DNA from: Syntrophales bacterium
Lineage (GTDB): Bacteria; Desulfobacterota; Syntrophia; Syntrophales; Fen-1087
DNA length: 64,000 bases
Direction of reading: 5' to 3'
Assembly (NCBI GenBank): GCA_034678725.1
Contig: JAXDBM010000070.1
Span: 5,836-69,835, forward strand
Position numbers and translations under genes: made by a program. How positions within the stretch are numbered: the stretch's first letter is position 1; every line of letters begins with the position of its first letter. This document shows, in pieces, positions 1 to 64,000 of the stretch. Under the pieces are notes generated by a model. The model ran no database searches. It was not told the DNA's origin and saw only the letters and a list, made by a program, of their open reading frames with translations.

Positions 1-803
1 ACCTCGTCGATCGTCCGGACATTCGGCGTGTGCACCTCTTGCAGCGGGCGGAAGTTCTTCTCGTTGGCGGGCTTTAACTCCGGCCGGGGGACCTCCGCCT
101 TTTCGAGGTTTGCCGCGTATTCGCACCGGCTGCAGTAGACCATGCCGTCCTCTCCGGATTCAGCCGTCACGAGAAACTCGTGGGAGAAGCTGCCCCCGAT
201 GCTCCCCGTGTCCGCCTCCACGGGCCGGAATTTGAGGCCGCAGCGCGAGAAAATCCGGCTGTAGGCGTCGAACATCTTCCGGTAGCTGACATCCGCTCCC
301 TCGCTGTCCGTGTCGAAGCTGTAGGCGTCCTTCATGCCGAATTCGCGGCAGCGCATGACGCCGAAGCGCGGCCGGATCTCGTCGCGGAATTTCGTCTGGA
401 TCTGATAGAGGTTGAGCGGGAGCTGTCGGTAGGACTTGACCTCGTTGCGGACCAGGTCGGTGATGACCTCTTCGTGGGTGGGGCCGAGGCAGCACTCCCG
501 GTCATGGCGGTCCCGGAACCGCAGCAGCTCCTTTCCGTAATGGGTCCAGCGTCCCGATTCCTGCCAGAGTTCCGCCGGCTGCACGGTGGGGAGAAAGACC
601 TCCTGGGCGCCGGCGCGGTTCATTTCCTCGCGGACGATCTGTTCGAACTTCCGGATCACCCGGTAGCCCAGCGGGAGGTAGGAATACACCCCGCTGGTGA
701 GCTTCCGGATCATGCCGGCCCGCAGCATGAGCTGGTGGCTGACCACCTCCGCGTCGGAAGGGACCTCCCTCACCGTCGGCAGAAACATCTCTGAATAACG
801 CAT
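1..803 (-). CDS. proS: Proline--tRNA ligase (N-terminal part; runs off the left edge)
   Basis: Manual translation from ATG at 803 gives [46 protein letters not shown], then ...[10 protein letters not shown]...[19 protein letters not shown]; purine-rich RBS upstream; directly after ispG. Confidence 0.97.
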
Positions 804-827
804 GCAACCCTCTCCTTTCCCATGCCA

Positions 828-1889
828 TCAGTTCCCCGATGTCATCCTTTCGATTTCTTCGATCAGAACCGGGACGAACTCCTCCTCCCGCAGTTTTCGA
901 ACGATCTTCCCTTTTTTGAACAGAATGCCGGAGCCGCGGCCGCCGGCAATGCCGATGTCCGCTTCCGCCGCCTCCCCCGGGCCGTTGACCACGCACCCCA
1001 TGAGGGCGATCTTCAGATTGCTTTTCAGGCCGTACAGCTTTCCCTCGATCTCGCCGGAAAGCCTGAAAAGATCTATTTCGCAGCGTCCGCAGGTGGGGCA
1101 GGAAATGATGTCCGGCCCGACTTTCCGGATGTTCAGGGCCCGCAGGATGCCGTAGGCGACGCCGATTTCCAGCACGGGACTCCCCGTGACGGAGACGCGG
1201 ATGGTGTCGCCGATTCCCTCGTGCAGCAGGATGCCGATGCCGATGGCCGATTTGACGGCGGCGTTGACCAGGGTCCCCGCCTCCGTGACGCCGAGGTGGA
1301 GCGGGTAATCGCTCTTTCCGGCCATCGCGCGATAGGCTTCGACCATGGTCGGCACATCGGAAGATTTCAGGGACAGCTTGACATTCCTGAAATTCATCGA
1401 CTCGAAAAGGTCAAGGCACCTCAGGGCGCTCTCCACCAGCGCATCCGGCGCGGGCCCGCCGTGCTTCTCCAGCAGATCCTTTTCCAGGGAACCTGCGTTG
1501 ATCCCGATCCGGATGGCCGCATCCCGCGCCTTGGCCGCCCGGACAACGGTTTTGAGCCTGTCCACGGCCATGTTGCCGGGGTTGATGCGGATCCCGTCCG
1601 CCCCTCGCTTCATGGCTTCCAGGGCCAGCCGGTGATTGAAGTGGATATCCGCGATCAGCGGAATGTTGATTTTTTTACGGATGGCCGCGATGGCGGCGGC
1701 AGCCTCCAGGTCCGGAACGGCGACCCGGACGATTTCACAACCGGCCTCCTCCAGGGCGCCGATCTGCCCCGCCGTCGCTTCGATATCCCGCGTGTCGGTG
1801 CAGGTCATGGACTGCACGGCCACCGGCGCGCCGCCGCCGACCTGGACGCCGCCGACAAAAACAGGCCTCGTTTTGTTTCTCCTGATCAC
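828..1889 (-). CDS. ispG: (E)-4-hydroxy-3-methylbut-2-enyl-diphosphate synthase (GcpE)
   Basis: VQSMT, PLIADIHF, RINPGN, HLGVTEAG, CPTCGR and GCVVNGPGEA motifs; start set at GTG 1889 (VIRRNKTR), ORF track extends to 1976. Confidence 0.96.
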   Translation of the reverse strand: MIRRNKTRPVFVGGVQVGGGAPVAVQSMTCTDTRDIEATAGQIGALEEAGCEIVRVAVPDLEAAAAIAAIRKKINIPLIADIHFNHRLALEAMKRGADGIRINPGNMAVDRLKTVVRAAKARDAAIRIGINAGSLEKDLLEKHGGPAPDALVESALRCLDLFESMNFRNVKLSLKSSDVPTMVEAYRAMAGKSDYPLHLGVTEAGTLVNAAVKSAIGIGILLHEGIGDTIRVSVTGSPVLEIGVAYGILRALNIRKVGPDIISCPTCGRCEIDLFRLSGEIEGKLYGLKSNLKIALMGCVVNGPGEAAEADIGIAGGRGSGILFKKGKIVRKLREEEFVPVLIEEIERMTSGN

Positions 1890-1992
1890 TGGTTCCAACA
1901 AGGCAGTCCCGTCAATGCGCCGGCGCCGCTGCCGGCGGGAGCTGGGGTGAAGATGGTTCAGGCGTTGAACCGTCACATGATCAACGATTGTT

Positions 1993-2022
1993 AATATATC
2001 ACGAAGAACGATTGCCGTTCAA
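1993..2022 (-). promoter_or_regulatory. Putative sigma70 promoter for ispG-proS
   Basis: Minus strand TTGAAC-N18-TATATT with extended -10 TG. Confidence 0.4.
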
Positions 2023-2150
2023 CACGTATTTCATCCTCCTGGAGAACCCGGTTCCCGGGCAGGGAACGGCAGGGATGGAATCGTCCTCAGAAAAAAGTGC
2101 GGGAATGCGGAACGGCAAGCGCCGGGGAAACGGGAAGCGCGTCTCCGGAC

Positions 2151-2528
2151 TCAATCGACGGGATCGAACCAGAGATCGCATTGATAATGGATGGTCAGCT
2201 CCTGATCTTTGTGAATGGACCGGATTGCCCGGAAGATCATGACCTGGTTTTTGAGATCCGCCTCGAAGGAAAGATTCGGCGTTTCGGAGAAATTGTACAG
2301 GCTGCCGTACCCCAGAACCAGGGCAAAATGGGATTCACCCCACTTGAAATAGTAATCCGCAATCGCCGTTTTATCAATCCAGTCGATGTCTTCATCCGGT
2401 ATGACGATCACCGGCGCCGCTTCGACGATTGCGCCCTTGCGTATCGGATTCGCCGCGAAGACGCCCCGACCCTTCTCCGCGGCGCTTTTGATGCAGATAT
2501 TCTTGTACAATAAGTGTTTCCGGTTCAT
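2151..2528 (-). CDS. SET-domain protein (putative protein-lysine methyltransferase)
   Basis: KGRGVFA (motif I), GYGSLYNFSETPN (NHS-type motif III variant), ELTIHY (motif IV). Confidence 0.88.
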   Translation of the reverse strand: MNRKHLLYKNICIKSAAEKGRGVFAANPIRKGAIVEAAPVIVIPDEDIDWIDKTAIADYYFKWGESHFALVLGYGSLYNFSETPNLSFEADLKNQVMIFRAIRSIHKDQELTIHYQCDLWFDPVD

Positions 2529-2544
2529 GGAAGCCGGTGCGGTT

Positions 2545-3948
2545 CTATCGGCCCCGCCAGCAGTACAGGCAGAGCTGGCCCTCCGACAGGCCGATGGCCG
2601 CGATCATGTCCTCGATGTTCAGGTACTTCAGGGATGTGACGTTCAGGTCCCGGCGGATCCATTCGACCATGTTGCGGTACTTTTCGGAACGGTGGTCCAG
2701 GTATTCCAAAATGTCGTCGATATCCGCACCCTCGATGGCCCGAATGGCCCTCCGGCAGGCCAGTTCGGATTTCGAGCGCGTCGAAGAGGCGAACACGCAG
2801 GGGAACATGAGGGGGGGACAGGCGGGCCGGACATGGATCTCGCGGGCGCCGTTGTCCATGAGCTTCTTGATGGTGTAGTTCTTGAGCTGCGTCCCGCGGA
2901 CGATGGAATCGTCGCAGATCACCATGCGGCTGCCGTTGATGACGCCGCGGACGGCGCTGAGCTTCATGGTCGCGACGAGGTCCCGAATGTCCTGTGAAGG
3001 CGGCGTGTAGCTCCGGCCGTAACCCGGTGTGTATTTGACCAGCGGCCGCCGGTAGGGGATGCCCGACTCGATGGCGTACCCGATGGCGTGCCCCACGCCG
3101 GAATCGGGAATCCCGGCGACGAAATCGGCCGCGACGTCGTCGTTGCGGGCTATGGCCCGGCCGCAGCGCTCCCGCGCGCTTTCGACCGGAATGCCCTCGT
3201 AAACGGATGAGGGATATCCCGTGTAGATCCACAGGAAGGCGCATACGTGCTTCTCCGGGTTTTCCGGCTTGAGATTCTTCAGGCCCGACAGGGAGAGTAG
3301 CGTGATCTCCCCCGGACCCAGATGCTTCACCAGTTCATAGCCGAGATTCGGGAAGGCGCTCACTTCGGTTGCGACGGCGAAGCCCCCGCCCCGGTCGCCG
3401 CTTTTTTCCCCGATGGAAAGGGGGAAGCGGCCGTATTTGTCCCGCGCGGCGTAGACGCCCTCCGCTGTCATGACCAGCGCGCAGATGGACCCCTCGATGG
3501 CGTCCTGCATTCGGACAATCCCGTCCATGATCGAATCGCCCTGGTTGATCAGTTTGGCGACCATTTCGACGGTGTTGATCCCGCCGCCGGTCATCTCGCT
3601 GAAGGAGGATCCCTTGTCCATCAGGTCTTTCGTCAACCGGTCCTTGTTGGTGATCAGGCCCGTGGCGGCCAGGGCGAAGGTGCCGAACTTGGACCGCACG
3701 ATGAGGGGCTGGGGGGCGTCATCGTCGATGGCCCCGATCCCCTGATAGCCGCGCATTTCCTTGTAATCGTCGACAAAGCGGGATTTGAACTGGGCCTGGC
3801 TGATGCTGTGAATGGTGTTGTAGAATCCCTGATCCCCGTACACGGCCATGCCGCCGTTTTCCGTGCCCAGGTGGGAATGGTAATCCGTTCCGTAAAAAAG
3901 CGTTTTCGAACAGTCCTGACGAGAGACGACACCGAACAAACCGCCCAT
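2545..3948 (-). CDS. purF: Amidophosphoribosyltransferase-like protein (variant lacking N-terminal Cys)
   Basis: ARDKYGRFPL, PDSG, YGRSY, DDSIVRGT PRPP-binding loop, CPP..FPC and C-terminal CLYC Fe-S cysteines; N-terminus MGGLFG. Confidence 0.92.
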   Translation of the reverse strand: MGGLFGVVSRQDCSKTLFYGTDYHSHLGTENGGMAVYGDQGFYNTIHSISQAQFKSRFVDDYKEMRGYQGIGAIDDDAPQPLIVRSKFGTFALAATGLITNKDRLTKDLMDKGSSFSEMTGGGINTVEMVAKLINQGDSIMDGIVRMQDAIEGSICALVMTAEGVYAARDKYGRFPLSIGEKSGDRGGGFAVATEVSAFPNLGYELVKHLGPGEITLLSLSGLKNLKPENPEKHVCAFLWIYTGYPSSVYEGIPVESARERCGRAIARNDDVAADFVAGIPDSGVGHAIGYAIESGIPYRRPLVKYTPGYGRSYTPPSQDIRDLVATMKLSAVRGVINGSRMVICDDSIVRGTQLKNYTIKKLMDNGAREIHVRPACPPLMFPCVFASSTRSKSELACRRAIRAIEGADIDDILEYLDHRSEKYRNMVEWIRRDLNVTSLKYLNIEDMIAAIGLSEGQLCLYCWRGR

Positions 3949-3993
3949 AGGCTCCTCACTGAATGCGTTCCATAATCGAAAGCGTGTTTTTCC

Positions 3994-5187
3994 TCATGCG
4001 AGCTTCATCACCGCATCCCGGATCCGGTCCAGGCCCTTTTCGATCTGGGCCATCGATGTGGCGTAGGACAGGCGGATGTGGTCGTCATGGCCGAACTCCC
4101 CGCCCGGGATGACGGCGACATTGGCCTCGTCGAGGAGCCAGGCCGCCACATCGGCGGATGAAGCCAGGACCTTTCCGCCGTGCTTGCGCCCCAAAAGCCC
4201 GGCAATCGAGGGAAAGACGTAGAAGGCGCCCTGCGGGACCATGCAGAAGATCCCCGGGATCGCGTTCAGCCTTTCCACGATGATGTTTCTTCTCTTCTGG
4301 AATTCCCGGACCATTTCGCCGACGATGGACTGGTCTCCGTTCAGGGCCTCCACGGAGGCCTTCTGGGCAATGGAATTCGGGTTCGACGTGTTCTGGCTCT
4401 GCAGCTTCGTGACGGCGGCAATGATCTCCGCCGGTCCGGCGGCATAGCCGATCCGCCACCCCGTCATGGCGTGGGACTTGGACAGACCGTTGACCACGAC
4501 GGTCCGTTCCTTCATGGCGGGATCGACGGAAGCCACGTTGGCAAAGGGCAGGCCGTCATAGAGGATCTTCTCGTAGATGTCGTCGGAGATGGCCAGCACC
4601 TGTTTTCGAAGGATCACGCCGGCCAGCTTTTCCAGCTCGGCGGGGCTGTAGGCCACGCCGCTCGGGTTGGAAGGGCTGTTGAGGATCACGGCGCGGGTGC
4701 GCTCATTGATGGCCGCCTCCAGACTTTCAGGCCGGATCTTGAATCCCTCCGCGGCTTTCGTTTCCAGAATGACGGCCCTCGCGCCGGTCAGGACCACGAT
4801 GTCGGGGTAGGAGACCCAGTAGGGAGAGGGGACGATCACCTCGTCTCCCTCCTCAAAGAGGACCTGGGCGAGGTTGTAAAGGGTGTGCTTAGCGCCGCAG
4901 GACACGCAGATCTGGCCGCGGGCGTAGTCCAGTCCATTGTCCCGCTTCAGCTTTCCGATGATGGCGTCCTTCAGCTCATCGATGCCTCCCACGGGTGTGT
5001 ACTTCGTGAAACCGTCACCGATCGCTTGAACAGCCGCCCGCTTGACATGATCCGGCGTATCGAAGTCGGGCTCGCCGGCCCCGAAGCCGACAATGTCGCG
5101 GCCCTCCGCCCGCAGCGAATTGGCTTTCATGGTAATCGCCAGGGTGGGCGATGGCTTGATGCGGTTGATGCGCGCCGTCAATCTCAT
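3994..5187 (-). CDS. Pyridoxal-phosphate-dependent aminotransferase class I/II (aspartate aminotransferase-like)
   Basis: GAGEPDFDTP, NSPSNPSG, SDDIY, GLSKSHAMTGWRIG (PLP lysine), GAFYVF; start at 5187 preferred for RBS spacing (5196 alternative). Confidence 0.95.
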   Translation of the reverse strand: MRLTARINRIKPSPTLAITMKANSLRAEGRDIVGFGAGEPDFDTPDHVKRAAVQAIGDGFTKYTPVGGIDELKDAIIGKLKRDNGLDYARGQICVSCGAKHTLYNLAQVLFEEGDEVIVPSPYWVSYPDIVVLTGARAVILETKAAEGFKIRPESLEAAINERTRAVILNSPSNPSGVAYSPAELEKLAGVILRKQVLAISDDIYEKILYDGLPFANVASVDPAMKERTVVVNGLSKSHAMTGWRIGYAAGPAEIIAAVTKLQSQNTSNPNSIAQKASVEALNGDQSIVGEMVREFQKRRNIIVERLNAIPGIFCMVPQGAFYVFPSIAGLLGRKHGGKVLASSADVAAWLLDEANVAVIPGGEFGHDDHIRLSYATSMAQIEKGLDRIRDAVMKLA

Positions 5188-5192
5188 ACGTT

Positions 5193-5681
5193 TCATTCCT
5201 TCGCTTTTCCAAATAATTGCTGAAGCCTTTCATTGACCAGGTCAGGCACCAGCCCCTGGACCGATCCGCCGAGGCTGGCGGCCTCCTTGATCAGGTTCGA
5301 ACTGGTATAGAACCACTGATAGCCCGTCATCAGAAAAACGGTTTCGACATCCCGGTTCAGGCGCCGGTTGATCAGGGCCATCTGAAATTCGTACTCGAAA
5401 TCCGAAACGGCCCGCAGGCCTCTGAGAATCACGTTGGCGCCCTTGCCTTTGACATAGTCCACCAGCAGGCCCGATGAGCAGTCGACGCGGACGTTGTTCC
5501 CTTTCAGGCATTTGCGAACGAGATCCATCCTCTCCTCAACAGAGAAAAGTGAGGACTTGTTGGGGTTGTAGGCCACCAGGATGATCATTTCATCGAACAT
5601 TCGAAGACCGCGCGTGATGATGTCGATATGTCCGTTGGTGATGGGGTCAAAGGAACCGGGATAAACCGCTATCTTTTTCAT
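5193..5681 (-). CDS. coaD: Pantetheine-phosphate adenylyltransferase
   Basis: MKKIAVYPGSFDPITNGH, RGLRAVSDFEYE, SS..IKE motifs. Confidence 0.97.
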   Translation of the reverse strand: MKKIAVYPGSFDPITNGHIDIITRGLRMFDEMIILVAYNPNKSSLFSVEERMDLVRKCLKGNNVRVDCSSGLLVDYVKGKGANVILRGLRAVSDFEYEFQMALINRRLNRDVETVFLMTGYQWFYTSSNLIKEAASLGGSVQGLVPDLVNERLQQLFGKAKE

Positions 5682-5767
5682 TTCGACCGTCCTGTAGCTG
5701 AATTGATTGCCGCCGGCAACCCGACGTCGCGCATGAATCGAAACGGCGCGGCGGGCCGGCACATCCT

Positions 5768-6337
5768 TCATGAAGCGTTCGTGCGGGCGTACTTTTTTTG
5801 AAAGAAGGAGAGGCGCGTGTCTCCATAACCTCTCTGGTCGGTCATGACCAGGCCGGGCCGCTCGGATGCTGCCGCCTCTCGGACGGAGTGCTGAATGACC
5901 AGAATACCGTCCGCGGCCATGAGGCATCCATCCGCCAGCACTGCAACGACCTGGCCGACGAAGCCTGCCTCATAGGGGGGATCCGCAAAGACGATGTCGA
6001 AGGAATCCGGCCTTTCCGCCATCATCCCCAGCGCCTTGCCGAAATCCGCACGCAGGATTTCCGCCTCCCGCGCGAATCGGCAGGACGCGGCATTCCTGCC
6101 GATCGCACCGGCGAGGATCCTGTCATTCTCAACGAACACGGCCCGGGCTGCGCCCCGGCTGAGCGCTTCCAGACCCACATTCCCCGTTCCGGCAAAAAGG
6201 TCCAGGAAGGATTTTCCATCGACCGGACCGAGGATGTTGAAGAGCGCCTCCTTGATCCTTTCGGCGGTCGGCCGGACTTGCGAGGCTTCGGGAATATAAA
6301 GTTTTCTGCCCCTGGCCGATCCCCCGACGATTCTCAT
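5768..6337 (-). CDS. rsmD: 16S rRNA (guanine(966)-N2)-methyltransferase
   Basis: MRIVGG..RGRKL, RPT, LDLFAGTG, DPPY; conserved adjacency to coaD. Confidence 0.95.
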   Translation of the reverse strand: MRIVGGSARGRKLYIPEASQVRPTAERIKEALFNILGPVDGKSFLDLFAGTGNVGLEALSRGAARAVFVENDRILAGAIGRNAASCRFAREAEILRADFGKALGMMAERPDSFDIVFADPPYEAGFVGQVVAVLADGCLMAADGILVIQHSVREAAASERPGLVMTDQRGYGDTRLSFFQKKYARTNAS

Positions 6338-6389
6338 AAAAAGCGGGATTGCGGACCTTCCAGCGAGCGGATTGCCCGCCGACCGCTCA

Positions 6390-7406
6390 TCACAAATAGT
6401 CTTTCGCGAGGATTTCCGCGATCTGAACGGCGTTCAGCGCAGCGCCCTTTCGAAGGTTGTCCGATACGACCCACATGTTGATCCCGTTGGCGATGGATTC
6501 GTCCTCCCGGATCCGGCCCACGTAGGTATCGTCCTTTCCGGCGGCGTGTATTGCCAGCGGATAGAGCCGCTGCGATGGATCGTCCACCACCGTGACGCCG
6601 GGCGCCTTCGACAGCAGCGCCTTCACTCCCGCCGGGGTGATCTTCCGTTCCGTTTCGATGTTGACCGACTCGGAATGGGCATAAAAGACCGGCACGCGAA
6701 CCGTCGTCGCGGTCACGGCAATGGAAGGATCGTTCATGATTTTCCGGGTCTCGTTGATCATCTTCATTTCTTCCTTGGTGTATCCGTTCTCGACAAAGAC
6801 ATCGATCTGCGGCAGGCAGTTGAAGGCGATCTGGTAGGGATAAACCTTCGCAACCGCTTCCCGGCCGTTCATGAGGGCGCGGGTCTGCGCCTCCAGCTCG
6901 TCGACGGCTTTCTTACCCGTTCCGGAAACGGCCTGATACGTGGATACGACGATCCGCTTGATCCTTGCGGCGTCATGAATCGGCTTCAGGGCCACAACCA
7001 TCTGGATGGTTGAGCAGTTCGGGTTGGCGATGATTCCCTTGTTCCGGTACTGGGCGATGGCCTCGGGATTGACCTCCGGCACCACCAAGGGAACATCGGG
7101 CGCCATGCGGAAGGCGCTGGTGTTGTCCACCACCACGCACCCCGCCTTTGCGGCGATGGGGGCAAACTTCTCGCTGATGCTCCCGCCCGCGGAAAAGAGC
7201 CCGATCTGCACGCCTGCAAAGGAGTTTTCGCCCAGCACTTCCACGGGAACGGACGCCCCCCGATATTCCAGGGATTTGCCGAGGGAGCGTTCCGAAGCCA
7301 GCAGTTTCAGCCGTTCCACCGGAAAGTTTCTCTGTTCCAGCACCCGGATCATTTCATTGCCCACCGCGCCGGTTGCGCCGACAACGGCCACATGGAACGT
7401 CTTCAT
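6390..7406 (-). CDS. asd: Aspartate-semialdehyde dehydrogenase
   Basis: VVGATGAVG, DNTSAFRM, IIANPNCSTIQ (catalytic Cys), DNLRKGAALNAVQ. Confidence 0.97.
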   Translation of the reverse strand: MKTFHVAVVGATGAVGNEMIRVLEQRNFPVERLKLLASERSLGKSLEYRGASVPVEVLGENSFAGVQIGLFSAGGSISEKFAPIAAKAGCVVVDNTSAFRMAPDVPLVVPEVNPEAIAQYRNKGIIANPNCSTIQMVVALKPIHDAARIKRIVVSTYQAVSGTGKKAVDELEAQTRALMNGREAVAKVYPYQIAFNCLPQIDVFVENGYTKEEMKMINETRKIMNDPSIAVTATTVRVPVFYAHSESVNIETERKITPAGVKALLSKAPGVTVVDDPSQRLYPLAIHAAGKDDTYVGRIREDESIANGINMWVVSDNLRKGAALNAVQIAEILAKDYL

Positions 7407-7517
7407 GAATTCCGCTTCCTCCCGATCAGAATAAATTGAATTTCCTTATATCACCCATGGGATCCCGGCGCGCCATTTTCCATCCGCCGGACCGATTCGA
7501 CACGCATCCGCCCTTTT

Positions 7518-8312
7518 TCATCCCTGCTTCTTCGACGGCTCGGGATTCTCGTGGACCGGCTTGCCGGCCTGCGCAGCCGGCGTCCGCTTGGCCAGTTTGT
7601 AGATCAGCCACACGGGGCCGGAAAGGGCATAGCCGAAGCAGAACGTGAAAATCATGATCTGGGGCTCCGCCACGACAATGACCAGAACGACGACGATAAG
7701 GACAAAAGACATGAAAGGCTTCCTGGCGAAGAAGTTCAGATCCTTGAAGCTGTAGTACTTGATGCTGCTGACCATCAGAAGGGCCAGGAGGAACGTCCCG
7801 ATCAGAATGGCCGGATTGTGAAACTGGCCTTCACCGCCCAGCTTGAAATAAAGCAGAACGGACGTCGCGATGACGGCAGCGCCGGCGGGAATGGCCAGCC
7901 CGTTGAATACCCTGCTGTCGATGATCCCGATCTGCACATTGAAGCGGGCAAGCCGCAGGGCGCCGCAGGTCACAAAGAGAAACGACGCCAGCCAGCCCCA
8001 TTTCCCGTAGGACATGAGCGCCCAGTGGTAGGACAGGATGGCCGGGGCGACGCCGAAGGCAACCAGATCGGACAGTGAATCGTACTCGGCGCCGAACTTG
8101 CTGGTCGTATTCGTCATTCGGGCGATACGGCCGTCCAGGCCGTCCAGGACGATGGCGACCAGGATGGTCCAGGCGGCAATTTCATAAAGCCCCTTCATGG
8201 AGGCGATCACCGAGTAAAAACCGGAAAACAGGCTTGCCGTGGTAAAGAGGTTGGGGAGCACGTAGATCCCCTTCTTCATGCGATCCCTGCGAAGCTGGTT
8301 TTTCTCCTTCAT
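7518..8312 (-). CDS. pssA: CDP-diacylglycerol--serine O-phosphatidyltransferase
   Basis: LPNLFT, DGLDGRIAR..NTTSKFGAEYDSLSD CDP-alcohol phosphotransferase motif; ATGA overlap with psd (8279 is an alternative start). Confidence 0.95.
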   Translation of the reverse strand: MKEKNQLRRDRMKKGIYVLPNLFTTASLFSGFYSVIASMKGLYEIAAWTILVAIVLDGLDGRIARMTNTTSKFGAEYDSLSDLVAFGVAPAILSYHWALMSYGKWGWLASFLFVTCGALRLARFNVQIGIIDSRVFNGLAIPAGAAVIATSVLLYFKLGGEGQFHNPAILIGTFLLALLMVSSIKYYSFKDLNFFARKPFMSFVLIVVVLVIVVAEPQIMIFTFCFGYALSGPVWLIYKLAKRTPAAQAGKPVHENPEPSKKQG

Positions 8313-8956
8313 GACAGACCTCCAATCGGCGTCTCACCCGCCCTGACGTTGTCGCCCACCTTCACGAGAATGTCCGTGTCGGCGGGCAGCAGGACCTCCA
8401 CCCGCGAACCGAAGCGAATCATTCCGAACCGCTCGCCCTTGCCCGCGGACATGCCCTCTTTCACCCAGCAGACAATCCGCCTGGCCACGAGCCCGGCAAT
8501 CTGGATGATCAGAATCAAACGGCCTTCTTCGGTTCGAATCAGGACGGCATTGCGCTCGTTGTCCGACGAGGCCTTGTCCAGGTTGGCCGACAGAAACTTC
8601 CCCGGATCGTAGCGAATGGCCTCGATCCGGCCCGAATAGGGAAACCGGTTTACGTGAACGCTGAAGACATTCATGAAAATGCTGATCTTTCGGGAAGCCC
8701 CGGGGAGGAGTTCGTGGCCCCCGATCTCTTCAATGCGGATCACCTTGCCGTCAGCCGGCGAGATGACGAGTTTCTCCCCCCCCGGATAATTTCTCTCCGG
8801 ATTTCGGAAAAACCATACGACGAAGCCGGTCGCCAGAAGCAGGAGGAAGGCGATCCGCGGCATCCCCAGAAAAAAGGCGGCCAGGGTCAATGCGGCGGTC
8901 AGGATGATAAAGGGATAGCCCTCCCTTGCGATCGGGCTGTCGTGCTTTTCATTCAT
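8309..8956 (-). CDS. psd: Phosphatidylserine decarboxylase proenzyme
   Basis: FFRNPER, SPADG, IFMNVFSVHVNR, FGSRVE self-cleavage motif. Confidence 0.95.
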   Translation of the reverse strand: MNEKHDSPIAREGYPFIILTAALTLAAFFLGMPRIAFLLLLATGFVVWFFRNPERNYPGGEKLVISPADGKVIRIEEIGGHELLPGASRKISIFMNVFSVHVNRFPYSGRIEAIRYDPGKFLSANLDKASSDNERNAVLIRTEEGRLILIIQIAGLVARRIVCWVKEGMSAGKGERFGMIRFGSRVEVLLPADTDILVKVGDNVRAGETPIGGLS

Positions 8957-8960
8957 GGCT

Positions 8961-9182
8961 TCAGTCCGGATACTTCTCGAGTATCCGGAATATTTGTTCC
9001 TTTTCCCGCAATTTCCGCTTCTGAAGGTTCTTTTTCTCGACCTGCTCCTCCGGGCCGAGGTATCGCCGCCGGTTGAATTCCACCAGCGCCTCTTCGAGCC
9101 GCCTGTGATTTTCGACGTGCCGCTTCAACTCCTCATTCCGGTGAATATGCTTTTCGATCAAAAGCAATTCGGCCTTTTCCAT
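8961..9182 (-). CDS. Small coiled-coil protein, DUF465/YdcH-like
   Basis: 73 aa, H..LE, L.PEEQVE...L.KRKL..K pattern; family position downstream of tsaB is typical of deltaproteobacteria. Confidence 0.75.
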   Translation of the reverse strand: MEKAELLLIEKHIHRNEELKRHVENHRRLEEALVEFNRRRYLGPEEQVEKKNLQKRKLREKEQIFRILEKYPD

Positions 9183-9209
9183 CCAATCGGCTCTCCCTGC
9201 ATCTTTTTC

Positions 9210-9238
9210 CTTCTATCCCAATACCCCATTCCTGTCAA
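9210..9238 (-). promoter_or_regulatory. Putative sigma70 promoter for the DUF465-psd-pssA genes
   Basis: Minus strand TTGACA-N17-TAGAAG. Confidence 0.5.
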
Positions 9239-9267
9239 TCGCTCATATCGTCAAACCCCCTGTAAAA

Positions 9268-9963
9268 TCAGGTTTGCCGAATGCGAAGGCGGTCTTCCGC
9301 CTCGGAAAGCCGAAGGTAGCGCGGGGTGAACCGGAAGAGATCGAGCACGTCGCCGTCCCGGTATTTCCGGCAACCGAGAAGGCCTACCGCCGCCGCCCGC
9401 ACATGATGCTGGTGGGCGGGGGCAAAAAAAGCCCTTTTTCCAAGGGCTTCCCGGATCACCCCTGCGTAGGCGACGGCGCCGTCACCGAGGAAAATCACAT
9501 CTTCCCGCAGATCGCCGAGAAGGTCATCCACATGCGTGACGCGCTCCCGTGCGGTTGTCTCCAACCATCCGTTCGCATGGGCGCGGTAACCGGCGGTGTA
9601 GACCTGCTGCTTCTGGGCATTGAGCACCGGGCAGATCAGACGGTCCGACCATGCGGCGTTTTGCGCCAGTGCATCCAGCGTGGAGACGCCCACAACGGGC
9701 TTTCCCGTCGCCAGCGCAAATCCTTTCACCGTGCTGGCCCCGATCCGAAGACCGGTGAAGGAGCCCGGACCGAGGGTTAACGCAAAGAGGTCGATTTGCG
9801 CAATGCCCAGGCCCGCCGTCTGACAGGTTCGCTCGATCGCCGGCAGGAGGACCTCGGTATGGTTGACGTCCCTGTTGACGAAGGTCTCCGCACGGATGAC
9901 TTCATCTTCGAGCAGGGCGACGCCGACGGTTTTCTGTGAAGTGTCGATCGCAAGAATGTTCAT
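9268..9963 (-). CDS. tsaB: tRNA threonylcarbamoyladenosine biosynthesis protein TsaB
   Basis: MNILAIDTS, GPGSFTGLRIG, P.YLR.SEAE. Confidence 0.95.
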   Translation of the reverse strand: MNILAIDTSQKTVGVALLEDEVIRAETFVNRDVNHTEVLLPAIERTCQTAGLGIAQIDLFALTLGPGSFTGLRIGASTVKGFALATGKPVVGVSTLDALAQNAAWSDRLICPVLNAQKQQVYTAGYRAHANGWLETTARERVTHVDDLLGDLREDVIFLGDGAVAYAGVIREALGKRAFFAPAHQHHVRAAAVGLLGCRKYRDGDVLDLFRFTPRYLRLSEAEDRLRIRQT

Positions 9964-9973
9964 TCCAAGGCCG

Positions 9974-11077
9974 CTATTTGCCCGTAAAGAATTTGGTGAA
10001 TTCATTGACGGCCTTGATGTTCAGACGGTCAATGTCCATCATGAAGACAAAGATCATCAGCAGGATCAGAAGGATGAAGCCGACCTGATTGGCCATTTCC
10101 CGCCACTTCACGCTGACCTCGCTGCCCTTGACGATTTCGATGAGATAGAACACCAGGTGCCCCCCGTCGAGCACGGGGACGGGGAGCAGGTTCAGCACGG
10201 CGAGGTTGATGCTGAGCAGCGCCATGAAAATGACGAAAGGGACAATGCCCTCCTGGGCTGACGTGCCCGCCATCTGCGCGATCAGGATCGGCCCGCCCAG
10301 CGTTCTCGGCGAGAGGACGCCTTCGAAGATCTTGACAATGCTGACCAGCGTGAGCTTGCTGATCATCCAGGTCTGTTTCAGGCTCGCCCAGGCGGCCTCG
10401 GCGGGATTCAGCCGCTCGATGAAAGTCTGGTTGGACGCGCCGATGCCCAGCTTGTAGGCTTCCACGTCCTCCCCGAAGATGCTCTTGGACTTCTGCAGGC
10501 GGGGGGTCACCGCCAGTTCCTGCTGAACACCGTTCCGGAGGAAGGCGACCCTCAGGGCCTTCCCCTGGCTCTGTCCGATCGCTTCCGCCAGCCTGTCCCA
10601 GCGCGAGACGGGGACACCATCCAGAGCAATGACGACGTCGCCTTCCTTCAATCCCGCCGCGAAGGCCGGGGAATCCTCCTGAATGCTGCCGATCTGGCTG
10701 GTCAGCACGGGCACGCCCCACATGAAGACGGCGGTGAAGATCACGATGGCCAGCAGGAAATTGAAGACGGGACCTGCGGCCACGATCAGGATCCGCTTCA
10801 GGACGGACTGCTTGCTGAAGGACCGCTTCTGCTCTTCCGCCGACAATCCCTCCACATCCGCCTCCCCAAGGAGTTTCACATAGCCACCGAGGGGGACGGC
10901 GGAAAGCAGATACTCCGTTTCACCGATCTTTTTTCCGATGATTTTCGGACCGAAGCCCAGTGAAAATTTCAGCACACCGACGCCGGACTTTTTCGCCATC
11001 AGAAAATGGCCCAGCTCGTGCGCAAAAATAAGCACACCGAGGAGCACAATCAAGGATACAACGCTGATTCCGATCAA
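9974..11077 (-). CDS. rseP: RIP metalloprotease RseP
   Basis: HELGH zinc motif, GGYVK, AGP..NF, PDZ segment, NLLPVPVLDGG; TTG start with RBS. Confidence 0.96.
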   Translation of the reverse strand: MIGISVVSLIVLLGVLIFAHELGHFLMAKKSGVGVLKFSLGFGPKIIGKKIGETEYLLSAVPLGGYVKLLGEADVEGLSAEEQKRSFSKQSVLKRILIVAAGPVFNFLLAIVIFTAVFMWGVPVLTSQIGSIQEDSPAFAAGLKEGDVVIALDGVPVSRWDRLAEAIGQSQGKALRVAFLRNGVQQELAVTPRLQKSKSIFGEDVEAYKLGIGASNQTFIERLNPAEAAWASLKQTWMISKLTLVSIVKIFEGVLSPRTLGGPILIAQMAGTSAQEGIVPFVIFMALLSINLAVLNLLPVPVLDGGHLVFYLIEIVKGSEVSVKWREMANQVGFILLILLMIFVFMMDIDRLNIKAVNEFTKFFTGK

Positions 11078-11124
11078 TCCACAACTCCTTCCCTTCTCCG
11101 GCGCTTTTCAAAAAGCGTTTCTGT

Positions 11125-12294
11125 TTACACGTTTTCCGCGATTCTCTCAACGAAATAATCCGCTTCCCGCCGGGCCCACCGGTCCGCCTGCAGAATCTGG
11201 TCGAGGTCCGGCGACGCAACCGGCAGGTGACGATCCAGTACTTTCAATATCACGACGGGAAGGTCCCGGAATCGGATTCTTTCCTGAAGGAAAGCCTCCA
11301 CCGCAACCTCGTTGGCCCCGTTCAGGACAGCGGGCAGCGTCCCGCCGGACCTTCCGGCATCACGCGCCAGCTTGAGGCAGGGGAACCGCTCCGGGTCCGG
11401 TTCGAAAAATTCGAGCGGGCCCGCCTGGATCAGATTCAGGGCGGCCTCCGGGCCGCGAAGCCGCTCCGGAAAAGACAGGGCATAGGCAATGGGAATGCGC
11501 ATGTCCGGAATCCCCAATTGGGCGACGACGGAACCGTCCCGATACGCCACCATGGAATGGACGATGCTTTTCGGGTGGACCAGGACATCGATGCGGTCGA
11601 TGCCGACGTCGAACAGCCACCGGGCCTCGATAATTTCAAGCCCCTTGTTCATCATGGAGGCGGAATCGATCGTGATCTTCCGGCCCATCTCCCAGTTGGG
11701 GTGCTTCAGGGCGGCGGCAGGCGTCACGGTGTCGAGCTGCTCGGCGGAAAACGTCCGGAAGGGACCGCCGGAGGCCGTCAGGATGATCCGCTGAATGTCT
11801 TCCGGCCGGTTTCCGGCCAGGCACTGGTGAATGGCGCTGTGCTCGCTGTCCACGGGCAGGATTCGGACCCGCCGCTCCCTTGCCTTTTCGACCACGAGGC
11901 CTCCCGCCATAACCAGGGCCTCCTTGTTGGCCAAAGCGATGTCCTTTCCCGCGTCGATGGCCTCCAGCGTGGGCAGGAGCCCCGCCGATCCCACCATGGC
12001 CGACACCACCATGCTCGCTTCCCCGTGGCGGGCAACTTCGCGGTAGCCGGCCGGCCCGGAAAGAACGGCCGTCGCGCAGCCGGGCGGAAGGCTCTCCCGC
12101 AGTCGCTCCGCATGCGCTTCGTCGATCACGGAAGCCACCGCAGGGTGAAAACATTCGATCTGGTCCTTCAGCAGGCGGATGTTCCGCCCCCCGGCCAGCG
12201 CGGCGGCGGAAAACCGCGTTGAATGCCGCGCGATCACGTCGAGTGTGCTGACGCCGATGGATCCGGTGCTCCCGAGAATCGATATTTTTTTCAT
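11125..12294 (-). CDS. dxr: 1-deoxy-D-xylulose-5-phosphate reductoisomerase
   Basis: LGSTGSIG, LANKE, PVDSEHSA, HPNWEMGRKITIDSA. Confidence 0.97.
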   Translation of the reverse strand: MKKISILGSTGSIGVSTLDVIARHSTRFSAAALAGGRNIRLLKDQIECFHPAVASVIDEAHAERLRESLPPGCATAVLSGPAGYREVARHGEASMVVSAMVGSAGLLPTLEAIDAGKDIALANKEALVMAGGLVVEKARERRVRILPVDSEHSAIHQCLAGNRPEDIQRIILTASGGPFRTFSAEQLDTVTPAAALKHPNWEMGRKITIDSASMMNKGLEIIEARWLFDVGIDRIDVLVHPKSIVHSMVAYRDGSVVAQLGIPDMRIPIAYALSFPERLRGPEAALNLIQAGPLEFFEPDPERFPCLKLARDAGRSGGTLPAVLNGANEVAVEAFLQERIRFRDLPVVILKVLDRHLPVASPDLDQILQADRWARREADYFVERIAENV

Positions 12295-13097
12295 GGAATG
12301 ACGAATACGCGGTAGTAATAGAGGAAGGGGGCGATAAAAATCAGGCAGTCGAGCCGGTCCAGAATACCGCCGTGGCCGGGCAGGATCGTCCCGGAATCCT
12401 TGACTCCGGACGCCCGTTTCATGGCGGATTCACACAGATCGCCGAGCTGCCCGATGACGCTTCCGAAGAGGCCCAGGGCGGCGGCATGAACGACGGGGAG
12501 GGAGGGGAAGAAGAAGTGCTGGAAGATGACGCACCCGACAACGCTCCCGGCAAAGAGGCCGATGGTCCCTTCCACGGTCTTGTTCGGACTGACCAGCGGA
12601 AGCAGCTTTCGCCTGCCGAAGTTTCTGCCCACGTAATAGGCCGCCACGTCGCCGGCAAAGGCCAGCACCAGCAGAAACAGGATCCAGAGGTGTCCCTGCT
12701 CGAAGCGGCGAATGAGGATGAAATAGGACATCATCAACGGCACGTACATGAATCCCAGAACCAGCTTTCCGACGGGCAGGATGTCGAATTTCTCCTCCCG
12801 GATCCCGAGCAGAAAGGTAAAAAATACGACCAGCACGCCGAAGCTCAACAGCGCCATGAGCAGCCGCATGTCGCCGAGATAGACGGCCAGCGGGATCAGG
12901 AATCCCATCAGCAGGGCGATCGTCTTCTCCCATGCGTGGCCCTTTCCGAAGACGATCTGGTGGTATTCGCAGACGCCGACGAGAATGACGGCCAGGATCA
13001 CGCCGGAAAACACGGCATCGGACCCGTAGAAAATCACGGCCAGAAGCAGCGGCACGGCAATGACGGCGGTAAGCCAGCGTTTCAGGTGCGAGGTCAT
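12291..13097 (-). CDS. cdsA: Phosphatidate cytidylyltransferase
   Basis: Polytopic membrane protein with SPNKTVEG, GDLCES..KR..GVKDSG..LPGHGGILDR. Confidence 0.96.
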   Translation of the reverse strand: MTSHLKRWLTAVIAVPLLLAVIFYGSDAVFSGVILAVILVGVCEYHQIVFGKGHAWEKTIALLMGFLIPLAVYLGDMRLLMALLSFGVLVVFFTFLLGIREEKFDILPVGKLVLGFMYVPLMMSYFILIRRFEQGHLWILFLLVLAFAGDVAAYYVGRNFGRRKLLPLVSPNKTVEGTIGLFAGSVVGCVIFQHFFFPSLPVVHAAALGLFGSVIGQLGDLCESAMKRASGVKDSGTILPGHGGILDRLDCLIFIAPFLYYYRVFVIP

Positions 13098-13840
13098 TCC
13101 GGTCTCCCTTCACGGACCTGGTCACTGGTGAGGCCGAAGCGCCGCTCGCGGCGCTGGTACTCGGCAATCGCCCGGAACAGTTCGCCGCGGTTGAAATCCG
13201 GCCACAGGACATCGGTGAAGTAGAACTCCGTGTAGGCGCATTGCCAGAGCAGAAAATTGCTGATCCGGTACTCGCCGCTGGTCCGGATCAGCAGGTCCGG
13301 GTCTGGCAGACCGGCCGTATCGAGATAGCGGGAAAACAAATCCGGCGTGATATCCGGCGTCGACAGGACGCCTTTCCGGAAGTCCTCGACAATGCCCTTG
13401 ACGGCGCCGACGATCTCGTCGCGCCCCCCGTAACTCAGCGCCAGGTTGAGGGTCATCTCCCGGTTTTGAGACGTCCGGGCGATGGTTTCCCGAAGCACGC
13501 CCCGAATGGGCTCCTTCAGGGCTTCCATGTCCCCGATTGCCGCCAGCCGAATGCCGTTTTCCAGCATTTCCTGCACCTCCGAGCGGAGGTACTCCTCCAG
13601 AAGGCCCATGAGCGCTTTCACTTCGCGGGCCGGCCGGAGCCAGTTTTCCGTTGAGAAGGCATAGAGCGTCAGAACCCGGACCCCGATCTCCCGGCAGGCC
13701 CTGACCGTGTCGCGGACCGCATCCGCCCCCTTCTTGTGCCCGGCAATTCTGCCCATCGCGTGCTGTTTGGCCCACCGGCCGTTTCCATCCATGATGATGG
13801 CAATGTGGCGGGGCAGGTTCCCGGGATCGATCTCCGTCAT
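13094..13840 (-). CDS. uppS: Undecaprenyl diphosphate synthase (isoprenyl transferase)
   Basis: PRHIAIIMDGNGRWA, YAFSTENW, DLLIRTSGEYRISNFLLWQ, R.RRFG. Confidence 0.96.
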   Translation of the reverse strand: MTEIDPGNLPRHIAIIMDGNGRWAKQHAMGRIAGHKKGADAVRDTVRACREIGVRVLTLYAFSTENWLRPAREVKALMGLLEEYLRSEVQEMLENGIRLAAIGDMEALKEPIRGVLRETIARTSQNREMTLNLALSYGGRDEIVGAVKGIVEDFRKGVLSTPDITPDLFSRYLDTAGLPDPDLLIRTSGEYRISNFLLWQCAYTEFYFTDVLWPDFNRGELFRAIAEYQRRERRFGLTSDQVREGRPE

Positions 13841-13948
13841 CGCGATGCCGCGTTTCTGTGTTTCGGAAATAATTTTGGGATCATGAATACCCTGCCTACC
13901 ACAACGGTTCCGCCCTGACAAGGAAAGAGCGAAAGGACGGCGGGCCAT

Positions 13949-13976
13949 AAAAAAACGGGGAGCCCGAAGGCTCCCC
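13949..13976 (-). terminator. Rho-independent terminator after frr
   Basis: Perfect 8-bp stem GGGGAGCC/GGCTCCCC with 4-nt loop followed on the minus strand by a T-run. Confidence 0.75.
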
Positions 13977-14003
13977 CTTACCGGCAAACCGCTCCCGTTT
14001 CCC

Positions 14004-15292
<1,289 letters not shown>

Positions 15293-15892
15293 CTACTTCT
15301 CCTCGCCGAGCTGGAAGCGGGCAAAGCGCCGGATGACGATGTTCTCGCCGGTTTTGGCGATCATGTTGCTGACCAGCGTGCCGACGGTAATGTCGGTATT
15401 CTTGATGAACTTCTGATCGACCAGGCACATCTCCTCGGCGTACTTTTTCAGCTTTCCCTCGATGATTTTGTCCCAGATCTTTTCCGGCTTTTTTTCAGCC
15501 GTGAGCTGGTCCCGGTAGATGGCCTTCTCACGTTCCAGCGTTTCGGCCGGGATTTCATCGGCCCGCACGTACAGCGGATTGGAAGCCGCCACGTGCATGG
15601 CAATGTCCCGGGCCATGGTCTGAAAATCCTCCGTTTTGGCCACGAAATCCGTTTCGCAGTTCACCTCCACCAGGACACCGATCCGTCCTCCCATGTGGAC
15701 GTACGTGGCGACCGTTCCGTCCTTCGCCGCCTTGGACGACCTCTTCGTCGCGGCCGACATGCCTTTCTTCCGCAGATAATCGATCGCTTTCTCAAAATCG
15801 CCACCCGCCGCCGTCAGGGCCTCCTTGCAGTCCATCATGCCGGCGCCGGTCTTCACCCGCAAATCCTTAACCATTTCCGATGTGATATTCAA
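15293..15892 (-). CDS. tsf: Translation elongation factor Ts (short form)
   Basis: LRVKTGAGMMDCK, EVNCETDFVA, RRFARFQLGE; TTG start with GAGGAGG RBS. Confidence 0.97.
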   Translation of the reverse strand: MNITSEMVKDLRVKTGAGMMDCKEALTAAGGDFEKAIDYLRKKGMSAATKRSSKAAKDGTVATYVHMGGRIGVLVEVNCETDFVAKTEDFQTMARDIAMHVAASNPLYVRADEIPAETLEREKAIYRDQLTAEKKPEKIWDKIIEGKLKKYAEEMCLVDQKFIKNTDITVGTLVSNMIAKTGENIVIRRFARFQLGEEK

Positions 15893-15943
15893 TTCAGGCT
15901 ACCTCCTCTGTCCTTTTTATCCTCAACCCGACAGCCGCCGCGA

Positions 15944-16762
15944 TCAGGCGACGTCGTCATACCCGGGACCGCCGTTCTTGGTTTCCACGCTTTCGGGGAC
16001 ATCGGCCTCGGCCTCCCCTTCCCGCTCGGTGCCCTCGGGGACGAGATCCTTGTTCGTTTCGGCCTGCAGCCGCTCTTCAAAGCGTTTCTTCCCTTCCACC
16101 ACGGCATCCGCCATCTTCGAGGCGAACAGCTTGATTGCCCGAATGGCATCGTCGTTGCCGGGAATGATGTAATCGATGTCGTCCGGATTGCAGTTCGTAT
16201 CGACCATGGCAACGATGGGAATCTTCAGTTTCCGGGCCTCGTGAACGGTGATCTGTTCGCGTTTCGGATCCACAATGAAAAGCCCGGACGGACGCCCCTT
16301 GATTGCCCGAATGCCGCCCAGGACCTTTTCAAGCTTGTCCTTTTCCTTCTGAAGCTTCAGGACCTCCTTTTTCGGGAAGGCCCGAATGCTGTCATCGGAA
16401 AACATCTTGTCCAGGCTGTTGAGCCGGTCGATGCTTTTTTTGATCGTGCTGAAGTTCGTGATCATTCCGCCCAGCCAGCGCTGGTTCACATAGGGCATCC
16501 CGCATCGCTCCGCCTCTTCGCGGATCGATTCCTGCGACTGCTTCTTGGTCCCCACAAACAGGATCTCGCCGCCGGCCGCCACCGTTTCGACCACGAAATT
16601 ATAGGCGGTCTGAAAGAGGACCACCGTCTGCTGGAGGTCGATGATGTAGATCCCGTTTCGCGCCCCGAAAATAAAGGGCTTCATCTTCGGATTCCATTTG
16701 TTGGTCTGATGACCGAAATGGACTCCCGCCTCGAGTAACGCCTTCATCGAAATGCTTGCCAT
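15944..16762 (-). CDS. rpsB: 30S ribosomal protein S2
   Basis: [40 protein letters not shown]. Confidence 0.98.
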
Positions 16763-16962
16763 GTTTTAAACTCCTTATTCTGTGTTTTTTCCGCCACCCC
16801 CATCGCCTCAACCGGTTACATTTCCTGAAAAATGCACACGCCGGCCGATCCGGGAATGTGTGAAATTCGCGAGGAAATAGCACAAAGATTGCGAGGAAGC
16901 AAGAGAAAAGTCGACGTCGTTCGCAAAGGGATCGCGCTGACTCCGAAAAGCCGGCCGGCTGA

Positions 16963-18165
16963 TCAGGTATGGTATTGGGCGTTGATTCTGATGTATTCGT
17001 GGGTCAGGTCGGAGGTGTGAAGACAGAAGGATTTCGATCCGGCCCCAAGCCGGACGGTGATCCGAATGTCCGCCTTTTCCATGATTCCGGAGAGACCTTT
17101 CCGATTTTCGGACAAACCGCGGCCACCCCTGAAAACGGGAATGTCCTCAAACCAGACGGTCACGGCATCATCCCGCAGGGGAACGCCCGCGGCGCCGGCT
17201 GCGGCGATGATCCTTCCCCAGTTGGGGTCCTGACCGAAACAGGCCGTCTTGAACAGGTTGGAATTGGCGACGGCATAGGCGATTTTTTTCGCGTCGCCGG
17301 CGGTCCGGGCCTCCTCGATTGTGATCCGGATGAGTTTGGTCGCCCCCTCGCCGTCCCGGACCATGCTTCGGGAGAGTTCGGACAGGACGCCGGAAAGCAT
17401 CTCGCAGAAAATCGCCAGGGATTTGGACCGCCTTCGGATCAGCGGATTGCCGGCCCGGCCGTTGGCCAGAATGATTGCCGTGTCGTTGGTGCTCATGCAG
17501 CCGTCCACGCTGATGGCATTGAAGCTTTCACCGACGGCCTGCCTGAAAACGGCGTCGAGCGCCGACCCTTCGATGGCGGCATCGGTCATGACGTAGGAGA
17601 GCATCGTCGCCATGTGCGGCTGGATCATGCCGGCGCCCTTGGCGATGCCGCAGAGGGTGACCGGACGGTCGCCGATCCGACCCTTCCTCATGGCGACTTT
17701 CGGAAAGCGGTCCGTCGTCATGATGGCCTCCTCCGCCGCGGCAATTCCGTCCGGCCGCAACCCCCGGATCAGCCGGCCCATGGCCGCACCGATCTTTCGG
17801 ACGGGCAGGCGGTGGCCGATGACGCCGGTCGAGGCGACGAGCACCAGATCGTCGGGGATGCCGAGCCTTCTCGAGAGGAACCCCGACATGGCCCGGGCGT
17901 TCCGGTATCCCTCCGCGCCGGTTGCCGCATTGGCGTTGCCGCTATTGGTCAGGATGGCCTGCGCACGCCCCGACCGGATCCGCTCCATGTCCAGGAGGAC
18001 CGGCGCCGCCTTGAAGACGTTGGTGGTGAAAACCGCCGCAGCCGCAGCCGGCTCCGTGGAATAAATCAGGGAAAGGTCCTTCCGCCCTTTCTCCTTGATC
18101 CCGGCATGGGTGCCGTTGGCCAGAAAACCCGGCACGGCATAGATCTCCCCCCGACCGCCTGTCAT
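16963..18165 (-). CDS. argJ: Bifunctional glutamate N-acetyltransferase/amino-acid acetyltransferase
   Basis: NSGNANAATG, STGVIG, MTTDRFPK, KGAGMI.P.MATML, DGCMSTND, DGEGATK. Confidence 0.96.
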   Translation of the reverse strand: MTGGRGEIYAVPGFLANGTHAGIKEKGRKDLSLIYSTEPAAAAAVFTTNVFKAAPVLLDMERIRSGRAQAILTNSGNANAATGAEGYRNARAMSGFLSRRLGIPDDLVLVASTGVIGHRLPVRKIGAAMGRLIRGLRPDGIAAAEEAIMTTDRFPKVAMRKGRIGDRPVTLCGIAKGAGMIQPHMATMLSYVMTDAAIEGSALDAVFRQAVGESFNAISVDGCMSTNDTAIILANGRAGNPLIRRRSKSLAIFCEMLSGVLSELSRSMVRDGEGATKLIRITIEEARTAGDAKKIAYAVANSNLFKTACFGQDPNWGRIIAAAGAAGVPLRDDAVTVWFEDIPVFRGGRGLSENRKGLSGIMEKADIRITVRLGAGSKSFCLHTSDLTHEYIRINAQYHT

Positions 18166-18179
18166 GATTTCCTCCCGCT

Positions 18180-20699
18180 TCACTGGCCGCAGCACTTTTT
18201 GTACTTCTTTCCGCTTCCGCAGGGGCAGGGGTCGTTTCGTCCGATCTTGTCGTGATCCCTTCGGACGGTCTTCTGCGCCGGCGTGTCCTCGCCCCGGCTC
18301 ATGACATAATCCTGCCGCTGCTTTTCCTGCATCTCCTCGATCTCCTCCTCGCGCCGGATCTGGACCCGGCAGAGCTTTTCGATCGTGTCGGTCTTGATCC
18401 GGGAGACCATGTCCATGAACATCTCATATCCTTCCTTCTGATATTCCCGGACGGGGTCCTTCTGACCGTAGCCTCTCAGGCCGATGCCCTCTTTCATGTG
18501 ATCCATGCCCAGCAGATGATCCTTCCAGCGGGTGTCGATGGACTGAAGCATGATCATCCGGATCAGGTGCTCCATCAGCGGCTGTCCGAATTCCTCCTCT
18601 TTCTTCCTCAGATGGGCCTTGACGGCCGAAAGGATCGCTTCCCGGATCCCGTCCTCATTGAGGCCGCGTCCCGGATCGCCGAGGTTCAGCTTCAGCGAGA
18701 ACTGCTTGAAGACCATTTCGTCCAGACCCTTGAGGTTCCAGTCCTCCGGATGCTGTTTCTCCCCGATGTAGTCGGGGATCAGATCGTCCGCCACTTCCTC
18801 GATCATCTCCTCGACGTCTTTCCAGAGTTCCTCCCCCCCGAGCACCTTTTTCCGCTGCTCATAGATGACCTGGCGCTGCCGGTTCATGACGTCGTCATAC
18901 TCGAGTAGATGCTTGCGGATGTCGAAGTTCTGTCCCTCCACCCGCCTTTGCGCATTTTCGATGGCCTTGGAGATCATCCGGTGCTCGATGGGCTGATTTT
19001 CCTCGATGCCGATCTTGTCCATGATGGCGGATATTTTCTCGGCCCCGAAGATGCGCAGCAGATCATCCTCCAGCGATAGGTAGAAGCGCGAGGAGCCCAT
19101 GTCCCCCTGCCGCCCCGACCGGCCGCGGAGCTGGTTGTCGATCCGCCGGCTTTCATGCCGCTCCGTCCCGAGGATATGGAGGCCGCCCAGTTCGGCGACG
19201 CCCTCCCCCAGTTTGATGTCCGTCCCGCGGCCCGCCATGTTGGTGGAGATCGTGACCTGCCCCCTCTGGCCGGCCTGGGCAACGATCTCCGCTTCGCGCT
19301 CGTGGTGCTTGGCGTTCAGAACGTGGTGCTTGATTCCGGTCCGGGTCAGGTATTTGCTCAGCAGTTCCGACTTCTCGATGGAGATGGTCCCGACCAGCAC
19401 GGGCCTGCCCGTCCGGTGGAGTTCCTTGATCTCCTCGATCGCCGCATTGAACTTCTCCTGCTCGGTCTTGTAGATGACGTCCGTATGGTCGGTCCGGATC
19501 ATGGGCATGTTGGTCGGAACGACCAGGACGTCCAGATTGTAGATCTTCTTGAATTCGGCCGCCTCGGTGTCGGCGGTGCCCGTCATGCCCGCCAGTTTTT
19601 TGTACATGCGGAAATAGTTCTGGAAGGTAATGGAAGCCAGGGTCTGGTTCTCCCGCTCGATTTTCACCTTCTCCTTCGCCTCCAGGGCCTGGTGCAGACC
19701 GTCGCTGTAGCGCCGGCCCGGCATGACCCTGCCGGTGAATTCGTCGACGATGATCACTTCGCCTTCCTTGACGACATAATCCACGTCCCGCTTGAACAGG
19801 GTATGGGCCTTCAGGGCCTGGTTGACATGATGCAGCAGTTCCATGTTCCGCGGCTCGTAGAGATTCTGCACTTTGAGATAGGATTCGACCCGCGCCACGC
19901 CCTCCTCGGTCAGCACGACGGTCCGGCTCTTCTCGTCAATCGTGTAATCCTGTTCCTTGCGCAGCCTGGGTATGACCTGGTTGATGCGGTAGTACTTGTC
20001 CGTCGACTCGTCGGAAGGGCCCGAGATGATCAGGGGCGTCCGGGCCTCATCGATGAGGATGCTGTCCACCTCGTCGACGATGGCATAGTGAAAATCGCGC
20101 TGGACGTAATCCGCGAGGCTGAACTTCATGTTGTCCCGCAGATAGTCGAATCCGAACTCGTTGTTGGTACCGTAGGTGATGTCCGCATGATAGGCTTTCC
20201 GCCGCTCGTCGTCATCCAGGCCGTGCACGATGACGCCCACGGTCATTCCCAGCATTTTGTAGATGGGCCCCATCCATGCTGCGTCCCGCTGGGCCAGATA
20301 ATCGTTCACCGTGACCAGGTGGACGCCCTTTCCGGGCAGGGCATTCAGATAGAGCGGCATGGTTGCCGCCAGCGTTTTCCCCTCACCGGTCTTCATTTCC
20401 GCGATCGTTCCCTCGTGCAGGACCAGCCCGCCGAGAATCTGAACGTCGAAAGGCCTCATCCCGACGCTCCGCCTGGCCGCCTCGCGGACGACCGCGAAGG
20501 CTTCCACCAGGATGTCCTCCAGGCCGGCTCCCTGCGCCAGTTTTTCTCTGAAGTCGTCCGTTTTGGCGCGCAGTCCCTCGTCGCTGAGGCTTCGAACCGC
20601 CGGTTCCAAATCGTTGATCTCCCGCAGAATGAGAGACAGGCGCTTCATCTCGCGGTCGTTTTTGCTTCCGATCACTTTCTTCAGCAGAGCTCCGATCAT
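18180..20699 (-). CDS. secA: Preprotein translocase subunit SecA
   Basis: [40 protein letters not shown]-terminal [18 protein letters not shown]. Confidence 0.98.
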
Positions 20700-20825
20700 A
20701 AATAACACCTTGAAAAAAAAGCCGGCAACCGGACCGGCAAATGGAATCACATATGCTGCAACGCCGAAAGCCGCCGCATGACCAACCCCTGGCGGCCTTC
20801 GGATTTCTTTCCCGGCGGGGATTCT

Positions 20826-22769
20826 CTACGGCGCCTTCTGTATGGCGATCAGTGGGTCGCCCACGGCGACTTTGTCGCCGGCCGTCGCGAACACCTCGGT
20901 GACCTTGCCGTTCACCTCGGAGATCACGTTGTTCAGCATCTTCATCGCCTCCAGGACGAGGAGGATCTGACCCGTCGAAACTTCGTCCCCCTCCGATACG
21001 CAGACCTCGCTGACCGTGCCGGTGATCTGGGACCGCACGTCTCCCGCCTTCGCGGCGGCCTCGATTTCCTTGGGGGAAAGCGCGGCCTTCCGCTTGACCT
21101 GTTCCCCCTCCCCGGCCAGCTCCGTCAGAATGGGCTCCGGATGGTGATCGATGATGAGGTAGGTCGTTGCGTCGCCGGATTTCGTCTTGCGCTGAGGCCC
21201 GATTTCAATGGCATGAAGCCTTCCGGACACATCGGGCACCTCGAACTTCTCGCCGAGCGCAAAACCGCCCTTGCGGAACCAGATGCTGGGGGAGAGCACC
21301 CACGTCTTGCCGTACTTGGCTTCAAACTTGAAGAAATCCACCGCATCGTTGGGATGCTGAAGATACAGGACCAGCTCATCTTCCGTCGCCGCCCTTCCCA
21401 GGCGGTGTTCGAGCACCTTCTTTTCCACATCGAGATCGACGTCCTCGATTTTCTGATAGCAGGTGTCGCATTCCACGATCTGCTTCCAGTCGGAACCGAA
21501 GACCGCCTCGTAGATCTCGTCGGACGGCCGATGAAAGGGAAGGTCGCCGTAACGACCGAGCATCAGATTTTTCAGGTCGTCGCTGACGTCCTTGTAGCGC
21601 GCGCCCTTCAGCACATTGTTGACCGCTGTCGTCCAGAGGATCTGCGATCCCGGCGTGACGCTCCACCAGTTTCCCAGCTCAAGCTGTACCCGGGGCAGTT
21701 CCTTCTGCAGGATCTCGGGCATCCGGTGGAGAAATCCCCCCTTGACGGCCTGCTCAAAACTGGAACCCGTGGCGCCGCCCGGCAGCTTGTGGATCTGGGC
21801 GGTCGGATCGAAGCCGAGAAACTGCGATTCGAAATCGCGGTAGTACTCCCGTTCCGGCCGCAGCACGTTCGACGTTTCGATGATCGCCTGGCGGTCGATG
21901 CCCGCCGCATGATATCCGTAGTCGTTGAGCGTATCCAAAACCGTCAGGATCGGCGGCGGCCCGTAAAAGCCCGTAAAGGCGTGATCGCTGGCATCGACGA
22001 TTTTCGCGCCCTTCCGCACGGCCGCCACGATCCGCCCGACATCGTTGCCGTCGGTGTTATGGCCGTGGTAGTGTACGATCAGATCGGGGTACTGCTGCAG
22101 GATCGCCTCCACGAGTTCGCCGATCCGCTTGGGCGTTCCCAGGCCGCCGTGGTTCTTGATGCAGAGGATGATGTCGTCGCCCGTCACCTCGATGATCTGC
22201 CGCACCTTGCCGACATAGTATTCATCAGAGTGCTCCGGTCCCGTGGAAAAGCAGATCGACGGCTCCAGGATCCGGCCCGCTTTCCGGACCTCCTCAAAAA
22301 CGGGCACCATGTTCGGAATGTGGTTCAGAAAGTCGAAAACCCGCCAGACGTGAACGTAGCGCGCGAAACTCTGAACCGTCAGCCGAATCACGTTGTCCGG
22401 GTACGGACGGTATCCGAACAGGTTGATGCCGCGGCAGAGAGTCTGAAACAGCGTGTCCGGCATGCTCCGGCTCAGCACTTCAAGCTTCTCGAGGGGGTTG
22501 ATCTGTTTACGCAGCATGTCCACATGGACCGAAGCCCCCCCGGTGATCTCAATCGAGAAAAAGCCCGCCTCGTTGCGGGGCTTGGCGGCAAGGAGCTGGG
22601 TGTGGGGCATGATCCGGTTCTTGAAATCGGACTGGGAAAGATCCCGCTCCGTATTCGTGATGTAATATCCCTTCTGTTTACGGATCTTGTCCAGAACGGA
22701 GGAAGCACCCTGCGCCTGAAAATCCAGGGGTGTAACCCGTTCGCCGGTCATCTGACTGGTCATGTTCAT
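20826..22769 (-). CDS. Pyruvate-carboxylase-type carboxyltransferase subunit with C-terminal biotin carrier (PycB/OadA-like, divergent)
   Basis: RD..QS, RG.NL.GYRPYPD, RVFDFLN, HGHNT, TPGSQI motifs of the PC carboxyltransferase TIM barrel; biotinylation site EAMKM. Confidence 0.88.
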   Translation of the reverse strand: MNMTSQMTGERVTPLDFQAQGASSVLDKIRKQKGYYITNTERDLSQSDFKNRIMPHTQLLAAKPRNEAGFFSIEITGGASVHVDMLRKQINPLEKLEVLSRSMPDTLFQTLCRGINLFGYRPYPDNVIRLTVQSFARYVHVWRVFDFLNHIPNMVPVFEEVRKAGRILEPSICFSTGPEHSDEYYVGKVRQIIEVTGDDIILCIKNHGGLGTPKRIGELVEAILQQYPDLIVHYHGHNTDGNDVGRIVAAVRKGAKIVDASDHAFTGFYGPPPILTVLDTLNDYGYHAAGIDRQAIIETSNVLRPEREYYRDFESQFLGFDPTAQIHKLPGGATGSSFEQAVKGGFLHRMPEILQKELPRVQLELGNWWSVTPGSQILWTTAVNNVLKGARYKDVSDDLKNLMLGRYGDLPFHRPSDEIYEAVFGSDWKQIVECDTCYQKIEDVDLDVEKKVLEHRLGRAATEDELVLYLQHPNDAVDFFKFEAKYGKTWVLSPSIWFRKGGFALGEKFEVPDVSGRLHAIEIGPQRKTKSGDATTYLIIDHHPEPILTELAGEGEQVKRKAALSPKEIEAAAKAGDVRSQITGTVSEVCVSEGDEVSTGQILLVLEAMKMLNNVISEVNGKVTEVFATAGDKVAVGDPLIAIQKAP

Positions 22770-22853
22770 AAATGATCTGTCCTGTTTTCCCTCTGTTGTC
22801 TCTTCACGATCACGATCGTGGCCGGGTTGATCGGCGGCCGGGAGCGGCCGGAA

Positions 22854-24308
22854 TCAAGCGGCGTAGGGATTGACTTTCTTCGCATGAATCTCCGCGATCA
22901 GCTTCGCCAGTTTGGCAACTTCCCGTTCGGGCTCGGGGTAGTTGAAAATCTCCGGATGGGTTTCGATGTAACCGGTATCGAAACGGCCGGCCTGAAAATC
23001 GGGGTCATCGCAGATGGCCAGATAGAAGGGAATGGTCGTCTTCGGTCCCACGATGAGGAACCCGTTCAGGGCTCTCCGCAGCCGCTGCAGCGTCTGCTCC
23101 CAGTTGTACCCCCGGACGGTCATCTTGACCAGGAGGGAGTCGTATTCCGTGGGGATTTTGAATCCCTGGTAGACGGCGCCGTCCAGCCGGACGCCGGGTC
23201 CGCCGGATGACTGGTACACCTCGACGCGCTTGCCCCCCTCCGGCATGAAATTGTTCTTGGGATCCTCGGCGTTGATCCGGACCTGCACGGCCTTGCCCAG
23301 CAGGGTGATCCGCTCCTTCGGGATTTCCAGACGGTGACCTTCGGCGATGCGGATCTGCTCCCGGACGATATCGACGCCGGTCAGCTCCTCCGTGACGGTG
23401 TGCTCGACCTGAAGCCGCGTGTTCATCTCCATGAACCAGAATTCATGGGTTCTGGAATCGACCAGGAACTCGACCGTGCCGGCGTTGATGTAACCCGCCT
23501 CCCGGGACGCCCGGATCGCGCAATCATACATGGATGCGAGCACGTCTTTGGGCAGCTCCGCCGGCGCGATCTCCAGGAGCTTCTGATGCCTGCGCTGAAT
23601 GGAGCAATCGCGGGACCCCAGATGAATGATCTGACCGTGACGGTCGGCCAGGATCTGAATCTCCACGTGCCGGGGCGCTTCGATAAATTTCTCCATGTAA
23701 ATGCTTTCATCGTTGAAGGCCGAAAGGGATTCCGCCCGCGCCTGGGGAAGCTGCACGATGAGGTCCGCCTCACTGACGACTTTCCGGATCCCCCGCCCGC
23801 CGCCGCCCGACGAGGCCTTCAGCATGACCGGGTATCCATGCCTGTTGGCAAAGGCAAACGCTTCATTGAGCCCGGCGCTCCCGCGCATCAGATCTCCCGT
23901 ACCGGGAATGAAGGGAATACCGGCCCGCTCCATGAGCTTCCGGGCCACGACCTTGTTGCCGAGATCGCGAATGACCTGGGGAGGCGGACCGATGAATACA
24001 ATGCCCTCTTTCTCGCAGGCCTCTGAAAAATCAGCATTTTCCGCCAGAAAACCATAACCCGGATGGATGGCGTCTGCGCCGCTCTTTCGGGCGGCCCAGA
24101 TGACCTTGTCGATGTTCAGATAATCCTTTCGCGGTCCTTCCCCGATCATGACGGCATCATCCGCCAGCCGGACATAATAGGCGTTCCGGTCGGGCTTCTC
24201 GTAGATGACGACGGCGTCAAGGCCTAGTTCCTGAACGGTTCTCATCACCCTCAGGGCAATTTCACCCCGGTTTGCAATCAACACCTTTCTGATTTTCCGC
24301 AATGCCAT
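22854..24308 (-). CDS. Biotin carboxylase subunit (PycA/AccC-like)
   Basis: VLIANRGEIA, HPGYGFLAEN, GGGGRG, RDCSIQRRHQKL, EMNTRLQVEH, RINAEDP. Confidence 0.95.
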   Translation of the reverse strand: MALRKIRKVLIANRGEIALRVMRTVQELGLDAVVIYEKPDRNAYYVRLADDAVMIGEGPRKDYLNIDKVIWAARKSGADAIHPGYGFLAENADFSEACEKEGIVFIGPPPQVIRDLGNKVVARKLMERAGIPFIPGTGDLMRGSAGLNEAFAFANRHGYPVMLKASSGGGGRGIRKVVSEADLIVQLPQARAESLSAFNDESIYMEKFIEAPRHVEIQILADRHGQIIHLGSRDCSIQRRHQKLLEIAPAELPKDVLASMYDCAIRASREAGYINAGTVEFLVDSRTHEFWFMEMNTRLQVEHTVTEELTGVDIVREQIRIAEGHRLEIPKERITLLGKAVQVRINAEDPKNNFMPEGGKRVEVYQSSGGPGVRLDGAVYQGFKIPTEYDSLLVKMTVRGYNWEQTLQRLRRALNGFLIVGPKTTIPFYLAICDDPDFQAGRFDTGYIETHPEIFNYPEPEREVAKLAKLIAEIHAKKVNPYAA

Positions 24309-24620
24309 GGCCACCCTTTCCAAAATGTCCGGCCAACCCGTTGAAAAACGATCCAACTGCTTAATATATCAGAGTATTTTCCAGACCCAACAAAAGTTCC
24401 CTTGAATAAGGGAGCTTTTATACTGTCATCAAGCCATTCTGTCAACTCAATAATCGCAACGCCCATGACAAATGCGGCGAAAGTCCGGGACCGCAGCAGC
24501 CGGGTTCCGCATCCGCCCCATTCCATTTTGCCCAGAATTGTCTTGACTTCAAACGAGGGGTTACGCTAAACAGCACGACCACACGACGATCATCGGTTTG
24601 GTATCCGGAAAGGAGCACCC

Positions 24621-26705
24621 ATGGCAAAATATGAATCAACCTCGCTGAGAAATGTGGCCATCATCGGACACGGCGGAACGGGCAAGACATCGCTTTGTGA
24701 AGCCTTTCTTTTCACAGCCGGAAAAACGGACAGGCCCGGCCGGGTGGATGACGGAACGTCCGGCATGGACTATGAGCCGGAGGAACAGAAGCGACGCATC
24801 TCCATCAGCGCCGCAACCAATTACTTCGACTGGAACAAACACAAAATCAACATTCTGGACACGCCGGGCGACTCCAACTTCGCCTTCGACACCAAAAGCT
24901 GCCTCCGCATCATCGACGGTGCCGTGATCGTCATCGACGCGGTCGGCGGCGTCGAGTTCCAGACGCAGAAGGTCTGGGAATACGCCGATGCGTTCAAACT
25001 GCCGAGAATCCTCTACGTCAACCGCATGGACCGGGAGCGGGCCGACTTCATGAAATCCGTAAACAGTGTCAAGGAAAAAATCGGCCGGAAAGCCACACCT
25101 CTTTTTCTGCCCATCGGAAAGGAAGACGGTTTCAAGGGCATTGTCGACCTGCTGGCCATGAAAGCTTGTCTGTTCGAAGACCCGAAGGGCATCTGCAAAT
25201 TTGCGGAAGTTCCCGAGGAAATGAAAAGCGACGCGGAGCAGTGCCGTGAAACCATGGTCGAGGACATCGCCGAGTGCGACGAGGCATTGATGGACAAGTA
25301 CCTGGAAAGCGGTGAACTCACACCCGAAGAACTGGCCATCGGACTGTGCAAGGGGATCGCCTCCGGCGCCCTGTTTCCCGTTGTCTGCGGTTCGGCAACG
25401 AAAAACATCGGGGTTTCGACACTGATGGACATGATCGTTCAGTACCTGCCCTCACCCGTGGACCGGGGCGCGGTTGCCGGAAAGAAGCCGGGGAAAGAAG
25501 AAGTGGAGCAACGGCGTCCGGAGGCATCGGAACCCTTTTCCGCCATGGTCTTCAAGACAATTGCCGACCCCTATGCGGGACGGCTTACCCTTTTCCGCGT
25601 CTATTCGGGCACCCTCAGTTCCGAGGGAAGCATATACAACGCCAACCGAAAGCTGACCGAGCGCTTCAGCAATGCCTTTTTCCTGGAGGGAAAAAACCAG
25701 AAACCCGCCGAAATCCTCGTCCCCGGGGATATCGCCGTCCTGGCAAAATTGAAGGAAACGGCGACAGGGGACACGATCTGCAACGAGAAGGCGCCCATCC
25801 TGTTCGACAAACTGGAAATCCCTCCCCCGATCATGTCCTTTGCCATCGAGCCGAAATCGAGGGGCGACGAGGACAAGATCGTCTCCTCGATCCACCGCCT
25901 GACGGAAGAGGACCCCACGCTGAACTTCCGCAGGGAGGAACAGACCAAGGAAATGATTCTCTCCGGGATGGGGCAGATCCACATCGAAGTCGCCGTGGAG
26001 AAAATGAAACGGAAATTCGGGGTGGAGGTCAACCTCAAGATCCCCAAGGTCCCCTACAAGGAGACCATCAAGGGCAAGACCAATGTCCAGGGCCGCTACA
26101 AGAAACAGTCGGGCGGCCGGGGCCAGTTCGGCGATTGCTGGCTGGATATCGAACCCCTGCCCCGGGGCGGCGGCTTTGAGTTCGTCGACAAGATCGTCGG
26201 CGGCGTCATTCCCCAGCAGTACCGGCCGGCCGTTGAAAAGGGCATCGTCGAGGCCATGGGGGAAGGCGTCGTGGCCGGCTATCCCATCGTGGATGTGAAG
26301 GTGACCCTGATGGACGGTTCCTACCACACCGTCGACTCTTCCGAAATGGCGTTTAAGATCGCCGGATCGCTTGGGTTCAAGAAGGGCATTCTGGCCTGCC
26401 AACCCACCCTGCTCGAACCCATTGTCAACATTGACATCGAAATCCCCGATGAATACATGGGGGATGTCATCGGCGATCTGAACAGCCGCAGGGGCCGCGT
26501 GTTGGGAATGGACACCCGGGGCACCAACCAGATCGTCAAAGGCCTGGCCCCGCTCGCGGAAATCCTCAAATACGCCCCGGACTTGCGCTCCATGACCAGC
26601 GGCCGCGGCACCTTCACCTACACGCACTCGCACTACGAGGAAGTTCCGCCCTTCATCGCGGAAAAAATCATCGCGGACTTCAAGGCCAAGAAGGAAGAGG
26701 TGTAG
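24621..26705 (+). CDS. fusA: Elongation factor G paralogue (EF-G2-like)
   Basis: 694 aa five-domain EF-G layout; GHGGTGKT, DTPG, NRMD, GMGQIH, KQSGGRGQFG, YHTVDSSEMAF; outside the str operon and with altered G motifs. Confidence 0.92.
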   Translation: MAKYESTSLRNVAIIGHGGTGKTSLCEAFLFTAGKTDRPGRVDDGTSGMDYEPEEQKRRISISAATNYFDWNKHKINILDTPGDSNFAFDTKSCLRIIDGAVIVIDAVGGVEFQTQKVWEYADAFKLPRILYVNRMDRERADFMKSVNSVKEKIGRKATPLFLPIGKEDGFKGIVDLLAMKACLFEDPKGICKFAEVPEEMKSDAEQCRETMVEDIAECDEALMDKYLESGELTPEELAIGLCKGIASGALFPVVCGSATKNIGVSTLMDMIVQYLPSPVDRGAVAGKKPGKEEVEQRRPEASEPFSAMVFKTIADPYAGRLTLFRVYSGTLSSEGSIYNANRKLTERFSNAFFLEGKNQKPAEILVPGDIAVLAKLKETATGDTICNEKAPILFDKLEIPPPIMSFAIEPKSRGDEDKIVSSIHRLTEEDPTLNFRREEQTKEMILSGMGQIHIEVAVEKMKRKFGVEVNLKIPKVPYKETIKGKTNVQGRYKKQSGGRGQFGDCWLDIEPLPRGGGFEFVDKIVGGVIPQQYRPAVEKGIVEAMGEGVVAGYPIVDVKVTLMDGSYHTVDSSEMAFKIAGSLGFKKGILACQPTLLEPIVNIDIEIPDEYMGDVIGDLNSRRGRVLGMDTRGTNQIVKGLAPLAEILKYAPDLRSMTSGRGTFTYTHSHYEEVPPFIAEKIIADFKAKKEEV

Positions 26706-26706
26706 G

Positions 26707-27198
26707 TTGACCTTTCGTGCCGGCGTAATCACCGTCAGCGACAGGGGCTCGCAGGGGATCCGTGAAGACAAAAGCGGCCCGGAGATCGAGAAGATGCTGG
26801 AGGGGATCGGAATCGAGATCGGGGGGCGTGCAATGGTGCCCGATGAGATCGATCCAATCCGTGCATCGCTCATCGATTTCACCGATTGCCGGCAAATGGA
26901 CCTGGTCGTCACGACCGGCGGGACCGGCGTTTCCCCGAGGGACGTGACACCGGACGCCACAATGGCGGTCATCGACCGGGAGGTCCCCGGCATGGCGGAA
27001 GCCATGCGCCGAGAAAGCCACCGGATCACGCCTCATGCTTTAATCTCACGGGCCGTTGCCGGCATCCGGGGACGGACTCTGATCGTCAACCTGCCGGGCA
27101 GTCCGAAGAGCGTCCGCGAGAACCTTTCGGTCATCCTGCCCGCGATCCGGCACGCAATCGAAAAAATCAAGGGGGATGACAGGGAATGTGCCGCCTGA
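26707..27198 (+). CDS. mog: Molybdopterin adenylyltransferase (MogA/MoaB family)
   Basis: ITVSD, D.SG, TTGGTG..PRDVTPDA, NLPGSP. Confidence 0.92.
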   Translation: MTFRAGVITVSDRGSQGIREDKSGPEIEKMLEGIGIEIGGRAMVPDEIDPIRASLIDFTDCRQMDLVVTTGGTGVSPRDVTPDATMAVIDREVPGMAEAMRRESHRITPHALISRAVAGIRGRTLIVNLPGSPKSVRENLSVILPAIRHAIEKIKGDDRECAA

Positions 27199-27706
27199 GA
27201 AACCGGCGGGCGTTCTCACCGTGGGTGCCGGGCCAGTAGACCCGCCGGCACTGCGGGCACTCTCGAAAGTCGGCAATGTTCCGACAGACGTACTCCGGAA
27301 CCCGGTCCTCGACATCATCCCTCTCGACCTTCTCCAGGATCAGATTGCACCGCAGGCATCTGCTGAAAAACCGCTCCGGCGCCGGACGAAGGCCGAACCG
27401 TTCGACGACCTCCCGGATCTGCCGTGGAACGCGGTCCGATGCGATGACGAGAATACAGCCGCTGAACTGCCTTTCGGCCATGTTCCGTTTTCGCGTCAGG
27501 ACAACCCGACCCTCCTCCCGGGCACGGCGCAAAAACCGCCTGTCCGCTTCGCCGCGTTCGCCTTCCGTGTCATAGCCCAGCATGCGCATCCATGTGACCA
27601 GCCTTCCCAGATTGGCATCGGCAGCGAAGCGCAGCTCGGGCTGGTCTTTTTCCGGTGAATGATGCGACGGGAGCGCAGACACGGGGCGGCGGGAGGATCT
27701 CTTCAT
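27167..27706 (-). CDS. Mut7-C RNase (PIN-like) domain protein with zinc ribbon
   Basis: RFAADANLGRL..WMRMLGYD, R..LTR, RCLRCN...CPQCRRVYWPGTH; start uncertain. Confidence 0.85.
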   Translation of the reverse strand: MKRSSRRPVSALPSHHSPEKDQPELRFAADANLGRLVTWMRMLGYDTEGERGEADRRFLRRAREEGRVVLTRKRNMAERQFSGCILVIASDRVPRQIREVVERFGLRPAPERFFSRCLRCNLILEKVERDDVEDRVPEYVCRNIADFRECPQCRRVYWPGTHGENARRFLRRHIPCHPP

Positions 27707-27720
27707 CTCCGGATTGCCGA

Positions 27721-28053
27721 TCAGGACACCGGGGATCCGCTTTTCGCGCCGCTGGGGTCGCCCGCTTTGTCGTCCAGAAGCTGCGGTGCTTCGTTAGCCC
27801 TCAGATCCTTTCTCAATTCCCGAATGGTCTTGTTCAGTTTCGTGATCGTCCGGGACAGCCGGAACCGTTCCACAATGCCCATGAACCCCGCAAAGACTAC
27901 ACCGGCCAGAAAGGAGATGAAAAGAAGCATGTAGGTCTTCACAACAATGCGATATTCCAGATACTGCAGGGAAACGGGCTCCGTGTTCTCCAGCGAAAAC
28001 GTGATGATGAACAGCATAACCAGAACCACGATGACCGTATAGAAAAGCTTCAT
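27721..28053 (-). CDS. LapA-family membrane protein
   Basis: Two TM helices around F...N...V.L.Y, followed by a basic coiled coil. Confidence 0.75.
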   Translation of the reverse strand: MKLFYTVIVVLVMLFIITFSLENTEPVSLQYLEYRIVVKTYMLLFISFLAGVVFAGFMGIVERFRLSRTITKLNKTIRELRKDLRANEAPQLLDDKAGDPSGAKSGSPVS

Positions 28054-28054
28054 T

Positions 28055-28543
28055 TCAATCCTCCTGATAGTATTTCCTGAAGCAGGGCCGCAGGGAATCT
28101 CTCGTCCGGTAAAGATCTTCAGGGATCACACGGATGCTTCCCACCGTACTCATGAAATTCGTGTCCCCATTCCACCGGGGAATGACGTGGACATGAAGAT
28201 GGTCGTCGACGCCGGCCCCGGCTGCCTTTCCCAGATTCATACCGATGTTGAACCCCTCCGGCCGCATGACTTCCTTCAGGGATCTCACGGAAATCTCGAT
28301 CAACTCCAGGGTTTCCGACTTCTCGAGGGGATGAAGGTCCTCGATCTGCCGAACATGGCGGAAAGGGATCACCATGAGGTGCCCGCTGATGTAGGGATAG
28401 CGGTTCAGCATGACAAAGGCCGACTTGCCCTCGATGAGAATCAGGTCGTCTTCCCGGATCGAATCCTTGCAGAAAACGCAGCCCGCAGGCTTTTCGCTTT
28501 TGATGTAAGCCATTCGCCAGGGCGCATACATCGACTTTGTCAT
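28055..28543 (-). CDS. HIT-family nucleotide hydrolase/transferase (Ap4A phosphorylase-like)
   Basis: APWRMAYI, CVFC, LNRYPY.SGHLM, GMNLG..AGAG, HLHVH histidine triad. Confidence 0.93.
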   Translation of the reverse strand: MTKSMYAPWRMAYIKSEKPAGCVFCKDSIREDDLILIEGKSAFVMLNRYPYISGHLMVIPFRHVRQIEDLHPLEKSETLELIEISVRSLKEVMRPEGFNIGMNLGKAAGAGVDDHLHVHVIPRWNGDTNFMSTVGSIRVIPEDLYRTRDSLRPCFRKYYQED

Positions 28544-28580
28544 CCCGCTTTCACCCCGAACCACTCTGCCTGTTTCTTGA

Positions 28581-31055
<2,475 letters not shown>

Positions 31056-31056
31056 C

Positions 31057-31332
31057 TTGAAGCGGATCCGCGTCACCATTTCCGGCCTCGTTCAGGGCGT
31101 GGCGTTCCGCCATGAGACACGGAAGACGGCCCTCTCCCTGAACCTGACCGGCTGGGTCAGAAACCTCCCGGACGGCCGGGTGGAAGCCGTCTTTGCGGGA
31201 GCGGACGAATCCGTCGCAGCCATGCTTAGCTGGTGCCGGAAAGGCCCCCGCCTTTCCCGCGTGCGCGACGTCCAGGTGTGGGAAGAAGCGGGCTCCGAAT
31301 CTTTCGACGCCTTCGAGATCCGCTACGGATGA
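31057..31332 (+). CDS. acyP: Acylphosphatase
   Basis: GLVQGVAFR, GWVRNLPDGRVE, W..KGP. Confidence 0.93.
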   Translation: MKRIRVTISGLVQGVAFRHETRKTALSLNLTGWVRNLPDGRVEAVFAGADESVAAMLSWCRKGPRLSRVRDVQVWEEAGSESFDAFEIRYG

Positions 31333-31396
31333 CGGATCGCCCGCCGCGGCAGCCCGCCGTTCTAAAGGGGCCGCGGGCTTCCCTTGGCGTTCAGCT

Positions 31397-32578
31397 TCAG
31401 GTGAATTCCCGGAAGGTTTCCTCGAATCCCTCCATTGCATTGACGATGGTGGCGTCATCGACGCAATAGGCGATCCGGAAATGCCCGGGACCGCCGAACC
31501 CGCTGCCCGGAACGGTGAGAATCCTCCTCTTCTGAAGCGCCGTCACGAAGGCGACATCGTCCCCGATCGGCGTCTTCGGGAAAAGATAGAAGGCCCCCTC
31601 GGGCCTGTGAAATCTGTAGCCGATCGATGCAAGCCCGTCGCAGAGCAGATCGCGCTTCCGCCGGTATTGGCCGACATCCACCCGCAAACCCTGTATGCCG
31701 GCAATGACCCGCTGCATCAGGGCCGGCGCATTGACGAAGCCGAGGATCCGGTTGCAGAGAACCATGCCGTCGATCGCATCCCGAACCCCGGACAGAATCG
31801 GATTGACGGCGATGTAACCGATCCGTTCGCCCGGCAGGGAAAGGCTTTTGGAATAGGACGTCGCGACGATGCTGTTCGGACAGGCCTGCAGGATGCTGGG
31901 CACCCGGACGCCGTCATAGACGATCTCGCCGTACGGTTCGTCGGACACGAGGTAGATCGTCTTCCCCAGCGCCCGGCCCTTGTCCTCCAGAAGCGCCGCA
32001 AGCGCCCGAATCGAGCCTTCATCATAGACCCTGCCCGTCGGGTTGTTGGGCGAATTGATCAGAACGACCTTGGTCCTGTCCGTAATGGCGGACTCCATAG
32101 CGTCCAGATCCAGAGAGAAATCATCTTTCGTTTCGACCGTTTTCAGGATGCCGCCGGCGTTGTCGGCATAGAATCGGTACTCCACGAAAAACGGCGAAGG
32201 AACCAGCACCTCGTCGCCGGGATCCAGCAGGGTCTTCAGGATGACGTTCAGGGCGCCTCCGGCGCCGCAGGTCATGATGATGTGCTCGGCGGTTAGGGAC
32301 AGGCCGTGCGGCTCGCTGAGGTGAGCGGCGACGGCGGCCCGCGTCTCCGGGTATCCCGCATTCGGCATGTAGGCATGGCTGCCGGGTCCGGCCGTCTTGA
32401 CGATCTTTTCGAGATGATCCTCGAAAAGAAGGGGGGGATCGATGTTCGGGTTTCCGAGGCTGAAATCGTAGACCCGGTCGGCGCCAAACTGCTTCCTCAG
32501 GCCGATACCTTCCTCGAACATCTTCCGGATCCAGGATGACTGTGTGATAAAGCCTTGTATTTTCTTTGAGATCGTCAT
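31397..32578 (-). CDS. Pyridoxal-phosphate-dependent aminotransferase class I/II
   Basis: SWIRKMFEEG, DFSLGNP, NSPNNPTG, SDEPY, SYSKSLSLPGERIG. Confidence 0.94.
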   Translation of the reverse strand: MTISKKIQGFITQSSWIRKMFEEGIGLRKQFGADRVYDFSLGNPNIDPPLLFEDHLEKIVKTAGPGSHAYMPNAGYPETRAAVAAHLSEPHGLSLTAEHIIMTCGAGGALNVILKTLLDPGDEVLVPSPFFVEYRFYADNAGGILKTVETKDDFSLDLDAMESAITDRTKVVLINSPNNPTGRVYDEGSIRALAALLEDKGRALGKTIYLVSDEPYGEIVYDGVRVPSILQACPNSIVATSYSKSLSLPGERIGYIAVNPILSGVRDAIDGMVLCNRILGFVNAPALMQRVIAGIQGLRVDVGQYRRKRDLLCDGLASIGYRFHRPEGAFYLFPKTPIGDDVAFVTALQKRRILTVPGSGFGGPGHFRIAYCVDDATIVNAMEGFEETFREFT

Positions 32579-32594
32579 GTCAGCTCCTTGGCCG

Positions 32595-33008
32595 TCAACC
32601 TTTTAAGAAGTGTTTGGCCAGAAGACTCAAACCCTGCTGAAGGACGTTGTTCTCCGGAACCGATCCCTCGGGAGTCAGTTTGTCAATCAGTTGGGGCAGT
32701 ACGGATGCCAATCCATCCGCCGCCTGTGTCTGGGAAATGCCCAGGCTTGAAGCGATCTCACTGATTTTATCCATGCCCAGGGTGCTGGCCATCTGGTCAC
32801 CTGAAACGGGCTGGTTTACTCCTTTGCCCACCCAGGAAGCGACGATATCCCCCAGGCCGTTGCTGTTGAATTTCTCGATCAGTCCCGACAGGCCTCCGAC
32901 TTCCGGATGGTTGACCAGATTCAGAACATGTTCCATCAGTCCTTTATTTTCCGTGCCGCCGGAAAGGGTTTCCCCAACCATCGAAACGACTTTATCGAAC
33001 AGTCCCAT
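32595..33008 (-). CDS. YidB/DUF937-family protein
   Basis: GGLSGL...F...GLG..V.SWVG.G.N, LPQLIDKLTP.G; start after AAGGAGG RBS. Confidence 0.88.
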   Translation of the reverse strand: MGLFDKVVSMVGETLSGGTENKGLMEHVLNLVNHPEVGGLSGLIEKFNSNGLGDIVASWVGKGVNQPVSGDQMASTLGMDKISEIASSLGISQTQAADGLASVLPQLIDKLTPEGSVPENNVLQQGLSLLAKHFLKG

Positions 33009-33050
33009 GACGCCCTCCTTGGCTTCATCCCACTGAAACGCCACACCAAA

Positions 33051-33087
33051 CGACCGGCTGCCCCATGGATCCGGGGTCAGCCGGTCG
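33051..33087 (-). terminator. Strong hairpin, probable terminator or stabiliser after the small exported protein gene
   Basis: CGACCGGCTG/CAGCCGGTCG 10-bp arms plus CCCC/GGGG inner stem; only a short T-run follows on the minus strand. Confidence 0.5.
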
Positions 33088-33117
33088 GCAAGGAAATTCT
33101 TCCCGCTGATCCTGCCA

Positions 33118-33414
33118 CTACTTCTTCTTTGGTTCGGCTTTCTTCGGTTCGGCCTTCTTGGCGTCCTTCACCTCGACCGTTGCCGCCTTCATCGTGTATT
33201 CGATCGTCACCTTGGAGCCGACCTTCAGATCGCCGGTCACTTTCGTGGCGGCGTCACGCCCGATTTCCCATTTGTCTTTGCCCTTCTGAACGACGATCGT
33301 GTCCGCGTTCACTTCCAGAACCGGACCGGTCACCTGGTAGGTTTTCGGTCCCGCCGCAAAGGCAACGGCGGCAATGAAGAAAAAAGCGCAAGTCAGAATC
33401 AGAATCCTTTTCAT
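33118..33414 (-). CDS. Small exported beta-rich protein (OB-fold-like), function unknown
   Basis: Sec signal peptide ending AFA, YQVTGPVLEV...L.VG.KVTIEY, C-terminal KKAEP repeats; GGAGG RBS. Confidence 0.8.
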   Translation of the reverse strand: MKRILILTCAFFFIAAVAFAAGPKTYQVTGPVLEVNADTIVVQKGKDKWEIGRDAATKVTGDLKVGSKVTIEYTMKAATVEVKDAKKAEPKKAEPKKK

Positions 33415-33485
33415 AGCATACCTCCTTGATCGTTCAATGGAATTTCCCTATCGGTTCCGCTGCCGGAACGCCATTCCGGCAACAC

Positions 33486-34115
33486 TTACCTGACCACGAT
33501 ATACTCTTTGATTGCGTCGAATGTTTTTCCCTTGATGCCGCTGATCTTCATCACATCTTCCACACTCTTGTATGGCCTGCCGGCGATGATCGCCTTTGCC
33601 TTGACAGGGCCGATCTCGGGGAGTTTCTCCAGTGTGGCCTGATCCGCCGTGTTGATATTGATCCTGGTGCCGGGGGCCAGTTTGGCCGCCGGGGCAGCGG
33701 GTTTGGCGGCCGCCTTGGCTTCCCTGGCGGGCTTGGTCACCTCCGTTTTTGCCGCAGCCGCGGGAACGGCCGATTTGGCCGGCGCCGCCTGCGCCTTGCC
33801 GATCGTCACAAACGGCTTGATTCCTTCAATGGCCTTGGCATTCAATCCGGCTTTGGAAAGCTCATCCACGGACTTGTAGGGACGGCCGGCGATGATCTTC
33901 TTGGCCGTTGCCGGACCGACCCCCTTGATGGCCTCCAGCTCTTTTTCGGAGGCGTTGTTGAGGTCAACCAGCGCCGCGGCTGCCTTCTGCGGCTCCGCCT
34001 TGGCGGCGACGGCAGCCGGCGCTCCGACCGAGGCGATGAACGCCGCGCCGATCAAAAAGACTGTGCACATAAAAAAGAATTGCTTAGCTGAAAAAACCCC
34101 TTTTCCTTTCAACAT
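33486..34115 (-). CDS. ComEA-like protein with two helix-hairpin-helix domains
   Basis: VDLNNAS...L..IKGVG...AKKII..RPY.SV and ININTA....L..LP.IG...AKAII..RPY.SV separated by an Ala/Lys/Pro linker; N-terminal hydrophobic segment. Confidence 0.88.
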   Translation of the reverse strand: MLKGKGVFSAKQFFFMCTVFLIGAAFIASVGAPAAVAAKAEPQKAAAALVDLNNASEKELEAIKGVGPATAKKIIAGRPYKSVDELSKAGLNAKAIEGIKPFVTIGKAQAAPAKSAVPAAAAKTEVTKPAREAKAAAKPAAPAAKLAPGTRININTADQATLEKLPEIGPVKAKAIIAGRPYKSVEDVMKISGIKGKTFDAIKEYIVVR

Positions 34116-34235
34116 GACATCCCTCCTTTTCCGTTTTTCTCTCGTCCATTGAGCTTTCTGAACCCGGCTCTTGGAATTTTGGATTTATTACCAGAGTCAA
34201 AAAGGCTTGTCAAAGGTATTTCTGTTTGACTTTTC

Positions 34236-34264
34236 TTGACATTTGACCGCGCTTTGCCTAAATT
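34236..34264 (+). promoter_or_regulatory. Putative sigma70 promoter for the FmdB-like gene
   Basis: TTGACA-N17-TAAATT; a back-to-back minus-strand TTGACA (34208-34213)-N17-TAATAA faces the HhH gene. Confidence 0.6.
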
Positions 34265-34295
34265 GTTGCACAAGAAAAAAGATGGAGAAAGCCCG

Positions 34296-34487
34296 ATGCC
34301 GATCTATGAATTCCAGTGCAAGAAATGCCGAAATGAATTTGAGGTCCTGTTCAGGTCCAGCGACGAAAAGCTGAAGCCGGCCTGTCCCGTCTGCAAATCC
34401 AAAAATACCCGGAAAATGATGTCCGCCTTTGCGGGAGGGAAATCGGGCTGCACGTCCTGCGCGGCCACGTCCTGCAGCACAACCTGA
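34296..34487 (+). CDS. FmdB-family zinc-ribbon protein
   Basis: MPIYEFQCKKC...FE...CPVC.S....K..S.F, Cys-rich tail. Confidence 0.9.
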   Translation: MPIYEFQCKKCRNEFEVLFRSSDEKLKPACPVCKSKNTRKMMSAFAGGKSGCTSCAATSCSTT

Positions 34488-34573
34488 GGACACTGATCGG
34501 CGCGGCGGTCCGCCGCGTCCCGGACATCCTGACTCCATGGTCTGCCCCGGATCACGGGCGAGATATTTTGTCG

Positions 34574-34602
34574 TTGCGTTAAAGGAAACAATCCATTATA
34601 AG
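34574..34602 (+). promoter_or_regulatory. Putative sigma70 promoter for adk
   Basis: TTGCGT-N17-TATAAG. Confidence 0.5.
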
Positions 34603-34644
34603 GGGCCGACTTTATCATGGATCTCTCGAAAGGAGCTGGACAGC

Positions 34645-35319
34645 ATGAACATCCTCATTTTTGGACCCAATGGAAGCGGCAAGGGAACCCAGGGAGCGGT
34701 CGTACAGAAGAAATTCGGCGTGACCCACATTGAAACGGGCGTGATCTTCCGTGAAAACATCAAGAAAGGGACGGAACTGGGCAAAAAGGCCAAGGGCTAC
34801 ATCGACCGGGGGGAACTCGTTCCCGATGAGATCACCGTCCCGATGATCCTGAACCGACTGAAGGAAGATGACTGCAAGAAAGGCTGGCTTCTGGATGGTT
34901 TCCCGAGAAATCTGGCTCAGGCCGAGGCGCTCTGGAATGCCCTCGTGAAGGAAAATATCAAGCTGGACTATGTGATCGAGATCATCCTGGACCGGCAGAC
35001 CTCCAAGAACCGGATTATGGGCAGGCGACTGTGCGCCCAGGACAACAATCACCCGAACAACATCTTCATCGATGCCATCAAACCGTCCGTGAAGGATGGA
35101 AAGATGGTGTGCCGCGTCTGCGGCTGCGAAACGCTGACCACCCGCGCCGACGACCAGGACGAAGCGGCGATCGGCAAGCGTCATGACATTTACTACGACA
35201 CCAAAACCGGAACGCTGGCCGGTGTGAACTATTTCAAGGAAAGGGTCAAAGTGATCGGCGTCGACGGCCTGCCCGGCGTCAAGGAAGTGTCTGAAGACCT
35301 TCAGAAAAAGCTTGCATAG
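34645..35319 (+). CDS. adk: Adenylate kinase (metal-binding LID type)
   Basis: GPNGSGKGTQ, GELVPD, LLDGFPR, LID C-x5-H...C-x2-C, RADD. Confidence 0.97.
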   Translation: MNILIFGPNGSGKGTQGAVVQKKFGVTHIETGVIFRENIKKGTELGKKAKGYIDRGELVPDEITVPMILNRLKEDDCKKGWLLDGFPRNLAQAEALWNALVKENIKLDYVIEIILDRQTSKNRIMGRRLCAQDNNHPNNIFIDAIKPSVKDGKMVCRVCGCETLTTRADDQDEAAIGKRHDIYYDTKTGTLAGVNYFKERVKVIGVDGLPGVKEVSEDLQKKLA

Positions 35320-35345
35320 GCCGAACGCGACGCAAGAAAAATATG

Positions 35346-35378
35346 AAAAAGCCCTCCGAACCACGGGAGGGCTTTTTT
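35346..35378 (+). terminator. Rho-independent terminator after adk
   Basis: AAAAAGCCCTCC-loop-GGAGGGCTTTTTT. Confidence 0.8.
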
Positions 35379-35388
35379 AGGTTCATTG

Positions 35389-37185
35389 ATGGAACACATT
35401 CGCAATTTCAGCATCATCGCCCATATCGACCACGGCAAGTCAACACTCGCGGACCGTTTGATCCAGCACACCGGCGTGGTAAACGACCGGAACTTCAAGG
35501 ACCAGATCCTAGACAACATGGAAATCGAAAGAGAGCGGGGGATTACCATCAAAAGCCAGGCGATCTGCCTGCCCTACAAAGCCCGGGACGGAAAGACCTA
35601 TGCCCTCAACCTGATCGACACCCCCGGGCACGTGGATTTTTCCTACGAGGTCTCCCGGTCGCTCGCCTCCTGCGAGGGCGTCCTGCTCCTCATCGACGCC
35701 GCCCAGGGAGTCCAGGCCCAGACGCTGGCCAATCTCTACCTGGCCATGGAACACGACCTGGAAATCATCCCGGTCATCAACAAGATCGACCTGCCTTCCG
35801 CCGACGTGGAGCGCGTGATCGGGCAGATCGAAACGGAACTCGGACTGGACGCGGACAGCCATCTGCAGTGTTCCGCAAAAGAGGGCACGGGGATCGAGGA
35901 AATCCTGGAAACCGTTGTCCGCAGAATCCCGCCGCCGGCAGGCGATCCGGCCGCGCCGCTTGCGGCGTTGATTTTCGACGCGCACTACGATCCCTTTCGG
36001 GGAACGGTGATCTATTGCCGCATCTTTGCCGGACAGTTAAAAGCGGGGGACATCATCCGCCTGATGTTCAACAATGCCCTCTACCGGGTCGAGGAGGTCG
36101 GCCATTTTCTCCTGAACCGTGAGAAGCGGCAGAATCTGAGCGCCGGTGAAGTCGGCTACATCATTGCCGGCGTCAAAACGGTGTCCGACGTCCGCACCGG
36201 GGATACGATCACCCTGGAAAACCGCCCCTGCGAAAAACCGCTGCCCGGCTTCAAGGAGGTCAAGCCGGTCGTTTATGCTTCGATCTATCCTATTGCCTCC
36301 GACGACTACGAAGACCTGGCGGATTCCCTGGAAAAATTCAAGCTGAACGACGCCTCCTTCATTTACCAGAAGGACTCTTCCGTGGCCCTGGGACAGGGGT
36401 TCCGATGCGGCTTTCTGGGTCTGCTGCACCTTGACATCGTCCAGGAGCGGCTGGAGCGGGAATACGATCTGTCCATCATTCTGTCCGTCCCCAGTGTCCG
36501 CTTTCGGTTCACCCTGAAGGACGGAGCCGTCCTGGAGGTCGACAACCCCGCCCATTATCCGGACCCGATCGCGATCGCGAAGTCCGAGGAGCCCTATATC
36601 CGCGCCGTCATGATGATGCCGGACCGGTATCTCGGCGCCGTCATGAAGCTGTGTATGGAGAAGCGCGGCGCCAATTCCACACTGACCTACACCGGGCCGG
36701 GGCGGGCCGAACTGATCTTCGAGATGCCGCTGGCCGAAGTCATCTACGATTTCTATGACCGCTTCAAGTCCGTGACCCAGGGTTACGGCTCCTTCGACTA
36801 TGACGTCATCGACTACCGGGAAAGCCAGCTTGTCCTGCTGGACATTCTCGTCAACGGCGAAAAGGTCGATGCCCTCTCCCAGATCGTCCACCGGGAACGG
36901 GCGCGCGCAAGAGGCCTCCAGGCCTGCGAACGGCTGAAAGAGGAGATTCCGCGCCAGATGTTCAAGATCGCCATCCAGGGCGTCATCGGGGGGGAAATCA
37001 TCTCGAGGACAACCATCTCCCCTTTCCGGAAGGACGTAACGGCAAAGTGCTACGGGGGCGACATCACTCGGAAAAGAAAACTTCTGGAGAAGCAGAAGAA
37101 AGGCAAGAAACGGATGAAGATGATCGGTTCGGTAAGCATCCCCCAGAGCGCCTTTCTCGCCGTTCTCAAGTCTGATGCGAGCTAG
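35389..37185 (+). CDS. lepA: Translation elongation factor 4
   Basis: IRNFSIIAHIDHGKSTLADR, ERERGITIK, DTPGHVDF, GFRCGFLGLLH, KCYGGDITRKRKLLEKQK. Confidence 0.98.
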   Translation: MEHIRNFSIIAHIDHGKSTLADRLIQHTGVVNDRNFKDQILDNMEIERERGITIKSQAICLPYKARDGKTYALNLIDTPGHVDFSYEVSRSLASCEGVLLLIDAAQGVQAQTLANLYLAMEHDLEIIPVINKIDLPSADVERVIGQIETELGLDADSHLQCSAKEGTGIEEILETVVRRIPPPAGDPAAPLAALIFDAHYDPFRGTVIYCRIFAGQLKAGDIIRLMFNNALYRVEEVGHFLLNREKRQNLSAGEVGYIIAGVKTVSDVRTGDTITLENRPCEKPLPGFKEVKPVVYASIYPIASDDYEDLADSLEKFKLNDASFIYQKDSSVALGQGFRCGFLGLLHLDIVQERLEREYDLSIILSVPSVRFRFTLKDGAVLEVDNPAHYPDPIAIAKSEEPYIRAVMMMPDRYLGAVMKLCMEKRGANSTLTYTGPGRAELIFEMPLAEVIYDFYDRFKSVTQGYGSFDYDVIDYRESQLVLLDILVNGEKVDALSQIVHRERARARGLQACERLKEEIPRQMFKIAIQGVIGGEIISRTTISPFRKDVTAKCYGGDITRKRKLLEKQKKGKKRMKMIGSVSIPQSAFLAVLKSDAS

Positions 37186-38311
37186 CGGCATGTCGCCGGC
37201 CGGCCTCTACGTCCACATCCCATTCTGCCGTCAGAAATGCGCTTACTGCAATTTTTACTCGATCGTCCTTGAAAAGGATCCTTCGCCGTTCATTCATGCG
37301 TTACTCAAGGAATTATCTTTTTATGCCGATGAATTCGAATGCTTTGACACCATATACATCGGCGGCGGAACGCCTTCCATCCTGCCCGTTCAGAGCATCG
37401 CAGACATCCTGACAGCCGTCGGCAGGAATTATACGATTCTGCCGGAACCGGAAATCACCGTCGAGGTGAATCCGGGGGATGCCGAATCCGCTTATCTCGA
37501 ATCTCTCCGCCTTTCCGGGGTCAACCGCATCAACATCGGCATTCAGTCCTTTGACGACCGGCTGCTCCGCTTTCTGGGCCGCCGTCACGATCACCGGCAG
37601 GCAGGGGCCGCGATCGAGAACGCCATCGCGGCCGGATTCGACAACATCGGCCTCGATCTGATCTACGGCATTCCGGGCCAGACATTCGGCCTGTGGCAGG
37701 AGACCCTGTCCCTGGCGCTCTCCTTCAGGCCGCACCATCTCTCCTGCTATCAACTGACGCTGGAAGCGGACACGTCGCTGGGACAGCAATTCGCTGACAA
37801 CCTCTTTGATCTTCCAGGTGACGCCGCACAGGCGGAATTCTTTTTCACAACAGCGGATTTTCTTGAAAATTCGGGTTACATCCACTACGAGGTGTCCAAT
37901 TTCGCCAGAAGCGCCTCCCTGTTTTCAAGGCACAACCAGAAATACTGGCAGCACCAGCCCTATCTCGGCCTCGGTCCGTCCGCCCATTCCTTCTGCCGAG
38001 GGAAGCGGTGGTGGAACCATCGCTCCGTGGAAAAGTATGTCGACGCGCTCCTGAACGGCGAAACGCCCGTCGAAGACGCTGAAATTCTCACGGCGGACCA
38101 GTTGCGGACGGAAGCCCTCTTTCTTGGTTTTCGGACCCGCTGGGGCATTGACCTGTGTGATTTCGAGGAAAAGTGCCATTTTAATCTTCTCGATGAAAAA
38201 AGAGACGCCCTGCAGCGGCTTGCTGCCGCCGGGCTGATTGAAATCAGCGGCGGCAGGATCAGGCCGACCCGAACCGGGCTGGCCGTTGCCGATCAACTGG
38301 CGCTGCTGTAG
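37175..38311 (+). CDS. hemW: Radical SAM heme chaperone HemW (HemN-like)
   Basis: LYVHIPFC...C.YC, YIGGGTPS, DLIYG.PGQT, HYEVSNFA, HNQKYW; follows lepA. Confidence 0.92.
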   Translation: MRASGMSPAGLYVHIPFCRQKCAYCNFYSIVLEKDPSPFIHALLKELSFYADEFECFDTIYIGGGTPSILPVQSIADILTAVGRNYTILPEPEITVEVNPGDAESAYLESLRLSGVNRINIGIQSFDDRLLRFLGRRHDHRQAGAAIENAIAAGFDNIGLDLIYGIPGQTFGLWQETLSLALSFRPHHLSCYQLTLEADTSLGQQFADNLFDLPGDAAQAEFFFTTADFLENSGYIHYEVSNFARSASLFSRHNQKYWQHQPYLGLGPSAHSFCRGKRWWNHRSVEKYVDALLNGETPVEDAEILTADQLRTEALFLGFRTRWGIDLCDFEEKCHFNLLDEKRDALQRLAAAGLIEISGGRIRPTRTGLAVADQLALL

Positions 38312-38336
38312 GGAAATTCCTGAAACGAGTTGTCTG

Positions 38337-39203
38337 ATGATGAAAAGAATGAACAAGCGGTTTGCAATCATCCTTGCCTGTGCGGTTCTCCTGCCTCTCG
38401 CCGCCGCGCCGGACATTCAGGCGAAGACGCGGCGGCAGCGCCAGCCGGAATACCAGTCGGCGATCGTGATGAACGCCGCCACCGGCGAAATTCTCTTTCA
38501 AAAGGATGCCGACCGGCCGCTGCAGCCCGCGTCGGTTACGAAAATCCTCTCCCTCTATCTGATTTACGAGGCCATCGGCGAAGGAAAGGCGCAGTTCCAG
38601 GACCCTGTCAAAGTGAGTAGAAATGCGTGGCGGACAGGGGGATCGAGGATGTTTATCGACCCGGGCAGCGAGGTCCGGCTGGACGAGTTGATCCGGGGAA
38701 TGTCCGTTGTTTCGGCAAACGACGCATCCGTGGCCCTGGCGGAGCACGTGGGAGGCAGCGAAGACGCCTTTGTCAAGAAAATGAACTTGAAGGCCCGCCA
38801 GTTGGGGATGAACCGCAGCACCTTCAAAAACCCCCACGGCCTTCCCGCCAAGGGGCAGCGGACCACCGTCCGCGACATGGCAAGGCTTTCACGCGAATAT
38901 ATTCGGCGCTTTCCGCAATCCCTTCAAATCCACGCGATGCAGTCATACACGTACCACAACATCACGCAGTACAATCACAACCTCCTTTTGAGGCGCTATC
39001 CGAATACGGACGGACTGAAGACCGGCTACGTCCACGCAGCCGGCTATCACATCATCGCCACGGCCAGACAGGGGGAAACCCGGCTGATTGCCCTGGTCAT
39101 GGGCGCCCGCACCCCCGGCATCCGCTTTCGGGAAACGGTAAAACTGCTCGACCAGGGATTCGCCCGGGTCAGCCGGCATGCGTCCGCGGTGCCCCATCCC
39201 TGA
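38337..39203 (+). CDS. D-alanyl-D-alanine carboxypeptidase (peptidase S11)
   Basis: Signal peptide; PASVTK (SxxK), SAND (SxN), NPHGL, DGLKTGY (KTG). Confidence 0.93.
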   Translation: MMKRMNKRFAIILACAVLLPLAAAPDIQAKTRRQRQPEYQSAIVMNAATGEILFQKDADRPLQPASVTKILSLYLIYEAIGEGKAQFQDPVKVSRNAWRTGGSRMFIDPGSEVRLDELIRGMSVVSANDASVALAEHVGGSEDAFVKKMNLKARQLGMNRSTFKNPHGLPAKGQRTTVRDMARLSREYIRRFPQSLQIHAMQSYTYHNITQYNHNLLLRRYPNTDGLKTGYVHAAGYHIIATARQGETRLIALVMGARTPGIRFRETVKLLDQGFARVSRHASAVPHP

Positions 39204-39864
39204 ATCCCGGACGGATGCGCCGCTCCAGATCGTTCTGAATGTCGCCGAAATGATTGTAATGAATGCAGGGGGTTCCGTTGCCGGTGCATTTCTCGAACAG
39301 AATGCTTTTGGCAAAAACGAGGTCCGCGTACTTTGCGGGACACACATCGGAATAGCTGTCCCCGATATAGATAATCCGGTCATACAGCGGCCGGTAGCGC
39401 GCAACGATCCGGCTTTTGCAATTCCCGCATTTCCCGCAGTCGGGGTTGGGCTGAGGAAATTCGATGGAAAGCCGCCCGTTGGCGTGAAAGGTTACGGAGT
39501 TGGCAAAATACTCGACCTCCGACAGGCCGCTTTTCCGCAGGATCGCCTCGATGTAAAAATCCAGTCCGTCGGAAAGGATCTTGAGATCCATGCCGACCTG
39601 CGTGCAGTAGTCGTGGAAGTCTTTAAAGAAGGGGTCCAGGGATGCCTTTTCGAAGACATAGGCCAACATCCCGTCCCGGTCCCCCCGGAACAGGGGGGCG
39701 ATTCTGGCATAGGCGACCCGGGATCCGATTCTGCCCTCGCAATAATCCCGATCAATCTCCTCCCACCCGTTTCCGGTAAAGCGGTCCAGCAGCTCGTTGC
39801 CCACATCGACCACGCTGGCCGTGCCGTCGAAGTCGCACAGCACCAGGATTCTCTCCGCCGTCAC
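39169..39864 (-). CDS. HAD-superfamily phosphatase, MtnX-like
   Basis: LCDFDGT (DxD), SDGLD.YI, CGNCK, IGDSYSD, ADLVFAK; GTGA overlap with the upstream gene. Confidence 0.88.
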   Translation of the reverse strand: MTAERILVLCDFDGTASVVDVGNELLDRFTGNGWEEIDRDYCEGRIGSRVAYARIAPLFRGDRDGMLAYVFEKASLDPFFKDFHDYCTQVGMDLKILSDGLDFYIEAILRKSGLSEVEYFANSVTFHANGRLSIEFPQPNPDCGKCGNCKSRIVARYRPLYDRIIYIGDSYSDVCPAKYADLVFAKSILFEKCTGNGTPCIHYNHFGDIQNDLERRIRPGFRDGAPRTHAG

Positions 39865-40184
39865 CGGGACTTTCCCTTGAAATACTTGCGGAGGACGCCC
39901 AAACCGATCACGATGAGCGCAACCGGCAACAGATAGGCGGAGATGAGTCGGGCATCCAGTCCCCAGTTGTAATTCACAAGCAAAACCACGCCGGCGGCAA
40001 CGAGGACCCAGCCGCCCAAATCCCGAATGCGCTGGGCCAGGGCACCGATTCCGATCACTATCAGCAGGACGGGCCAGCTCTTGTTGAAACCGAAGGCTGT
40101 GGTCTTGTTCAGGATGATCAGAATGCCGACGGTGATGAGGATCAGTCCCCCCGTTAAAATGTGCTGTTTTTCCCTTCGCTCCAC
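39861..40184 (-). CDS. Small four-helix membrane protein (LiaF/DUF5668-like)
   Basis: GLILITVGILIIL, WPVLLIVIGI, repeated P..LIVIG pattern. Confidence 0.75.
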   Translation of the reverse strand: MERREKQHILTGGLILITVGILIILNKTTAFGFNKSWPVLLIVIGIGALAQRIRDLGGWVLVAAGVVLLVNYNWGLDARLISAYLLPVALIVIGLGVLRKYFKGKSR

Positions 40185-40291
40185 CTCGGCCCCCGCTCCT
40201 TTCCATGAACCGGTTTTGTCGGCCGTTCCTTCCGCACCTTGCGCCCGCCGAAGGGCAACGGCCTTCCGCGGGCGATTTTATTTTTCGCTTC

Positions 40292-41038
40292 TCATTTTTC
40301 AGCCAGCTTCAAAAACGGCTTGAACAGATCGATCGGAATGGGGAAGATCGTCGTCGAGTTGTTTTCCGATGAAATCTGGTTCAAGGTCTGCAGGTAGCGG
40401 AGCTGCAGCGACATGGGCTGCGTCTGCATCAGGGCGGCCGCTTCAATCAGCTTCTGGGCCGCCTGGAATTCGCCTTCCGCATTGATGACTTTTGCACGAC
40501 GCTCCCGTTCCGCTTCCGCCTGCTTCGCGATGGCGCGCTTCATTTCCTCCGGCAGGTCGATCTGTTTCACTTCCACCAGAGAAACCTTGATGCCCCACGA
40601 GTCGGTGCTGCGGTCGAGAATCTCCTGCAGGTGCAGGTTGATCTTCTCCCGCTGGGAGAGGATCTCGTCCAGTTCCACCTGACCGCAGACGCTTCTCAGC
40701 GTCGTCTGGGCGAGCTGCGATGTCGCATACAGATAATTCTCCACGTCGATCACGGCGGAATTCGCGTCCATGACGCGGAAATACACGACGGCGTTGACCT
40801 TGATCGAGACGTTGTCCCGTGTGATCACGTCCTGCGGCGGGACGTCCAGGGTGATGGTCCGCATGTCCACTTTCACCATCTTGTCGATCACCGGGATCAG
40901 GATGATCAGCCCCGGCCCCTTCTGATCGATGACGCGCCCGAGACGGAAAATGACGGCCCGTTGATATTCGTTCAGGATCCGAATAGCGGCGGCCAGGAAC
41001 ATGACAACCAGAATGACGAGTACCGTAATCGTATACAT
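40292..41038 (-). CDS. SPFH/stomatin (slipin) family protein
   Basis: [51 protein letters not shown]. Confidence 0.95.
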
Positions 41039-41051
41039 GTTGAATCCTCCT

Positions 41052-42374
41052 TTATGATGATTCTTCGACCTTGATCCTCAGGGCTTCCACCGCGACCACT
41101 TGAATCCGCTTCCCCTTTTCCACGAATTTCTCGCTCCAGGCGTTCCAGTATTCCCCGTGCACAAAGACCTTCCCCTTTTCATGGATATCTGTAACCGCCT
41201 CGCCGACGGCGCCCATCATGCCCTCTCTGCCCGTGTGGCGCTTCCGCATCTGTGCCTTCACGACCAAGGCGATCACCCCGGTGAAAAACACGGAAACCAT
41301 CGCCAGAGCCGGGATCATGACCCGGAGGGATACCTGCAATGCCGGGTCCGGCGAATCGAAGAGCAGAAGGGATCCCAGGACCAGGGAAACGATGCCGCCG
41401 ACGGTCAAAATGCCGTGGCTCATGACCTTCACCTCCGCGATGAACAGGACAATCGCGAACAGGATCAGGAGCACGCCCGCATAATTGACCGGCAGGGTCT
41501 GCATGGCGAAAAAGGCAAGGATCAGCGAGATGCCCCCGACCACGCCGGGAAGGATGACGCCGGGGTGCGCAAACTCGAAGTAAAGTCCGGCCAGGCCCAG
41601 AAGGAAGAGGATATATGCAATATTGGGGTCGCTGAGCGCGGCCAGCACGCCCTGACGGATCCCCATTTTCTTTTCCCGGACCAGCGCTCCCTTTGCCTTC
41701 AGTACCTTCCTGCCCTTTTCCAGGGACACTTCGCGGCCGTCGATCTGCTCCAGCAGCCGATTCAGATCCGCCGCCACAAAGTCGATAACCTGAAGCCGTA
41801 GCGCTTCCTCGGCCGTTATGGACACGCTCTTCCGGACTGCCTTTTCAACCCACTCCTCGTTTCTGCCCCGCTTCTTCGCGATACCGACGACATAAGCCAC
41901 GGCATCGTTCTCCACTTTCTCCTTCATTGTCTTGTCCATGCCGCCGCCGATCCCGATGCCGACGGGATGGGCCGCCCCGATGTTCGTGCCCGGAGCCATG
42001 GCCGCAATATGGGCGGCAATCGTCACGATGACGCCCGCGGAAGCCGCCCTGGCGCCCGAAGGGGAAACATAAACAATGACCGGCAGGGGCGCGTTCAGGA
42101 TGCCCTTGGCGATGTCCCGCATGGCCAGGTCGAGGCCGCCCGGCGTGTCGAGGAGAATGATCAGACCTTCCGCGCCCTCCTTCGACGCCTCCTCGATGCG
42201 CTGGAGGACATACGTGGCGATCGGCGGCGAGATCGTCGCGGCAACCGTGATCGCGTGATAGACGGGCTTCCTGTCTTCGCCGGCGGAGAGGTTCGGGAAA
42301 AGGAACGGGAGGACCATTCCGAGGAGAACGAAGATCACCATGGCGAATCGCTTCCTGAACATGCCGGACCTCAC
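41052..42374 (-). CDS. NfeD-family membrane-bound serine protease (long form)
   Basis: [24 protein letters not shown] ClpP-like domain, TM bundle, C-terminal OB fold (G.V.V.GE.W.A); paired with stomatin. Confidence 0.93.
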
Positions 42375-43108
42375 AATATTTTCATGATCATCTGCACATC
42401 CTCCCAGACCTGCTTTTTTGCCCCGGGATTCCGAAGCAGATAAGCGGGATGGTAGGTGGGCATGAGCGGTATCCCCTGGTAGGCGTGAAAGCGGCCTCGG
42501 AGACGGGTTATGGGAATCTCGGTCTTGAGAAGGGTTTGCGCCGCAAAGGTTCCCAGGGCGCAGATGGCTTTGGGCTTCAGGGATTCGAGCTGCTTGACCA
42601 GGAAAGGCTCACAGGACATGATCTCGTCCGGCCTCGGGTTCCGGTTGGCGGGGGGACGGCACTTCAGGATGTTGCAGATGTAAACATCAGGACGGGTCAT
42701 CCCCATGGCCTCGATGATCCGATTGAGAAGCTGGCCGGCTTTTCCCACAAAGGGCCTTCCCTGTGCGTCTTCATCGGCGCCCGGCGCCTCCCCGACAAAA
42801 GCAAGGGCTGCCTGAGGACTTCCCTCCCCGAAGACAAGATGGGTCCGCGTCCGGCAAAGGGGACAGCGGCGGCAGTCGCCCAGCTCCTGCCGCACATCCT
42901 GAAGAGTCGGCGCCGTGGCCGCGGCATCGAGCGCACGATTCGCGGTTTCGGCCACCCGATCGCCCACCGTCATGCCCAGGTAGGAAGTCCCCCGCTTCAA
43001 TTCGAGATCCAGGCGGACGCGCGCCCGAAGGGATGCGACCAGCGCCAGCAATTCCCGGCCGGGATCGCAGCTTTCCGTCATGGCGAAGTTTTCCTTCCTT
43101 TCGTCCAT
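42371..43108 (-). CDS. Uracil-DNA glycosylase family 4
   Basis: C.RC.L...R...[38 protein letters not shown]; start uncertain (43117/43108/43081). Confidence 0.94.
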
Positions 43109-43118
43109 CAGGCACATC

Positions 43119-44321
43119 TCAAAGCTTCGTGCGGCGGGCGATCATCGCCTTTGCCCGGTCCAGGATCCGGTCCGCCACATCCGCTTTCTCCATCAGCGGC
43201 AATTCCTCCATGCCGCCCTCCCGGTCCAGAATTTTGACGATATTGGTGTCCGACCGAAATCCGGCGCCTTCCTGCTTCAGATCGTTTGCCACGATCAGAT
43301 CCATATTTTTTGCCAGCAGCTTCGCCTTTGCATTCTCGACCAGGGCTTCCGATTCCATGGCAAAACCGATCAGGATCCGATTCTTCTTCTTTTTCCCGAT
43401 TTCGGCGATAATGTCGGGATTTCTCTCCAGTTGGAGGGAAAGCAATCCGTTTTTCTTCTTGATTTTTTCCCCCGCGCAAACGGACGGGCGATAATCGGCA
43501 ACCGCCGCGGACTTGATGACGATGGTGGCCTGCTTCAGATTCCTCATGACGGCATCACGCATCTCGACAGCGCTGGACACGGGTGCGAACACGACCCCTT
43601 CTGGGACAGGCAGAGCGGTGGGTCCGCTGACCAGGATCACCGATGCGCCCCGCCGCCTGGCCCTGGCGGCCAGGGCATATCCCATCTTCCCCGTTGAATA
43701 ATTCGTAATGAACCGGACGGGATCGAAGGGCTCCCGGGTCGGCCCGGCCGTGACCAGTACGGTTTCTCCGGCCAGGTCTTTCACCGTCAGAATGGACAGC
43801 ACCGCTTCCAGGATATCCGGCGGATCCGGCAGCCTCCCCACCCCTTCGGATTTGCAGGCCAGTTCGCCGGCGCCCGGCTCCATTAAATGATATCCCCGCT
43901 CGGCCAGTCTTCTGATGTTTTCCTGAACGATGACATTTTCATACATGCGGGTGTTCATGGCCGGACAGATAAGGACCGGCGCTTTCGTTGCCATGACCAC
44001 CGTGGTGAGAAGATCATCGGCCAGACCGGAGGCAATCTTCCCGATGACATTTGCCGTGGCCGGTGCGATGACGACAATGTCCGCTTCCTCCGCCAGCGCG
44101 ATGTGGGCAATGTCGAAATCCCGAACCAGCGAGAATGTCTCCCGGTAGACGGGATGTCCGGAAAGGGTTTGCAGCGTCAGCGGGGTGATGAATTCCTGTG
44201 CGTTCTTCGTCATCATGACCCGGACCCGGGCGCCATCCCGGACGAACAGCCTGACCAGTTCCGCCGACTTGTAGGCGGCAATCCCGCCCGTAACGCCGAA
44301 CAGTATGCTCTTCCCTTTCAT
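43119..44321 (-). CDS. coaBC: Bifunctional phosphopantothenoylcysteine decarboxylase/ligase
   Basis: GVTGGIAAYK, APATAN, PAMN..MY, LACKSEG.GR, TAGPTRE..DPVRFITN.STGKMG. Confidence 0.97.
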   Translation of the reverse strand: MKGKSILFGVTGGIAAYKSAELVRLFVRDGARVRVMMTKNAQEFITPLTLQTLSGHPVYRETFSLVRDFDIAHIALAEEADIVVIAPATANVIGKIASGLADDLLTTVVMATKAPVLICPAMNTRMYENVIVQENIRRLAERGYHLMEPGAGELACKSEGVGRLPDPPDILEAVLSILTVKDLAGETVLVTAGPTREPFDPVRFITNYSTGKMGYALAARARRRGASVILVSGPTALPVPEGVVFAPVSSAVEMRDAVMRNLKQATIVIKSAAVADYRPSVCAGEKIKKKNGLLSLQLERNPDIIAEIGKKKKNRILIGFAMESEALVENAKAKLLAKNMDLIVANDLKQEGAGFRSDTNIVKILDREGGMEELPLMEKADVADRILDRAKAMIARRTKL

Positions 44322-44439
44322 CACGGCCGTCCTTCCCCCGCTGCCGCGGAACATTTACCGAATGGCGACAGCATTGATTGAAAATATAGCAATTCTTCAA
44401 CCCAACATCAAGGAGTTAATCCGGCCGGGCTTTTTTGAC

Positions 44440-44468
44440 TTGCAATAGGAAAGACAAATCATTATATG
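44440..44468 (+). promoter_or_regulatory. Putative sigma70 promoter for the M23 peptidase gene
   Basis: TTGCAA-N17-TATATG. Confidence 0.4.
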
Positions 44469-44506
44469 TGGCGCCGCAAATCAAAATTGCATGAAGGGGT
44501 GATTTC

Positions 44507-45838
44507 ATGAACAAGCATTTCTTCCGCTATGTCATCGCCTTGGCGGTCGTCATCGTGCTGACAGGCGGTTTTTTCCTGTTCGGCAGCTATTTTGAAATCG
44601 GCAAGCCGGAAATCCGGCTCTCCGAGGATCTGGTCGCCATCGGACGGCAGAAAGGCATGGAGATCACTTTTTACGACAACGGAAGCGGCCTTCAAGAAAC
44701 AACGGCCGTCATCGTTCAGGACGACAAAACCTACCCGCTCTCATCCGTTCGTTACCCGGAGAAGAAAACGAGCCGGAAAGCGATATCGCTGACGGTCGAT
44801 CCCTACGAAATGAGGATGCATGATGGACCGGCCACCCTGCAGATCAGGGCCGTCGATTATTCCCTATTCAAAAACGAAACCCGGATCAGCAGGCCGGTGA
44901 CGATCGACATCACCCCGCCCCAGATTTACCCGCAGAACCCGCAGAACATCCTCAACCCCGGCGGCACCGGCGTCACCCTGTTCCGGACTTCCGAACCCAC
45001 CGTGATGAGCGGCGTAATGGTGGAAAACCAGTTTTTCCGGAGTTACCCCGTCACGGTTTCGGGCAAGATCTTCCAGATCGTCTATTTTGCCCTCCCCGTG
45101 GACGCCAGGCAGGGCGTTACGCGCATCAAGATCTTTGCGCGGGACTCAGCCTTCAACGAGGCTTCCCTGGCATTGCCCCACCTGATTAAAAGCAAGAAGT
45201 TCCGTGCCGACAAAATGAGCCTGTCGGACACTTTCCTGCAGCAGAAGATGCCCGACTTTCAGATTTCCAATCCGGAGCTCCGCGGCAAAACATCCTTGGA
45301 AACGTTTATCCACGTGAACGGGCAGATGCGGCAGGACAACCTGAAAACCATTCAGGCCATCACCCGGAAAAGTGATCCCCGGCCGCTCTGGCAGGACACC
45401 TTTCTTCGAATGAAAAATGCCTCGCCGATGGCGCTCTTCGGCGACGCCAGAACCTACGTGTACCAGGGGAAAATAATCGGCGAAAGCCTGCACGAGGGCG
45501 TCGACCTTGCGTCCACGGAACACGCCCCGATCGAGGCGGCGAACGACGGCATTGTCGTACTTGCCGGCCCTTTGGGAATCTACGGCAATGCCGTGATGAT
45601 CGACCACGGGCTGGGCCTTTTCTCCCTGTACGGTCACCTGTCGACGATCCAGATCCAATCCGGACAGCCGGTGAAGAAAGGCGACCGGATCGGATACTCC
45701 GGCGTTACCGGTCTGGCCGGGGGGGATCATCTGCACTTTTCCATCATCGTGGGCGACCGGTTCGTCAATCCCCAGGAGTGGTGGGACCCCCACTGGATCG
45801 CCGACAACGTCACGAAAAAAATCGCCCAGGCCAACTGA
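44507..45838 (+). CDS. M23-family metallopeptidase with N-terminal membrane anchor
   Basis: HEGVDLA (HxxxD), YGN.VMIDHG, GDHLHF (HxH). Confidence 0.92.
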   Translation: MNKHFFRYVIALAVVIVLTGGFFLFGSYFEIGKPEIRLSEDLVAIGRQKGMEITFYDNGSGLQETTAVIVQDDKTYPLSSVRYPEKKTSRKAISLTVDPYEMRMHDGPATLQIRAVDYSLFKNETRISRPVTIDITPPQIYPQNPQNILNPGGTGVTLFRTSEPTVMSGVMVENQFFRSYPVTVSGKIFQIVYFALPVDARQGVTRIKIFARDSAFNEASLALPHLIKSKKFRADKMSLSDTFLQQKMPDFQISNPELRGKTSLETFIHVNGQMRQDNLKTIQAITRKSDPRPLWQDTFLRMKNASPMALFGDARTYVYQGKIIGESLHEGVDLASTEHAPIEAANDGIVVLAGPLGIYGNAVMIDHGLGLFSLYGHLSTIQIQSGQPVKKGDRIGYSGVTGLAGGDHLHFSIIVGDRFVNPQEWWDPHWIADNVTKKIAQAN

Positions 45839-45906
45839 ACCCCGTTATCCGGATTGCCTCGCTCCGGCGCAGCGGATAATCGGGCGCCGGCCGGCGATTT
45901 TTGGTT

Positions 45907-46770
45907 TCAGCTCTTGTTGATGTCCCGGTGGCTGATGCTGACGAGATAGTTTTTGCCGCTGAAATAAGCCACCAACTCATTTGCCATCACGACCGACCGG
46001 TGCCTTCCGCCGGTGCATCCGAGGGCAATGTTGAACCGGGCCTTTCCCTCCTTTTCGTAGAGCGGGATCAGAAATTCCATCAGCTCGAAAAGCTTCCGGA
46101 TGAAAATCCGGCTCTCTTCGAATTCAAGAACGTACCGGCGGACGGCAGCATTGTGCCCGTCATGGGGCTTCAAGTCTCCGATGAAATAGGGATTCGGGAG
46201 AAAACGAACATCCAGCGCCATATCGGCATCGGCGGGCAACCCGAAACGGTAGCCGAAAGATGTGACATGGATAATCATTCTCCGCGACGCGGAGCCCAGA
46301 AAGTGCCGCTGCACCGCATCCTTGAGCTGATGGACATTCAGGGACGTCGTGTCGAGGACTTTGTCAGCCATCTGCTTCAGGGCAGACAGCTGGCTGCGCT
46401 CGCTGAGAATGCCCTCCATCACGGAACCGCGTAGGGACAGGGGGTGGTTTCGCCGGGTTTCGCTGAAACGATGGAGCAGGGCATCGTCGCCGGCATCCAG
46501 AAAAAGAATTTCGATCTTGTACCCCTTCCGGTTCAACTCCTCGAAGATCTTCGTGTAGCTTTCCAGAAAGCTTTTTTCCCTCAGGTCCATCACCATTGCG
46601 ACCTTCGAGACGTCTTTCGACGCCTCGGACTGGATCGCGAGAAATTCGGGAAGCAGGATCACGGGTAGATTGTCGACACAGAAGAAGCCGATATCTTCCA
46701 GCGCCCTCAGCGCCGTCGTCTTCCCGGAGCCGGACATGCCCGTTATAATGACCACGCGAAGCGTTTTCAT
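45907..46770 (-). CDS. rapZ: RNase adapter RapZ (YvcJ-like P-loop protein)
   Basis: [48 protein letters not shown]. Confidence 0.95.
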
Positions 46771-47633
46771 CTTTTCCCTCCCCTTTTGAAAAATGAATGA
46801 ACAGCCTCTTCGATCCGCGAAACTTCCGCGAATCCCCCGCATGGCACGGGAAGTCCAAAGCGGGGCACCGCGATATCCAGAATCTCGCGGGGTTTCTTTT
46901 TGCACGGAGAGCCACCGGGCTGCGGGCGCCCCTTCCTGACCAGGTCAATGACCAGATCGAGAATCGTTTCAGACAGCCGGTCCCGATGCCTGATGATTCG
47001 TCCGGTCGGGATGATTCCCGATGCGTTCACATGAACCCGGTTGCGCGAGATCCGATGACCGCGTGCATGAAGGCGGCATCCTTTTCTCTCGATCTCGATG
47101 ATGTCGTCGGCCACCCAGAGATGGCCCCGCCGAACCAGTTCCACACCCAGGGACGTTTTTCCGATACCGCTGTCACCCGTGATCAGAATGCCCCTGCCGA
47201 AGAGGTTCAGAAGCACGCCGTGCACGAAGCAGATCCGATCGATCTTTTCACGGAGCAGGCCCATGAGGCGGCTCTCCAACAGGAACGCATCATGGACCGA
47301 CGACATCACGCAAATCCGGCTTTGCTCGATCAGTGGAACAAAATAATCGGGAATACGACGCGATCGGGAAAGAAAGACGACGGGAATTCGCAGAGAAGAG
47401 ATTTTTTTCAGGGCGGGACCGCGTTCGTCCGGATGATGCGCCCAGCGGGAATGAATTGGACCGGGAATGATCAATGCGACACCGGGAAGCAGTTTCGGCG
47501 GATACCGGTCTTCAAGAGATTGGACCCGGGCTTGGTCCACGCGTCGCCTCGCTCCCGGCAAGCTGCCCGTGGCGGAAAGGCCCAGCCTATGTTCCGCCCC
47601 GCGCAGCAGATCTTCGATCGTCACAGCCGGCAT
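46767..47633 (-). CDS. hprK: HPr kinase/phosphorylase-like protein (divergent)
   Basis: [29 protein letters not shown] retained; located between ptsN and rapZ; C-terminal signatures degenerate. Confidence 0.75.
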
Positions 47634-47657
47634 GATTCTGGAACAACACGGCTCCGT

Positions 47658-48122
47658 TCATGATATCTGATCATCCTGAACCGCGATGATCTTGTAGAGG
47701 TCTTCCCTCGTCCGGGCGGTCATCAACTTCGTCCGAAAAACGCCGTCCTTCAGCATTTTCGATATCTTGGCCAGCGCCTTGAGATGCAGTCCCGCTGAAT
47801 TCTCCGGCGCAATCAGCAAAAAGAACAGGTGGACCGGCTTGCCGTCCATCGCGTCAAATGGGATCCCCGCGGCGCTGCGACCGAAAGACAGGACCAGTTC
47901 GTCAAGTCCCGGGATTTTTCCATGGGGAATGGCAATTCCGTCACCAATGCCCGTGCTGCCCAGTCTTTCTCTTTCATGCAGCGCATGGACGGTGGCTTCG
48001 GAATCCAGATTCCGAGGGCTTTCGACAAAGGGCTGGACCAATTCCCGAAGGACGTCCCCCTTGTTGTCAGACCGCAGGTCCACCAGGATGTCTTCGACCT
48101 TGAGCATATCGATGATTTTCAT
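47658..48122 (-). CDS. ptsN: PTS IIA-like nitrogen regulatory protein
   Basis: RERLGSTGIG.GIAIPHG (phospho-His), DG.PV.LFFLL, HL..LA. Confidence 0.94.
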   Translation of the reverse strand: MKIIDMLKVEDILVDLRSDNKGDVLRELVQPFVESPRNLDSEATVHALHERERLGSTGIGDGIAIPHGKIPGLDELVLSFGRSAAGIPFDAMDGKPVHLFFLLIAPENSAGLHLKALAKISKMLKDGVFRTKLMTARTREDLYKIIAVQDDQIS

Positions 48123-48139
48123 GCGCCCTTCTCCGCTGA

Positions 48140-48679
48140 TCAGCTGTTTGTCTCGATGAGCGCATAAAGACCGTCTTCACGTCGATAGATCAGGCTGACA
48201 TTTTCCGTCAGCGCATCCCGATACATGATAAACCGGTTCTTGGAGTCCTCGATCTCCATCATGGCATCGTCCAGGGACATGGGTTTCAAGACGATTCTCC
48301 TGGTTTCGACCACCCTTGCATTCAACGCCTCCTCCGCCTCCTCCGGTTGGCCGGAAACGGCGGTGATTCCTTCGGAACGGGTCAAGTTGGTCTTGTGACC
48401 TCTGATTTTTTCCTTGCGCTTCTTCAGTTGACGCTCGATTTTTTCAACGGCATTGTCAATCGCCAGATGCATGTCCTTGGATTCTTCTTTCGCATTCACA
48501 TTCAAACCATCGGCCATCAAATTCACTTCCGCCACATTCCTGAACTTTTCAACGGAGAGAACCACATGCGCTTCAACGGGACGATCAATGTACTTCTTCA
48601 TTTTTTTCAACCGGTCATCCACATATTCCTTCTGCCAATTTTCTCCCTCTGCATTCCTGAATGTCACAGAAATCTTCAT
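48140..48679 (-). CDS. hpf: Ribosome hibernation promoting factor (long HPF)
   Basis: RaiA-like N-terminus (DMHLAID...K.ERQL) plus C-terminal KPMSLDDA...F..Y...SLIYRREDG. Confidence 0.94.
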   Translation of the reverse strand: MKISVTFRNAEGENWQKEYVDDRLKKMKKYIDRPVEAHVVLSVEKFRNVAEVNLMADGLNVNAKEESKDMHLAIDNAVEKIERQLKKRKEKIRGHKTNLTRSEGITAVSGQPEEAEEALNARVVETRRIVLKPMSLDDAMMEIEDSKNRFIMYRDALTENVSLIYRREDGLYALIETNS

Positions 48680-48776
48680 AAACCTGTCCTCCTGTTAAAA
48701 TGACCCAGCCTCACGGCGCATCCTCGCGCTCCATTCGAAATATCAGCCGGGTAACGCCGGGCGCGCAAAGCCCGTC

Positions 48777-48805
48777 TGTATATTTTCGTTGTCGCGAAAA
48801 GTCAA
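48777..48805 (-). promoter_or_regulatory. Putative sigma70 promoter for hpf
   Basis: Minus strand TTGACT-N17-TATACA. Confidence 0.5.
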
Positions 48806-48817
48806 CCCCCATCTTGT

Positions 48818-50281
48818 TTAAAACAGTCTTTTTCTCCGCGAAGAAGGCAGAATTCCCATCCCTTCCCGGTATTTGGCGATGGTCCTTCGGGCAATCGATA
48901 TCCCCGCTTTATCGAGAAGCTCGGCAATCTCGCTGTCACTGTAGGGGTTTCTGGGGTTTTCCCCACCGACAATTTTCCGGATTTCTTCCTTCACGCTTTT
49001 GGATGCGATATCGTCGCCGTTTGATCGGCTGATACCGCTACTGAAAAAATACTTCAGCTCAAAGATGCCCCTGGGCGTCTGCATGTATTTGTTGGTGACC
49101 ACCCGGCTGATGGTCGATTCGTGCATCTGGACATCATCGGCAATATCGCGGAGGACCAGCGGTTTCAGATGCTGGATCCCCTTGTCGAAAAAATCCTTCT
49201 GGTACCCGACGATGCTCTCCGTCACTTTATAGATTGTCTTTTGCCGCTGCTGGATGCTTTTGATCAGCCAGGTTGCCGACTGCACTTTTTCCTTGACATA
49301 CTTTTTCCCGGTTTCCTGATCCTCACTGACATTGTCCGCCATCATGATCTCCCGGTAAAAATTGCTGATTCGCAAACGCGGGAGGCCGTCATCGTTCAGG
49401 ACAATTTTATATTCATCGCCGGACTTGAAAACATAGACATCCGGAATGATCGACTGGATTCTTTCCTCACTGTAGATCCTGCCGGGCTTCGGATCCATGT
49501 TGCTGATCAACTGGACGGCCTGGAGAACATCCGAGAGGGAATATTTCATTTTGCGGGCAATCTGGGTGTAATTTTTCAGTTCCAGGTCTCTCATGTGTTC
49601 CCGAATGATGCCTTCGACCAGCGGGTTTCCGATTTCGAGAAGGCGCGCCTGAATCAGCAGACACTCCTTCAAATCCCGGGCGGCAATCCCGGGCGGATCG
49701 AATTCCTGTATTTTCTTGAGCATTGCTTCAACGCACCCCGCCTCAACCTTCTCCGATAGTGCAATTTCCTCCACATCCACCGTCAGGTATCCATTCTGGT
49801 CCAGGTTTCCGATGATCTGTTCGCCGATTTTCATTTCCTGTTCAGAGCACCGGGTCAGCTTCAGCTGCCACATGAGGTGATCCGTCAGGGAAGGAACGGC
49901 CGTCAGCATGTTTTCCCAGGGTGGGGCCTCGCCGTCGAGGCGATCGTAGGTGACACCCATGGGTCCGTAATCTTCGAGATACCCATTCCAGTCAAAATCT
50001 TCCCTTCCGTCTCCTTCCCCGGTCACTTCGTCCATGCGGTCGATGGCTTTGATCTCTTCCCGTTCAACGACCGGGATGCCATCGGCCTCGGTGTCTGCAA
50101 CCTTCTCCTGCTCGTCATCCGCTGAAATCTCTTCAAGCAGCGGATTTTCCTCCATCTCCTGGTTGATGGTATCGACCAGTTCGAGGCGGGAAAGCTGCAG
50201 CAGCTTGATCGCCTGTTGCAACTGTGGCGTCATAATCAGTTGCTGGGTCAGTTTCAGATTCTGCTTCAGCTCGAAGGCCAT
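48818..50281 (-). CDS. rpoN: RNA polymerase sigma-54 factor
   Basis: LIMTPQLQQAIKLLQL, DPPGIAAR.L.ECL, HESTISR, RpoN box ARRTIAKYRE. Confidence 0.98.
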   Translation of the reverse strand: MAFELKQNLKLTQQLIMTPQLQQAIKLLQLSRLELVDTINQEMEENPLLEEISADDEQEKVADTEADGIPVVEREEIKAIDRMDEVTGEGDGREDFDWNGYLEDYGPMGVTYDRLDGEAPPWENMLTAVPSLTDHLMWQLKLTRCSEQEMKIGEQIIGNLDQNGYLTVDVEEIALSEKVEAGCVEAMLKKIQEFDPPGIAARDLKECLLIQARLLEIGNPLVEGIIREHMRDLELKNYTQIARKMKYSLSDVLQAVQLISNMDPKPGRIYSEERIQSIIPDVYVFKSGDEYKIVLNDDGLPRLRISNFYREIMMADNVSEDQETGKKYVKEKVQSATWLIKSIQQRQKTIYKVTESIVGYQKDFFDKGIQHLKPLVLRDIADDVQMHESTISRVVTNKYMQTPRGIFELKYFFSSGISRSNGDDIASKSVKEEIRKIVGGENPRNPYSDSEIAELLDKAGISIARRTIAKYREGMGILPSSRRKRLF

Positions 50282-50282
50282 G

Positions 50283-51005
50283 TTACAGGTAAAAATCCTC
50301 GCCGAAATAGATTTTTCGCGCCGCTTCGCAATTCGCAATCGTCTCGGGATCTCCCTCAACGAGAATTTTTCCCTCGTTGACGATGTACGCCCTGCCACAG
50401 ACGGAAAGCGTTTCCCGGACGTTATGATCGGAAATGATCACACCGATGCCCTTGGATTTCAGTTTGAAAATAATCTTCTGGATATCGGCCACGGCGAGGG
50501 GATCGATGCCCGCGAAGGGCTCATCCAGCAGGATGTATTTCGGAGACGTGACGAGGGCCCGGGTGATCTCGACCCGCCGCCTTTCGCCTCCGGACAGCGA
50601 ATAGGCATATTGATCGGCCAGAGCCGACAGATCCAGTTCCGCCAGAAGTTCCTTTAAACGCCGGTCCCGAACTTCCTGTGGGACGTCCAGCGTCTCCAGG
50701 ATTGCCATGATATTTTCTCCAACCGTCAGTTTCCGGAAAATGGAGGGTTCCTGAGGCAGATAGTTTATGCCCTTTCTGGCACGGATGTACATGGGGTGCC
50801 GGCCGATGTCTTCCCGATCCAGATAGATATGCCCGCCATCCGGCTGAATCAGACCGGTAATCATGTAAAAAGTCGTAGTTTTGCCGGCTCCGTTAGGTCC
50901 GAGAAGACCGACCACTTCCCCGGGATAAATCTCCAGGTCAATCTCGTTGACGACCTTTCTTCCGCCGTAAATCTTGATCAGCCCGACTGCGGACAGCTTT
51001 TCCAT
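50283..51005 (-). CDS. lptB: LPS export ABC transporter ATP-binding protein
   Basis: GPNGAGKTT, YLPQEPSIFRKL, LSGGERRR, LDEPFAG.DP, SDHNVRETL. Confidence 0.97.
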   Translation of the reverse strand: MEKLSAVGLIKIYGGRKVVNEIDLEIYPGEVVGLLGPNGAGKTTTFYMITGLIQPDGGHIYLDREDIGRHPMYIRARKGINYLPQEPSIFRKLTVGENIMAILETLDVPQEVRDRRLKELLAELDLSALADQYAYSLSGGERRRVEITRALVTSPKYILLDEPFAGIDPLAVADIQKIIFKLKSKGIGVIISDHNVRETLSVCGRAYIVNEGKILVEGDPETIANCEAARKIYFGEDFYL

Positions 51006-51069
51006 CTGCAACAATCTGCCTGGTTTCGCTCATGCCCAGTTTGCAAAGATTCATGCCCCGGAAAGGAGG

Positions 51070-51678
51070 CTATTTCTTTTCCTGCTTCTTTTCGCTTGGA
51101 TAAATCGTCGCCGTCACCCGTTTGTTCTGGTCGCTTTCAACGACGCCACGGTCTTCGTCCAGATAGACGATGATTCGGTGCCCCACGATAACGTTCTTCC
51201 CTTCCCGCATGGCGGCGTTTCCCGTCATGACGACCTTTTGCGAATCCTGATAAAAGATCGCATGGTCGCCCGTCACGACCCGGCCGGGCTGGGTGATGAT
51301 GACGTGGCCCACAGCCTCGACCTGATCCAGATCGCCCGTCTCACCCATCCCCCGGATTTCCTTTTTCTTCGTCTTGTCAGGGTTCTCCTTGTAATGAATG
51401 ATCAGCCGGTCCGCCTTGATGACTTTGTCCCCCTGCGTTGCGACGGCATTCCCCGAAAAAATGACATTTTTTGTTTCATCATATGCATCCAGCCGGTCTG
51501 AAACGATTTGAATCGGCTGATTCCTGTCCATTTTAGCCTTTTTCTGGGTCGACGCCGCCTGTTTTGCCAGAACCGCCCCGGGAATCAGCGCCAAAACCAC
51601 GAAAACGCCCCAAAGCGAGAGCAGAAGGAGGGAGATACTCTTTTTTTCTCGAATCTCTGCAAACATTTTTTCACTCAT
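51070..51678 (-). CDS. lptA: LPS transport periplasmic protein LptA (OstA family)
   Basis: PIQIVSDRL, FSGNAVATQG...IKAD, L.GNA...EG.N...G..I; position between lptC and lptB. Confidence 0.9.
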   Translation of the reverse strand: MSEKMFAEIREKKSISLLLLSLWGVFVVLALIPGAVLAKQAASTQKKAKMDRNQPIQIVSDRLDAYDETKNVIFSGNAVATQGDKVIKADRLIIHYKENPDKTKKKEIRGMGETGDLDQVEAVGHVIITQPGRVVTGDHAIFYQDSQKVVMTGNAAMREGKNVIVGHRIIVYLDEDRGVVESDQNKRVTATIYPSEKKQEKK

Positions 51679-52256
51679 TTCAATTTAATTTCGGCCTTGA
51701 CTTTTGAAACAAGGTTCAGCTCTCCGCTTTTCATGTTGACGGTCAGGCCGGTCCCCATGATTTTCATCTGTCCGCTGGACATGGTGACCGGCGAATTCGT
51801 GTAAATCTTCCCTTCCGCATTGTTATAACTCAATTTATCCGTCGTGAAACGCTCGCCAGCGTCAGAGGTTCCCTCGACATTGCCCACAATTTCGATATCT
51901 TTTTTCTCGGTTTGAAAACGCCCCTTGTCCCCCTTCAGGGTAAAGGACTTTCCATCGGCCGTCAGCATTCGAACCCTGATCTTTTCAAAAAGGGCCACGT
52001 TTTCCTTCTTGAGGTATTGCGCCGTATCCGCCTTGATTTCCCATTTTTCACCCGACTGGCCGACATCGGTGTAAATGACATTCTTTACCTGAAGATCGAT
52101 ATTTTCGGCCATGACCTTCAGGATCTTCTCGGGCGCTTTCCTGTCATTCACCACCTTCAGGACAATGGAGACCGACAGAATCACCAGGGCAGACAAACCC
52201 GCGATTATCCAAGTTTTCTTTCTAAATCTGATCCTGCTTGAATTTATAGCATTCAT
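51675..52256 (-). CDS. lptC: LPS export periplasmic protein LptC
   Basis: Single N-terminal TM helix, WEIKA..A, beta-jellyroll repeats (G..F.T..L.Y); synteny. Confidence 0.87.
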   Translation of the reverse strand: MNAINSSRIRFRKKTWIIAGLSALVILSVSIVLKVVNDRKAPEKILKVMAENIDLQVKNVIYTDVGQSGEKWEIKADTAQYLKKENVALFEKIRVRMLTADGKSFTLKGDKGRFQTEKKDIEIVGNVEGTSDAGERFTTDKLSYNNAEGKIYTNSPVTMSSGQMKIMGTGLTVNMKSGELNLVSKVKAEIKLK

Positions 52257-52303
52257 GGTCGCAGAAGTAAAGGCGAATCATGGAAATCAGGCAGATCGAA
52301 TAC

Positions 52304-52846
52304 TTAGGCAAATTCATATTTCTTTGCCACTTCGACCCATTGATCCCGAGATTTCATAATGATCTCACAGACTTCCCGTATAGCCCCCCTACCGCCCCGG
52401 TTTCGGGTCACGTAGTGAGCCGCCTTTTTCGCTTCCGGCACCGCGTCCCGCACGGCAACGGCGAAACCGACCCTCCTCAAAAGGGGGATATCAACGACAT
52501 CATCTCCGACATAGGCGACCTCCGCCGGTTGAAGATCCATCCTGACCAGAAGCTTCTCAAAAACAGCGGCTTTGTCCCAGATCGACTGGTGAACTTCGGT
52601 AATTCCGAGGTCACGGGCACGGTGCAGAACAACTTCCGACTGCCTCCCGGTGATCAGGACGACGGAAATCCCGCAGCGCATGAGCATTTTCAGGCCGTGC
52701 CCGTCCTTGACGTCAAAATGCTTCGTCTCGCACCCCCTGTCATCCATGATGATCCGGCCATCCGTCAGAACGCCGTCCACATCGAGCATCAGCACCCGTA
52801 TGGGTTTGATCTTTTCGGCCAGCGGCGCATCACCGGTGTTCGTCAT
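52304..52846 (-). CDS. kdsC: 3-deoxy-D-manno-octulosonate 8-phosphate phosphatase
   Basis: DVDGVLTDG, FDVKDGHG, ITGRQS, YVGDD..D, GGRGAIRE. Confidence 0.95.
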   Translation of the reverse strand: MTNTGDAPLAEKIKPIRVLMLDVDGVLTDGRIIMDDRGCETKHFDVKDGHGLKMLMRCGISVVLITGRQSEVVLHRARDLGITEVHQSIWDKAAVFEKLLVRMDLQPAEVAYVGDDVVDIPLLRRVGFAVAVRDAVPEAKKAAHYVTRNRGGRGAIREVCEIIMKSRDQWVEVAKKYEFA

Positions 52847-52860
52847 CGCCCCCCCTGCAT

Positions 52861-53718
52861 TCACCCCAATCCTTGTCGATTCTTGACCAGCCGATCGATC
52901 CGGACCAGCATGCGAAGAAGATCCGGGAGATCATCAACCGCCAGAGAGTTCGGCCCGTCACAGAGGGCGCAGTCCGGATCCGGGTGAACTTCCAGAAACA
53001 GGCCGTCAATGCCGACAGCGACCGCCGCCCTCGCAAGATAGGAGACCATTTCGCGCTGACCGCCGGAAGAGGTTCCCTGACCCCCGGGAAGCTGGACACT
53101 GTGAGTCGCGTCAAAAACAACCGGATACCCCATGGCCCGAATCTCCGGAAGCGACCGGAAGTCCGCCACGAGATTGTTATAGCCGAAACTGGCGCCCCGT
53201 TCCGTGACCATGATGTCTTCATTGCCTGTCGACGCAGCCTTCTGCAGGATGTTTCTCACATCCCAGGGCGCCAGAAACTGTCCCTTCTTGATGTTGACGA
53301 CCCTGGCCTGTCTGGCGATTTCGATCACAAAGTCGGTTTGCCGGCACAGGAAGGCCGGAACCTGAAGAATGTCGGCAACTTTAGAGGACGGTTCGATCTC
53401 CTCGAAACGATGGACGTCCGTCAGAACGGGAACCGCAAAATTCTTTTTGACTTTCTCCAGAATCTGCAGGCCTTCCCGAAGGCCCGGCCCCCGGTAGGAG
53501 CCGAGGGATGTGCGGTTTGCCTTGTCATAGGAGGCCTTGAAGATGAAGGGAATCTGAAGGCGGCCCGTGAGCTTTTTCAAATCATCGGCAAGCGCCATGG
53601 TTTTCGCTTCATCTTCGATGACGCAGGGACCCGCGATCAGCACAAACGGTTCATCCCCGCCGATGAGCATCTCATTCAGGCGGATCTGACGCGTTTCTTC
53701 CCGATTCCGTTTCAACAT
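52861..53718 (-). CDS. kdsA: 3-deoxy-8-phosphooctulonate synthase
   Basis: AGPCVIE, KASYDKANRTS, PAFLCRQTD, KKGQFLAP, ERG.SFGY, DATHSVQLPG. Confidence 0.97.
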   Translation of the reverse strand: MLKRNREETRQIRLNEMLIGGDEPFVLIAGPCVIEDEAKTMALADDLKKLTGRLQIPFIFKASYDKANRTSLGSYRGPGLREGLQILEKVKKNFAVPVLTDVHRFEEIEPSSKVADILQVPAFLCRQTDFVIEIARQARVVNIKKGQFLAPWDVRNILQKAASTGNEDIMVTERGASFGYNNLVADFRSLPEIRAMGYPVVFDATHSVQLPGGQGTSSGGQREMVSYLARAAVAVGIDGLFLEVHPDPDCALCDGPNSLAVDDLPDLLRMLVRIDRLVKNRQGLG

Positions 53719-53723
53719 CCTCC

Positions 53724-55739
53724 TTACCCTTCCCGGTTTTTCTGCTCCAGCAGGCGAATCTTCAGCGCCCGGAACCGCTCTGCCGCTTTCTTTGATTCGC
53801 CGTTCAATTCATAAGCGGATCGATAGGCGTTGAGCGCCTCTGAATACATTTGCTTCTTTTCATAGGCTTCGCCCAGCCGGACATACACCGCATCATCCCC
53901 CGGATCGTGGCGTAAGGCCAATTTGTAAAATTCGACCGCCTTGTCGTGGTTCCCTTTCAAACCGTAGGCCTGACCGAGGTTTGCGTACACGGGCGCCTTC
54001 TTGGCAAGGAGCGGCAGAATCTTCTGATAGGTTGCGATTGCCCTGTCATACTGCCTGCCGCGGATATAGTAATCCGAAAGCGTATTCAGGACATCGGCCG
54101 TCGGCTGGACGGCAGCGTACTGCTCGTAGGCCCCTATCGCTTCTTTTGTCTTGCCCAGCCTTCCGTAGGTGTAGGCCAGGTTGTACAGGATCTGCGGGTC
54201 TTTGTTGCCGTATCGGATGGCCTTTTCGTAGTTCTCAGCCGAGGGATTCAGTTTTTTCAGTTCGCCATAGGCAAATCCGAGATTGGCGTGAATCACGGCC
54301 TTTCGCCTGGATTTTGCGACGATCTGCTCATAGAGCTGAATGGCCTGTGGATAATGTTTGTCCCTGTACTCCAGGTTGGCCAGCCGCTCCACAGCGTCGG
54401 CATCGCCCGTTTTCCGGTCACCGAACTTGCGGTATATCTTGGCAGCCTCCCTGTTCTGCTTGTTTTTCTCGAGGGCCGCAGCCAGATTCAGCTGCACGAC
54501 GGACTCCTTCGGATTCAATTCCACGGCCCGCCTCAAGCTGGCAATTTCCTCTCTGACCAGACCCTTTTTCTGGTATGCGAGGCCCAGATTGGCATAGATT
54601 GCAGCGTTCCGGGGCTGCTTCCTCAAGGCTTCCCGGTACCACTTGATCGCCTCATCGACATGGCCCGTCTTGAGGGAGACGTCTGCCAGGGCGATCATGG
54701 CATAATCGGCCTTTGGAACCTTGGCGAGGTAATTCCGGTACTGACTTGCGGCTTCATTGATCTTGCCGCTCTTCTCGTACGCCTCTCCCAGACGATAGAG
54801 GAGAATGGTGTTGTCGGGACTGAGCCTCACCGCCTCCCGGTAATTCGCGATCGCCCGATCCCACTGGTTCAGCTTCCCCTGGGCATAAGCGACGTTGGCG
54901 TATGTCGCACCGTCCTGCCGGTTGACCTGAAGCAGCATGGCGCCTGTTTTGACGACCTGGTCATAGTCCTTGCCGTTCATGTAGCACTTGAGCAACTCGG
55001 ACAGGGCGGCGGCATCGTCCGGCTTGCGGGCAAGGACTTCCTTGTACAAGGCGATCGCGTCCGCTGTCTTGCCCTGGCGGGTGTAGACTGCCGCCAGCAT
55101 TTTCCGGACCTGTGTGTCCTCGCGGTTGACGGCGATGGCCTGCTTGAGATAGTCCGCCTGCAGGCGCTTATCATCGGAATCCTTCGCGTATCTGAGAAAA
55201 TCCTGCGGTGTGATGGTTACTTTCATCGGAATCCGGGCGATCACGCTGTCACGATAGAGCACGTTGATGTGATGCTCGGGAACCTGACCGGCCGGCGGAC
55301 CGCCTTTGCTCACCGTCATCAATTTGTCAATGAGTTCGATCCCCTTGAGAAGCCGGCGGAAGTCATTCTTTTCGCCGAGCCCTTCAACATCGACGGCAAC
55401 GCCCTTTTCCAGCAGATCGTCCGAGACGATGCCCTTGATGACGAATTCATCCCTGTAGGAAAGATCGAATGCGTCCTGTGCGCTCAGTTGGTAGTCCTTC
55501 CCGTTCTTCTCCACCAGCAGATAATAGAAATGCGGATTCCGGCCCAACACAAAAAAGGAAAATGCGTTGACCGCCCGCGTTGCGAAAAAAGGAGCTTTGA
55601 CGGACGTCCGGGAAAAGAATGCATAACCCCCTGCCCCCAGCAGGATGACGAAAACAGCGGCCAGGATGAGAGCGATCTTCCGTCGCCCGGGAGGTTTGAT
55701 CTTCTTTCTTACGGCCGGCCGGCCCGATTCATATTCCAT
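53724..55739 (-). CDS. Membrane-anchored tetratricopeptide repeat protein
   Basis: N-terminal basic stretch plus TM helix, then about 170 aa unique region, then serial TPR-like repeats (YANLG.AY...G....A...Y..A). Confidence 0.88.
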   Translation of the reverse strand: MEYESGRPAVRKKIKPPGRRKIALILAAVFVILLGAGGYAFFSRTSVKAPFFATRAVNAFSFFVLGRNPHFYYLLVEKNGKDYQLSAQDAFDLSYRDEFVIKGIVSDDLLEKGVAVDVEGLGEKNDFRRLLKGIELIDKLMTVSKGGPPAGQVPEHHINVLYRDSVIARIPMKVTITPQDFLRYAKDSDDKRLQADYLKQAIAVNREDTQVRKMLAAVYTRQGKTADAIALYKEVLARKPDDAAALSELLKCYMNGKDYDQVVKTGAMLLQVNRQDGATYANVAYAQGKLNQWDRAIANYREAVRLSPDNTILLYRLGEAYEKSGKINEAASQYRNYLAKVPKADYAMIALADVSLKTGHVDEAIKWYREALRKQPRNAAIYANLGLAYQKKGLVREEIASLRRAVELNPKESVVQLNLAAALEKNKQNREAAKIYRKFGDRKTGDADAVERLANLEYRDKHYPQAIQLYEQIVAKSRRKAVIHANLGFAYGELKKLNPSAENYEKAIRYGNKDPQILYNLAYTYGRLGKTKEAIGAYEQYAAVQPTADVLNTLSDYYIRGRQYDRAIATYQKILPLLAKKAPVYANLGQAYGLKGNHDKAVEFYKLALRHDPGDDAVYVRLGEAYEKKQMYSEALNAYRSAYELNGESKKAAERFRALKIRLLEQKNREG

Positions 55740-55812
55740 GCGTTAAATCCGGCAGATAATTCTTAATAAATTAATAAATTTAATTCGTTATATCAGGATA
55801 TGGTCCGGTCCG

Positions 55813-56700
55813 TCAGCTCCGCGGATGGTACTTCCTGTGAACATCCCTCAGCCGCTCCCGTGTGACATGGGTGTAGATCTGCGTTGTCGAGATGTCGGCG
55901 TGACCCAGCATCATCTGCACGGAACGGAGATCGGCGCCCCCTTCCAGCAGGTGGGTGGCAAATGAATGCCGGAATGTGTGCGGATGAACCTTTGTCCCCA
56001 ATCCCGCCCGGAGTGCGTATTTTCTGACGATTTTCCAGAATCCCTGTCTCGTGAGCCCCTGCCCGGACCGGTTCAGAAACAGCAGGTCGCTCTGCCGTCC
56101 CTTTATCAGCCGGGGTCTTGATTCCTCGATATATCGACGCAGGCAGTCAAAGGCACACCGACCGATCGGAACAATCCGCGCCTTCCCCCCTTTGCCCATC
56201 GTCGAGAGAAAGCCGACCTGCCAACTGATATCGTTCATCTTGAGATGGATCAACTCGGAGGCGCGGAGTCCAGTTGCGTACATCAGCTCAAGCATGGCCC
56301 GGTCCCTCCATCCGGCATTTCCGTCCGGAAGGGGCTGCTCCAGCAGATGGTTCATTTCCTCACGGTTCAGCGTTCCGGGCAGGCGCATCCAGACCCTTGC
56401 CAGTTCGATGCGGACAAGGGGATTCCGGTCCGCGATTCCTTCCCGCAGCAGGTACTTGTGAAATCCCCGGACAGCCGCCAGAGCACGGTTCACGGAACTT
56501 GCGGAAAGTCCCGCGCTTTTCCGTTCGGCGAGATAGGCCATGACAACATCGGGGGAAATTTCCTGGGGAACTGCGCAACCGCTTTTTCGGGCAAAAGCGA
56601 GGTAGCCGTTCAAGTCGCGGCTATAGGCGTCCAGAGTGTTTCTCGAGCATCCTCTTTCAACGAAAAGGCAGTTCAAATACTGATCCAGAAACTCGTGCAT
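55813..56700 (-). CDS. xerD: Site-specific tyrosine recombinase XerD
   Basis: NTL.AY.RDL, RDRAMLELMYATGLR.SEL, GKG.K.R.VP, HPHTFRHSFATHLL.GGADLR.VQ.MLGH.DISTTQIYTH. Confidence 0.95.
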   Translation of the reverse strand: MHEFLDQYLNCLFVERGCSRNTLDAYSRDLNGYLAFARKSGCAVPQEISPDVVMAYLAERKSAGLSASSVNRALAAVRGFHKYLLREGIADRNPLVRIELARVWMRLPGTLNREEMNHLLEQPLPDGNAGWRDRAMLELMYATGLRASELIHLKMNDISWQVGFLSTMGKGGKARIVPIGRCAFDCLRRYIEESRPRLIKGRQSDLLFLNRSGQGLTRQGFWKIVRKYALRAGLGTKVHPHTFRHSFATHLLEGGADLRSVQMMLGHADISTTQIYTHVTRERLRDVHRKYHPRS

Positions 56701-56760
56701 GGAATGTTTTTAACGCAAATGAGGCGGGGAAGCAAAGCTTTTTTAAAAAAGATAAATTTA

Positions 56761-56787
56761 TTGACATCAAACCGGGCTTATGATAAT
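56761..56787 (+). promoter_or_regulatory. Putative sigma70 promoter for the DRTGG-redox gene cluster
   Basis: TTGACA followed after 15 nt by GATAAT (short spacer), preceded by an A/T tract. Confidence 0.4.
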
Positions 56788-56925
56788 CGGACGGACGTCA
56801 AATGCGGCCAAGTTACAAGCTTTTTTATTTCAGAAAATCTCGAGAAACGTCCCCGGGGGCAGTCAGTTCAAATGGCGGCTTTGGGCATAGCCGCCACAAG
56901 CCGTTTTTCGCACAAGGAGGTCATC

Positions 56926-57300
56926 GTGACCCTCAATGATGTAAAAGAGATACTGAATGCCGATGTTCTGGTCGGACAGGATCAGATGGAAATGGAGGTA
57001 AAGACCGCCTTTGGCGCTGACCTGATGAGTGACGTGCTCGCATTTGCCAAATCAGGCAGCCTTCTGCTCACCGGATTGACAAACCCCCAAGTCATTCGCA
57101 CATCCGATATCCTTGACATTGCCGCCATTGTGATGGTCCGGGGCAAAAAACCGGTTCCGGAGACCATCCGTCTGGCGGAAGAGCTTAAAATTCCGGTCCT
57201 TTCGACAAAATACATTCTCTTTGAAACAGCCGGTCGTTTGTATGAAAAAGGCATCAAGGGTTGCGTAGAAAGGGTTGACAGCAACATTGAACGCCCCTGA
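56926..57300 (+). CDS. DRTGG-domain protein 1
   Basis: GTG start after AAGGAGG; ADLMSDVL, LLTGL.N.QV.RT, I..VRGK.P, IPVLST. Confidence 0.85.
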   Translation: MTLNDVKEILNADVLVGQDQMEMEVKTAFGADLMSDVLAFAKSGSLLLTGLTNPQVIRTSDILDIAAIVMVRGKKPVPETIRLAEELKIPVLSTKYILFETAGRLYEKGIKGCVERVDSNIERP

Positions 57301-57736
57301 AAAACCCATCTATGAATGCAGCTACACCGTTGAGGGTGGAAATTTTGACGAGGCGGGGAAGGTTTCCAGCCAGATCAAGGCGAATTTGAAAAAGCTGCAT
57401 CTGAGCCAGGACGTCGTCATGAAGGCCTCCCTGGTCGCCTATGAATCAGAAATCAATATCGTCTCCTATGCAAAAAGAGGGATGATTCAACTGTCCGTAA
57501 CGCCCCATAAGGTCAAGATCGAAACCATCGACGAAGGACAGGGGATCCCGGACATCGATCTGGCCATGCAGGAGGGCTATTCCACCGCAACCTCAAAGAT
57601 CAGGGAAATGGGCTTTGGCGCGGGCATGGGATTGTGCAACATCAAGAAATTTTCCGACCTGTTTCAGATCACTTCGGAAATCGGCAAGGGAACCCATCTG
57701 AAGATGGTCATCAATATTGCCAACAACTCGTCATAA
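57275..57736 (+). CDS. Anti-sigma-factor-type (RsbW/RsbT-like) GHKL Ser/Thr kinase
   Basis: YESEINIV (N box), DEGQGIPDI..AMQEGYST (G1), GFGAGMGL (G2), S..GKGT; TTG start at 57275 or 57287. Confidence 0.87.
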   Translation: MTATLNAPEKPIYECSYTVEGGNFDEAGKVSSQIKANLKKLHLSQDVVMKASLVAYESEINIVSYAKRGMIQLSVTPHKVKIETIDEGQGIPDIDLAMQEGYSTATSKIREMGFGAGMGLCNIKKFSDLFQITSEIGKGTHLKMVINIANNSS

Positions 57737-57754
57737 AGGGGAAAAAGAAAGCCG

Positions 57755-58117
57755 GTGGACCTCGCATCAATCGTTAAATTTTTGAACCTGAAGGTTTGCG
57801 CGGGCGCGGACCAGCTCAACCGACCCGTACGCGGGGGGTACACGGGCGATCTTTTGAGCGACGTCATGGGAAACAGCAAGGAAGGGGATGTCTGGGTCAC
57901 GCGACAGGTCCATCAGAACATTGTCGCGGTGGCCAGCCTGAAGGAGCACGCCGGAATCATCCTCGTCCACGGGGCCCAGCCGGCAAAAGACACACTGGAG
58001 AGAGCGACGCGGGAAAACATACCCCTGCTGGTATCCGAACAATCCGGCTTTGACGTCGTGGGGCAGATCCACGCCCTGATCGCCAAAGAGAAAAATAACG
58101 CCGTTTCGGGGCATTAA
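57755..58117 (+). CDS. DRTGG-domain protein 2
   Basis: GGY.GDLLSDVM, VWVT.Q.H.N.VAVA, A.RENIPLL. Confidence 0.83.
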   Translation: MDLASIVKFLNLKVCAGADQLNRPVRGGYTGDLLSDVMGNSKEGDVWVTRQVHQNIVAVASLKEHAGIILVHGAQPAKDTLERATRENIPLLVSEQSGFDVVGQIHALIAKEKNNAVSGH

Positions 58118-58167
58118 GACCATGCGAATCATGGTCTTTTTTTTGATATTTTTTCAGGATACGCATC

Positions 58168-58908
58168 ATGCTCAGGGCGTTTCGCTGCGATCTTCACATG
58201 CACACCTGTCTTTCGCCCTGCGCGGAATTCGACATGTATCCGAAAGCACTCATTGACAAATGCATAAGCGAAAAGCTGGACCTGATCGCCGTCTGTGACC
58301 ACAACGCATCGGAAAACGTGCCTCCCGTCCTGAGCCTGGCAAAGGGGAAGCCGCTGACCGTTCTGCCGGGGATGGAAATATCCAGCATGGAGGAGGTGCA
58401 CCTGCTGGCCCTCTTCGACGACCTGGGCGACCTTCTGAAGCTTCAGCGGATCGTCTACGAAAATCTCCCGGGCAGAAATCAGGAGGAGCTTTTCGGATGC
58501 CAGGTCATCGTCAACGACCGGGATGAAGTGGAGGGCATGAACGAGCGGCTGCTCATCGGTGCAACCCAACTGCCGCTTCAGGAAATCATCGACCGGATTC
58601 ACTCCCTGGGCGGCCTTGCCGTGGCTTCCCATATCGATCGCCCCAGCTACAGCGTCATCAGCCAGCTTGGATTCATCGATCCGTCCATGCCCTTTGACGC
58701 CCTGGAGGTCACGCCGGCAATCGGAATCAGGGGGGCCCGGCGGCAGTACCCCGAGCTTTCCTCCTTTGCATTTATCGAATCATCGGATGCCCATTTTGTC
58801 CATGATATCGGTCGGGCGTTCACGACGATGATCCTCGCGGGGGCAAACATCCGCGAGCTGAAGCTTGCCTTTGAAAACCGGGACGGGCGCCATGTGGAGG
58901 CACCGTGA
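58168..58908 (+). CDS. PHP-domain phosphoesterase
   Basis: DLHMHT.LSPC, DHN, GMEI...EEVH, SHIDR, SSDAH metal ligands. Confidence 0.9.
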   Translation: MLRAFRCDLHMHTCLSPCAEFDMYPKALIDKCISEKLDLIAVCDHNASENVPPVLSLAKGKPLTVLPGMEISSMEEVHLLALFDDLGDLLKLQRIVYENLPGRNQEELFGCQVIVNDRDEVEGMNERLLIGATQLPLQEIIDRIHSLGGLAVASHIDRPSYSVISQLGFIDPSMPFDALEVTPAIGIRGARRQYPELSSFAFIESSDAHFVHDIGRAFTTMILAGANIRELKLAFENRDGRHVEAP

Positions 58909-58911
58909 GCC

Positions 58912-59460
58912 GTGCTGGAACTGTCCCTTCATATCCTGGACATTGCGGAAAACAGCATACGCGCCAGGGCCCGCCGGGTCGTAATCGCGATGACGGAAGA
59001 TGGCGAAGCGGACCGGTTGACACTGGAAGTCCGGGATGACGGAAAAGGGATGACCGGGGAGGAGCGGAAGCGGGCCCTGGACCCTTTTTACACGACCAAG
59101 AAAGTCCGGCGTGTGGGACTGGGGCTTCCGATGCTGGCACAGGCCGCCGCCAATACCGGAGGAAGCCTGGAAATTGAATCGAATCCGGAGGCGGGCACCA
59201 CGGTCCGGGTTGTCTTCGGGCTCCGTCACATCGACCGTCAGCCCCTGGGGGATCTGCCGGGGACAATCGTTACACTGGTGGCTGGAAATCCGGACATCCG
59301 CTTCGTCTACCGCCATCAACGCGACGGTCGGGTCTACACGCTGGACACGGATGAAATCAAGAGGGAAATAGAAGATGTCCCGATCAATCACATCGAGGTT
59401 TTAAAATTCATCCGCCATGATGTCGAGGATGGTCTGAAGGAAATCAACGCGGAGGCATGA
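58912..59460 (+). CDS. Stand-alone histidine-kinase-like ATPase (HATPase_c) protein
   Basis: ELSLHILDIAENS (N box), DDGKGM (G1), DPFYTTK (F), GLGL (G2); no HisKA helix pair. Confidence 0.88.
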   Translation: MLELSLHILDIAENSIRARARRVVIAMTEDGEADRLTLEVRDDGKGMTGEERKRALDPFYTTKKVRRVGLGLPMLAQAAANTGGSLEIESNPEAGTTVRVVFGLRHIDRQPLGDLPGTIVTLVAGNPDIRFVYRHQRDGRVYTLDTDEIKREIEDVPINHIEVLKFIRHDVEDGLKEINAEA

Positions 59461-59492
59461 AGCAAGGAAATATAGGGATGAAGGAGGCGTCA

Positions 59493-59987
59493 ATGAAATT
59501 GGAAGATGGTGACCTGTTGAAAGAATTCACTCCGGATCAAATCGCAAAACTCGATGCGATCATTCAAAAATACAAGGGGAAACCGGGCGGGCTGATTCCC
59601 GTTCTCGAAGAGGCCCAGGTGTCTCTGGAATATCTGCCCATCGGCGTGCAGAAACGGATTGCCAAAGGCCTGAACCTGCCGTTGAGCCGGGTTTACGGCG
59701 TGGTGACTTTCTATTCGTTTTTCACCATGACCCCCCGGGGAAAGCACACCGTCCGCGTGTGTCTCGGAACGGCCTGCTATGTCCGGGGAGGCAAGGCCAT
59801 TGCGGAAAAGCTGGAAAAAGAATTCGGCGTCAAGGAAGGCGAAACCACGCCCGACCGGATGTTCACCTATGAGACCGTCCGGTGCCTGGGCGCCTGCGGC
59901 CTGGGGCCGGTCGTCGTCATCGATGAAGATGTTCACGGCCGGGTCAAACCGGGCAAAGTCCGGGAAATTCTCAGCCAGTACAATTAA
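59493..59987 (+). CDS. NuoE/HydC-like [2Fe-2S] subunit
   Basis: LIPVL..AQ...YLP, VYGVVTFYSFF, VCLGTACYVRG, CLGACGLGP; AAGGAGG RBS. Confidence 0.93.
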   Translation: MKLEDGDLLKEFTPDQIAKLDAIIQKYKGKPGGLIPVLEEAQVSLEYLPIGVQKRIAKGLNLPLSRVYGVVTFYSFFTMTPRGKHTVRVCLGTACYVRGGKAIAEKLEKEFGVKEGETTPDRMFTYETVRCLGACGLGPVVVIDEDVHGRVKPGKVREILSQYN

Positions 59988-60007
59988 CGATCAGCGGGGG
60001 AGAGATC

Positions 60008-60391
60008 ATGGCGAAACTGAAAATAGAAGACTTGAAGAAGATCAAGGAAAAGGTCCATGCGGAAACGGCCCTGCGCGATGGCGATCGACGGGCGAAAATC
60101 ACCGTTCACATGGGAACCTGCGGCATCGCCTCCGGCGCGAGAGAAGTCATGGATGCCCTGATGCGGGCCATCGAGGAGGTGAACGTGACGGACGTGGCCG
60201 TGACCACATCGGGCTGCATGGGCCTGTGCAGCCGCGAACCGCTGGTCACCGTTGAAATTATCGGCCAGGAGCCGATCAAGTACGAATATATGGACGCCAA
60301 TAAAATGAGACAGGTCTTCAAAAAGCATGTGCTCGAAGGGGACATCCAGACCCCGTTCGTACTGGCACGGGGCGCGGAGAAGACAAAATAG
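60008..60391 (+). CDS. Thioredoxin-like [2Fe-2S] ferredoxin subunit (HndB/HydD-like)
   Basis: ITVHMGTCGIASGA, TSGCMGLCSREP. Confidence 0.88.
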   Translation: MAKLKIEDLKKIKEKVHAETALRDGDRRAKITVHMGTCGIASGAREVMDALMRAIEEVNVTDVAVTTSGCMGLCSREPLVTVEIIGQEPIKYEYMDANKMRQVFKKHVLEGDIQTPFVLARGAEKTK

Positions 60392-60462
60392 CGGCTGACG
60401 AAATGGGCCGCGGGCCGAGGTCAGGCGGCTGCCAATACAGGCTGAAGGAGGATTTAAACCAA

Positions 60463-63400
60463 ATGAAAATGTTTCGTTCGCACTTGTTGCTCTGTGGCGG
60501 AACCGGCTGCCATGCATCAGGAAGCCTGAACGTCAAGAAGGCCATTGTTGCCGAGCTTCTGAAGCGGGGACTTGCCGAAGAAATAAAAATCGTGGAAACC
60601 GGATGCAACGGCTTCTGCGCCATGGGCCCCATCATGGTGGTCTATCCCGAGGGGGTCATCTACATGCAGATCAGGCAGGATGACATTCCCGAACTGGTGG
60701 AAGAACATCTGGTCAAGGGAAGAATCCTGCAGCGTCTGCTGTACCGGGAACCCTCCACGGAAGCGGTGATTCCGACCATGCAGGAAATCCCGTTCTTTGC
60801 GCTTCAGGAACTGCGCGTCCTGAGAAACCGGGGTCTGATCGACCCGGAAAAAATTGAGGAATACATCGCCCGGGACGGATACGCCGGAATGGCCAAAGCC
60901 CTCACTGAGATGAAACCGGAAGACATCGTCAGGGAAATCCTGGACTCCGGTTTGCGGGGCCGCGGCGGCGCCGGATTCCCGACCGGATTGAAGTGGAAAT
61001 TCGCATCCCAGTCCCCCGGTGACATCAAGTACGTACTCTGCAACGCCGACGAGGGCGATCCGGGCGCTTTCATGGACCGCAGCGTTCTCGAGGCGGATCC
61101 CCATGCTGTCCTGGAGGGCATGGTGATCGCCGCCAAGGCCATCGGCTCCCATCACGGCTACATCTACTGCCGGGCCGAATATCCCCTGGCCATCCACCGC
61201 CTCAACATCGCCATCGCCCAGGCCAAGGAAGCGGGCCTGCTGGGAGAGGACATCCTGGGAACGGGCTTCGATTTCGACCTGGAGATCTACCAGGGCGCCG
61301 GCGCCTTCGTCTGCGGCGAAGAAACGGCGCTGATGACATCCATAGAGGGCAAGCGCGGAATGCCCCGCCCCCGGCCCCCCTTTCCCGCCATCGCCGGCCT
61401 CTGGCAGAGGCCCAGCGTCCTGAACAACGTCGAAACCCTGGCCAACATCGGCCAGATCATCCTCAAGGGTGCGCAGTGGCACGCCGGCGTCGGAACGGAA
61501 AAGAGCAAGGGGACAAAGGTCTTCGCCCTGACCGGTGACGTCAACAACGTCGGACTGGTCGAAGTCCCGATGGGAACGACGCTGGGAACCATCGTTTACG
61601 ACATCGGCGGCGGAATCCCCAAAGGCAAGAAATTCAAGGCTGCGCAGCTGGGCGGCCCCTCCGGCGGCTGCATTCCGATCCAGCATCTCAATGCGTCGGT
61701 CGACTACGAAAAGGTCGCCGAGCTCGGCGCCATCATGGGTTCGGGCGGACTGATCGTCATGAACGAGGACAACTGCGCTGTCGACATGGCGCGTTTCTTC
61801 ATGGATTTCTGCCAGGATGAATCCTGCGGCAAGTGCACCCCCTGCCGGGAGGGCACCAAACGGATGCTCGAGATCCTGACGAACATCACGCAGGGAAAAG
61901 GCAAGGAGGGGGACATCGAGCTGCTCGAACAGATGGCCCCCATCATCAAGGATGCCTCGCTCTGCGGCCTCGGGCAGACGGCGCCGAACCCGGTGCTGAG
62001 CACACTTCGCTATTTCCGCCAGGAATACGAGGAGCACATCCATCAGAAATACTGCCGTTCGGCGGTCTGCACGGCGCTGTTCAAGTCGCCCTGCCAGAAC
62101 ACCTGCCCGATCGGGATGGACGTACCCGCCTATATCGCCCTGATCCGCGCGGAGCGTTTCGAGGATGCGTACAAAGTCATGCTCCGGACCAACCCCTTCC
62201 CCTCGGTGTGCGGACGGGTCTGCGATCACAAGTGCCAGACCAAATGCCGTCGCGGCAAGATGGACGAGCCGATTGCCATCAAGTTCCTGAAGCGGTTCAT
62301 CACGGACAATGCGCCCCGGCCCAAAATCGTCCCGGTGCCGGTTACCCGGAAAGAGAAGATCGCCGTCGTCGGCGCCGGACCGGCGGGACTCACCGCCGCA
62401 CGCGACCTGGCGCTGCGGGGCTACGGCGTGACGATCTTCGAGGAACTGCCCAACCCGGGAGGAATGCTGCGCTGGGCGATTCCCGCCTACCGCCTTCCCC
62501 GGAACATCCTGGACCGGGAAATCGACGACATCCGCAGCCTGGGCGTGGAGATCAAGTGCAACACCCGTGTGGGCAAGACCATTTCCTTTGACCAGGTCGG
62601 CAAGGATTTCGACATCGTTTACCTCGCACCCGGTGCACACAGAAGCCAGAAAATGGGCGTGGAGGGGGAGGACAAGGCGGGCGTGTACGGCGGCGTCGAA
62701 TTCCTGAGGGATTTCAATGCCAATGAAGCGGCATGGATGAAGGGAGACAAAAAGCTGGGCGACAGGGTCGCCGTCATCGGCGGTGGGAACTCCGCCATCG
62801 ATGCGGCCCGTTGCGCCATCCGGCTCGGCGCGGAAGTCACGATCCTTTACCGCCGCCTGCGCCAGGACATGCCGGCTGCCGCCGAGGAGATTGAAGCGGC
62901 GGAACATGAAGGAATCAAGATCGAGTACCTGGTGGCGCCGCTGAAGATCGTTTCCACCGACGGAAGGGTAACCGGGATCAGCTGCGAGCGGATGAAGCTG
63001 GGAGACTTCGACAAGAGCGGGCGGAAGCGGCCGGTTCCCGTCAAGGGGTCCGAATTCACCCTGTCCGTCGATGCCGTCATCGCGGCCATCGGACAGGTTC
63101 CCGATCTCTCCTTTGTCCCGAAGGACAGCGGTGTGCGCGTCAACAAGTGGGACTGCTTCGACCTGGCGGCGGGCAGCCGGTCCCGGACGACGGATGACCG
63201 GTTTTACGCCGGCGGCGATGCCGTGACCGGGCCCGATACGGTGATCGGCGCCATCGCGGCCGGTCATCAGGCGGCCGCCGACATCGATGCGGAGATCCGA
63301 CGGAAAAACGGAGAGCCTGCCTACGAGGCGCCCGCAGAGGAAAAAATCGACATCCCCCTCATCATCGATGAGGAATCTGCGGAAGCCCCGCAGACAAAAA

Positions 63401-63519
63401 TGCCCGAGCTGGATGCCCGGGCCAGAAAACTGAGCTTCGTGGAAGTGGAACTGGGCTTTGCCCGGGAGGATGCGATTCGGGAGGCGATCCGCTGCCTGCG
63501 CTGCGACGCTGAAATTTAA
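60463..63519 (+). CDS. NuoF/HydB-like FMN-NAD(H) flavoprotein fused to a GltD/NfnB-like FAD-NADP(H) oxidoreductase
   Basis: CGGTGC/GCNGFC [2Fe-2S]; GLRGRGGAGFPTG, NADEGDPGAFMDR, GAGAFVCGEETAL, GGPSGG, ESCGKCTPCREG, CGLG; then PCQNTCP, CGRVC...C...C, GAGPAG, GGGNSA.D, YRR, AGGD...GP, EA.RCLRC. Confidence 0.92.
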   Translation: MKMFRSHLLLCGGTGCHASGSLNVKKAIVAELLKRGLAEEIKIVETGCNGFCAMGPIMVVYPEGVIYMQIRQDDIPELVEEHLVKGRILQRLLYREPSTEAVIPTMQEIPFFALQELRVLRNRGLIDPEKIEEYIARDGYAGMAKALTEMKPEDIVREILDSGLRGRGGAGFPTGLKWKFASQSPGDIKYVLCNADEGDPGAFMDRSVLEADPHAVLEGMVIAAKAIGSHHGYIYCRAEYPLAIHRLNIAIAQAKEAGLLGEDILGTGFDFDLEIYQGAGAFVCGEETALMTSIEGKRGMPRPRPPFPAIAGLWQRPSVLNNVETLANIGQIILKGAQWHAGVGTEKSKGTKVFALTGDVNNVGLVEVPMGTTLGTIVYDIGGGIPKGKKFKAAQLGGPSGGCIPIQHLNASVDYEKVAELGAIMGSGGLIVMNEDNCAVDMARFFMDFCQDESCGKCTPCREGTKRMLEILTNITQGKGKEGDIELLEQMAPIIKDASLCGLGQTAPNPVLSTLRYFRQEYEEHIHQKYCRSAVCTALFKSPCQNTCPIGMDVPAYIALIRAERFEDAYKVMLRTNPFPSVCGRVCDHKCQTKCRRGKMDEPIAIKFLKRFITDNAPRPKIVPVPVTRKEKIAVVGAGPAGLTAARDLALRGYGVTIFEELPNPGGMLRWAIPAYRLPRNILDREIDDIRSLGVEIKCNTRVGKTISFDQVGKDFDIVYLAPGAHRSQKMGVEGEDKAGVYGGVEFLRDFNANEAAWMKGDKKLGDRVAVIGGGNSAIDAARCAIRLGAEVTILYRRLRQDMPAAAEEIEAAEHEGIKIEYLVAPLKIVSTDGRVTGISCERMKLGDFDKSGRKRPVPVKGSEFTLSVDAVIAAIGQVPDLSFVPKDSGVRVNKWDCFDLAAGSRSRTTDDRFYAGGDAVTGPDTVIGAIAAGHQAAADIDAEIRRKNGEPAYEAPAEEKIDIPLIIDEESAEAPQTKMPELDARARKLSFVEVELGFAREDAIREAIRCLRCDAEI

Positions 63520-63543
63520 GCGGCGGATCGAACCGGCTCTTTG

Positions 63544-64000
63544 TCAGGGTACGGGCTGCATCCATTTGCAGCGGCTGCCGTCGTAGAACCATTTGTCTGG
63601 AAAGCCGCGGCGTTTGGCAAAGGTGGGATTTCTGGACCAGTGCATGAGGTCCAGATAGGCATCGTGTATTTTCCGGAAGGTTTCGGCGTCGCCCCCCACA
63701 TCGGGATGGTGAATTTTCGCCTGCCTGCGGTAAGCGTCCCGAATGACCGCCGGAAGGTCCGGGGCCATGAGGTCGATCCTGCTGATCTTGAGCGCGGTCA
63801 TCGAGGTCCCCCGTAGCGAAGGAACGATCGTCTGGACGGGCCTGACGGGCCGCATGGGCGTCGGATTTCGCACCGCTTGGGCAAGAACATGGCGGGAGGC
63901 AAGGTACCGCTTGTGCGTTCTTTTCTGCTCGGTCCACCACATCTCGCCGAGGATGTCCGCCATACGGCTGAAGTCCTCGGCGGGTGTTCTGTTTCTGGAC
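63544..64000 (-). CDS. Protein with C-terminal J domain (5' part runs off the right edge)
   Basis: IRDAYRRQAKIHHPDVGGDAETFRKIHDAY (HPD motif); the frame stays open upstream of the ATG at 63963 to the window edge. Confidence 0.85.
   Translation of the reverse strand, partial: SRNRTPAEDFSRMADILGEMWWTEQKRTHKRYLASRHVLAQAVRNPTPMRPVRPVQTIVPSLRGTSMTALKISRIDLMAPDLPAVIRDAYRRQAKIHHPDVGGDAETFRKIHDAYLDLMHWSRNPTFAKRRGFPDKWFYDGSRCKWMQPVP

What the first reader, a model, noticed from the sequence alone, without database searches (positions are those of the whole stretch)
2545..3948. PurF with an entirely degenerate glutaminase site: probable ammonia-dependent enzyme
Seen: N-terminus MGGLFG (no Cys1 nucleophile); HSHLGTE instead of QHRGQE; GIGAID instead of GHxRYxT; ATGLI instead of HNGNL. 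The PRPP loop DDSIVRGT and the Fe-S cysteines are intact. Established: Ntn amidotransferases need Cys1 and the Asn-Gly oxyanion hole to hydrolyse glutamine; similar MGG(F/L)FG variants are annotated in other anaerobes but are little characterised. Inference: the enzyme uses free NH3 (plausible in ammonium-rich anaerobic habitats) or needs a separate glutaminase partner.
Basis: partly seen in the sequence, partly recalled or inferred. Interest (0 to 1): 0.55.

Follow-up and report, generated by a model that had tools for sequence, protein, structure and literature searches.

The report
Glutaminase-less PurF paralog, probably ammonia-dependent
This gene encodes a well-conserved second copy of the first purine-biosynthesis enzyme (PurF) that cannot split glutamine but keeps its sugar-phosphate site intact; relatives in other bacteria sit in purine operons and are sometimes the only PurF present, so it most likely makes the same product from free ammonia.

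Summary
Gly replaces Cys1. The Arg73/Tyr74 loop is deleted (8 residues). The oxyanion Asn and Asp127 are replaced. The PRPP loop, PPi loop, flexible-loop Lys/Arg and all four Fe-S cysteines are intact.

It is not a decaying gene. dN/dS is 0.04-0.07 in both halves. It belongs to one well-supported Cys-less clade (SH-aLRT 100) found in Desulfobacterota and Omnitrophota genomes, with look-alike clusters in Bacteroidota, Bacillota and methanogens.

This genome also has a canonical Cys1 purF next to carB, so the window gene is a paralog.

Relatives sit in purine operons: purL-LOG-(purQ)-paralog-(purF)-purM-purD-purE. In 8 of 43 paralog-bearing Omnitrophota genomes no canonical purF is found, and 7 of those 8 keep purD. 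purQ and purS tend to be missing from the same genomes.

Best reading: a glutaminase-less PRPP amidotransferase that makes phosphoribosylamine from ammonia. This is inferred, not assayed. The sole-PurF evidence comes from Ser-type members, whereas the window protein has Gly.

The same paralog was noted by first readers in 113 other genomes of this scan. I found no published characterisation of the bacterial clade; the closest is the untested archaeal PurF' proposal.

The parts
2545..3948 (-). PurF-like paralog, 467 aa: Ntn-type N-domain without a nucleophile, plus an intact type I PRTase domain
   Evidence: AF2 model pLDDT 93.5. Foldseek TM 0.84-0.86 to B. subtilis PurF 1ao0.
3952..3957 (-). 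Shine-Dalgarno GAGGAG, 3 nt before the ATG
   Evidence: An in-frame stop lies 15 codons upstream and there is no Cys upstream.
3943..3945 (-). Gly2 codon at the position of the Cys1 nucleophile
   Evidence: Gly in 117 of 117 readable Syntrophales homologs. G/S/T/A across the clade.
3859..3885 (-). DYHSHLGTE (residues 22-30), the clade signature that replaces LQHRGQE
   Evidence: Y23 and H26 are at least 93% conserved.
3718..3741 (-). GIGAIDDD (residues 70-77), the site of the 8-residue deletion that removes the RYSTxG loop (E. coli Arg73/Tyr74)
   Evidence: Alignment with insert columns shown.
3646..3666 (-). ATGLITN (residues 95-101), replacing HNGNLxN; the oxyanion Asn is replaced by Thr
3241..3243 (-). 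Cys236, an Fe-S ligand (equivalent to B. subtilis C236)
   Evidence: alignment. Invariant in the clade.
3097..3105 (-). PPi loop D282-S283-G284
   Evidence: At least 93% conserved in the clade.
2962..3036 (-). PRTase flexible loop K305-K329 (K305, R312, S313, Q319, R322 and K329 conserved). GRSYT replaces the canonical GRTFI.
2887..2913 (-). PRPP loop DDSIVRGTQ (residues 346-354). The Gln354 signature is shared with the Cys1-bearing sister group; standard PurF has RGTT.
2797..2799 (-). Cys384, an Fe-S ligand
2560..2571 (-). C460-L-Y-C463, the C-terminal Fe-S ligands
3994..5196 (-). Context: class I/II (aspartate-type) aminotransferase, 45 nt upstream. An optional neighbour within Syntrophales.
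2151..2528 (-). Context: SET-domain protein, 16 nt downstream. An optional neighbour.

Best explanation
The gene encodes a glutaminase-less member of the PurF (PRPP amidotransferase) superfamily. It keeps the two-domain PurF fold, a complete PRPP/PRTase catalytic site and the [4Fe-4S] ligands. It has lost the N-terminal nucleophile and every glutamine-binding element.

It most likely converts PRPP to 5-phosphoribosylamine using ammonia that its own N-domain does not produce, most simply free NH3. In this Syntrophales genome it would work alongside the canonical glutamine-dependent PurF.

Shown:
- sequence anatomy
- predicted fold
- purifying selection
- clade membership
- purine-operon context in relatives
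- its persistence as the only PurF homolog found in some genomes

Inferred:
- the reaction
- the nitrogen donor
- the physiological rationale, namely saving the ATP spent on glutamine synthesis in ammonium-rich, energy-poor anaerobic niches
For: 1. Catalytic anatomy. Conserved across 58 clade members are the PRPP loop, the PPi loop, flexible-loop K305/R312/K329 and all four Fe-S Cys. The model has pLDDT 93.5 and superimposes on B. subtilis PurF at TM 0.84-0.86.

2. Selection. dN/dS is 0.042-0.074 for the N half and 0.053-0.065 for the C half. Identity is 53-61% between Syntrophales and Omnitrophota.

3. Context in relatives.
- purM is adjacent or overlapping in 4 loci, guaA in 3 and carB in 8.
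- Verified operons: purL-LOG-purQ-paralog-purF and purL-LOG-paralog-purM-purD-purE.

4. Sole PurF. In 8 of 43 paralog-bearing Omnitrophota genomes no canonical purF is found, against about 3 of 58 paralog-less genomes.
- 7 of the 8 keep purD above its cut-off.
- In G347 (a 646-kb contig) and G325 the operon is contiguous and simply lacks purQ and purF.
- In G287 and G319 the syntenic purF slot after guaA is empty on N-free contigs.

5. Co-loss of glutamine-handling parts.
- purQ is not found in 13 of 43 paralog-bearing genomes against 2 of 58 others.
- 9 genomes lack both purQ and canonical purF.
- purS is not found in G347, G325 or G317.

6. Established knowledge. E. coli PurF Cys1 mutants lose glutamine-dependent activity but still use NH3 (Mei and Zalkin 1989, as cited in PMC3261824).
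Against: - No biochemical data exist for any member.
- The genomes in which the clade is the only PurF carry Ser at position 2. The window protein and all Syntrophales orthologs carry Gly, so function is transferred within the clade.
- In the window's own phylum the paralog almost always co-occurs with canonical purF (44 of about 47). The three exceptions are 90-95% complete and keep purQ.
- The window gene is not in a purine operon. It lies in rsmD-coaD-aspAT-paralog-SET-ispG-proS.
- Co-transcription with canonical purF in several lineages is unexpected for condition-specific isozymes.
- Channel-lining Phe/Ile of the flexible loop are Tyr/Thr here, so the route for ammonia must differ from PurF's.
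- The Omnitrophota genomes are MAGs of at least 85% completeness, and related genomes are not independent observations.
Confidence: 0.6

Rival explanations
1. The protein is catalytically competent at the PRTase site but receives nitrogen from a separate partner protein (a stand-alone glutaminase or other ammonia-generating enzyme) docked on the remodelled N-domain, not from free ammonia.
For: - The N-domain is as constrained as the PRTase domain, more than a mere scaffold might need.
- Conserved unexplained neighbours exist: a TIGR00730 LOG-family gene in the Omnitrophota pur operons and DUF1846 immediately upstream in G275, G287, G319 and L127.
Against: - No partner is conserved across phyla. 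The immediate neighbours are heterogeneous (129 Pfam families among 142 flanking genes).
- Neither LOG nor DUF1846 lies next to the window gene.
- PurQ and PurS loss in the same genomes points away from glutamine use in general.
Confidence: 0.12
2. The protein is mainly a non-catalytic or regulatory subunit that forms hetero-oligomers with canonical PurF (a 'prozyme' or sensor of PRPP/nucleotides), in the way HisZ serves HisG.
For: - It is adjacent to canonical purF and co-directional in L130, L135, G311 and G345, and lies in the same cluster in L113, L116 and L121.
- It nearly always co-occurs with canonical purF in Desulfobacterota.
- Crenarchaeal purF/purF' pairs are likewise adjacent (PMC3261824).
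Against: - It persists without any canonical purF in 8 Omnitrophota genomes that keep the pathway.
- Every PRTase catalytic element is conserved, which a pure regulator would not need.
Confidence: 0.12
3. The PRTase site transfers the phosphoribosyl group to a nucleophile other than ammonia. This would give a different product, in purine metabolism or elsewhere.
For: - The 8-residue loop deletion and the polar Tyr/Thr in place of channel-lining Phe/Ile could open a larger polar pocket at the domain interface.
- The window context is not a purine operon, and an aminotransferase sits upstream.
Against: - The clade occupies the purF slot in pur operons and is the only PurF homolog where purD, which consumes phosphoribosylamine, is retained.
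- The aminotransferase neighbour is optional even within Syntrophales.
Confidence: 0.08
4. The gene is a decaying, functionless purF duplicate.
For: Loss of all glutaminase residues, and a sub-threshold TIGR01134 score.
Against: - dN/dS is 0.04-0.07 in both halves.
- Identity is 53-61% across phyla.
- It forms a single well-supported clade with its own conserved motifs.
- The ORF is intact with a strong SD.
Confidence: 0.01

Closest known systems
Bacillus subtilis-type glutamine PRPP amidotransferase PurF (PDB 1ao0/1gph; TIGR01134)
   Same: Two-domain fold (TM 0.84-0.86), PRPP loop, PPi loop, flexible loop, four [4Fe-4S] cysteines, and purine-operon context in relatives.
   Different: - No Cys1.
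- The Arg73/Tyr74 loop is deleted.
- The oxyanion Asn and Asp127 are replaced.
- The PRPP loop ends in Gln, not Thr.
- 210 bits against a 350-bit cut-off.
E. coli PurF Cys1 mutants (Mei and Zalkin 1989, as cited in PMC3261824)
   Same: No glutamine-dependent activity while NH3-dependent phosphoribosylamine synthesis remains. This is the biochemical precedent for the proposed mechanism.
   Different: Those are laboratory point mutants with the rest of the glutamine site and channel intact. Here a natural clade has remodelled the whole site and is under purifying selection.
Crenarchaeal PurF' (Brown et al. 2011, PMC3261824)
   Same: A Cys-less PurF paralog that co-occurs with, and lies adjacent to, a canonical purF near other pur genes. 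It was proposed, but not tested, to be an ammonia-dependent PRPP aminotransferase.
   Different: PurF' is archaeal, with Ala/Val at position 1. Orthology with the bacterial DYHSHLGT clade was not tested here. The tree shows that Cys loss has arisen several times in the superfamily.
Cys1-bearing 'intermediate' PurF group (NCGVFGIY...LQHRGQEYCG)
   Same: Shares the 8-residue loop deletion, loss of the Asp127 equivalent, the RGTQ PRPP loop and carB adjacency. It is the closest Cys-containing relative, at 36-39% identity.
   Different: It keeps Cys1 and QHRGQ, and it falls on the canonical side of the tree.

Membership tests
PurF, glutamine PRPP amidotransferase (TIGR01134 equivalog) | Score at or above the curated equivalog cut-off (350 bits) | tested here: not met
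   210.5 bits. The genome's other copy scores 511.8 bits.
PurF, glutamine PRPP amidotransferase (TIGR01134 equivalog) | N-terminal Cys nucleophile (Ntn, class II amidotransferase) | tested here: not met
   Gly2 aligns to Cys1. There is no upstream in-frame Cys.
PurF, glutamine PRPP amidotransferase (TIGR01134 equivalog) | Glutamine-binding and oxyanion residues (Arg73/Tyr74 loop, Asn101-Gly102, Asp127; E. coli numbering) | tested here: not met
   The loop is deleted, Asn is replaced by Thr96, and Asp is replaced by Thr.
PurF, glutamine PRPP amidotransferase (TIGR01134 equivalog) | Type I PRTase catalytic elements (PRPP loop, PPi loop, flexible-loop Lys/Arg) | tested here: met
   D347, S348, R351, G352, T353, D282-S283-G284, K305, R312 and K329 are conserved.
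PurF, glutamine PRPP amidotransferase (TIGR01134 equivalog) | Two-domain PurF fold | tested here: met
   pLDDT 93.5. TM 0.84-0.86 to 1ao0, E 9.8e-42.
PurF, glutamine PRPP amidotransferase (TIGR01134 equivalog) | Catalyses phosphoribosylamine formation from PRPP | not testable with these tools
   Only indirect support: purine-operon context, and sole PurF homolog in genomes that keep purD.
B. subtilis-type [4Fe-4S] PurF subgroup | Four cluster-ligand cysteines at conserved positions | tested here: met
   C236, C384, C460 and C463.
Cys-less 'DYHSHLGT' PurF paralog clade (defined here) | Placement inside the clade, plus its signature: M-[GSTA]-G-x-x-G, DYHSHLGT, the 8-residue deletion and RGTQ | tested here: met
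   Clade of 58 rows, SH-aLRT 100, with no Cys at position 1. Motifs.
Crenarchaeal PurF' (Brown et al. 2011) | Orthology with the archaeal PurF' cluster | not tested
   No PurF' sequence was available by reference. Only the shared phenotype (Cys-less, accompanies purF) is known.

The most novel reading that the evidence does not exclude
The clade marks a wholly glutamine-independent, ammonia-driven version of the first half of purine biosynthesis, with a glutaminase-less PurF and PurL working without PurQ/PurS. Its strongly conserved, remodelled N-domain would not be a passive scaffold. It would be a new functional site: an ammonia-capture or gating site, or a docking site for a new nitrogen-donor partner such as the co-operonic LOG-family or DUF1846 protein.
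Probability: 0.2. Interest if true: 0.8.

Novelty: new variant of a known kind. Interest (0 to 1): 0.6.

Why it matters
PurF is the committed and textbook glutamine-dependent step of purine synthesis. A large, cross-phylum clade of anaerobes carries a PurF that cannot use glutamine, and some lineages appear to rely on it alone while also lacking PurQ and PurS. That would mean purine synthesis can run directly on ammonia, bypassing glutamine synthetase's ATP cost.

This matters in three ways:
- Energy budgets of syntrophs and ultra-small Omnitrophota.
- Genome annotation: all these genes are currently labelled simply 'amidophosphoribosyltransferase', so metabolic models assume glutamine use.
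- How Ntn amidotransferases evolve once the glutaminase is dispensable.

It also makes the 2011 archaeal PurF' hypothesis directly testable with a bacterial counterpart.

Tried and rejected
Distribution there rests on cluster names and the Atlas only.
- **The aminotransferase upstream as a functional partner.** Rejected, because it is absent from about a third of syntenic Syntrophales loci.
- **carB adjacency as evidence of a CarB-specific role.** Downgraded. The genome's canonical purF and the Cys1 intermediate group also sit next to carB, so it may reflect shared ancestry or co-regulation of nucleotide genes.
- **Gly-type Desulfobacterota genomes without canonical purF** (G139, G203, G229). 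Uninformative: they are 90-95% complete and keep purQ and purM.
- **Ser at position 2 as a residual Ntn nucleophile.** Rejected for the window protein, which has Gly. Unlikely for the clade, because Gly and Ser interchange and the glutamine-binding elements are gone.
- **Riboswitch or other RNA element upstream.** None found. The promoter/terminator scan was no better than shuffles.
- **Literature.** Five searches found no characterisation of the bacterial clade.
- **Not attempted.** No multimer prediction tool was available to test hetero-oligomerisation. Model coordinates were not exposed, so pocket geometry could not be measured.

Full report
**Observation**

The ORF at 2545-3948 lies on the minus strand and encodes 467 aa starting MGGLFG. 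The start is sound. GAGGAG sits 3 nt upstream, an in-frame stop lies 15 codons upstream, and no Cys or alternative start lies between them.

The protein aligns end to end with B. subtilis PurF (1ao0, E 2.5e-57):
- Gly2 occupies the Cys1 position.
- HSHLGTE replaces QHRGQE.
- ATGLI replaces HNGNL, so the oxyanion Asn becomes Thr.
- The Asp127 equivalent is Thr.

A multiple alignment that keeps insert columns shows that 'GIGAID' is not a substituted GHxRYxT. An 8-residue deletion removes the whole RYSTxG loop, which carries Arg73/Tyr74 in E. coli numbering.

The PRPP loop, the PPi loop and the four Fe-S cysteines (C236, C384, C460, C463) are present. The protein scores 210.5 bits against the purF equivalog TIGR01134, whose cut-off is 350. 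Pfam sees only the GATase_7 domain.

**A paralog, not the PurF**

The window's genome is a Syntrophales/Syntrophaceae MAG of 2.56 Mb and 100% completeness. It carries a canonical purF on another contig. That copy scores 511.8 bits, has a propeptide ending in Cys, and has QHRGQE, GHVRYST and HNGNL. It lies directly downstream of carB.

**Not decaying**

Against close orthologs, dN/dS is 0.042-0.074 for codons 1-230 and 0.053-0.065 for codons 231-467. Across 58 diverse clade members the N-domain is nearly as conserved as the PRTase domain (mean top-residue frequency 0.547 against 0.597).

Positions conserved at 93% or more include K305, R312, S313, Q319, R322, K329, D282-S283-G284, D347-S348, V350-R351-G352-T353-Q354 and all four Fe-S cysteines.

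An AlphaFold2 model built on a 40-sequence family alignment has pLDDT 93.5 and pTM 0.91. It superimposes on B. subtilis, Arabidopsis and E. coli PurF at TM about 0.83-0.86.

**The family**

An exhaustive search of 1.84 billion representatives returns 8,086 hits. The best full-length ones all start M-[GSTA]-G-x-x-G and carry GTDYHSHLGT.

In a 99-sequence ML tree these proteins form one clade of 58 rows (SH-aLRT 100) with no Cys at position 1: G 25, S 23, T 3, A 2 and others. Further Cys-less lineages arise separately on the canonical side of the tree.

Three groups share the 8-residue deletion and an RGTQ PRPP loop:
- this Cys-less clade
- a Cys1-bearing 'intermediate' group
- a third 'MAGLFGLS' group

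Members or look-alikes occur in Syntrophales, other Desulfobacterota, Omnitrophota, Muribaculaceae/Bacteroidota, Bacillota and Methanobacteriota.

Position 2 is Gly in all 117 readable Syntrophales homologs. It is Ser in the Omnitrophota members.

**Context**

In Syntrophales the order rsmD-coaD-(aspAT)-paralog-(SET)-ispG-proS is conserved. The aminotransferase and SET genes are optional.

I tallied the immediate neighbours over 75 loci from the phylum and from metagenomes. They are heterogeneous, but the recurrent ones are nucleotide-biosynthesis genes:

| Neighbour | Loci | Notes |
|---|---|---|
| carB | 8 | always co-directional, gaps 24-123 bp |
| purM | 4 | overlapping in two loci |
| guaA | 3 | |
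| TIGR00730 LOG-family gene | 2 | |

Verified operons:
- purF-purM-paralog (L116, L121; L113 has one extra ORF between purF and purM)
- purL-LOG-purQ-paralog-purF (L130)
- purL-LOG-paralog-purM-purD-purE (L119, L134)

**Co-occurrence**

In 251 genomes of the window's phylum, a clear ortholog (over 450 bits) is present in about 47. Of these, 44 also have a canonical purF above the cut-off. The three exceptions are 90-95% complete and keep purQ and purM.

In 101 Omnitrophota genomes (at least 85% complete) the paralog is present in 43, at 53-61% identity to the window protein. Eight of those 43 have no canonical purF: G281, G287, G306, G317, G319, G325, G335 and G347. Among the 58 paralog-less genomes about 3 lack one, and those carry other non-canonical types or a fragment at a contig end. 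purD is above its cut-off in 7 of the 8.

| Genomes | Canonical purF in genome? | Layout |
|---|---|---|
| G311, G345 | yes | purL-LOG-purQ-paralog-purF-purM-...-purD-purE |
| G347 (646-kb contig), G325 | none found | purL-LOG-paralog-purM-...-purD-purE |
| G275 | yes | carB-DUF1846-paralog-mnmG-like-guaA-purF |
| G287, G319 | none found | same block as G275 on N-free sequence, with no purF after guaA |

purQ is not found in 15 of the 101 genomes. Thirteen of those 15 carry the paralog, and nine lack both purQ and canonical purF. purS is not found in G347, G325 or G317, whereas it is fused to PurL in G311 and G345.

**Interpretation**

The PRTase site is intact. The clade sits where purF sits, and it can be the only PurF homolog found in genomes that keep PurD, the consumer of phosphoribosylamine. 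The simplest reading is that it makes phosphoribosylamine from PRPP.

It has no nucleophile and no glutamine-binding residues, and the glutamine-handling PurQ and PurS tend to be missing from the same genomes. The nitrogen donor is therefore most likely ammonia. This matches the established fact that E. coli PurF Cys1 mutants keep NH3-dependent activity (cited in PMC3261824).

In the window's genome the protein would be a second, glutamine-independent route beside canonical PurF. The physiological rationale is inference: it would save the glutamine-synthetase ATP in ammonium-rich, energy-limited syntrophic niches.

**Limits**

- Nothing has been assayed.
- The sole-PurF evidence comes from Ser-type members, while the window protein is Gly-type.
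- The genomes are MAGs, and related genomes are not independent observations.
- The window gene itself is not in a purine operon.
- A partner nitrogen donor, or hetero-oligomerisation with canonical PurF, is not excluded. The frequent purF-paralog adjacency hints at the latter.
- Tyr/Thr replace the channel-lining Phe/Ile of the flexible loop. Together with the loop deletion, this means ammonia must reach PRPP by a different path than in PurF.

**Novelty**

Five literature searches found no study of the bacterial clade. The nearest precedent is the crenarchaeal PurF' of Brown et al. 2011, for which ammonia dependence was proposed but not tested. Orthology with PurF' was not tested here.

First readers of this scan flagged the same paralog in 113 other genomes. 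Those notes are unverified and describe the same motifs.

Noticed in passing
L119:4965-5621, L130:6534-7223, L134:7286-7972; also L180 (G347), L181 (G325), L188 (G311), L189 (G345): A TIGR00730 LOG/PpnN-family (nucleotide phosphoribohydrolase-like) gene is a fixed member of the Omnitrophota purine operon. It sits between purL and purQ or the paralog. Its role in a biosynthetic pur operon is unexplained.
   Followed up: partly
L185:5493-7028, L187:5580-7127, L190:5109-6695, L127:895-2415: A DUF1846 (PF08903 / PRK13663 'hypothetical protein', about 510 aa) gene lies immediately upstream of the paralog and co-directional with it, in a carB-DUF1846-paralog block. It is a possible functional partner.
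   Followed up: partly
L088-L093 (G198, G107, G100, G142, G138, G069); also G033, G172, G131, G255: A Cys1-bearing PurF subgroup (NCGVFGIY...LQHRGQEYCG) shares the 8-residue RYSTxG-loop deletion, lacks the Asp127 equivalent and has an RGTQ PRPP loop. It scores below the TIGR01134 cut-off, usually lies next to carB, and is the best PurF hit in a few genomes. How it binds glutamine without Arg73/Asp127 is unclear.
   Followed up: partly
P0216, P0220, P0228, P0237, P0238, P0252, P0254: A separate Cys-less lineage (MAGLFGLS...FYQQHLGEE; one member is named from Patescibacteria) branches on the canonical side of the tree. Loss of the PurF nucleophile has therefore happened more than once.
   Followed up: partly
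window 2151-2528 (-): A 125-aa SET-domain protein lies 16 nt downstream of the paralog. It is present only in the closest Syntrophales relatives (L004, L006, L024, L033). Another first-reader note covers it.
   Followed up: no
L071:15041-16048, and equivalents in L074 and L089: An NrpR-type (archaeal nitrogen repressor family) regulator gene recurs near the carB-paralog or carB-purF pair in three Desulfobacterota loci.
   Followed up: no
L130:3670-6558; G311:C2 and G345:C5 (open frames of 972-987 aa): PurL in one Omnitrophota operon type carries an N-terminal extension with weak PurS similarity (a PurS-PurL fusion). The purQ-less operon type has a plain 748-aa PurL.
   Followed up: partly
G325:C99:9527-10819: purD in G325 has one in-frame TAG inside an otherwise full-length match above the cut-off. 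This could be a sequencing error, a pseudogene or recoding.
   Followed up: no
G000:C42:1024-1752: The window genome's own purQ-like gene scores 157.7 bits, below the TIGR01737 cut-off of 177.8. G252 and G139 show similar sub-threshold scores.
   Followed up: no

Follow-up and report, generated by a model that had tools for sequence, protein, structure and literature searches.

The window, the whole 64,000-nt stretch of Syntrophales DNA analysed here, contains near its end a conserved cluster of eight genes, which opens with a DRTGG-domain gene starting at GTG and includes the gene for a 1018-aa fusion protein (Table 1). The five upstream genes, encoding DRTGG, HATPase and PHP proteins, are co-conserved with the fusion in 69-72 of 80 loci. 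Each of the two kinase-like proteins among them consists of a HATPase domain alone, like SpoIIAB/RsbW and unlike classical histidine kinases; the first also matches the NCBIfam model for anti-sigma F factor, though weakly.

Two small genes stand between this group and the fusion. The NuoE-like subunit carries C-x4-C and C-x3-C motifs for the [2Fe-2S] cluster C1 (cysteines read in the sequence) and matches the NCBIfam models HoxE, NuoE and FDH gamma, each below cut-off. The small thioredoxin-like ferredoxin aligns with the fusion's N-terminal domain, of which it is a paralogue, and its putative ligands H34, C38, C70 and C74 are kept in 83/83 orthologues. A first-pass annotation had named these two proteins together with the fusion; all three were found where it placed them, with every motif that it quoted.

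Table 1 Features of the locus, with the share of loci in which each gene is kept
Feature	Position	Strand	Basis	Kept in
DRTGG-domain protein	56926..57300	+	ORF and sequence; PF07085 call on identical contig L081	69/80, upstream of fusion
HATPase domain protein, stand-alone, SpoIIAB/RsbW-like Ser-kinase type	57275..57736	+	Pfam HATPase_c, HATPase_c_2	69/80
Second DRTGG-domain protein	57755..58117	+	PF07085, E 3.9e-5, slightly below gathering score	72/80
PHP-domain protein (metal-dependent phosphoesterase)	58168..58908	+	PF02811	72/80
Second stand-alone HATPase domain protein	58912..59460	+	PF02518, E 1.3e-16	72/80
NuoE/HydC/BfuC-like subunit	59493..59987	+	PF01257, E 6e-51	78/80
Thioredoxin-like small ferredoxin, HndB position	60008..60391	+	weak PF01257 match	79/80
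Fusion protein, 1018 aa	60463-63519	+		
HydB/BfuB-like half, residues 1-540	60463..62082	+	alignments to 7t2r_B, 7q4v_B	
NfnL/Stn-type GltD cassette, residues 541-1018	62083..63519	+	Pfam; matches to solved chains	
Convergent gene, cut by window end	63544..64000	-	weak PF00226 match; 266 aa full length on L081	
FdhA, 899 codons, in-frame TGA	L081 13995-16694		read on L081	

The HydB half and the GltD cassette

The Pfam domains of the fusion run in the order 2Fe-2S_thioredx (residues 6-81), Complex1_51K (160-329), SLBB (353-402), NADH_4Fe-4S (441-525), Fer4_20 (532-617) and Pyr_redox_2 (632-934). Its HydB half carries NADEGDPGAFMDR at 194, ESCGKCTPCR at 453 and EHIHQKYCRSAVC at 524, and its cassette PCQNTCP at 543, CGRVCDHKCQTKC at 583, VGAGPAG at 636, GGGNSAIDAAR at 773, YRR at 796 and RCLRC at 1010. 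Since these motifs are kept in 83/83 full-length orthologues recovered, and residues 1 to 1018 are matched end to end by 82 of the 84 loci fetched, the fusion architecture is not a product of chance.

Residues 1-542 align without gaps to HydB of Acetomicrobium mobile (7t2r_B, E 6e-241). They hold the ligands of an N-terminal [2Fe-2S] cluster (C11, C16, C48, C52), an FMN/NAD(H) site, an SLBB domain, the fully conserved [4Fe-4S] cluster B1 (C455, C458, C461, C501) and the ligands of the B2 or Zn site (C438, T476, H525, C531, C536). Alignment of the HydB signature residues, a check proposed in the first-pass annotation, was run with the criteria of Losey (PMC7311640): the bifurcating-type signatures PGAFMDR, GAGAFVCGEE and GGPSG all occur in this half, and both these and the B2 ligands, including His525, are retained in 83/83 orthologues. 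Residues 1-542 are thus predicted to be a HydB/BfuB of the bifurcating type.

In an ordinary HydB (P0129) a Fer4 dicluster domain occupies residues 543-597, where the fusion has its cassette, so that the switch from HydB to a GltD/NfnB module reported earlier at the 2x[4Fe-4S] position is borne out by the alignments. The cassette consists of Fer4_20 (2x[4Fe-4S]), an FAD site (GAGPAG), an NADPH-type site (GGGNSA...YRR) and a C-terminal ...EAIRCLRC segment. Judged from sequence, the C-terminal 2x[4Fe-4S] domain of HydB has been replaced at about residue 542 by an NfnL/Stn-type FAD/NADPH cassette. The motifs of the FMN/NAD(H) and FAD/NADP(H) sites are both intact, and the alignments likewise support the earlier view that an NfnB/Stn-type FAD/NADP(H) module and a HydB core with FMN/NAD(H) share one chain.

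Among solved chains the cassette matches 9bov_A (101-567, E 6e-113), 9n5u_A, 8oh5_C (101-566), 4ylf_B and 5jca_L. Similarity is 6e-113 to 5e-101 for the Stn/NfnABC inserts, 1e-100 for Thermotoga maritima NfnB and 3.5e-94 for Pyrococcus furiosus NfnL; the chains of GltD proper are the most distant solved relatives, at 1e-61 where the Stn type reaches 6e-113. This distance, together with the lack of a gltB gene within 10 kb (on contig L081) or at any related locus examined, makes it extremely unlikely that the GltD part works for an unlinked large subunit of glutamate synthase or for some other client of GltD, even though its domain family is common to GltD, NCBIfam gltD models match it and a glutamate link has been suggested for Vallitalea (PMC6163223).

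The permuted topology of the cassette and its boundaries are those of the StnC/NfnA(Bfu) insert, with residues 541-1015 matching StnC 101-566, and the FAD of that insert is reported to be a non-bifurcating entry point in Stn (PMC10482914). The earlier proposal that the FMN module takes the place of NfnA finds no support. NfnAB/NfnSL (4ylf, 5jca) shares an FAD/NADPH module with two [4Fe-4S] clusters (E 1e-100), but our cassette is circularly permuted, with the ...RCLxC segment at its C-terminus, and no NfnA/NfnS-like partner gene was found near the fusion among the genes of the window and of L081.

Catalytic-subunit genes downstream of the fusion gene

The fusion gene stops with TAA at 63517-63519 and the end of a convergent ORF (63544) follows after a gap of 24 nt, in agreement with the first-pass annotation, which had placed such a gene within 25 nt. 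Contig L081, which is 99.96% identical to window positions 50463-64000 over 13,538 nt, extends past the window end. There the convergent gene occupies 13082-13882 on the minus strand, 24 nt past the fusion stop. Its full-length product, as seen on L081 and L002, is Cys-rich in the N-terminal part and ends in a J-domain that contains an HPD motif. Of L001-L080, just three have this gene after the fusion, as do L081-L084; it is a lineage-specific insertion that splits the fusion gene from fdhA and lies outside the enzyme.

The fdhA gene starts at the equivalent of about window position 64457, 457 nt past the window end and 937 nt after the fusion stop. Its in-frame TGA is codon 355, within VDHCARL-U-HSVTVAGL, and is kept in 25/25 orthologues, so that FdhA is predicted to contain selenocysteine. 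The protein has a NuoG-like Fe-S domain at its N-terminus, its C-terminal part scores 702.5 with the TIGR01591 Fdh-alpha model (cut-off 666.25), and its best solved relatives are the NAD-linked FdsA-type chains 7vw6_A and 6tg9_A. The earlier claim of an enzyme without attached HydA, FdhA or GltB therefore does not stand: as L081 continues past position 64000 and carries FdhA, the apparent lack of FdhA is an artefact of the window edge.

The downstream count in Syntrophales covers the 79 loci whose contig runs on for 400 nt or more after the fusion, in stretches reaching up to 8 kb to either side. In 61 of the 79 a NuoG-like catalytic A-subunit gene lies downstream in the same orientation, within 200 nt in 50 and farther away in 11; it is absent from the fetched stretch in the remaining 18. 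The partners are FdhA, [FeFe] HydA followed by HydF, or a NuoG-like protein with a NiFe small subunit; in the next-closest relatives with downstream sequence (L003, L004 and L022, 89-90% identical) fdhA lies 15 nt after the fusion. All 44 fusions of a second lineage run into HydA or FdhA, and NuoE-fusion-HydA operons were found in metagenomes. Firmicute-type operons have the fusion and lack the extra ferredoxin gene.

With a convergent 0.8-kb gene between them, fdhA and the fusion gene are not co-transcribed in the source genome, and the partnership with FdhA is therefore based on the synteny seen in relatives and on the fact that no other NuoE/F genes stand beside fdhA on L081. The single-chain-core transhydrogenase proposed earlier fits poorly with relatives in which the fusion is nearly always directly followed by FdhA, [FeFe] HydA or a [NiFe] module. 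That NuoE, the ferredoxin and the fusion act by themselves, as an NADH:NADP+ transhydrogenase or an Nfn-like NADH-dependent ferredoxin:NADP+ oxidoreductase, would suit the stop codon and convergent gene after the third gene, the 18/79 loci without an A-subunit gene in the fetched stretch and the two intact nucleotide sites. We nevertheless hold it to be very unlikely given fdhA 0.94 kb downstream in the source organism, the FdhA/HydA/NiFe linkage (44/44 and 61/79), the full conservation of B1, which is the electron donor to the A subunit, and the report that Stn deprived of the Fdh-like part of its A subunit gave no active purified complex (PMC10482914).

From this linkage, the genes at 59493-63519 probably form the NAD(P)H module of a formate dehydrogenase, namely the B/C part of a Bfu-type enzyme with a second pyridine-nucleotide site. 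They would supply the BfuC, HndB-like and BfuB subunits of a soluble cytoplasmic HydABC/Bfu-type formate dehydrogenase/CO2 reductase, with the Sec-FdhA encoded 937 nt downstream as its putative catalytic subunit.

Comparison with known enzymes and candidate electron routes

The locus resembles several known systems, each of which differs from it in a specific way. Bfu/HydABC enzymes (Fdh-Bfu; NiFe-HydABCSL of A. mobile, 7t2r; FeFe-HydABC, 7q4v, 8a6t and 7p5h) share the NuoE-like C subunit, a B subunit with N-terminal [2Fe-2S], FMN/NAD(H), SLBB, B1, the His/Cys B2 (or Zn) site and all bifurcating signatures, and an A subunit with a NuoG-like N-terminus. Their 2x[4Fe-4S] C-terminal domain is the ferredoxin-reducing end and part of the family-defining domain set, whereas in our fusion this B3/B4 domain of BfuB is swapped for the 477-residue NfnL-type cassette, and our locus adds an HndB-like subunit. 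Stn/NfnABC (Nfn-Bfu; 8oh5, 9n5u, 9bov) is built from the same NuoE-like, NuoF-like and NfnL-type blocks; there the cassette sits inside an A subunit with a catalytically dead Fdh-like domain and B keeps its ferredoxin domain, whereas here the cassette is on B in place of that domain and A is a Sec-FdhA above the Fdh-alpha cut-off.

FdsABG-type NAD+ formate dehydrogenases (Rhodobacter capsulatus, 6tg9/6tga; Methylorubrum, 7vw6) also combine NuoE-like, NuoF-like and FdhA subunits, and no solved chain is appreciably more similar to FdhA than FdsA is (E 1e-229). Their B subunit is non-bifurcating and without extra clusters (PMC9304861), in contrast to our B subunit of predicted bifurcating type with a second flavin/nucleotide site, and our FdhA would use Sec. 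The trimeric [FeFe] hydrogenase of Vallitalea guaymasensis L81, which has an enlarged HydB (peg.3894-3896; PMC6163223), has the layout of the NuoE-fusion-HydA metagenome operons; compared by its annotation, it differs in having HydA instead of Sec-FdhA as partner, and in lacking the HndB-like gene and the DRTGG/HATPase/PHP cassette.

The NuoF-cluster/GltD junction of the fusion recurs in proteins of about 650 aa (P0197) composed of NADH_4Fe-4S, Fer4_20 and Pyr_redox_2, without the FMN/NAD(H) and N-terminal [2Fe-2S] domains of the fusion. In SfrAB of Geobacter sulfurreducens, SfrB pairs with the Fdh-like SfrA. Going by domain architecture (PMC7483475), we take the P0197 layout to be that of SfrB.

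In Bfu enzymes the low-potential path is C1-B3-B4-Fd, and ferredoxin docks at the B3/B4 domain (PMC12018979). In the enzyme proposed here FdhA would contact the module at B1, the docking point of the A subunit in every solved relative; NAD(H) would react at the FMN; and the ferredoxin-feeding arm would be rerouted to FAD and NADP(H) by way of both cassette clusters, giving a net reaction of 2 formate + NAD+ + NADP+ <-> 2 CO2 + NADH + NADPH. An electron-input/output module of a Bfu-type formate dehydrogenase with NADP(H) on the low-potential arm is the best explanation overall, to which we give an even chance. The three-way coupling itself, with NADP(H) instead of ferredoxin, is offered more tentatively; energetic coupling of the two nucleotide sites is a proposal beyond what sequence can tell. 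Low-potential electrons ending on NADP+ would mean lost driving force in the formate-oxidising direction, a consideration against this scheme.

The same FdhA complex might instead be uncoupled: two independent exits, the FMN for NAD+ and the FAD for NADP+, would let it take either coenzyme, with transhydrogenation as a side reaction. We consider this unlikely, given that the HydB half has all the bifurcating B signatures (N-terminal [2Fe-2S], His525 and the Cys site, PGAFMDR, Phe and GGPSG), which are missing in non-bifurcating homologues (PMC9304861, PMC7311640), and that free exchange between the NADH and NADPH sites would, on general reasoning, short-circuit both pools. It does agree with the plain, non-bifurcating entry-point role reported for the FAD in StnC, the closest relative of the cassette (PMC10482914), with the two intact nucleotide sites and with the use of a non-bifurcating NADH-linked formate dehydrogenase plus hydrogenase by Syntrophus relatives (PMC8805022; PMC7311640).

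The GltD clusters could also remain a ferredoxin docking site, as in NfnL, a point against the main reading. An enzyme of this kind would use formate, NAD(H), NADP(H) and ferredoxin, the latter docking at the cassette [4Fe-4S] clusters, and might bifurcate both at the FMN flavobicluster and at the FAD. The similarity of the cassette to bifurcating T. maritima NfnB and to P. furiosus NfnL, its retained Arg of the FRLP motif, and the extra [2Fe-2S]-like protein (His/Cys3 ligands, 79/80 loci), which could give a second path from the FAD, are consistent with it. The cassette is, however, nearer to the Stn/NfnABC inserts, whose FAD is reported to be non-bifurcating in Stn (PMC10482914), no NfnA/NfnS-like partner is encoded nearby and the Firmicute-type operons do without the extra ferredoxin gene, and we rate this possibility as quite improbable.

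We found no biochemistry on the HydB-GltD fusion architecture in the literature. The architecture itself was noted in passing by a 2018 genome paper. Formate production without ferredoxin could, in a syntroph, be driven by NADH (about -280 mV) with the aid of NADPH (E' about -380 mV; potentials from PMC9304861 and PMC8805022).

Gene cluster and the HydB-like half of the fusion

Eight genes on the plus strand lie head to tail at 56926-63519 of the window, separated by small overlaps or by gaps of at most 71 nt, and the last of them encodes the 1018-aa fusion (see the table). Its TAA stop codon occupies 63517-63519, a convergent ORF ends 24 nt beyond it, and the window itself stops 481 nt past the stop codon. 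As an account of the window the first-pass annotation was correct, and all the fusion motifs it quoted were found at their expected positions.

Consensus scans of window 56400-64000 and of 12900-17000 of L081, a contig carrying the identical protein, gave no promoter-like sites and terminator-like matches near the shuffle expectation, with no terminator in the 24-nt gap 3' of the fusion; Rfam and tRNA scans returned no match in the whole window. A 9-bp hairpin followed by a T run (58116-58138, +) lies precisely where the second DRTGG gene gives way to the PHP gene, in a cluster that is compact elsewhere; it may serve as an internal attenuator or terminator. A 916-aa antisense ORF (60517-63267, -) lies opposite the fusion, and other genes likewise face long antisense ORFs; we rejected these as genes and regard them as shadow ORFs of GC-rich coding sequence. 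Positions 1-56000 hold housekeeping genes, among which the MogA/MoaB-like molybdopterin-biosynthesis gene is the sole item related to the finding.

Features of the window, of the fusion protein and of contig L081
Feature	Location	Strand	Remarks
secA	window 18180-20750
EF-G-like gene	window 24621-26705
MogA/MoaB-like gene	window 26707-27198		molybdopterin biosynthesis
lepA-like ORF	window 35386-37185		from N-terminus only
M23 peptidase	window 44507-45838
rpoN	window 48818-50398
DRTGG gene	window 56926-57300	+
HATPase gene	window 57275-57736	+
Second DRTGG gene	window 57755-58117	+
PHP gene	window 58168-58908	+
Second HATPase gene	window 58912-59460	+
NuoE-like (BfuC) gene	window 59493-59987	+	PF01257, E 6e-51; four Cys
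Thioredoxin-like ferredoxin gene	window 60008-60391	+	127 aa; weak PF01257 match
Fusion gene	window 60463-63519	+	1018 aa; Pfam domain series
Thioredoxin-like [2Fe-2S] domain	fusion residues 6-81		Pfam
NuoF FMN domain	fusion residues 160-329		Pfam PF01512
SLBB	fusion residues 353-402		Pfam PF10531
NuoF [4Fe-4S] domain	fusion residues 441-525		Pfam PF10589
Fer4_20	fusion residues 532-617		Pfam
Pyridine-nucleotide-disulphide oxidoreductase fold	fusion residues 632-934		Pfam
Convergent gene	window 63544-64000; L081 13082-13882	-	266 aa in full
fdhA	L081 13995-16694	same as fusion	899 codons; start ~64457 in window coordinates
MFS transporter gene	L081 16795-18084	-	3' of fdhA, opposite strand

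The small ferredoxin occupies the position of HndB, between the NuoE-like and NuoF-like genes, its likeness to HndB being one of position. It is a paralogue of the N-terminal [2Fe-2S] domain of the fusion with His in place of the first Cys, and its putative ligands H34, C38, C70 and C74 are kept in 83/83 orthologues, which suggests a His/Cys3 cluster with a shifted potential and not a degenerate domain.

Residues 1-542 of the fusion align without gaps to 7t2r_B, the B subunit of the Acetomicrobium mobile NiFe-HydABCSL (E 6e-241), and nearly as well to the HydB proteins of A. woodii, T. kivui and T. maritima, to StnB and to the NfnB of NfnABC. The two chains share one numbering, so the ligand residues reported for 7t2r_B (PMC9304861) can be read straight off the fusion: C11, C16, C48 and C52 for the N-terminal [2Fe-2S] cluster (B5), C455, C458, C461 and C501 for the B1 [4Fe-4S] cluster, and C438, T476, H525, C531 and C536 for the B2 site. 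Structures differ in what they place at the B2 site, [2Fe-2S] or zinc; the histidine of this site is absent from non-bifurcating homologues (PMC9304861). Losey et al. recognise bifurcating beta subunits by A/E and M near the NADH site, Phe near FMN, and GGPSG (PMC7311640). All three are of the bifurcating type here, with Ala and Met in PGAFMDR, Phe in GAGAFVCGEE and GGPSG in SLBB, in the fusion and in 83/83 orthologues. By this comparison of bifurcating with non-bifurcating signature residues the core is of the bifurcating type.

Like the Bfu family of HydABC-type bifurcating enzymes (PMC9304861), the fusion has a NuoF core with FMN/NADH domain, SLBB and B1, as well as the B5 [2Fe-2S] and His/Cys B2 (or Zn) sites missing in non-bifurcating homologues, and a BfuC with [2Fe-2S] is encoded alongside. 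It differs in lacking the C-terminal ferredoxin-type 2x[4Fe-4S] domain of BfuB (IPR017896; B3/B4). Among the sequence features that define the Bfu family, this ferredoxin-type domain is the one that is absent; a candidate BfuA with a NuoG-like N-terminus is encoded 937 nt downstream, beyond a convergent gene.

Exchange of the ferredoxin domain for a GltD cassette

No Fer4 dicluster domain was found in the fusion by Pfam; instead GltD Fer4_20 starts at 532/543, and the match to an NfnL/GltD-type module begins at residue ~541. An ordinary HydB, P0129 (597 aa, 60% identical over the core), has equal domain coordinates up to residue 525 and carries its 2x[4Fe-4S] Fer4 dicluster domain at 543-597, so that the cassette replaces precisely that domain. 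The switch to a GltD/NfnB module originally claimed for this position is thus confirmed against P0129. In Bfu enzymes the low-potential path runs C1-B3-B4-ferredoxin, the B3/B4 domain forming its end, and a docked ferredoxin was located 12.8 A from each of the B3 and B4 clusters (PMC12018979).

The cassette (residues 541-1018) carries the motifs PCxxxCP, CxxxCxxxCxxxC, GAGPAG, GGGNSA and YRR, and its closest solved counterparts are residues 101-567 of 9bov_A (E 6e-113), Csac NfnA (9n5u_A, E 2e-107), StnC (8oh5_C residues 101-566, E 5e-101), T. maritima NfnB (4ylf_B, E 1.4e-100) and P. furiosus NfnL (5jca_L, E 3.5e-94), against only E 1e-61 for true GltD. The final 40 residues of the fusion (...FVEVELGF...EAIRCLRC) are the counterpart of the NfnB N-terminus, indicating that the topology of the cassette is permuted and that its boundaries are exactly those of the StnC insert. 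In the Stn/NfnABC enzymes, however, the cassette is inserted in the NuoG-like A subunit, whereas here, with the same boundaries, it forms the C-terminal part of the B subunit.

With NfnAB/NfnSL the fusion shares the NfnB/NfnL module (two [4Fe-4S], FAD, NADPH site), but no NfnA/NfnS partner (FNR-like, with [2Fe-2S], FAD and an NAD(H) site) was found in the cluster or within 10 kb, and because there is no NfnA the system is not an NfnAB. A link to glutamate synthase was rejected, as no gltB was found in the surroundings and the cassette belongs to the Nfn/Stn type; this reading has essentially no support.

Probable catalytic partners beyond the window and across relatives

The first-pass annotation had proposed that the fusion acts as a stand-alone NADH:NADP+ transhydrogenase or Nfn-like enzyme, attached to no HydA, FdhA or GltB. 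A look-up of the exact protein returned contigs with the same neighbours, including L081 (113 kb), which matches window 50463-64000 at 99.96% identity over 13,538 nt and so belongs to the same population. On L081 an fdhA gene lies 937 nt downstream of the fusion, with the convergent gene in between; in most relatives it is adjacent to the fusion. The absence of a catalytic partner was therefore an artefact of the window boundary and of a small lineage-specific insertion.

The fdhA gene has an in-frame TGA at codon 355 within the active-site motif VDHCARL-U-HSVTVAGL, and this TGA is kept in 25/25 orthologues. A fold of the 60 nt after this TGA, made as a SECIS test, gave a hairpin 3 nt downstream at -25.6 kcal/mol with a z-score of only -1.6. 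The N-terminal 220 residues form a NuoG-like [2Fe-2S]/[4Fe-4S] domain, the C-terminal part by itself scores above the NCBI Fdh-alpha cut-off (TIGR01591), and the best solved relatives are NAD-linked FdsA-type enzymes and FdhF chains. These features are evidence for an active-looking protein that probably serves as a working formate dehydrogenase alpha subunit. The A subunit of Stn, in contrast, is a dead Fdh-like scaffold (PMC10482914), while the Sec-FdhA here passes the TIGR01591 cut-off. No other NuoE/NuoF genes lie beside fdhA on L081. An FdhA with a NuoG-like N-terminus and a Mo/W-bisPGD domain (on L081 in our case), a NuoF-like and a NuoE-like subunit are all common to this system and FdsABG, but the B subunit of FdsABG is non-bifurcating and has B1 only, whereas the fusion has extra clusters and bifurcating-type signatures. 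Hnd (HndABCD) has the HydA-type HndD in its operon; no Fe_hyd_lg_C gene was found within 10 kb of the fusion in this organism, but a HydA-type gene is present in the relative L019.

The convergent gene was found between fusion and fdhA only in L001, L002 and L015 and in the identical contigs. In the three next-closest relatives with downstream sequence (L003, L004 and L022; 89-90% identical) fdhA starts 15 nt after the fusion, so the convergent gene looks like a recent insertion. Its 266-aa product has a J-domain (HPD motif) at the C-terminal end and a Cys-rich segment, CLSCG...CSAYC, at the N-terminal end, and for the full-length protein Pfam returned nothing at E 1e-5 or below. Formate-related transport genes recur beside fusion loci, even without an adjacent fdhA (L081; L040 14488-15369; L024; L072): the one beside fdhA codes for an MFS transporter, others for FNT-type formate/nitrite channels.

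The architecture is well conserved. The match to the fusion runs from residue 1 to 1018 in 82/84 loci, and the cofactor motifs are intact in 83/83 orthologues. Among 8000 scored homologues, the best 120 all show 82-100% identity and lengths of 965-1025 residues. Their source assemblies are those of Syntrophales, Syntrophaceae and Smithella, and their annotations read 'NuoF', 'FAD-dependent oxidoreductase' or 'HndC'. With one genome per species and matches listed down to 80% identity, at least 346 species-level genomes have a stretch encoding a relative of the fusion; the best 80 of these 346 comprise Smithella sp. SCADC and otherwise only Syntrophales-type MAGs, and in about 70 of those 80 loci the eight-gene cluster is entire while the flanking genes vary.

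A gene with a NuoG-like N-terminus follows on the same strand within 200 nt in 50/84 loci, and in 11/84 FdhA lies further away, behind an inserted M29 peptidase or other inserted genes; there was no room downstream of the fusion in five, and no A-subunit gene anywhere in the stretch fetched in 18. The adjacent gene encodes a true Sec-FdhA in some loci and, in others, a 590-aa [FeFe] hydrogenase HydA with HydF after it, with HydA-type catalytic genes beside the fusion in Smithella-type relatives such as L019. This variety indicates that B subunits more than 80% identical pair with different catalytic heads. In L005 (11160-13508) the genes after the fusion encode a NuoG-like protein, whose molybdopterin domain is truncated, and the small subunit of a NiFe hydrogenase (Oxidored_q6), a gene order resembling the NiFe-HydABCSL layout. 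The stand-alone transhydrogenase is kept alive by the 18 loci without a linked catalytic gene.

Against it stands a second lineage. A sequence search over 1.8 billion representatives returned further full-length fusions at 36-54% identity and ~650-aa proteins made of the NuoF cluster domain and the cassette only. When metagenomes were scanned with P0121, a relative 54% identical to the fusion, 44 fusions with downstream sequence were returned, and none was followed by nothing: the next gene was HydA (30), FdhA (3), a cut NuoG-like gene (3) or, in the remaining eight, a second NuoE with an ordinary NuoF, beyond which came HydA (4), FdhA (2) or the contig end (2). Linkage in 44/44 cases argues against a free-standing enzyme and for the fusion as B subunit in multimeric hydrogenases and formate dehydrogenases. 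The operons with a second NuoE and an ordinary NuoF/HydB (L113, L115, L116, L118-L121, L125) imply that two kinds of B subunit are combined in a complex or stand in for each other. Seven full-length NuoF-GltD fusions, 36-44% identical (P0123, P0126, P0138, P0140, P0144, P0163 and P0196), have degenerate FMN/NADH motifs, and P0138, P0144, P0163 and P0196 also have an extra Cys-rich C-terminal extension; the seven probably form a separate subfamily.

In the literature the only description of a HydB/NuoF-GltD fusion that we found is a one-sentence note on Vallitalea. The fusion is unmentioned in the Bfu survey (PMC9304861), Losey 2020, Kremp 2020, Kumar 2023, the Stn papers and the Syntrophus FDH/hydrogenase papers, and our literature search found no biochemical, structural or physiological study of this architecture. 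This variant of a known enzyme family is real and widespread, and so far uncharacterised.

A candidate ferredoxin-free route to formate and H2

Cofactor sites, a bifurcating-type core, the exact swap of the ferredoxin-side domain and linkage to catalytic subunits are all observed for the fusion, and the fusion trio is, in our judgement, probably a module of formate dehydrogenase. By analogy with the solved Bfu, Stn and Fds complexes, FdhA would dock so that its cluster chain reaches B1, and NAD(H) would react at FMN. From the mobile C1 cluster in the NuoE-like subunit electrons would then go to the two cassette clusters, FAD and NADP(H), and not to B3/B4 and ferredoxin, giving the overall reaction 2 formate + NAD+ + NADP+ <-> 2 CO2 + NADH + NADPH. 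Such a coupled NAD(H)/NADP(H) mechanism is a tentative proposal for this formate dehydrogenase. An uncoupled enzyme accepting either coenzyme would be a rival to it, as would a complex in which ferredoxin is still used and reacts at the cassette clusters.

Potentials of about -280 mV for NAD(H), -380 mV for NADP(H) and -500 mV for ferredoxin have been reported (PMC9304861), and about -290 mV for CO2/formate at 10 uM formate or less (PMC8805022). With these values, co-oxidation of NADPH and NADH would allow higher formate concentrations than NADH alone, without reduced ferredoxin. A ferredoxin-free form of Bfu bifurcation/confurcation, whose low-potential arm ends in NADP(H) and in which NADH and NADPH are co-oxidised to make formate, or H2 in the sister operons, is a reading we hold doubtful. 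If true, it would provide a purely pyridine-nucleotide route round the NADH-to-formate/H2 barrier in Syntrophales and some Firmicutes, and a proton-driven or Nfn-type transhydrogenase feeding NADPH would be a hidden energy input. It would also make these operons a natural experiment on the Bfu mechanism, with one core, a swapped low-potential arm and three interchangeable heads (FdhA, FeFe and NiFe). Surveys that require a C-terminal ferredoxin domain probably omit these genes from counts of bifurcating enzymes.

Two solutions are known to the long-standing question of how syntrophs pass electrons from NADH to CO2 or protons: non-bifurcating enzymes working at very low product concentrations, and confurcation that draws on reduced ferredoxin. 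Should NADPH take the place of ferredoxin, the fusion would represent a third.
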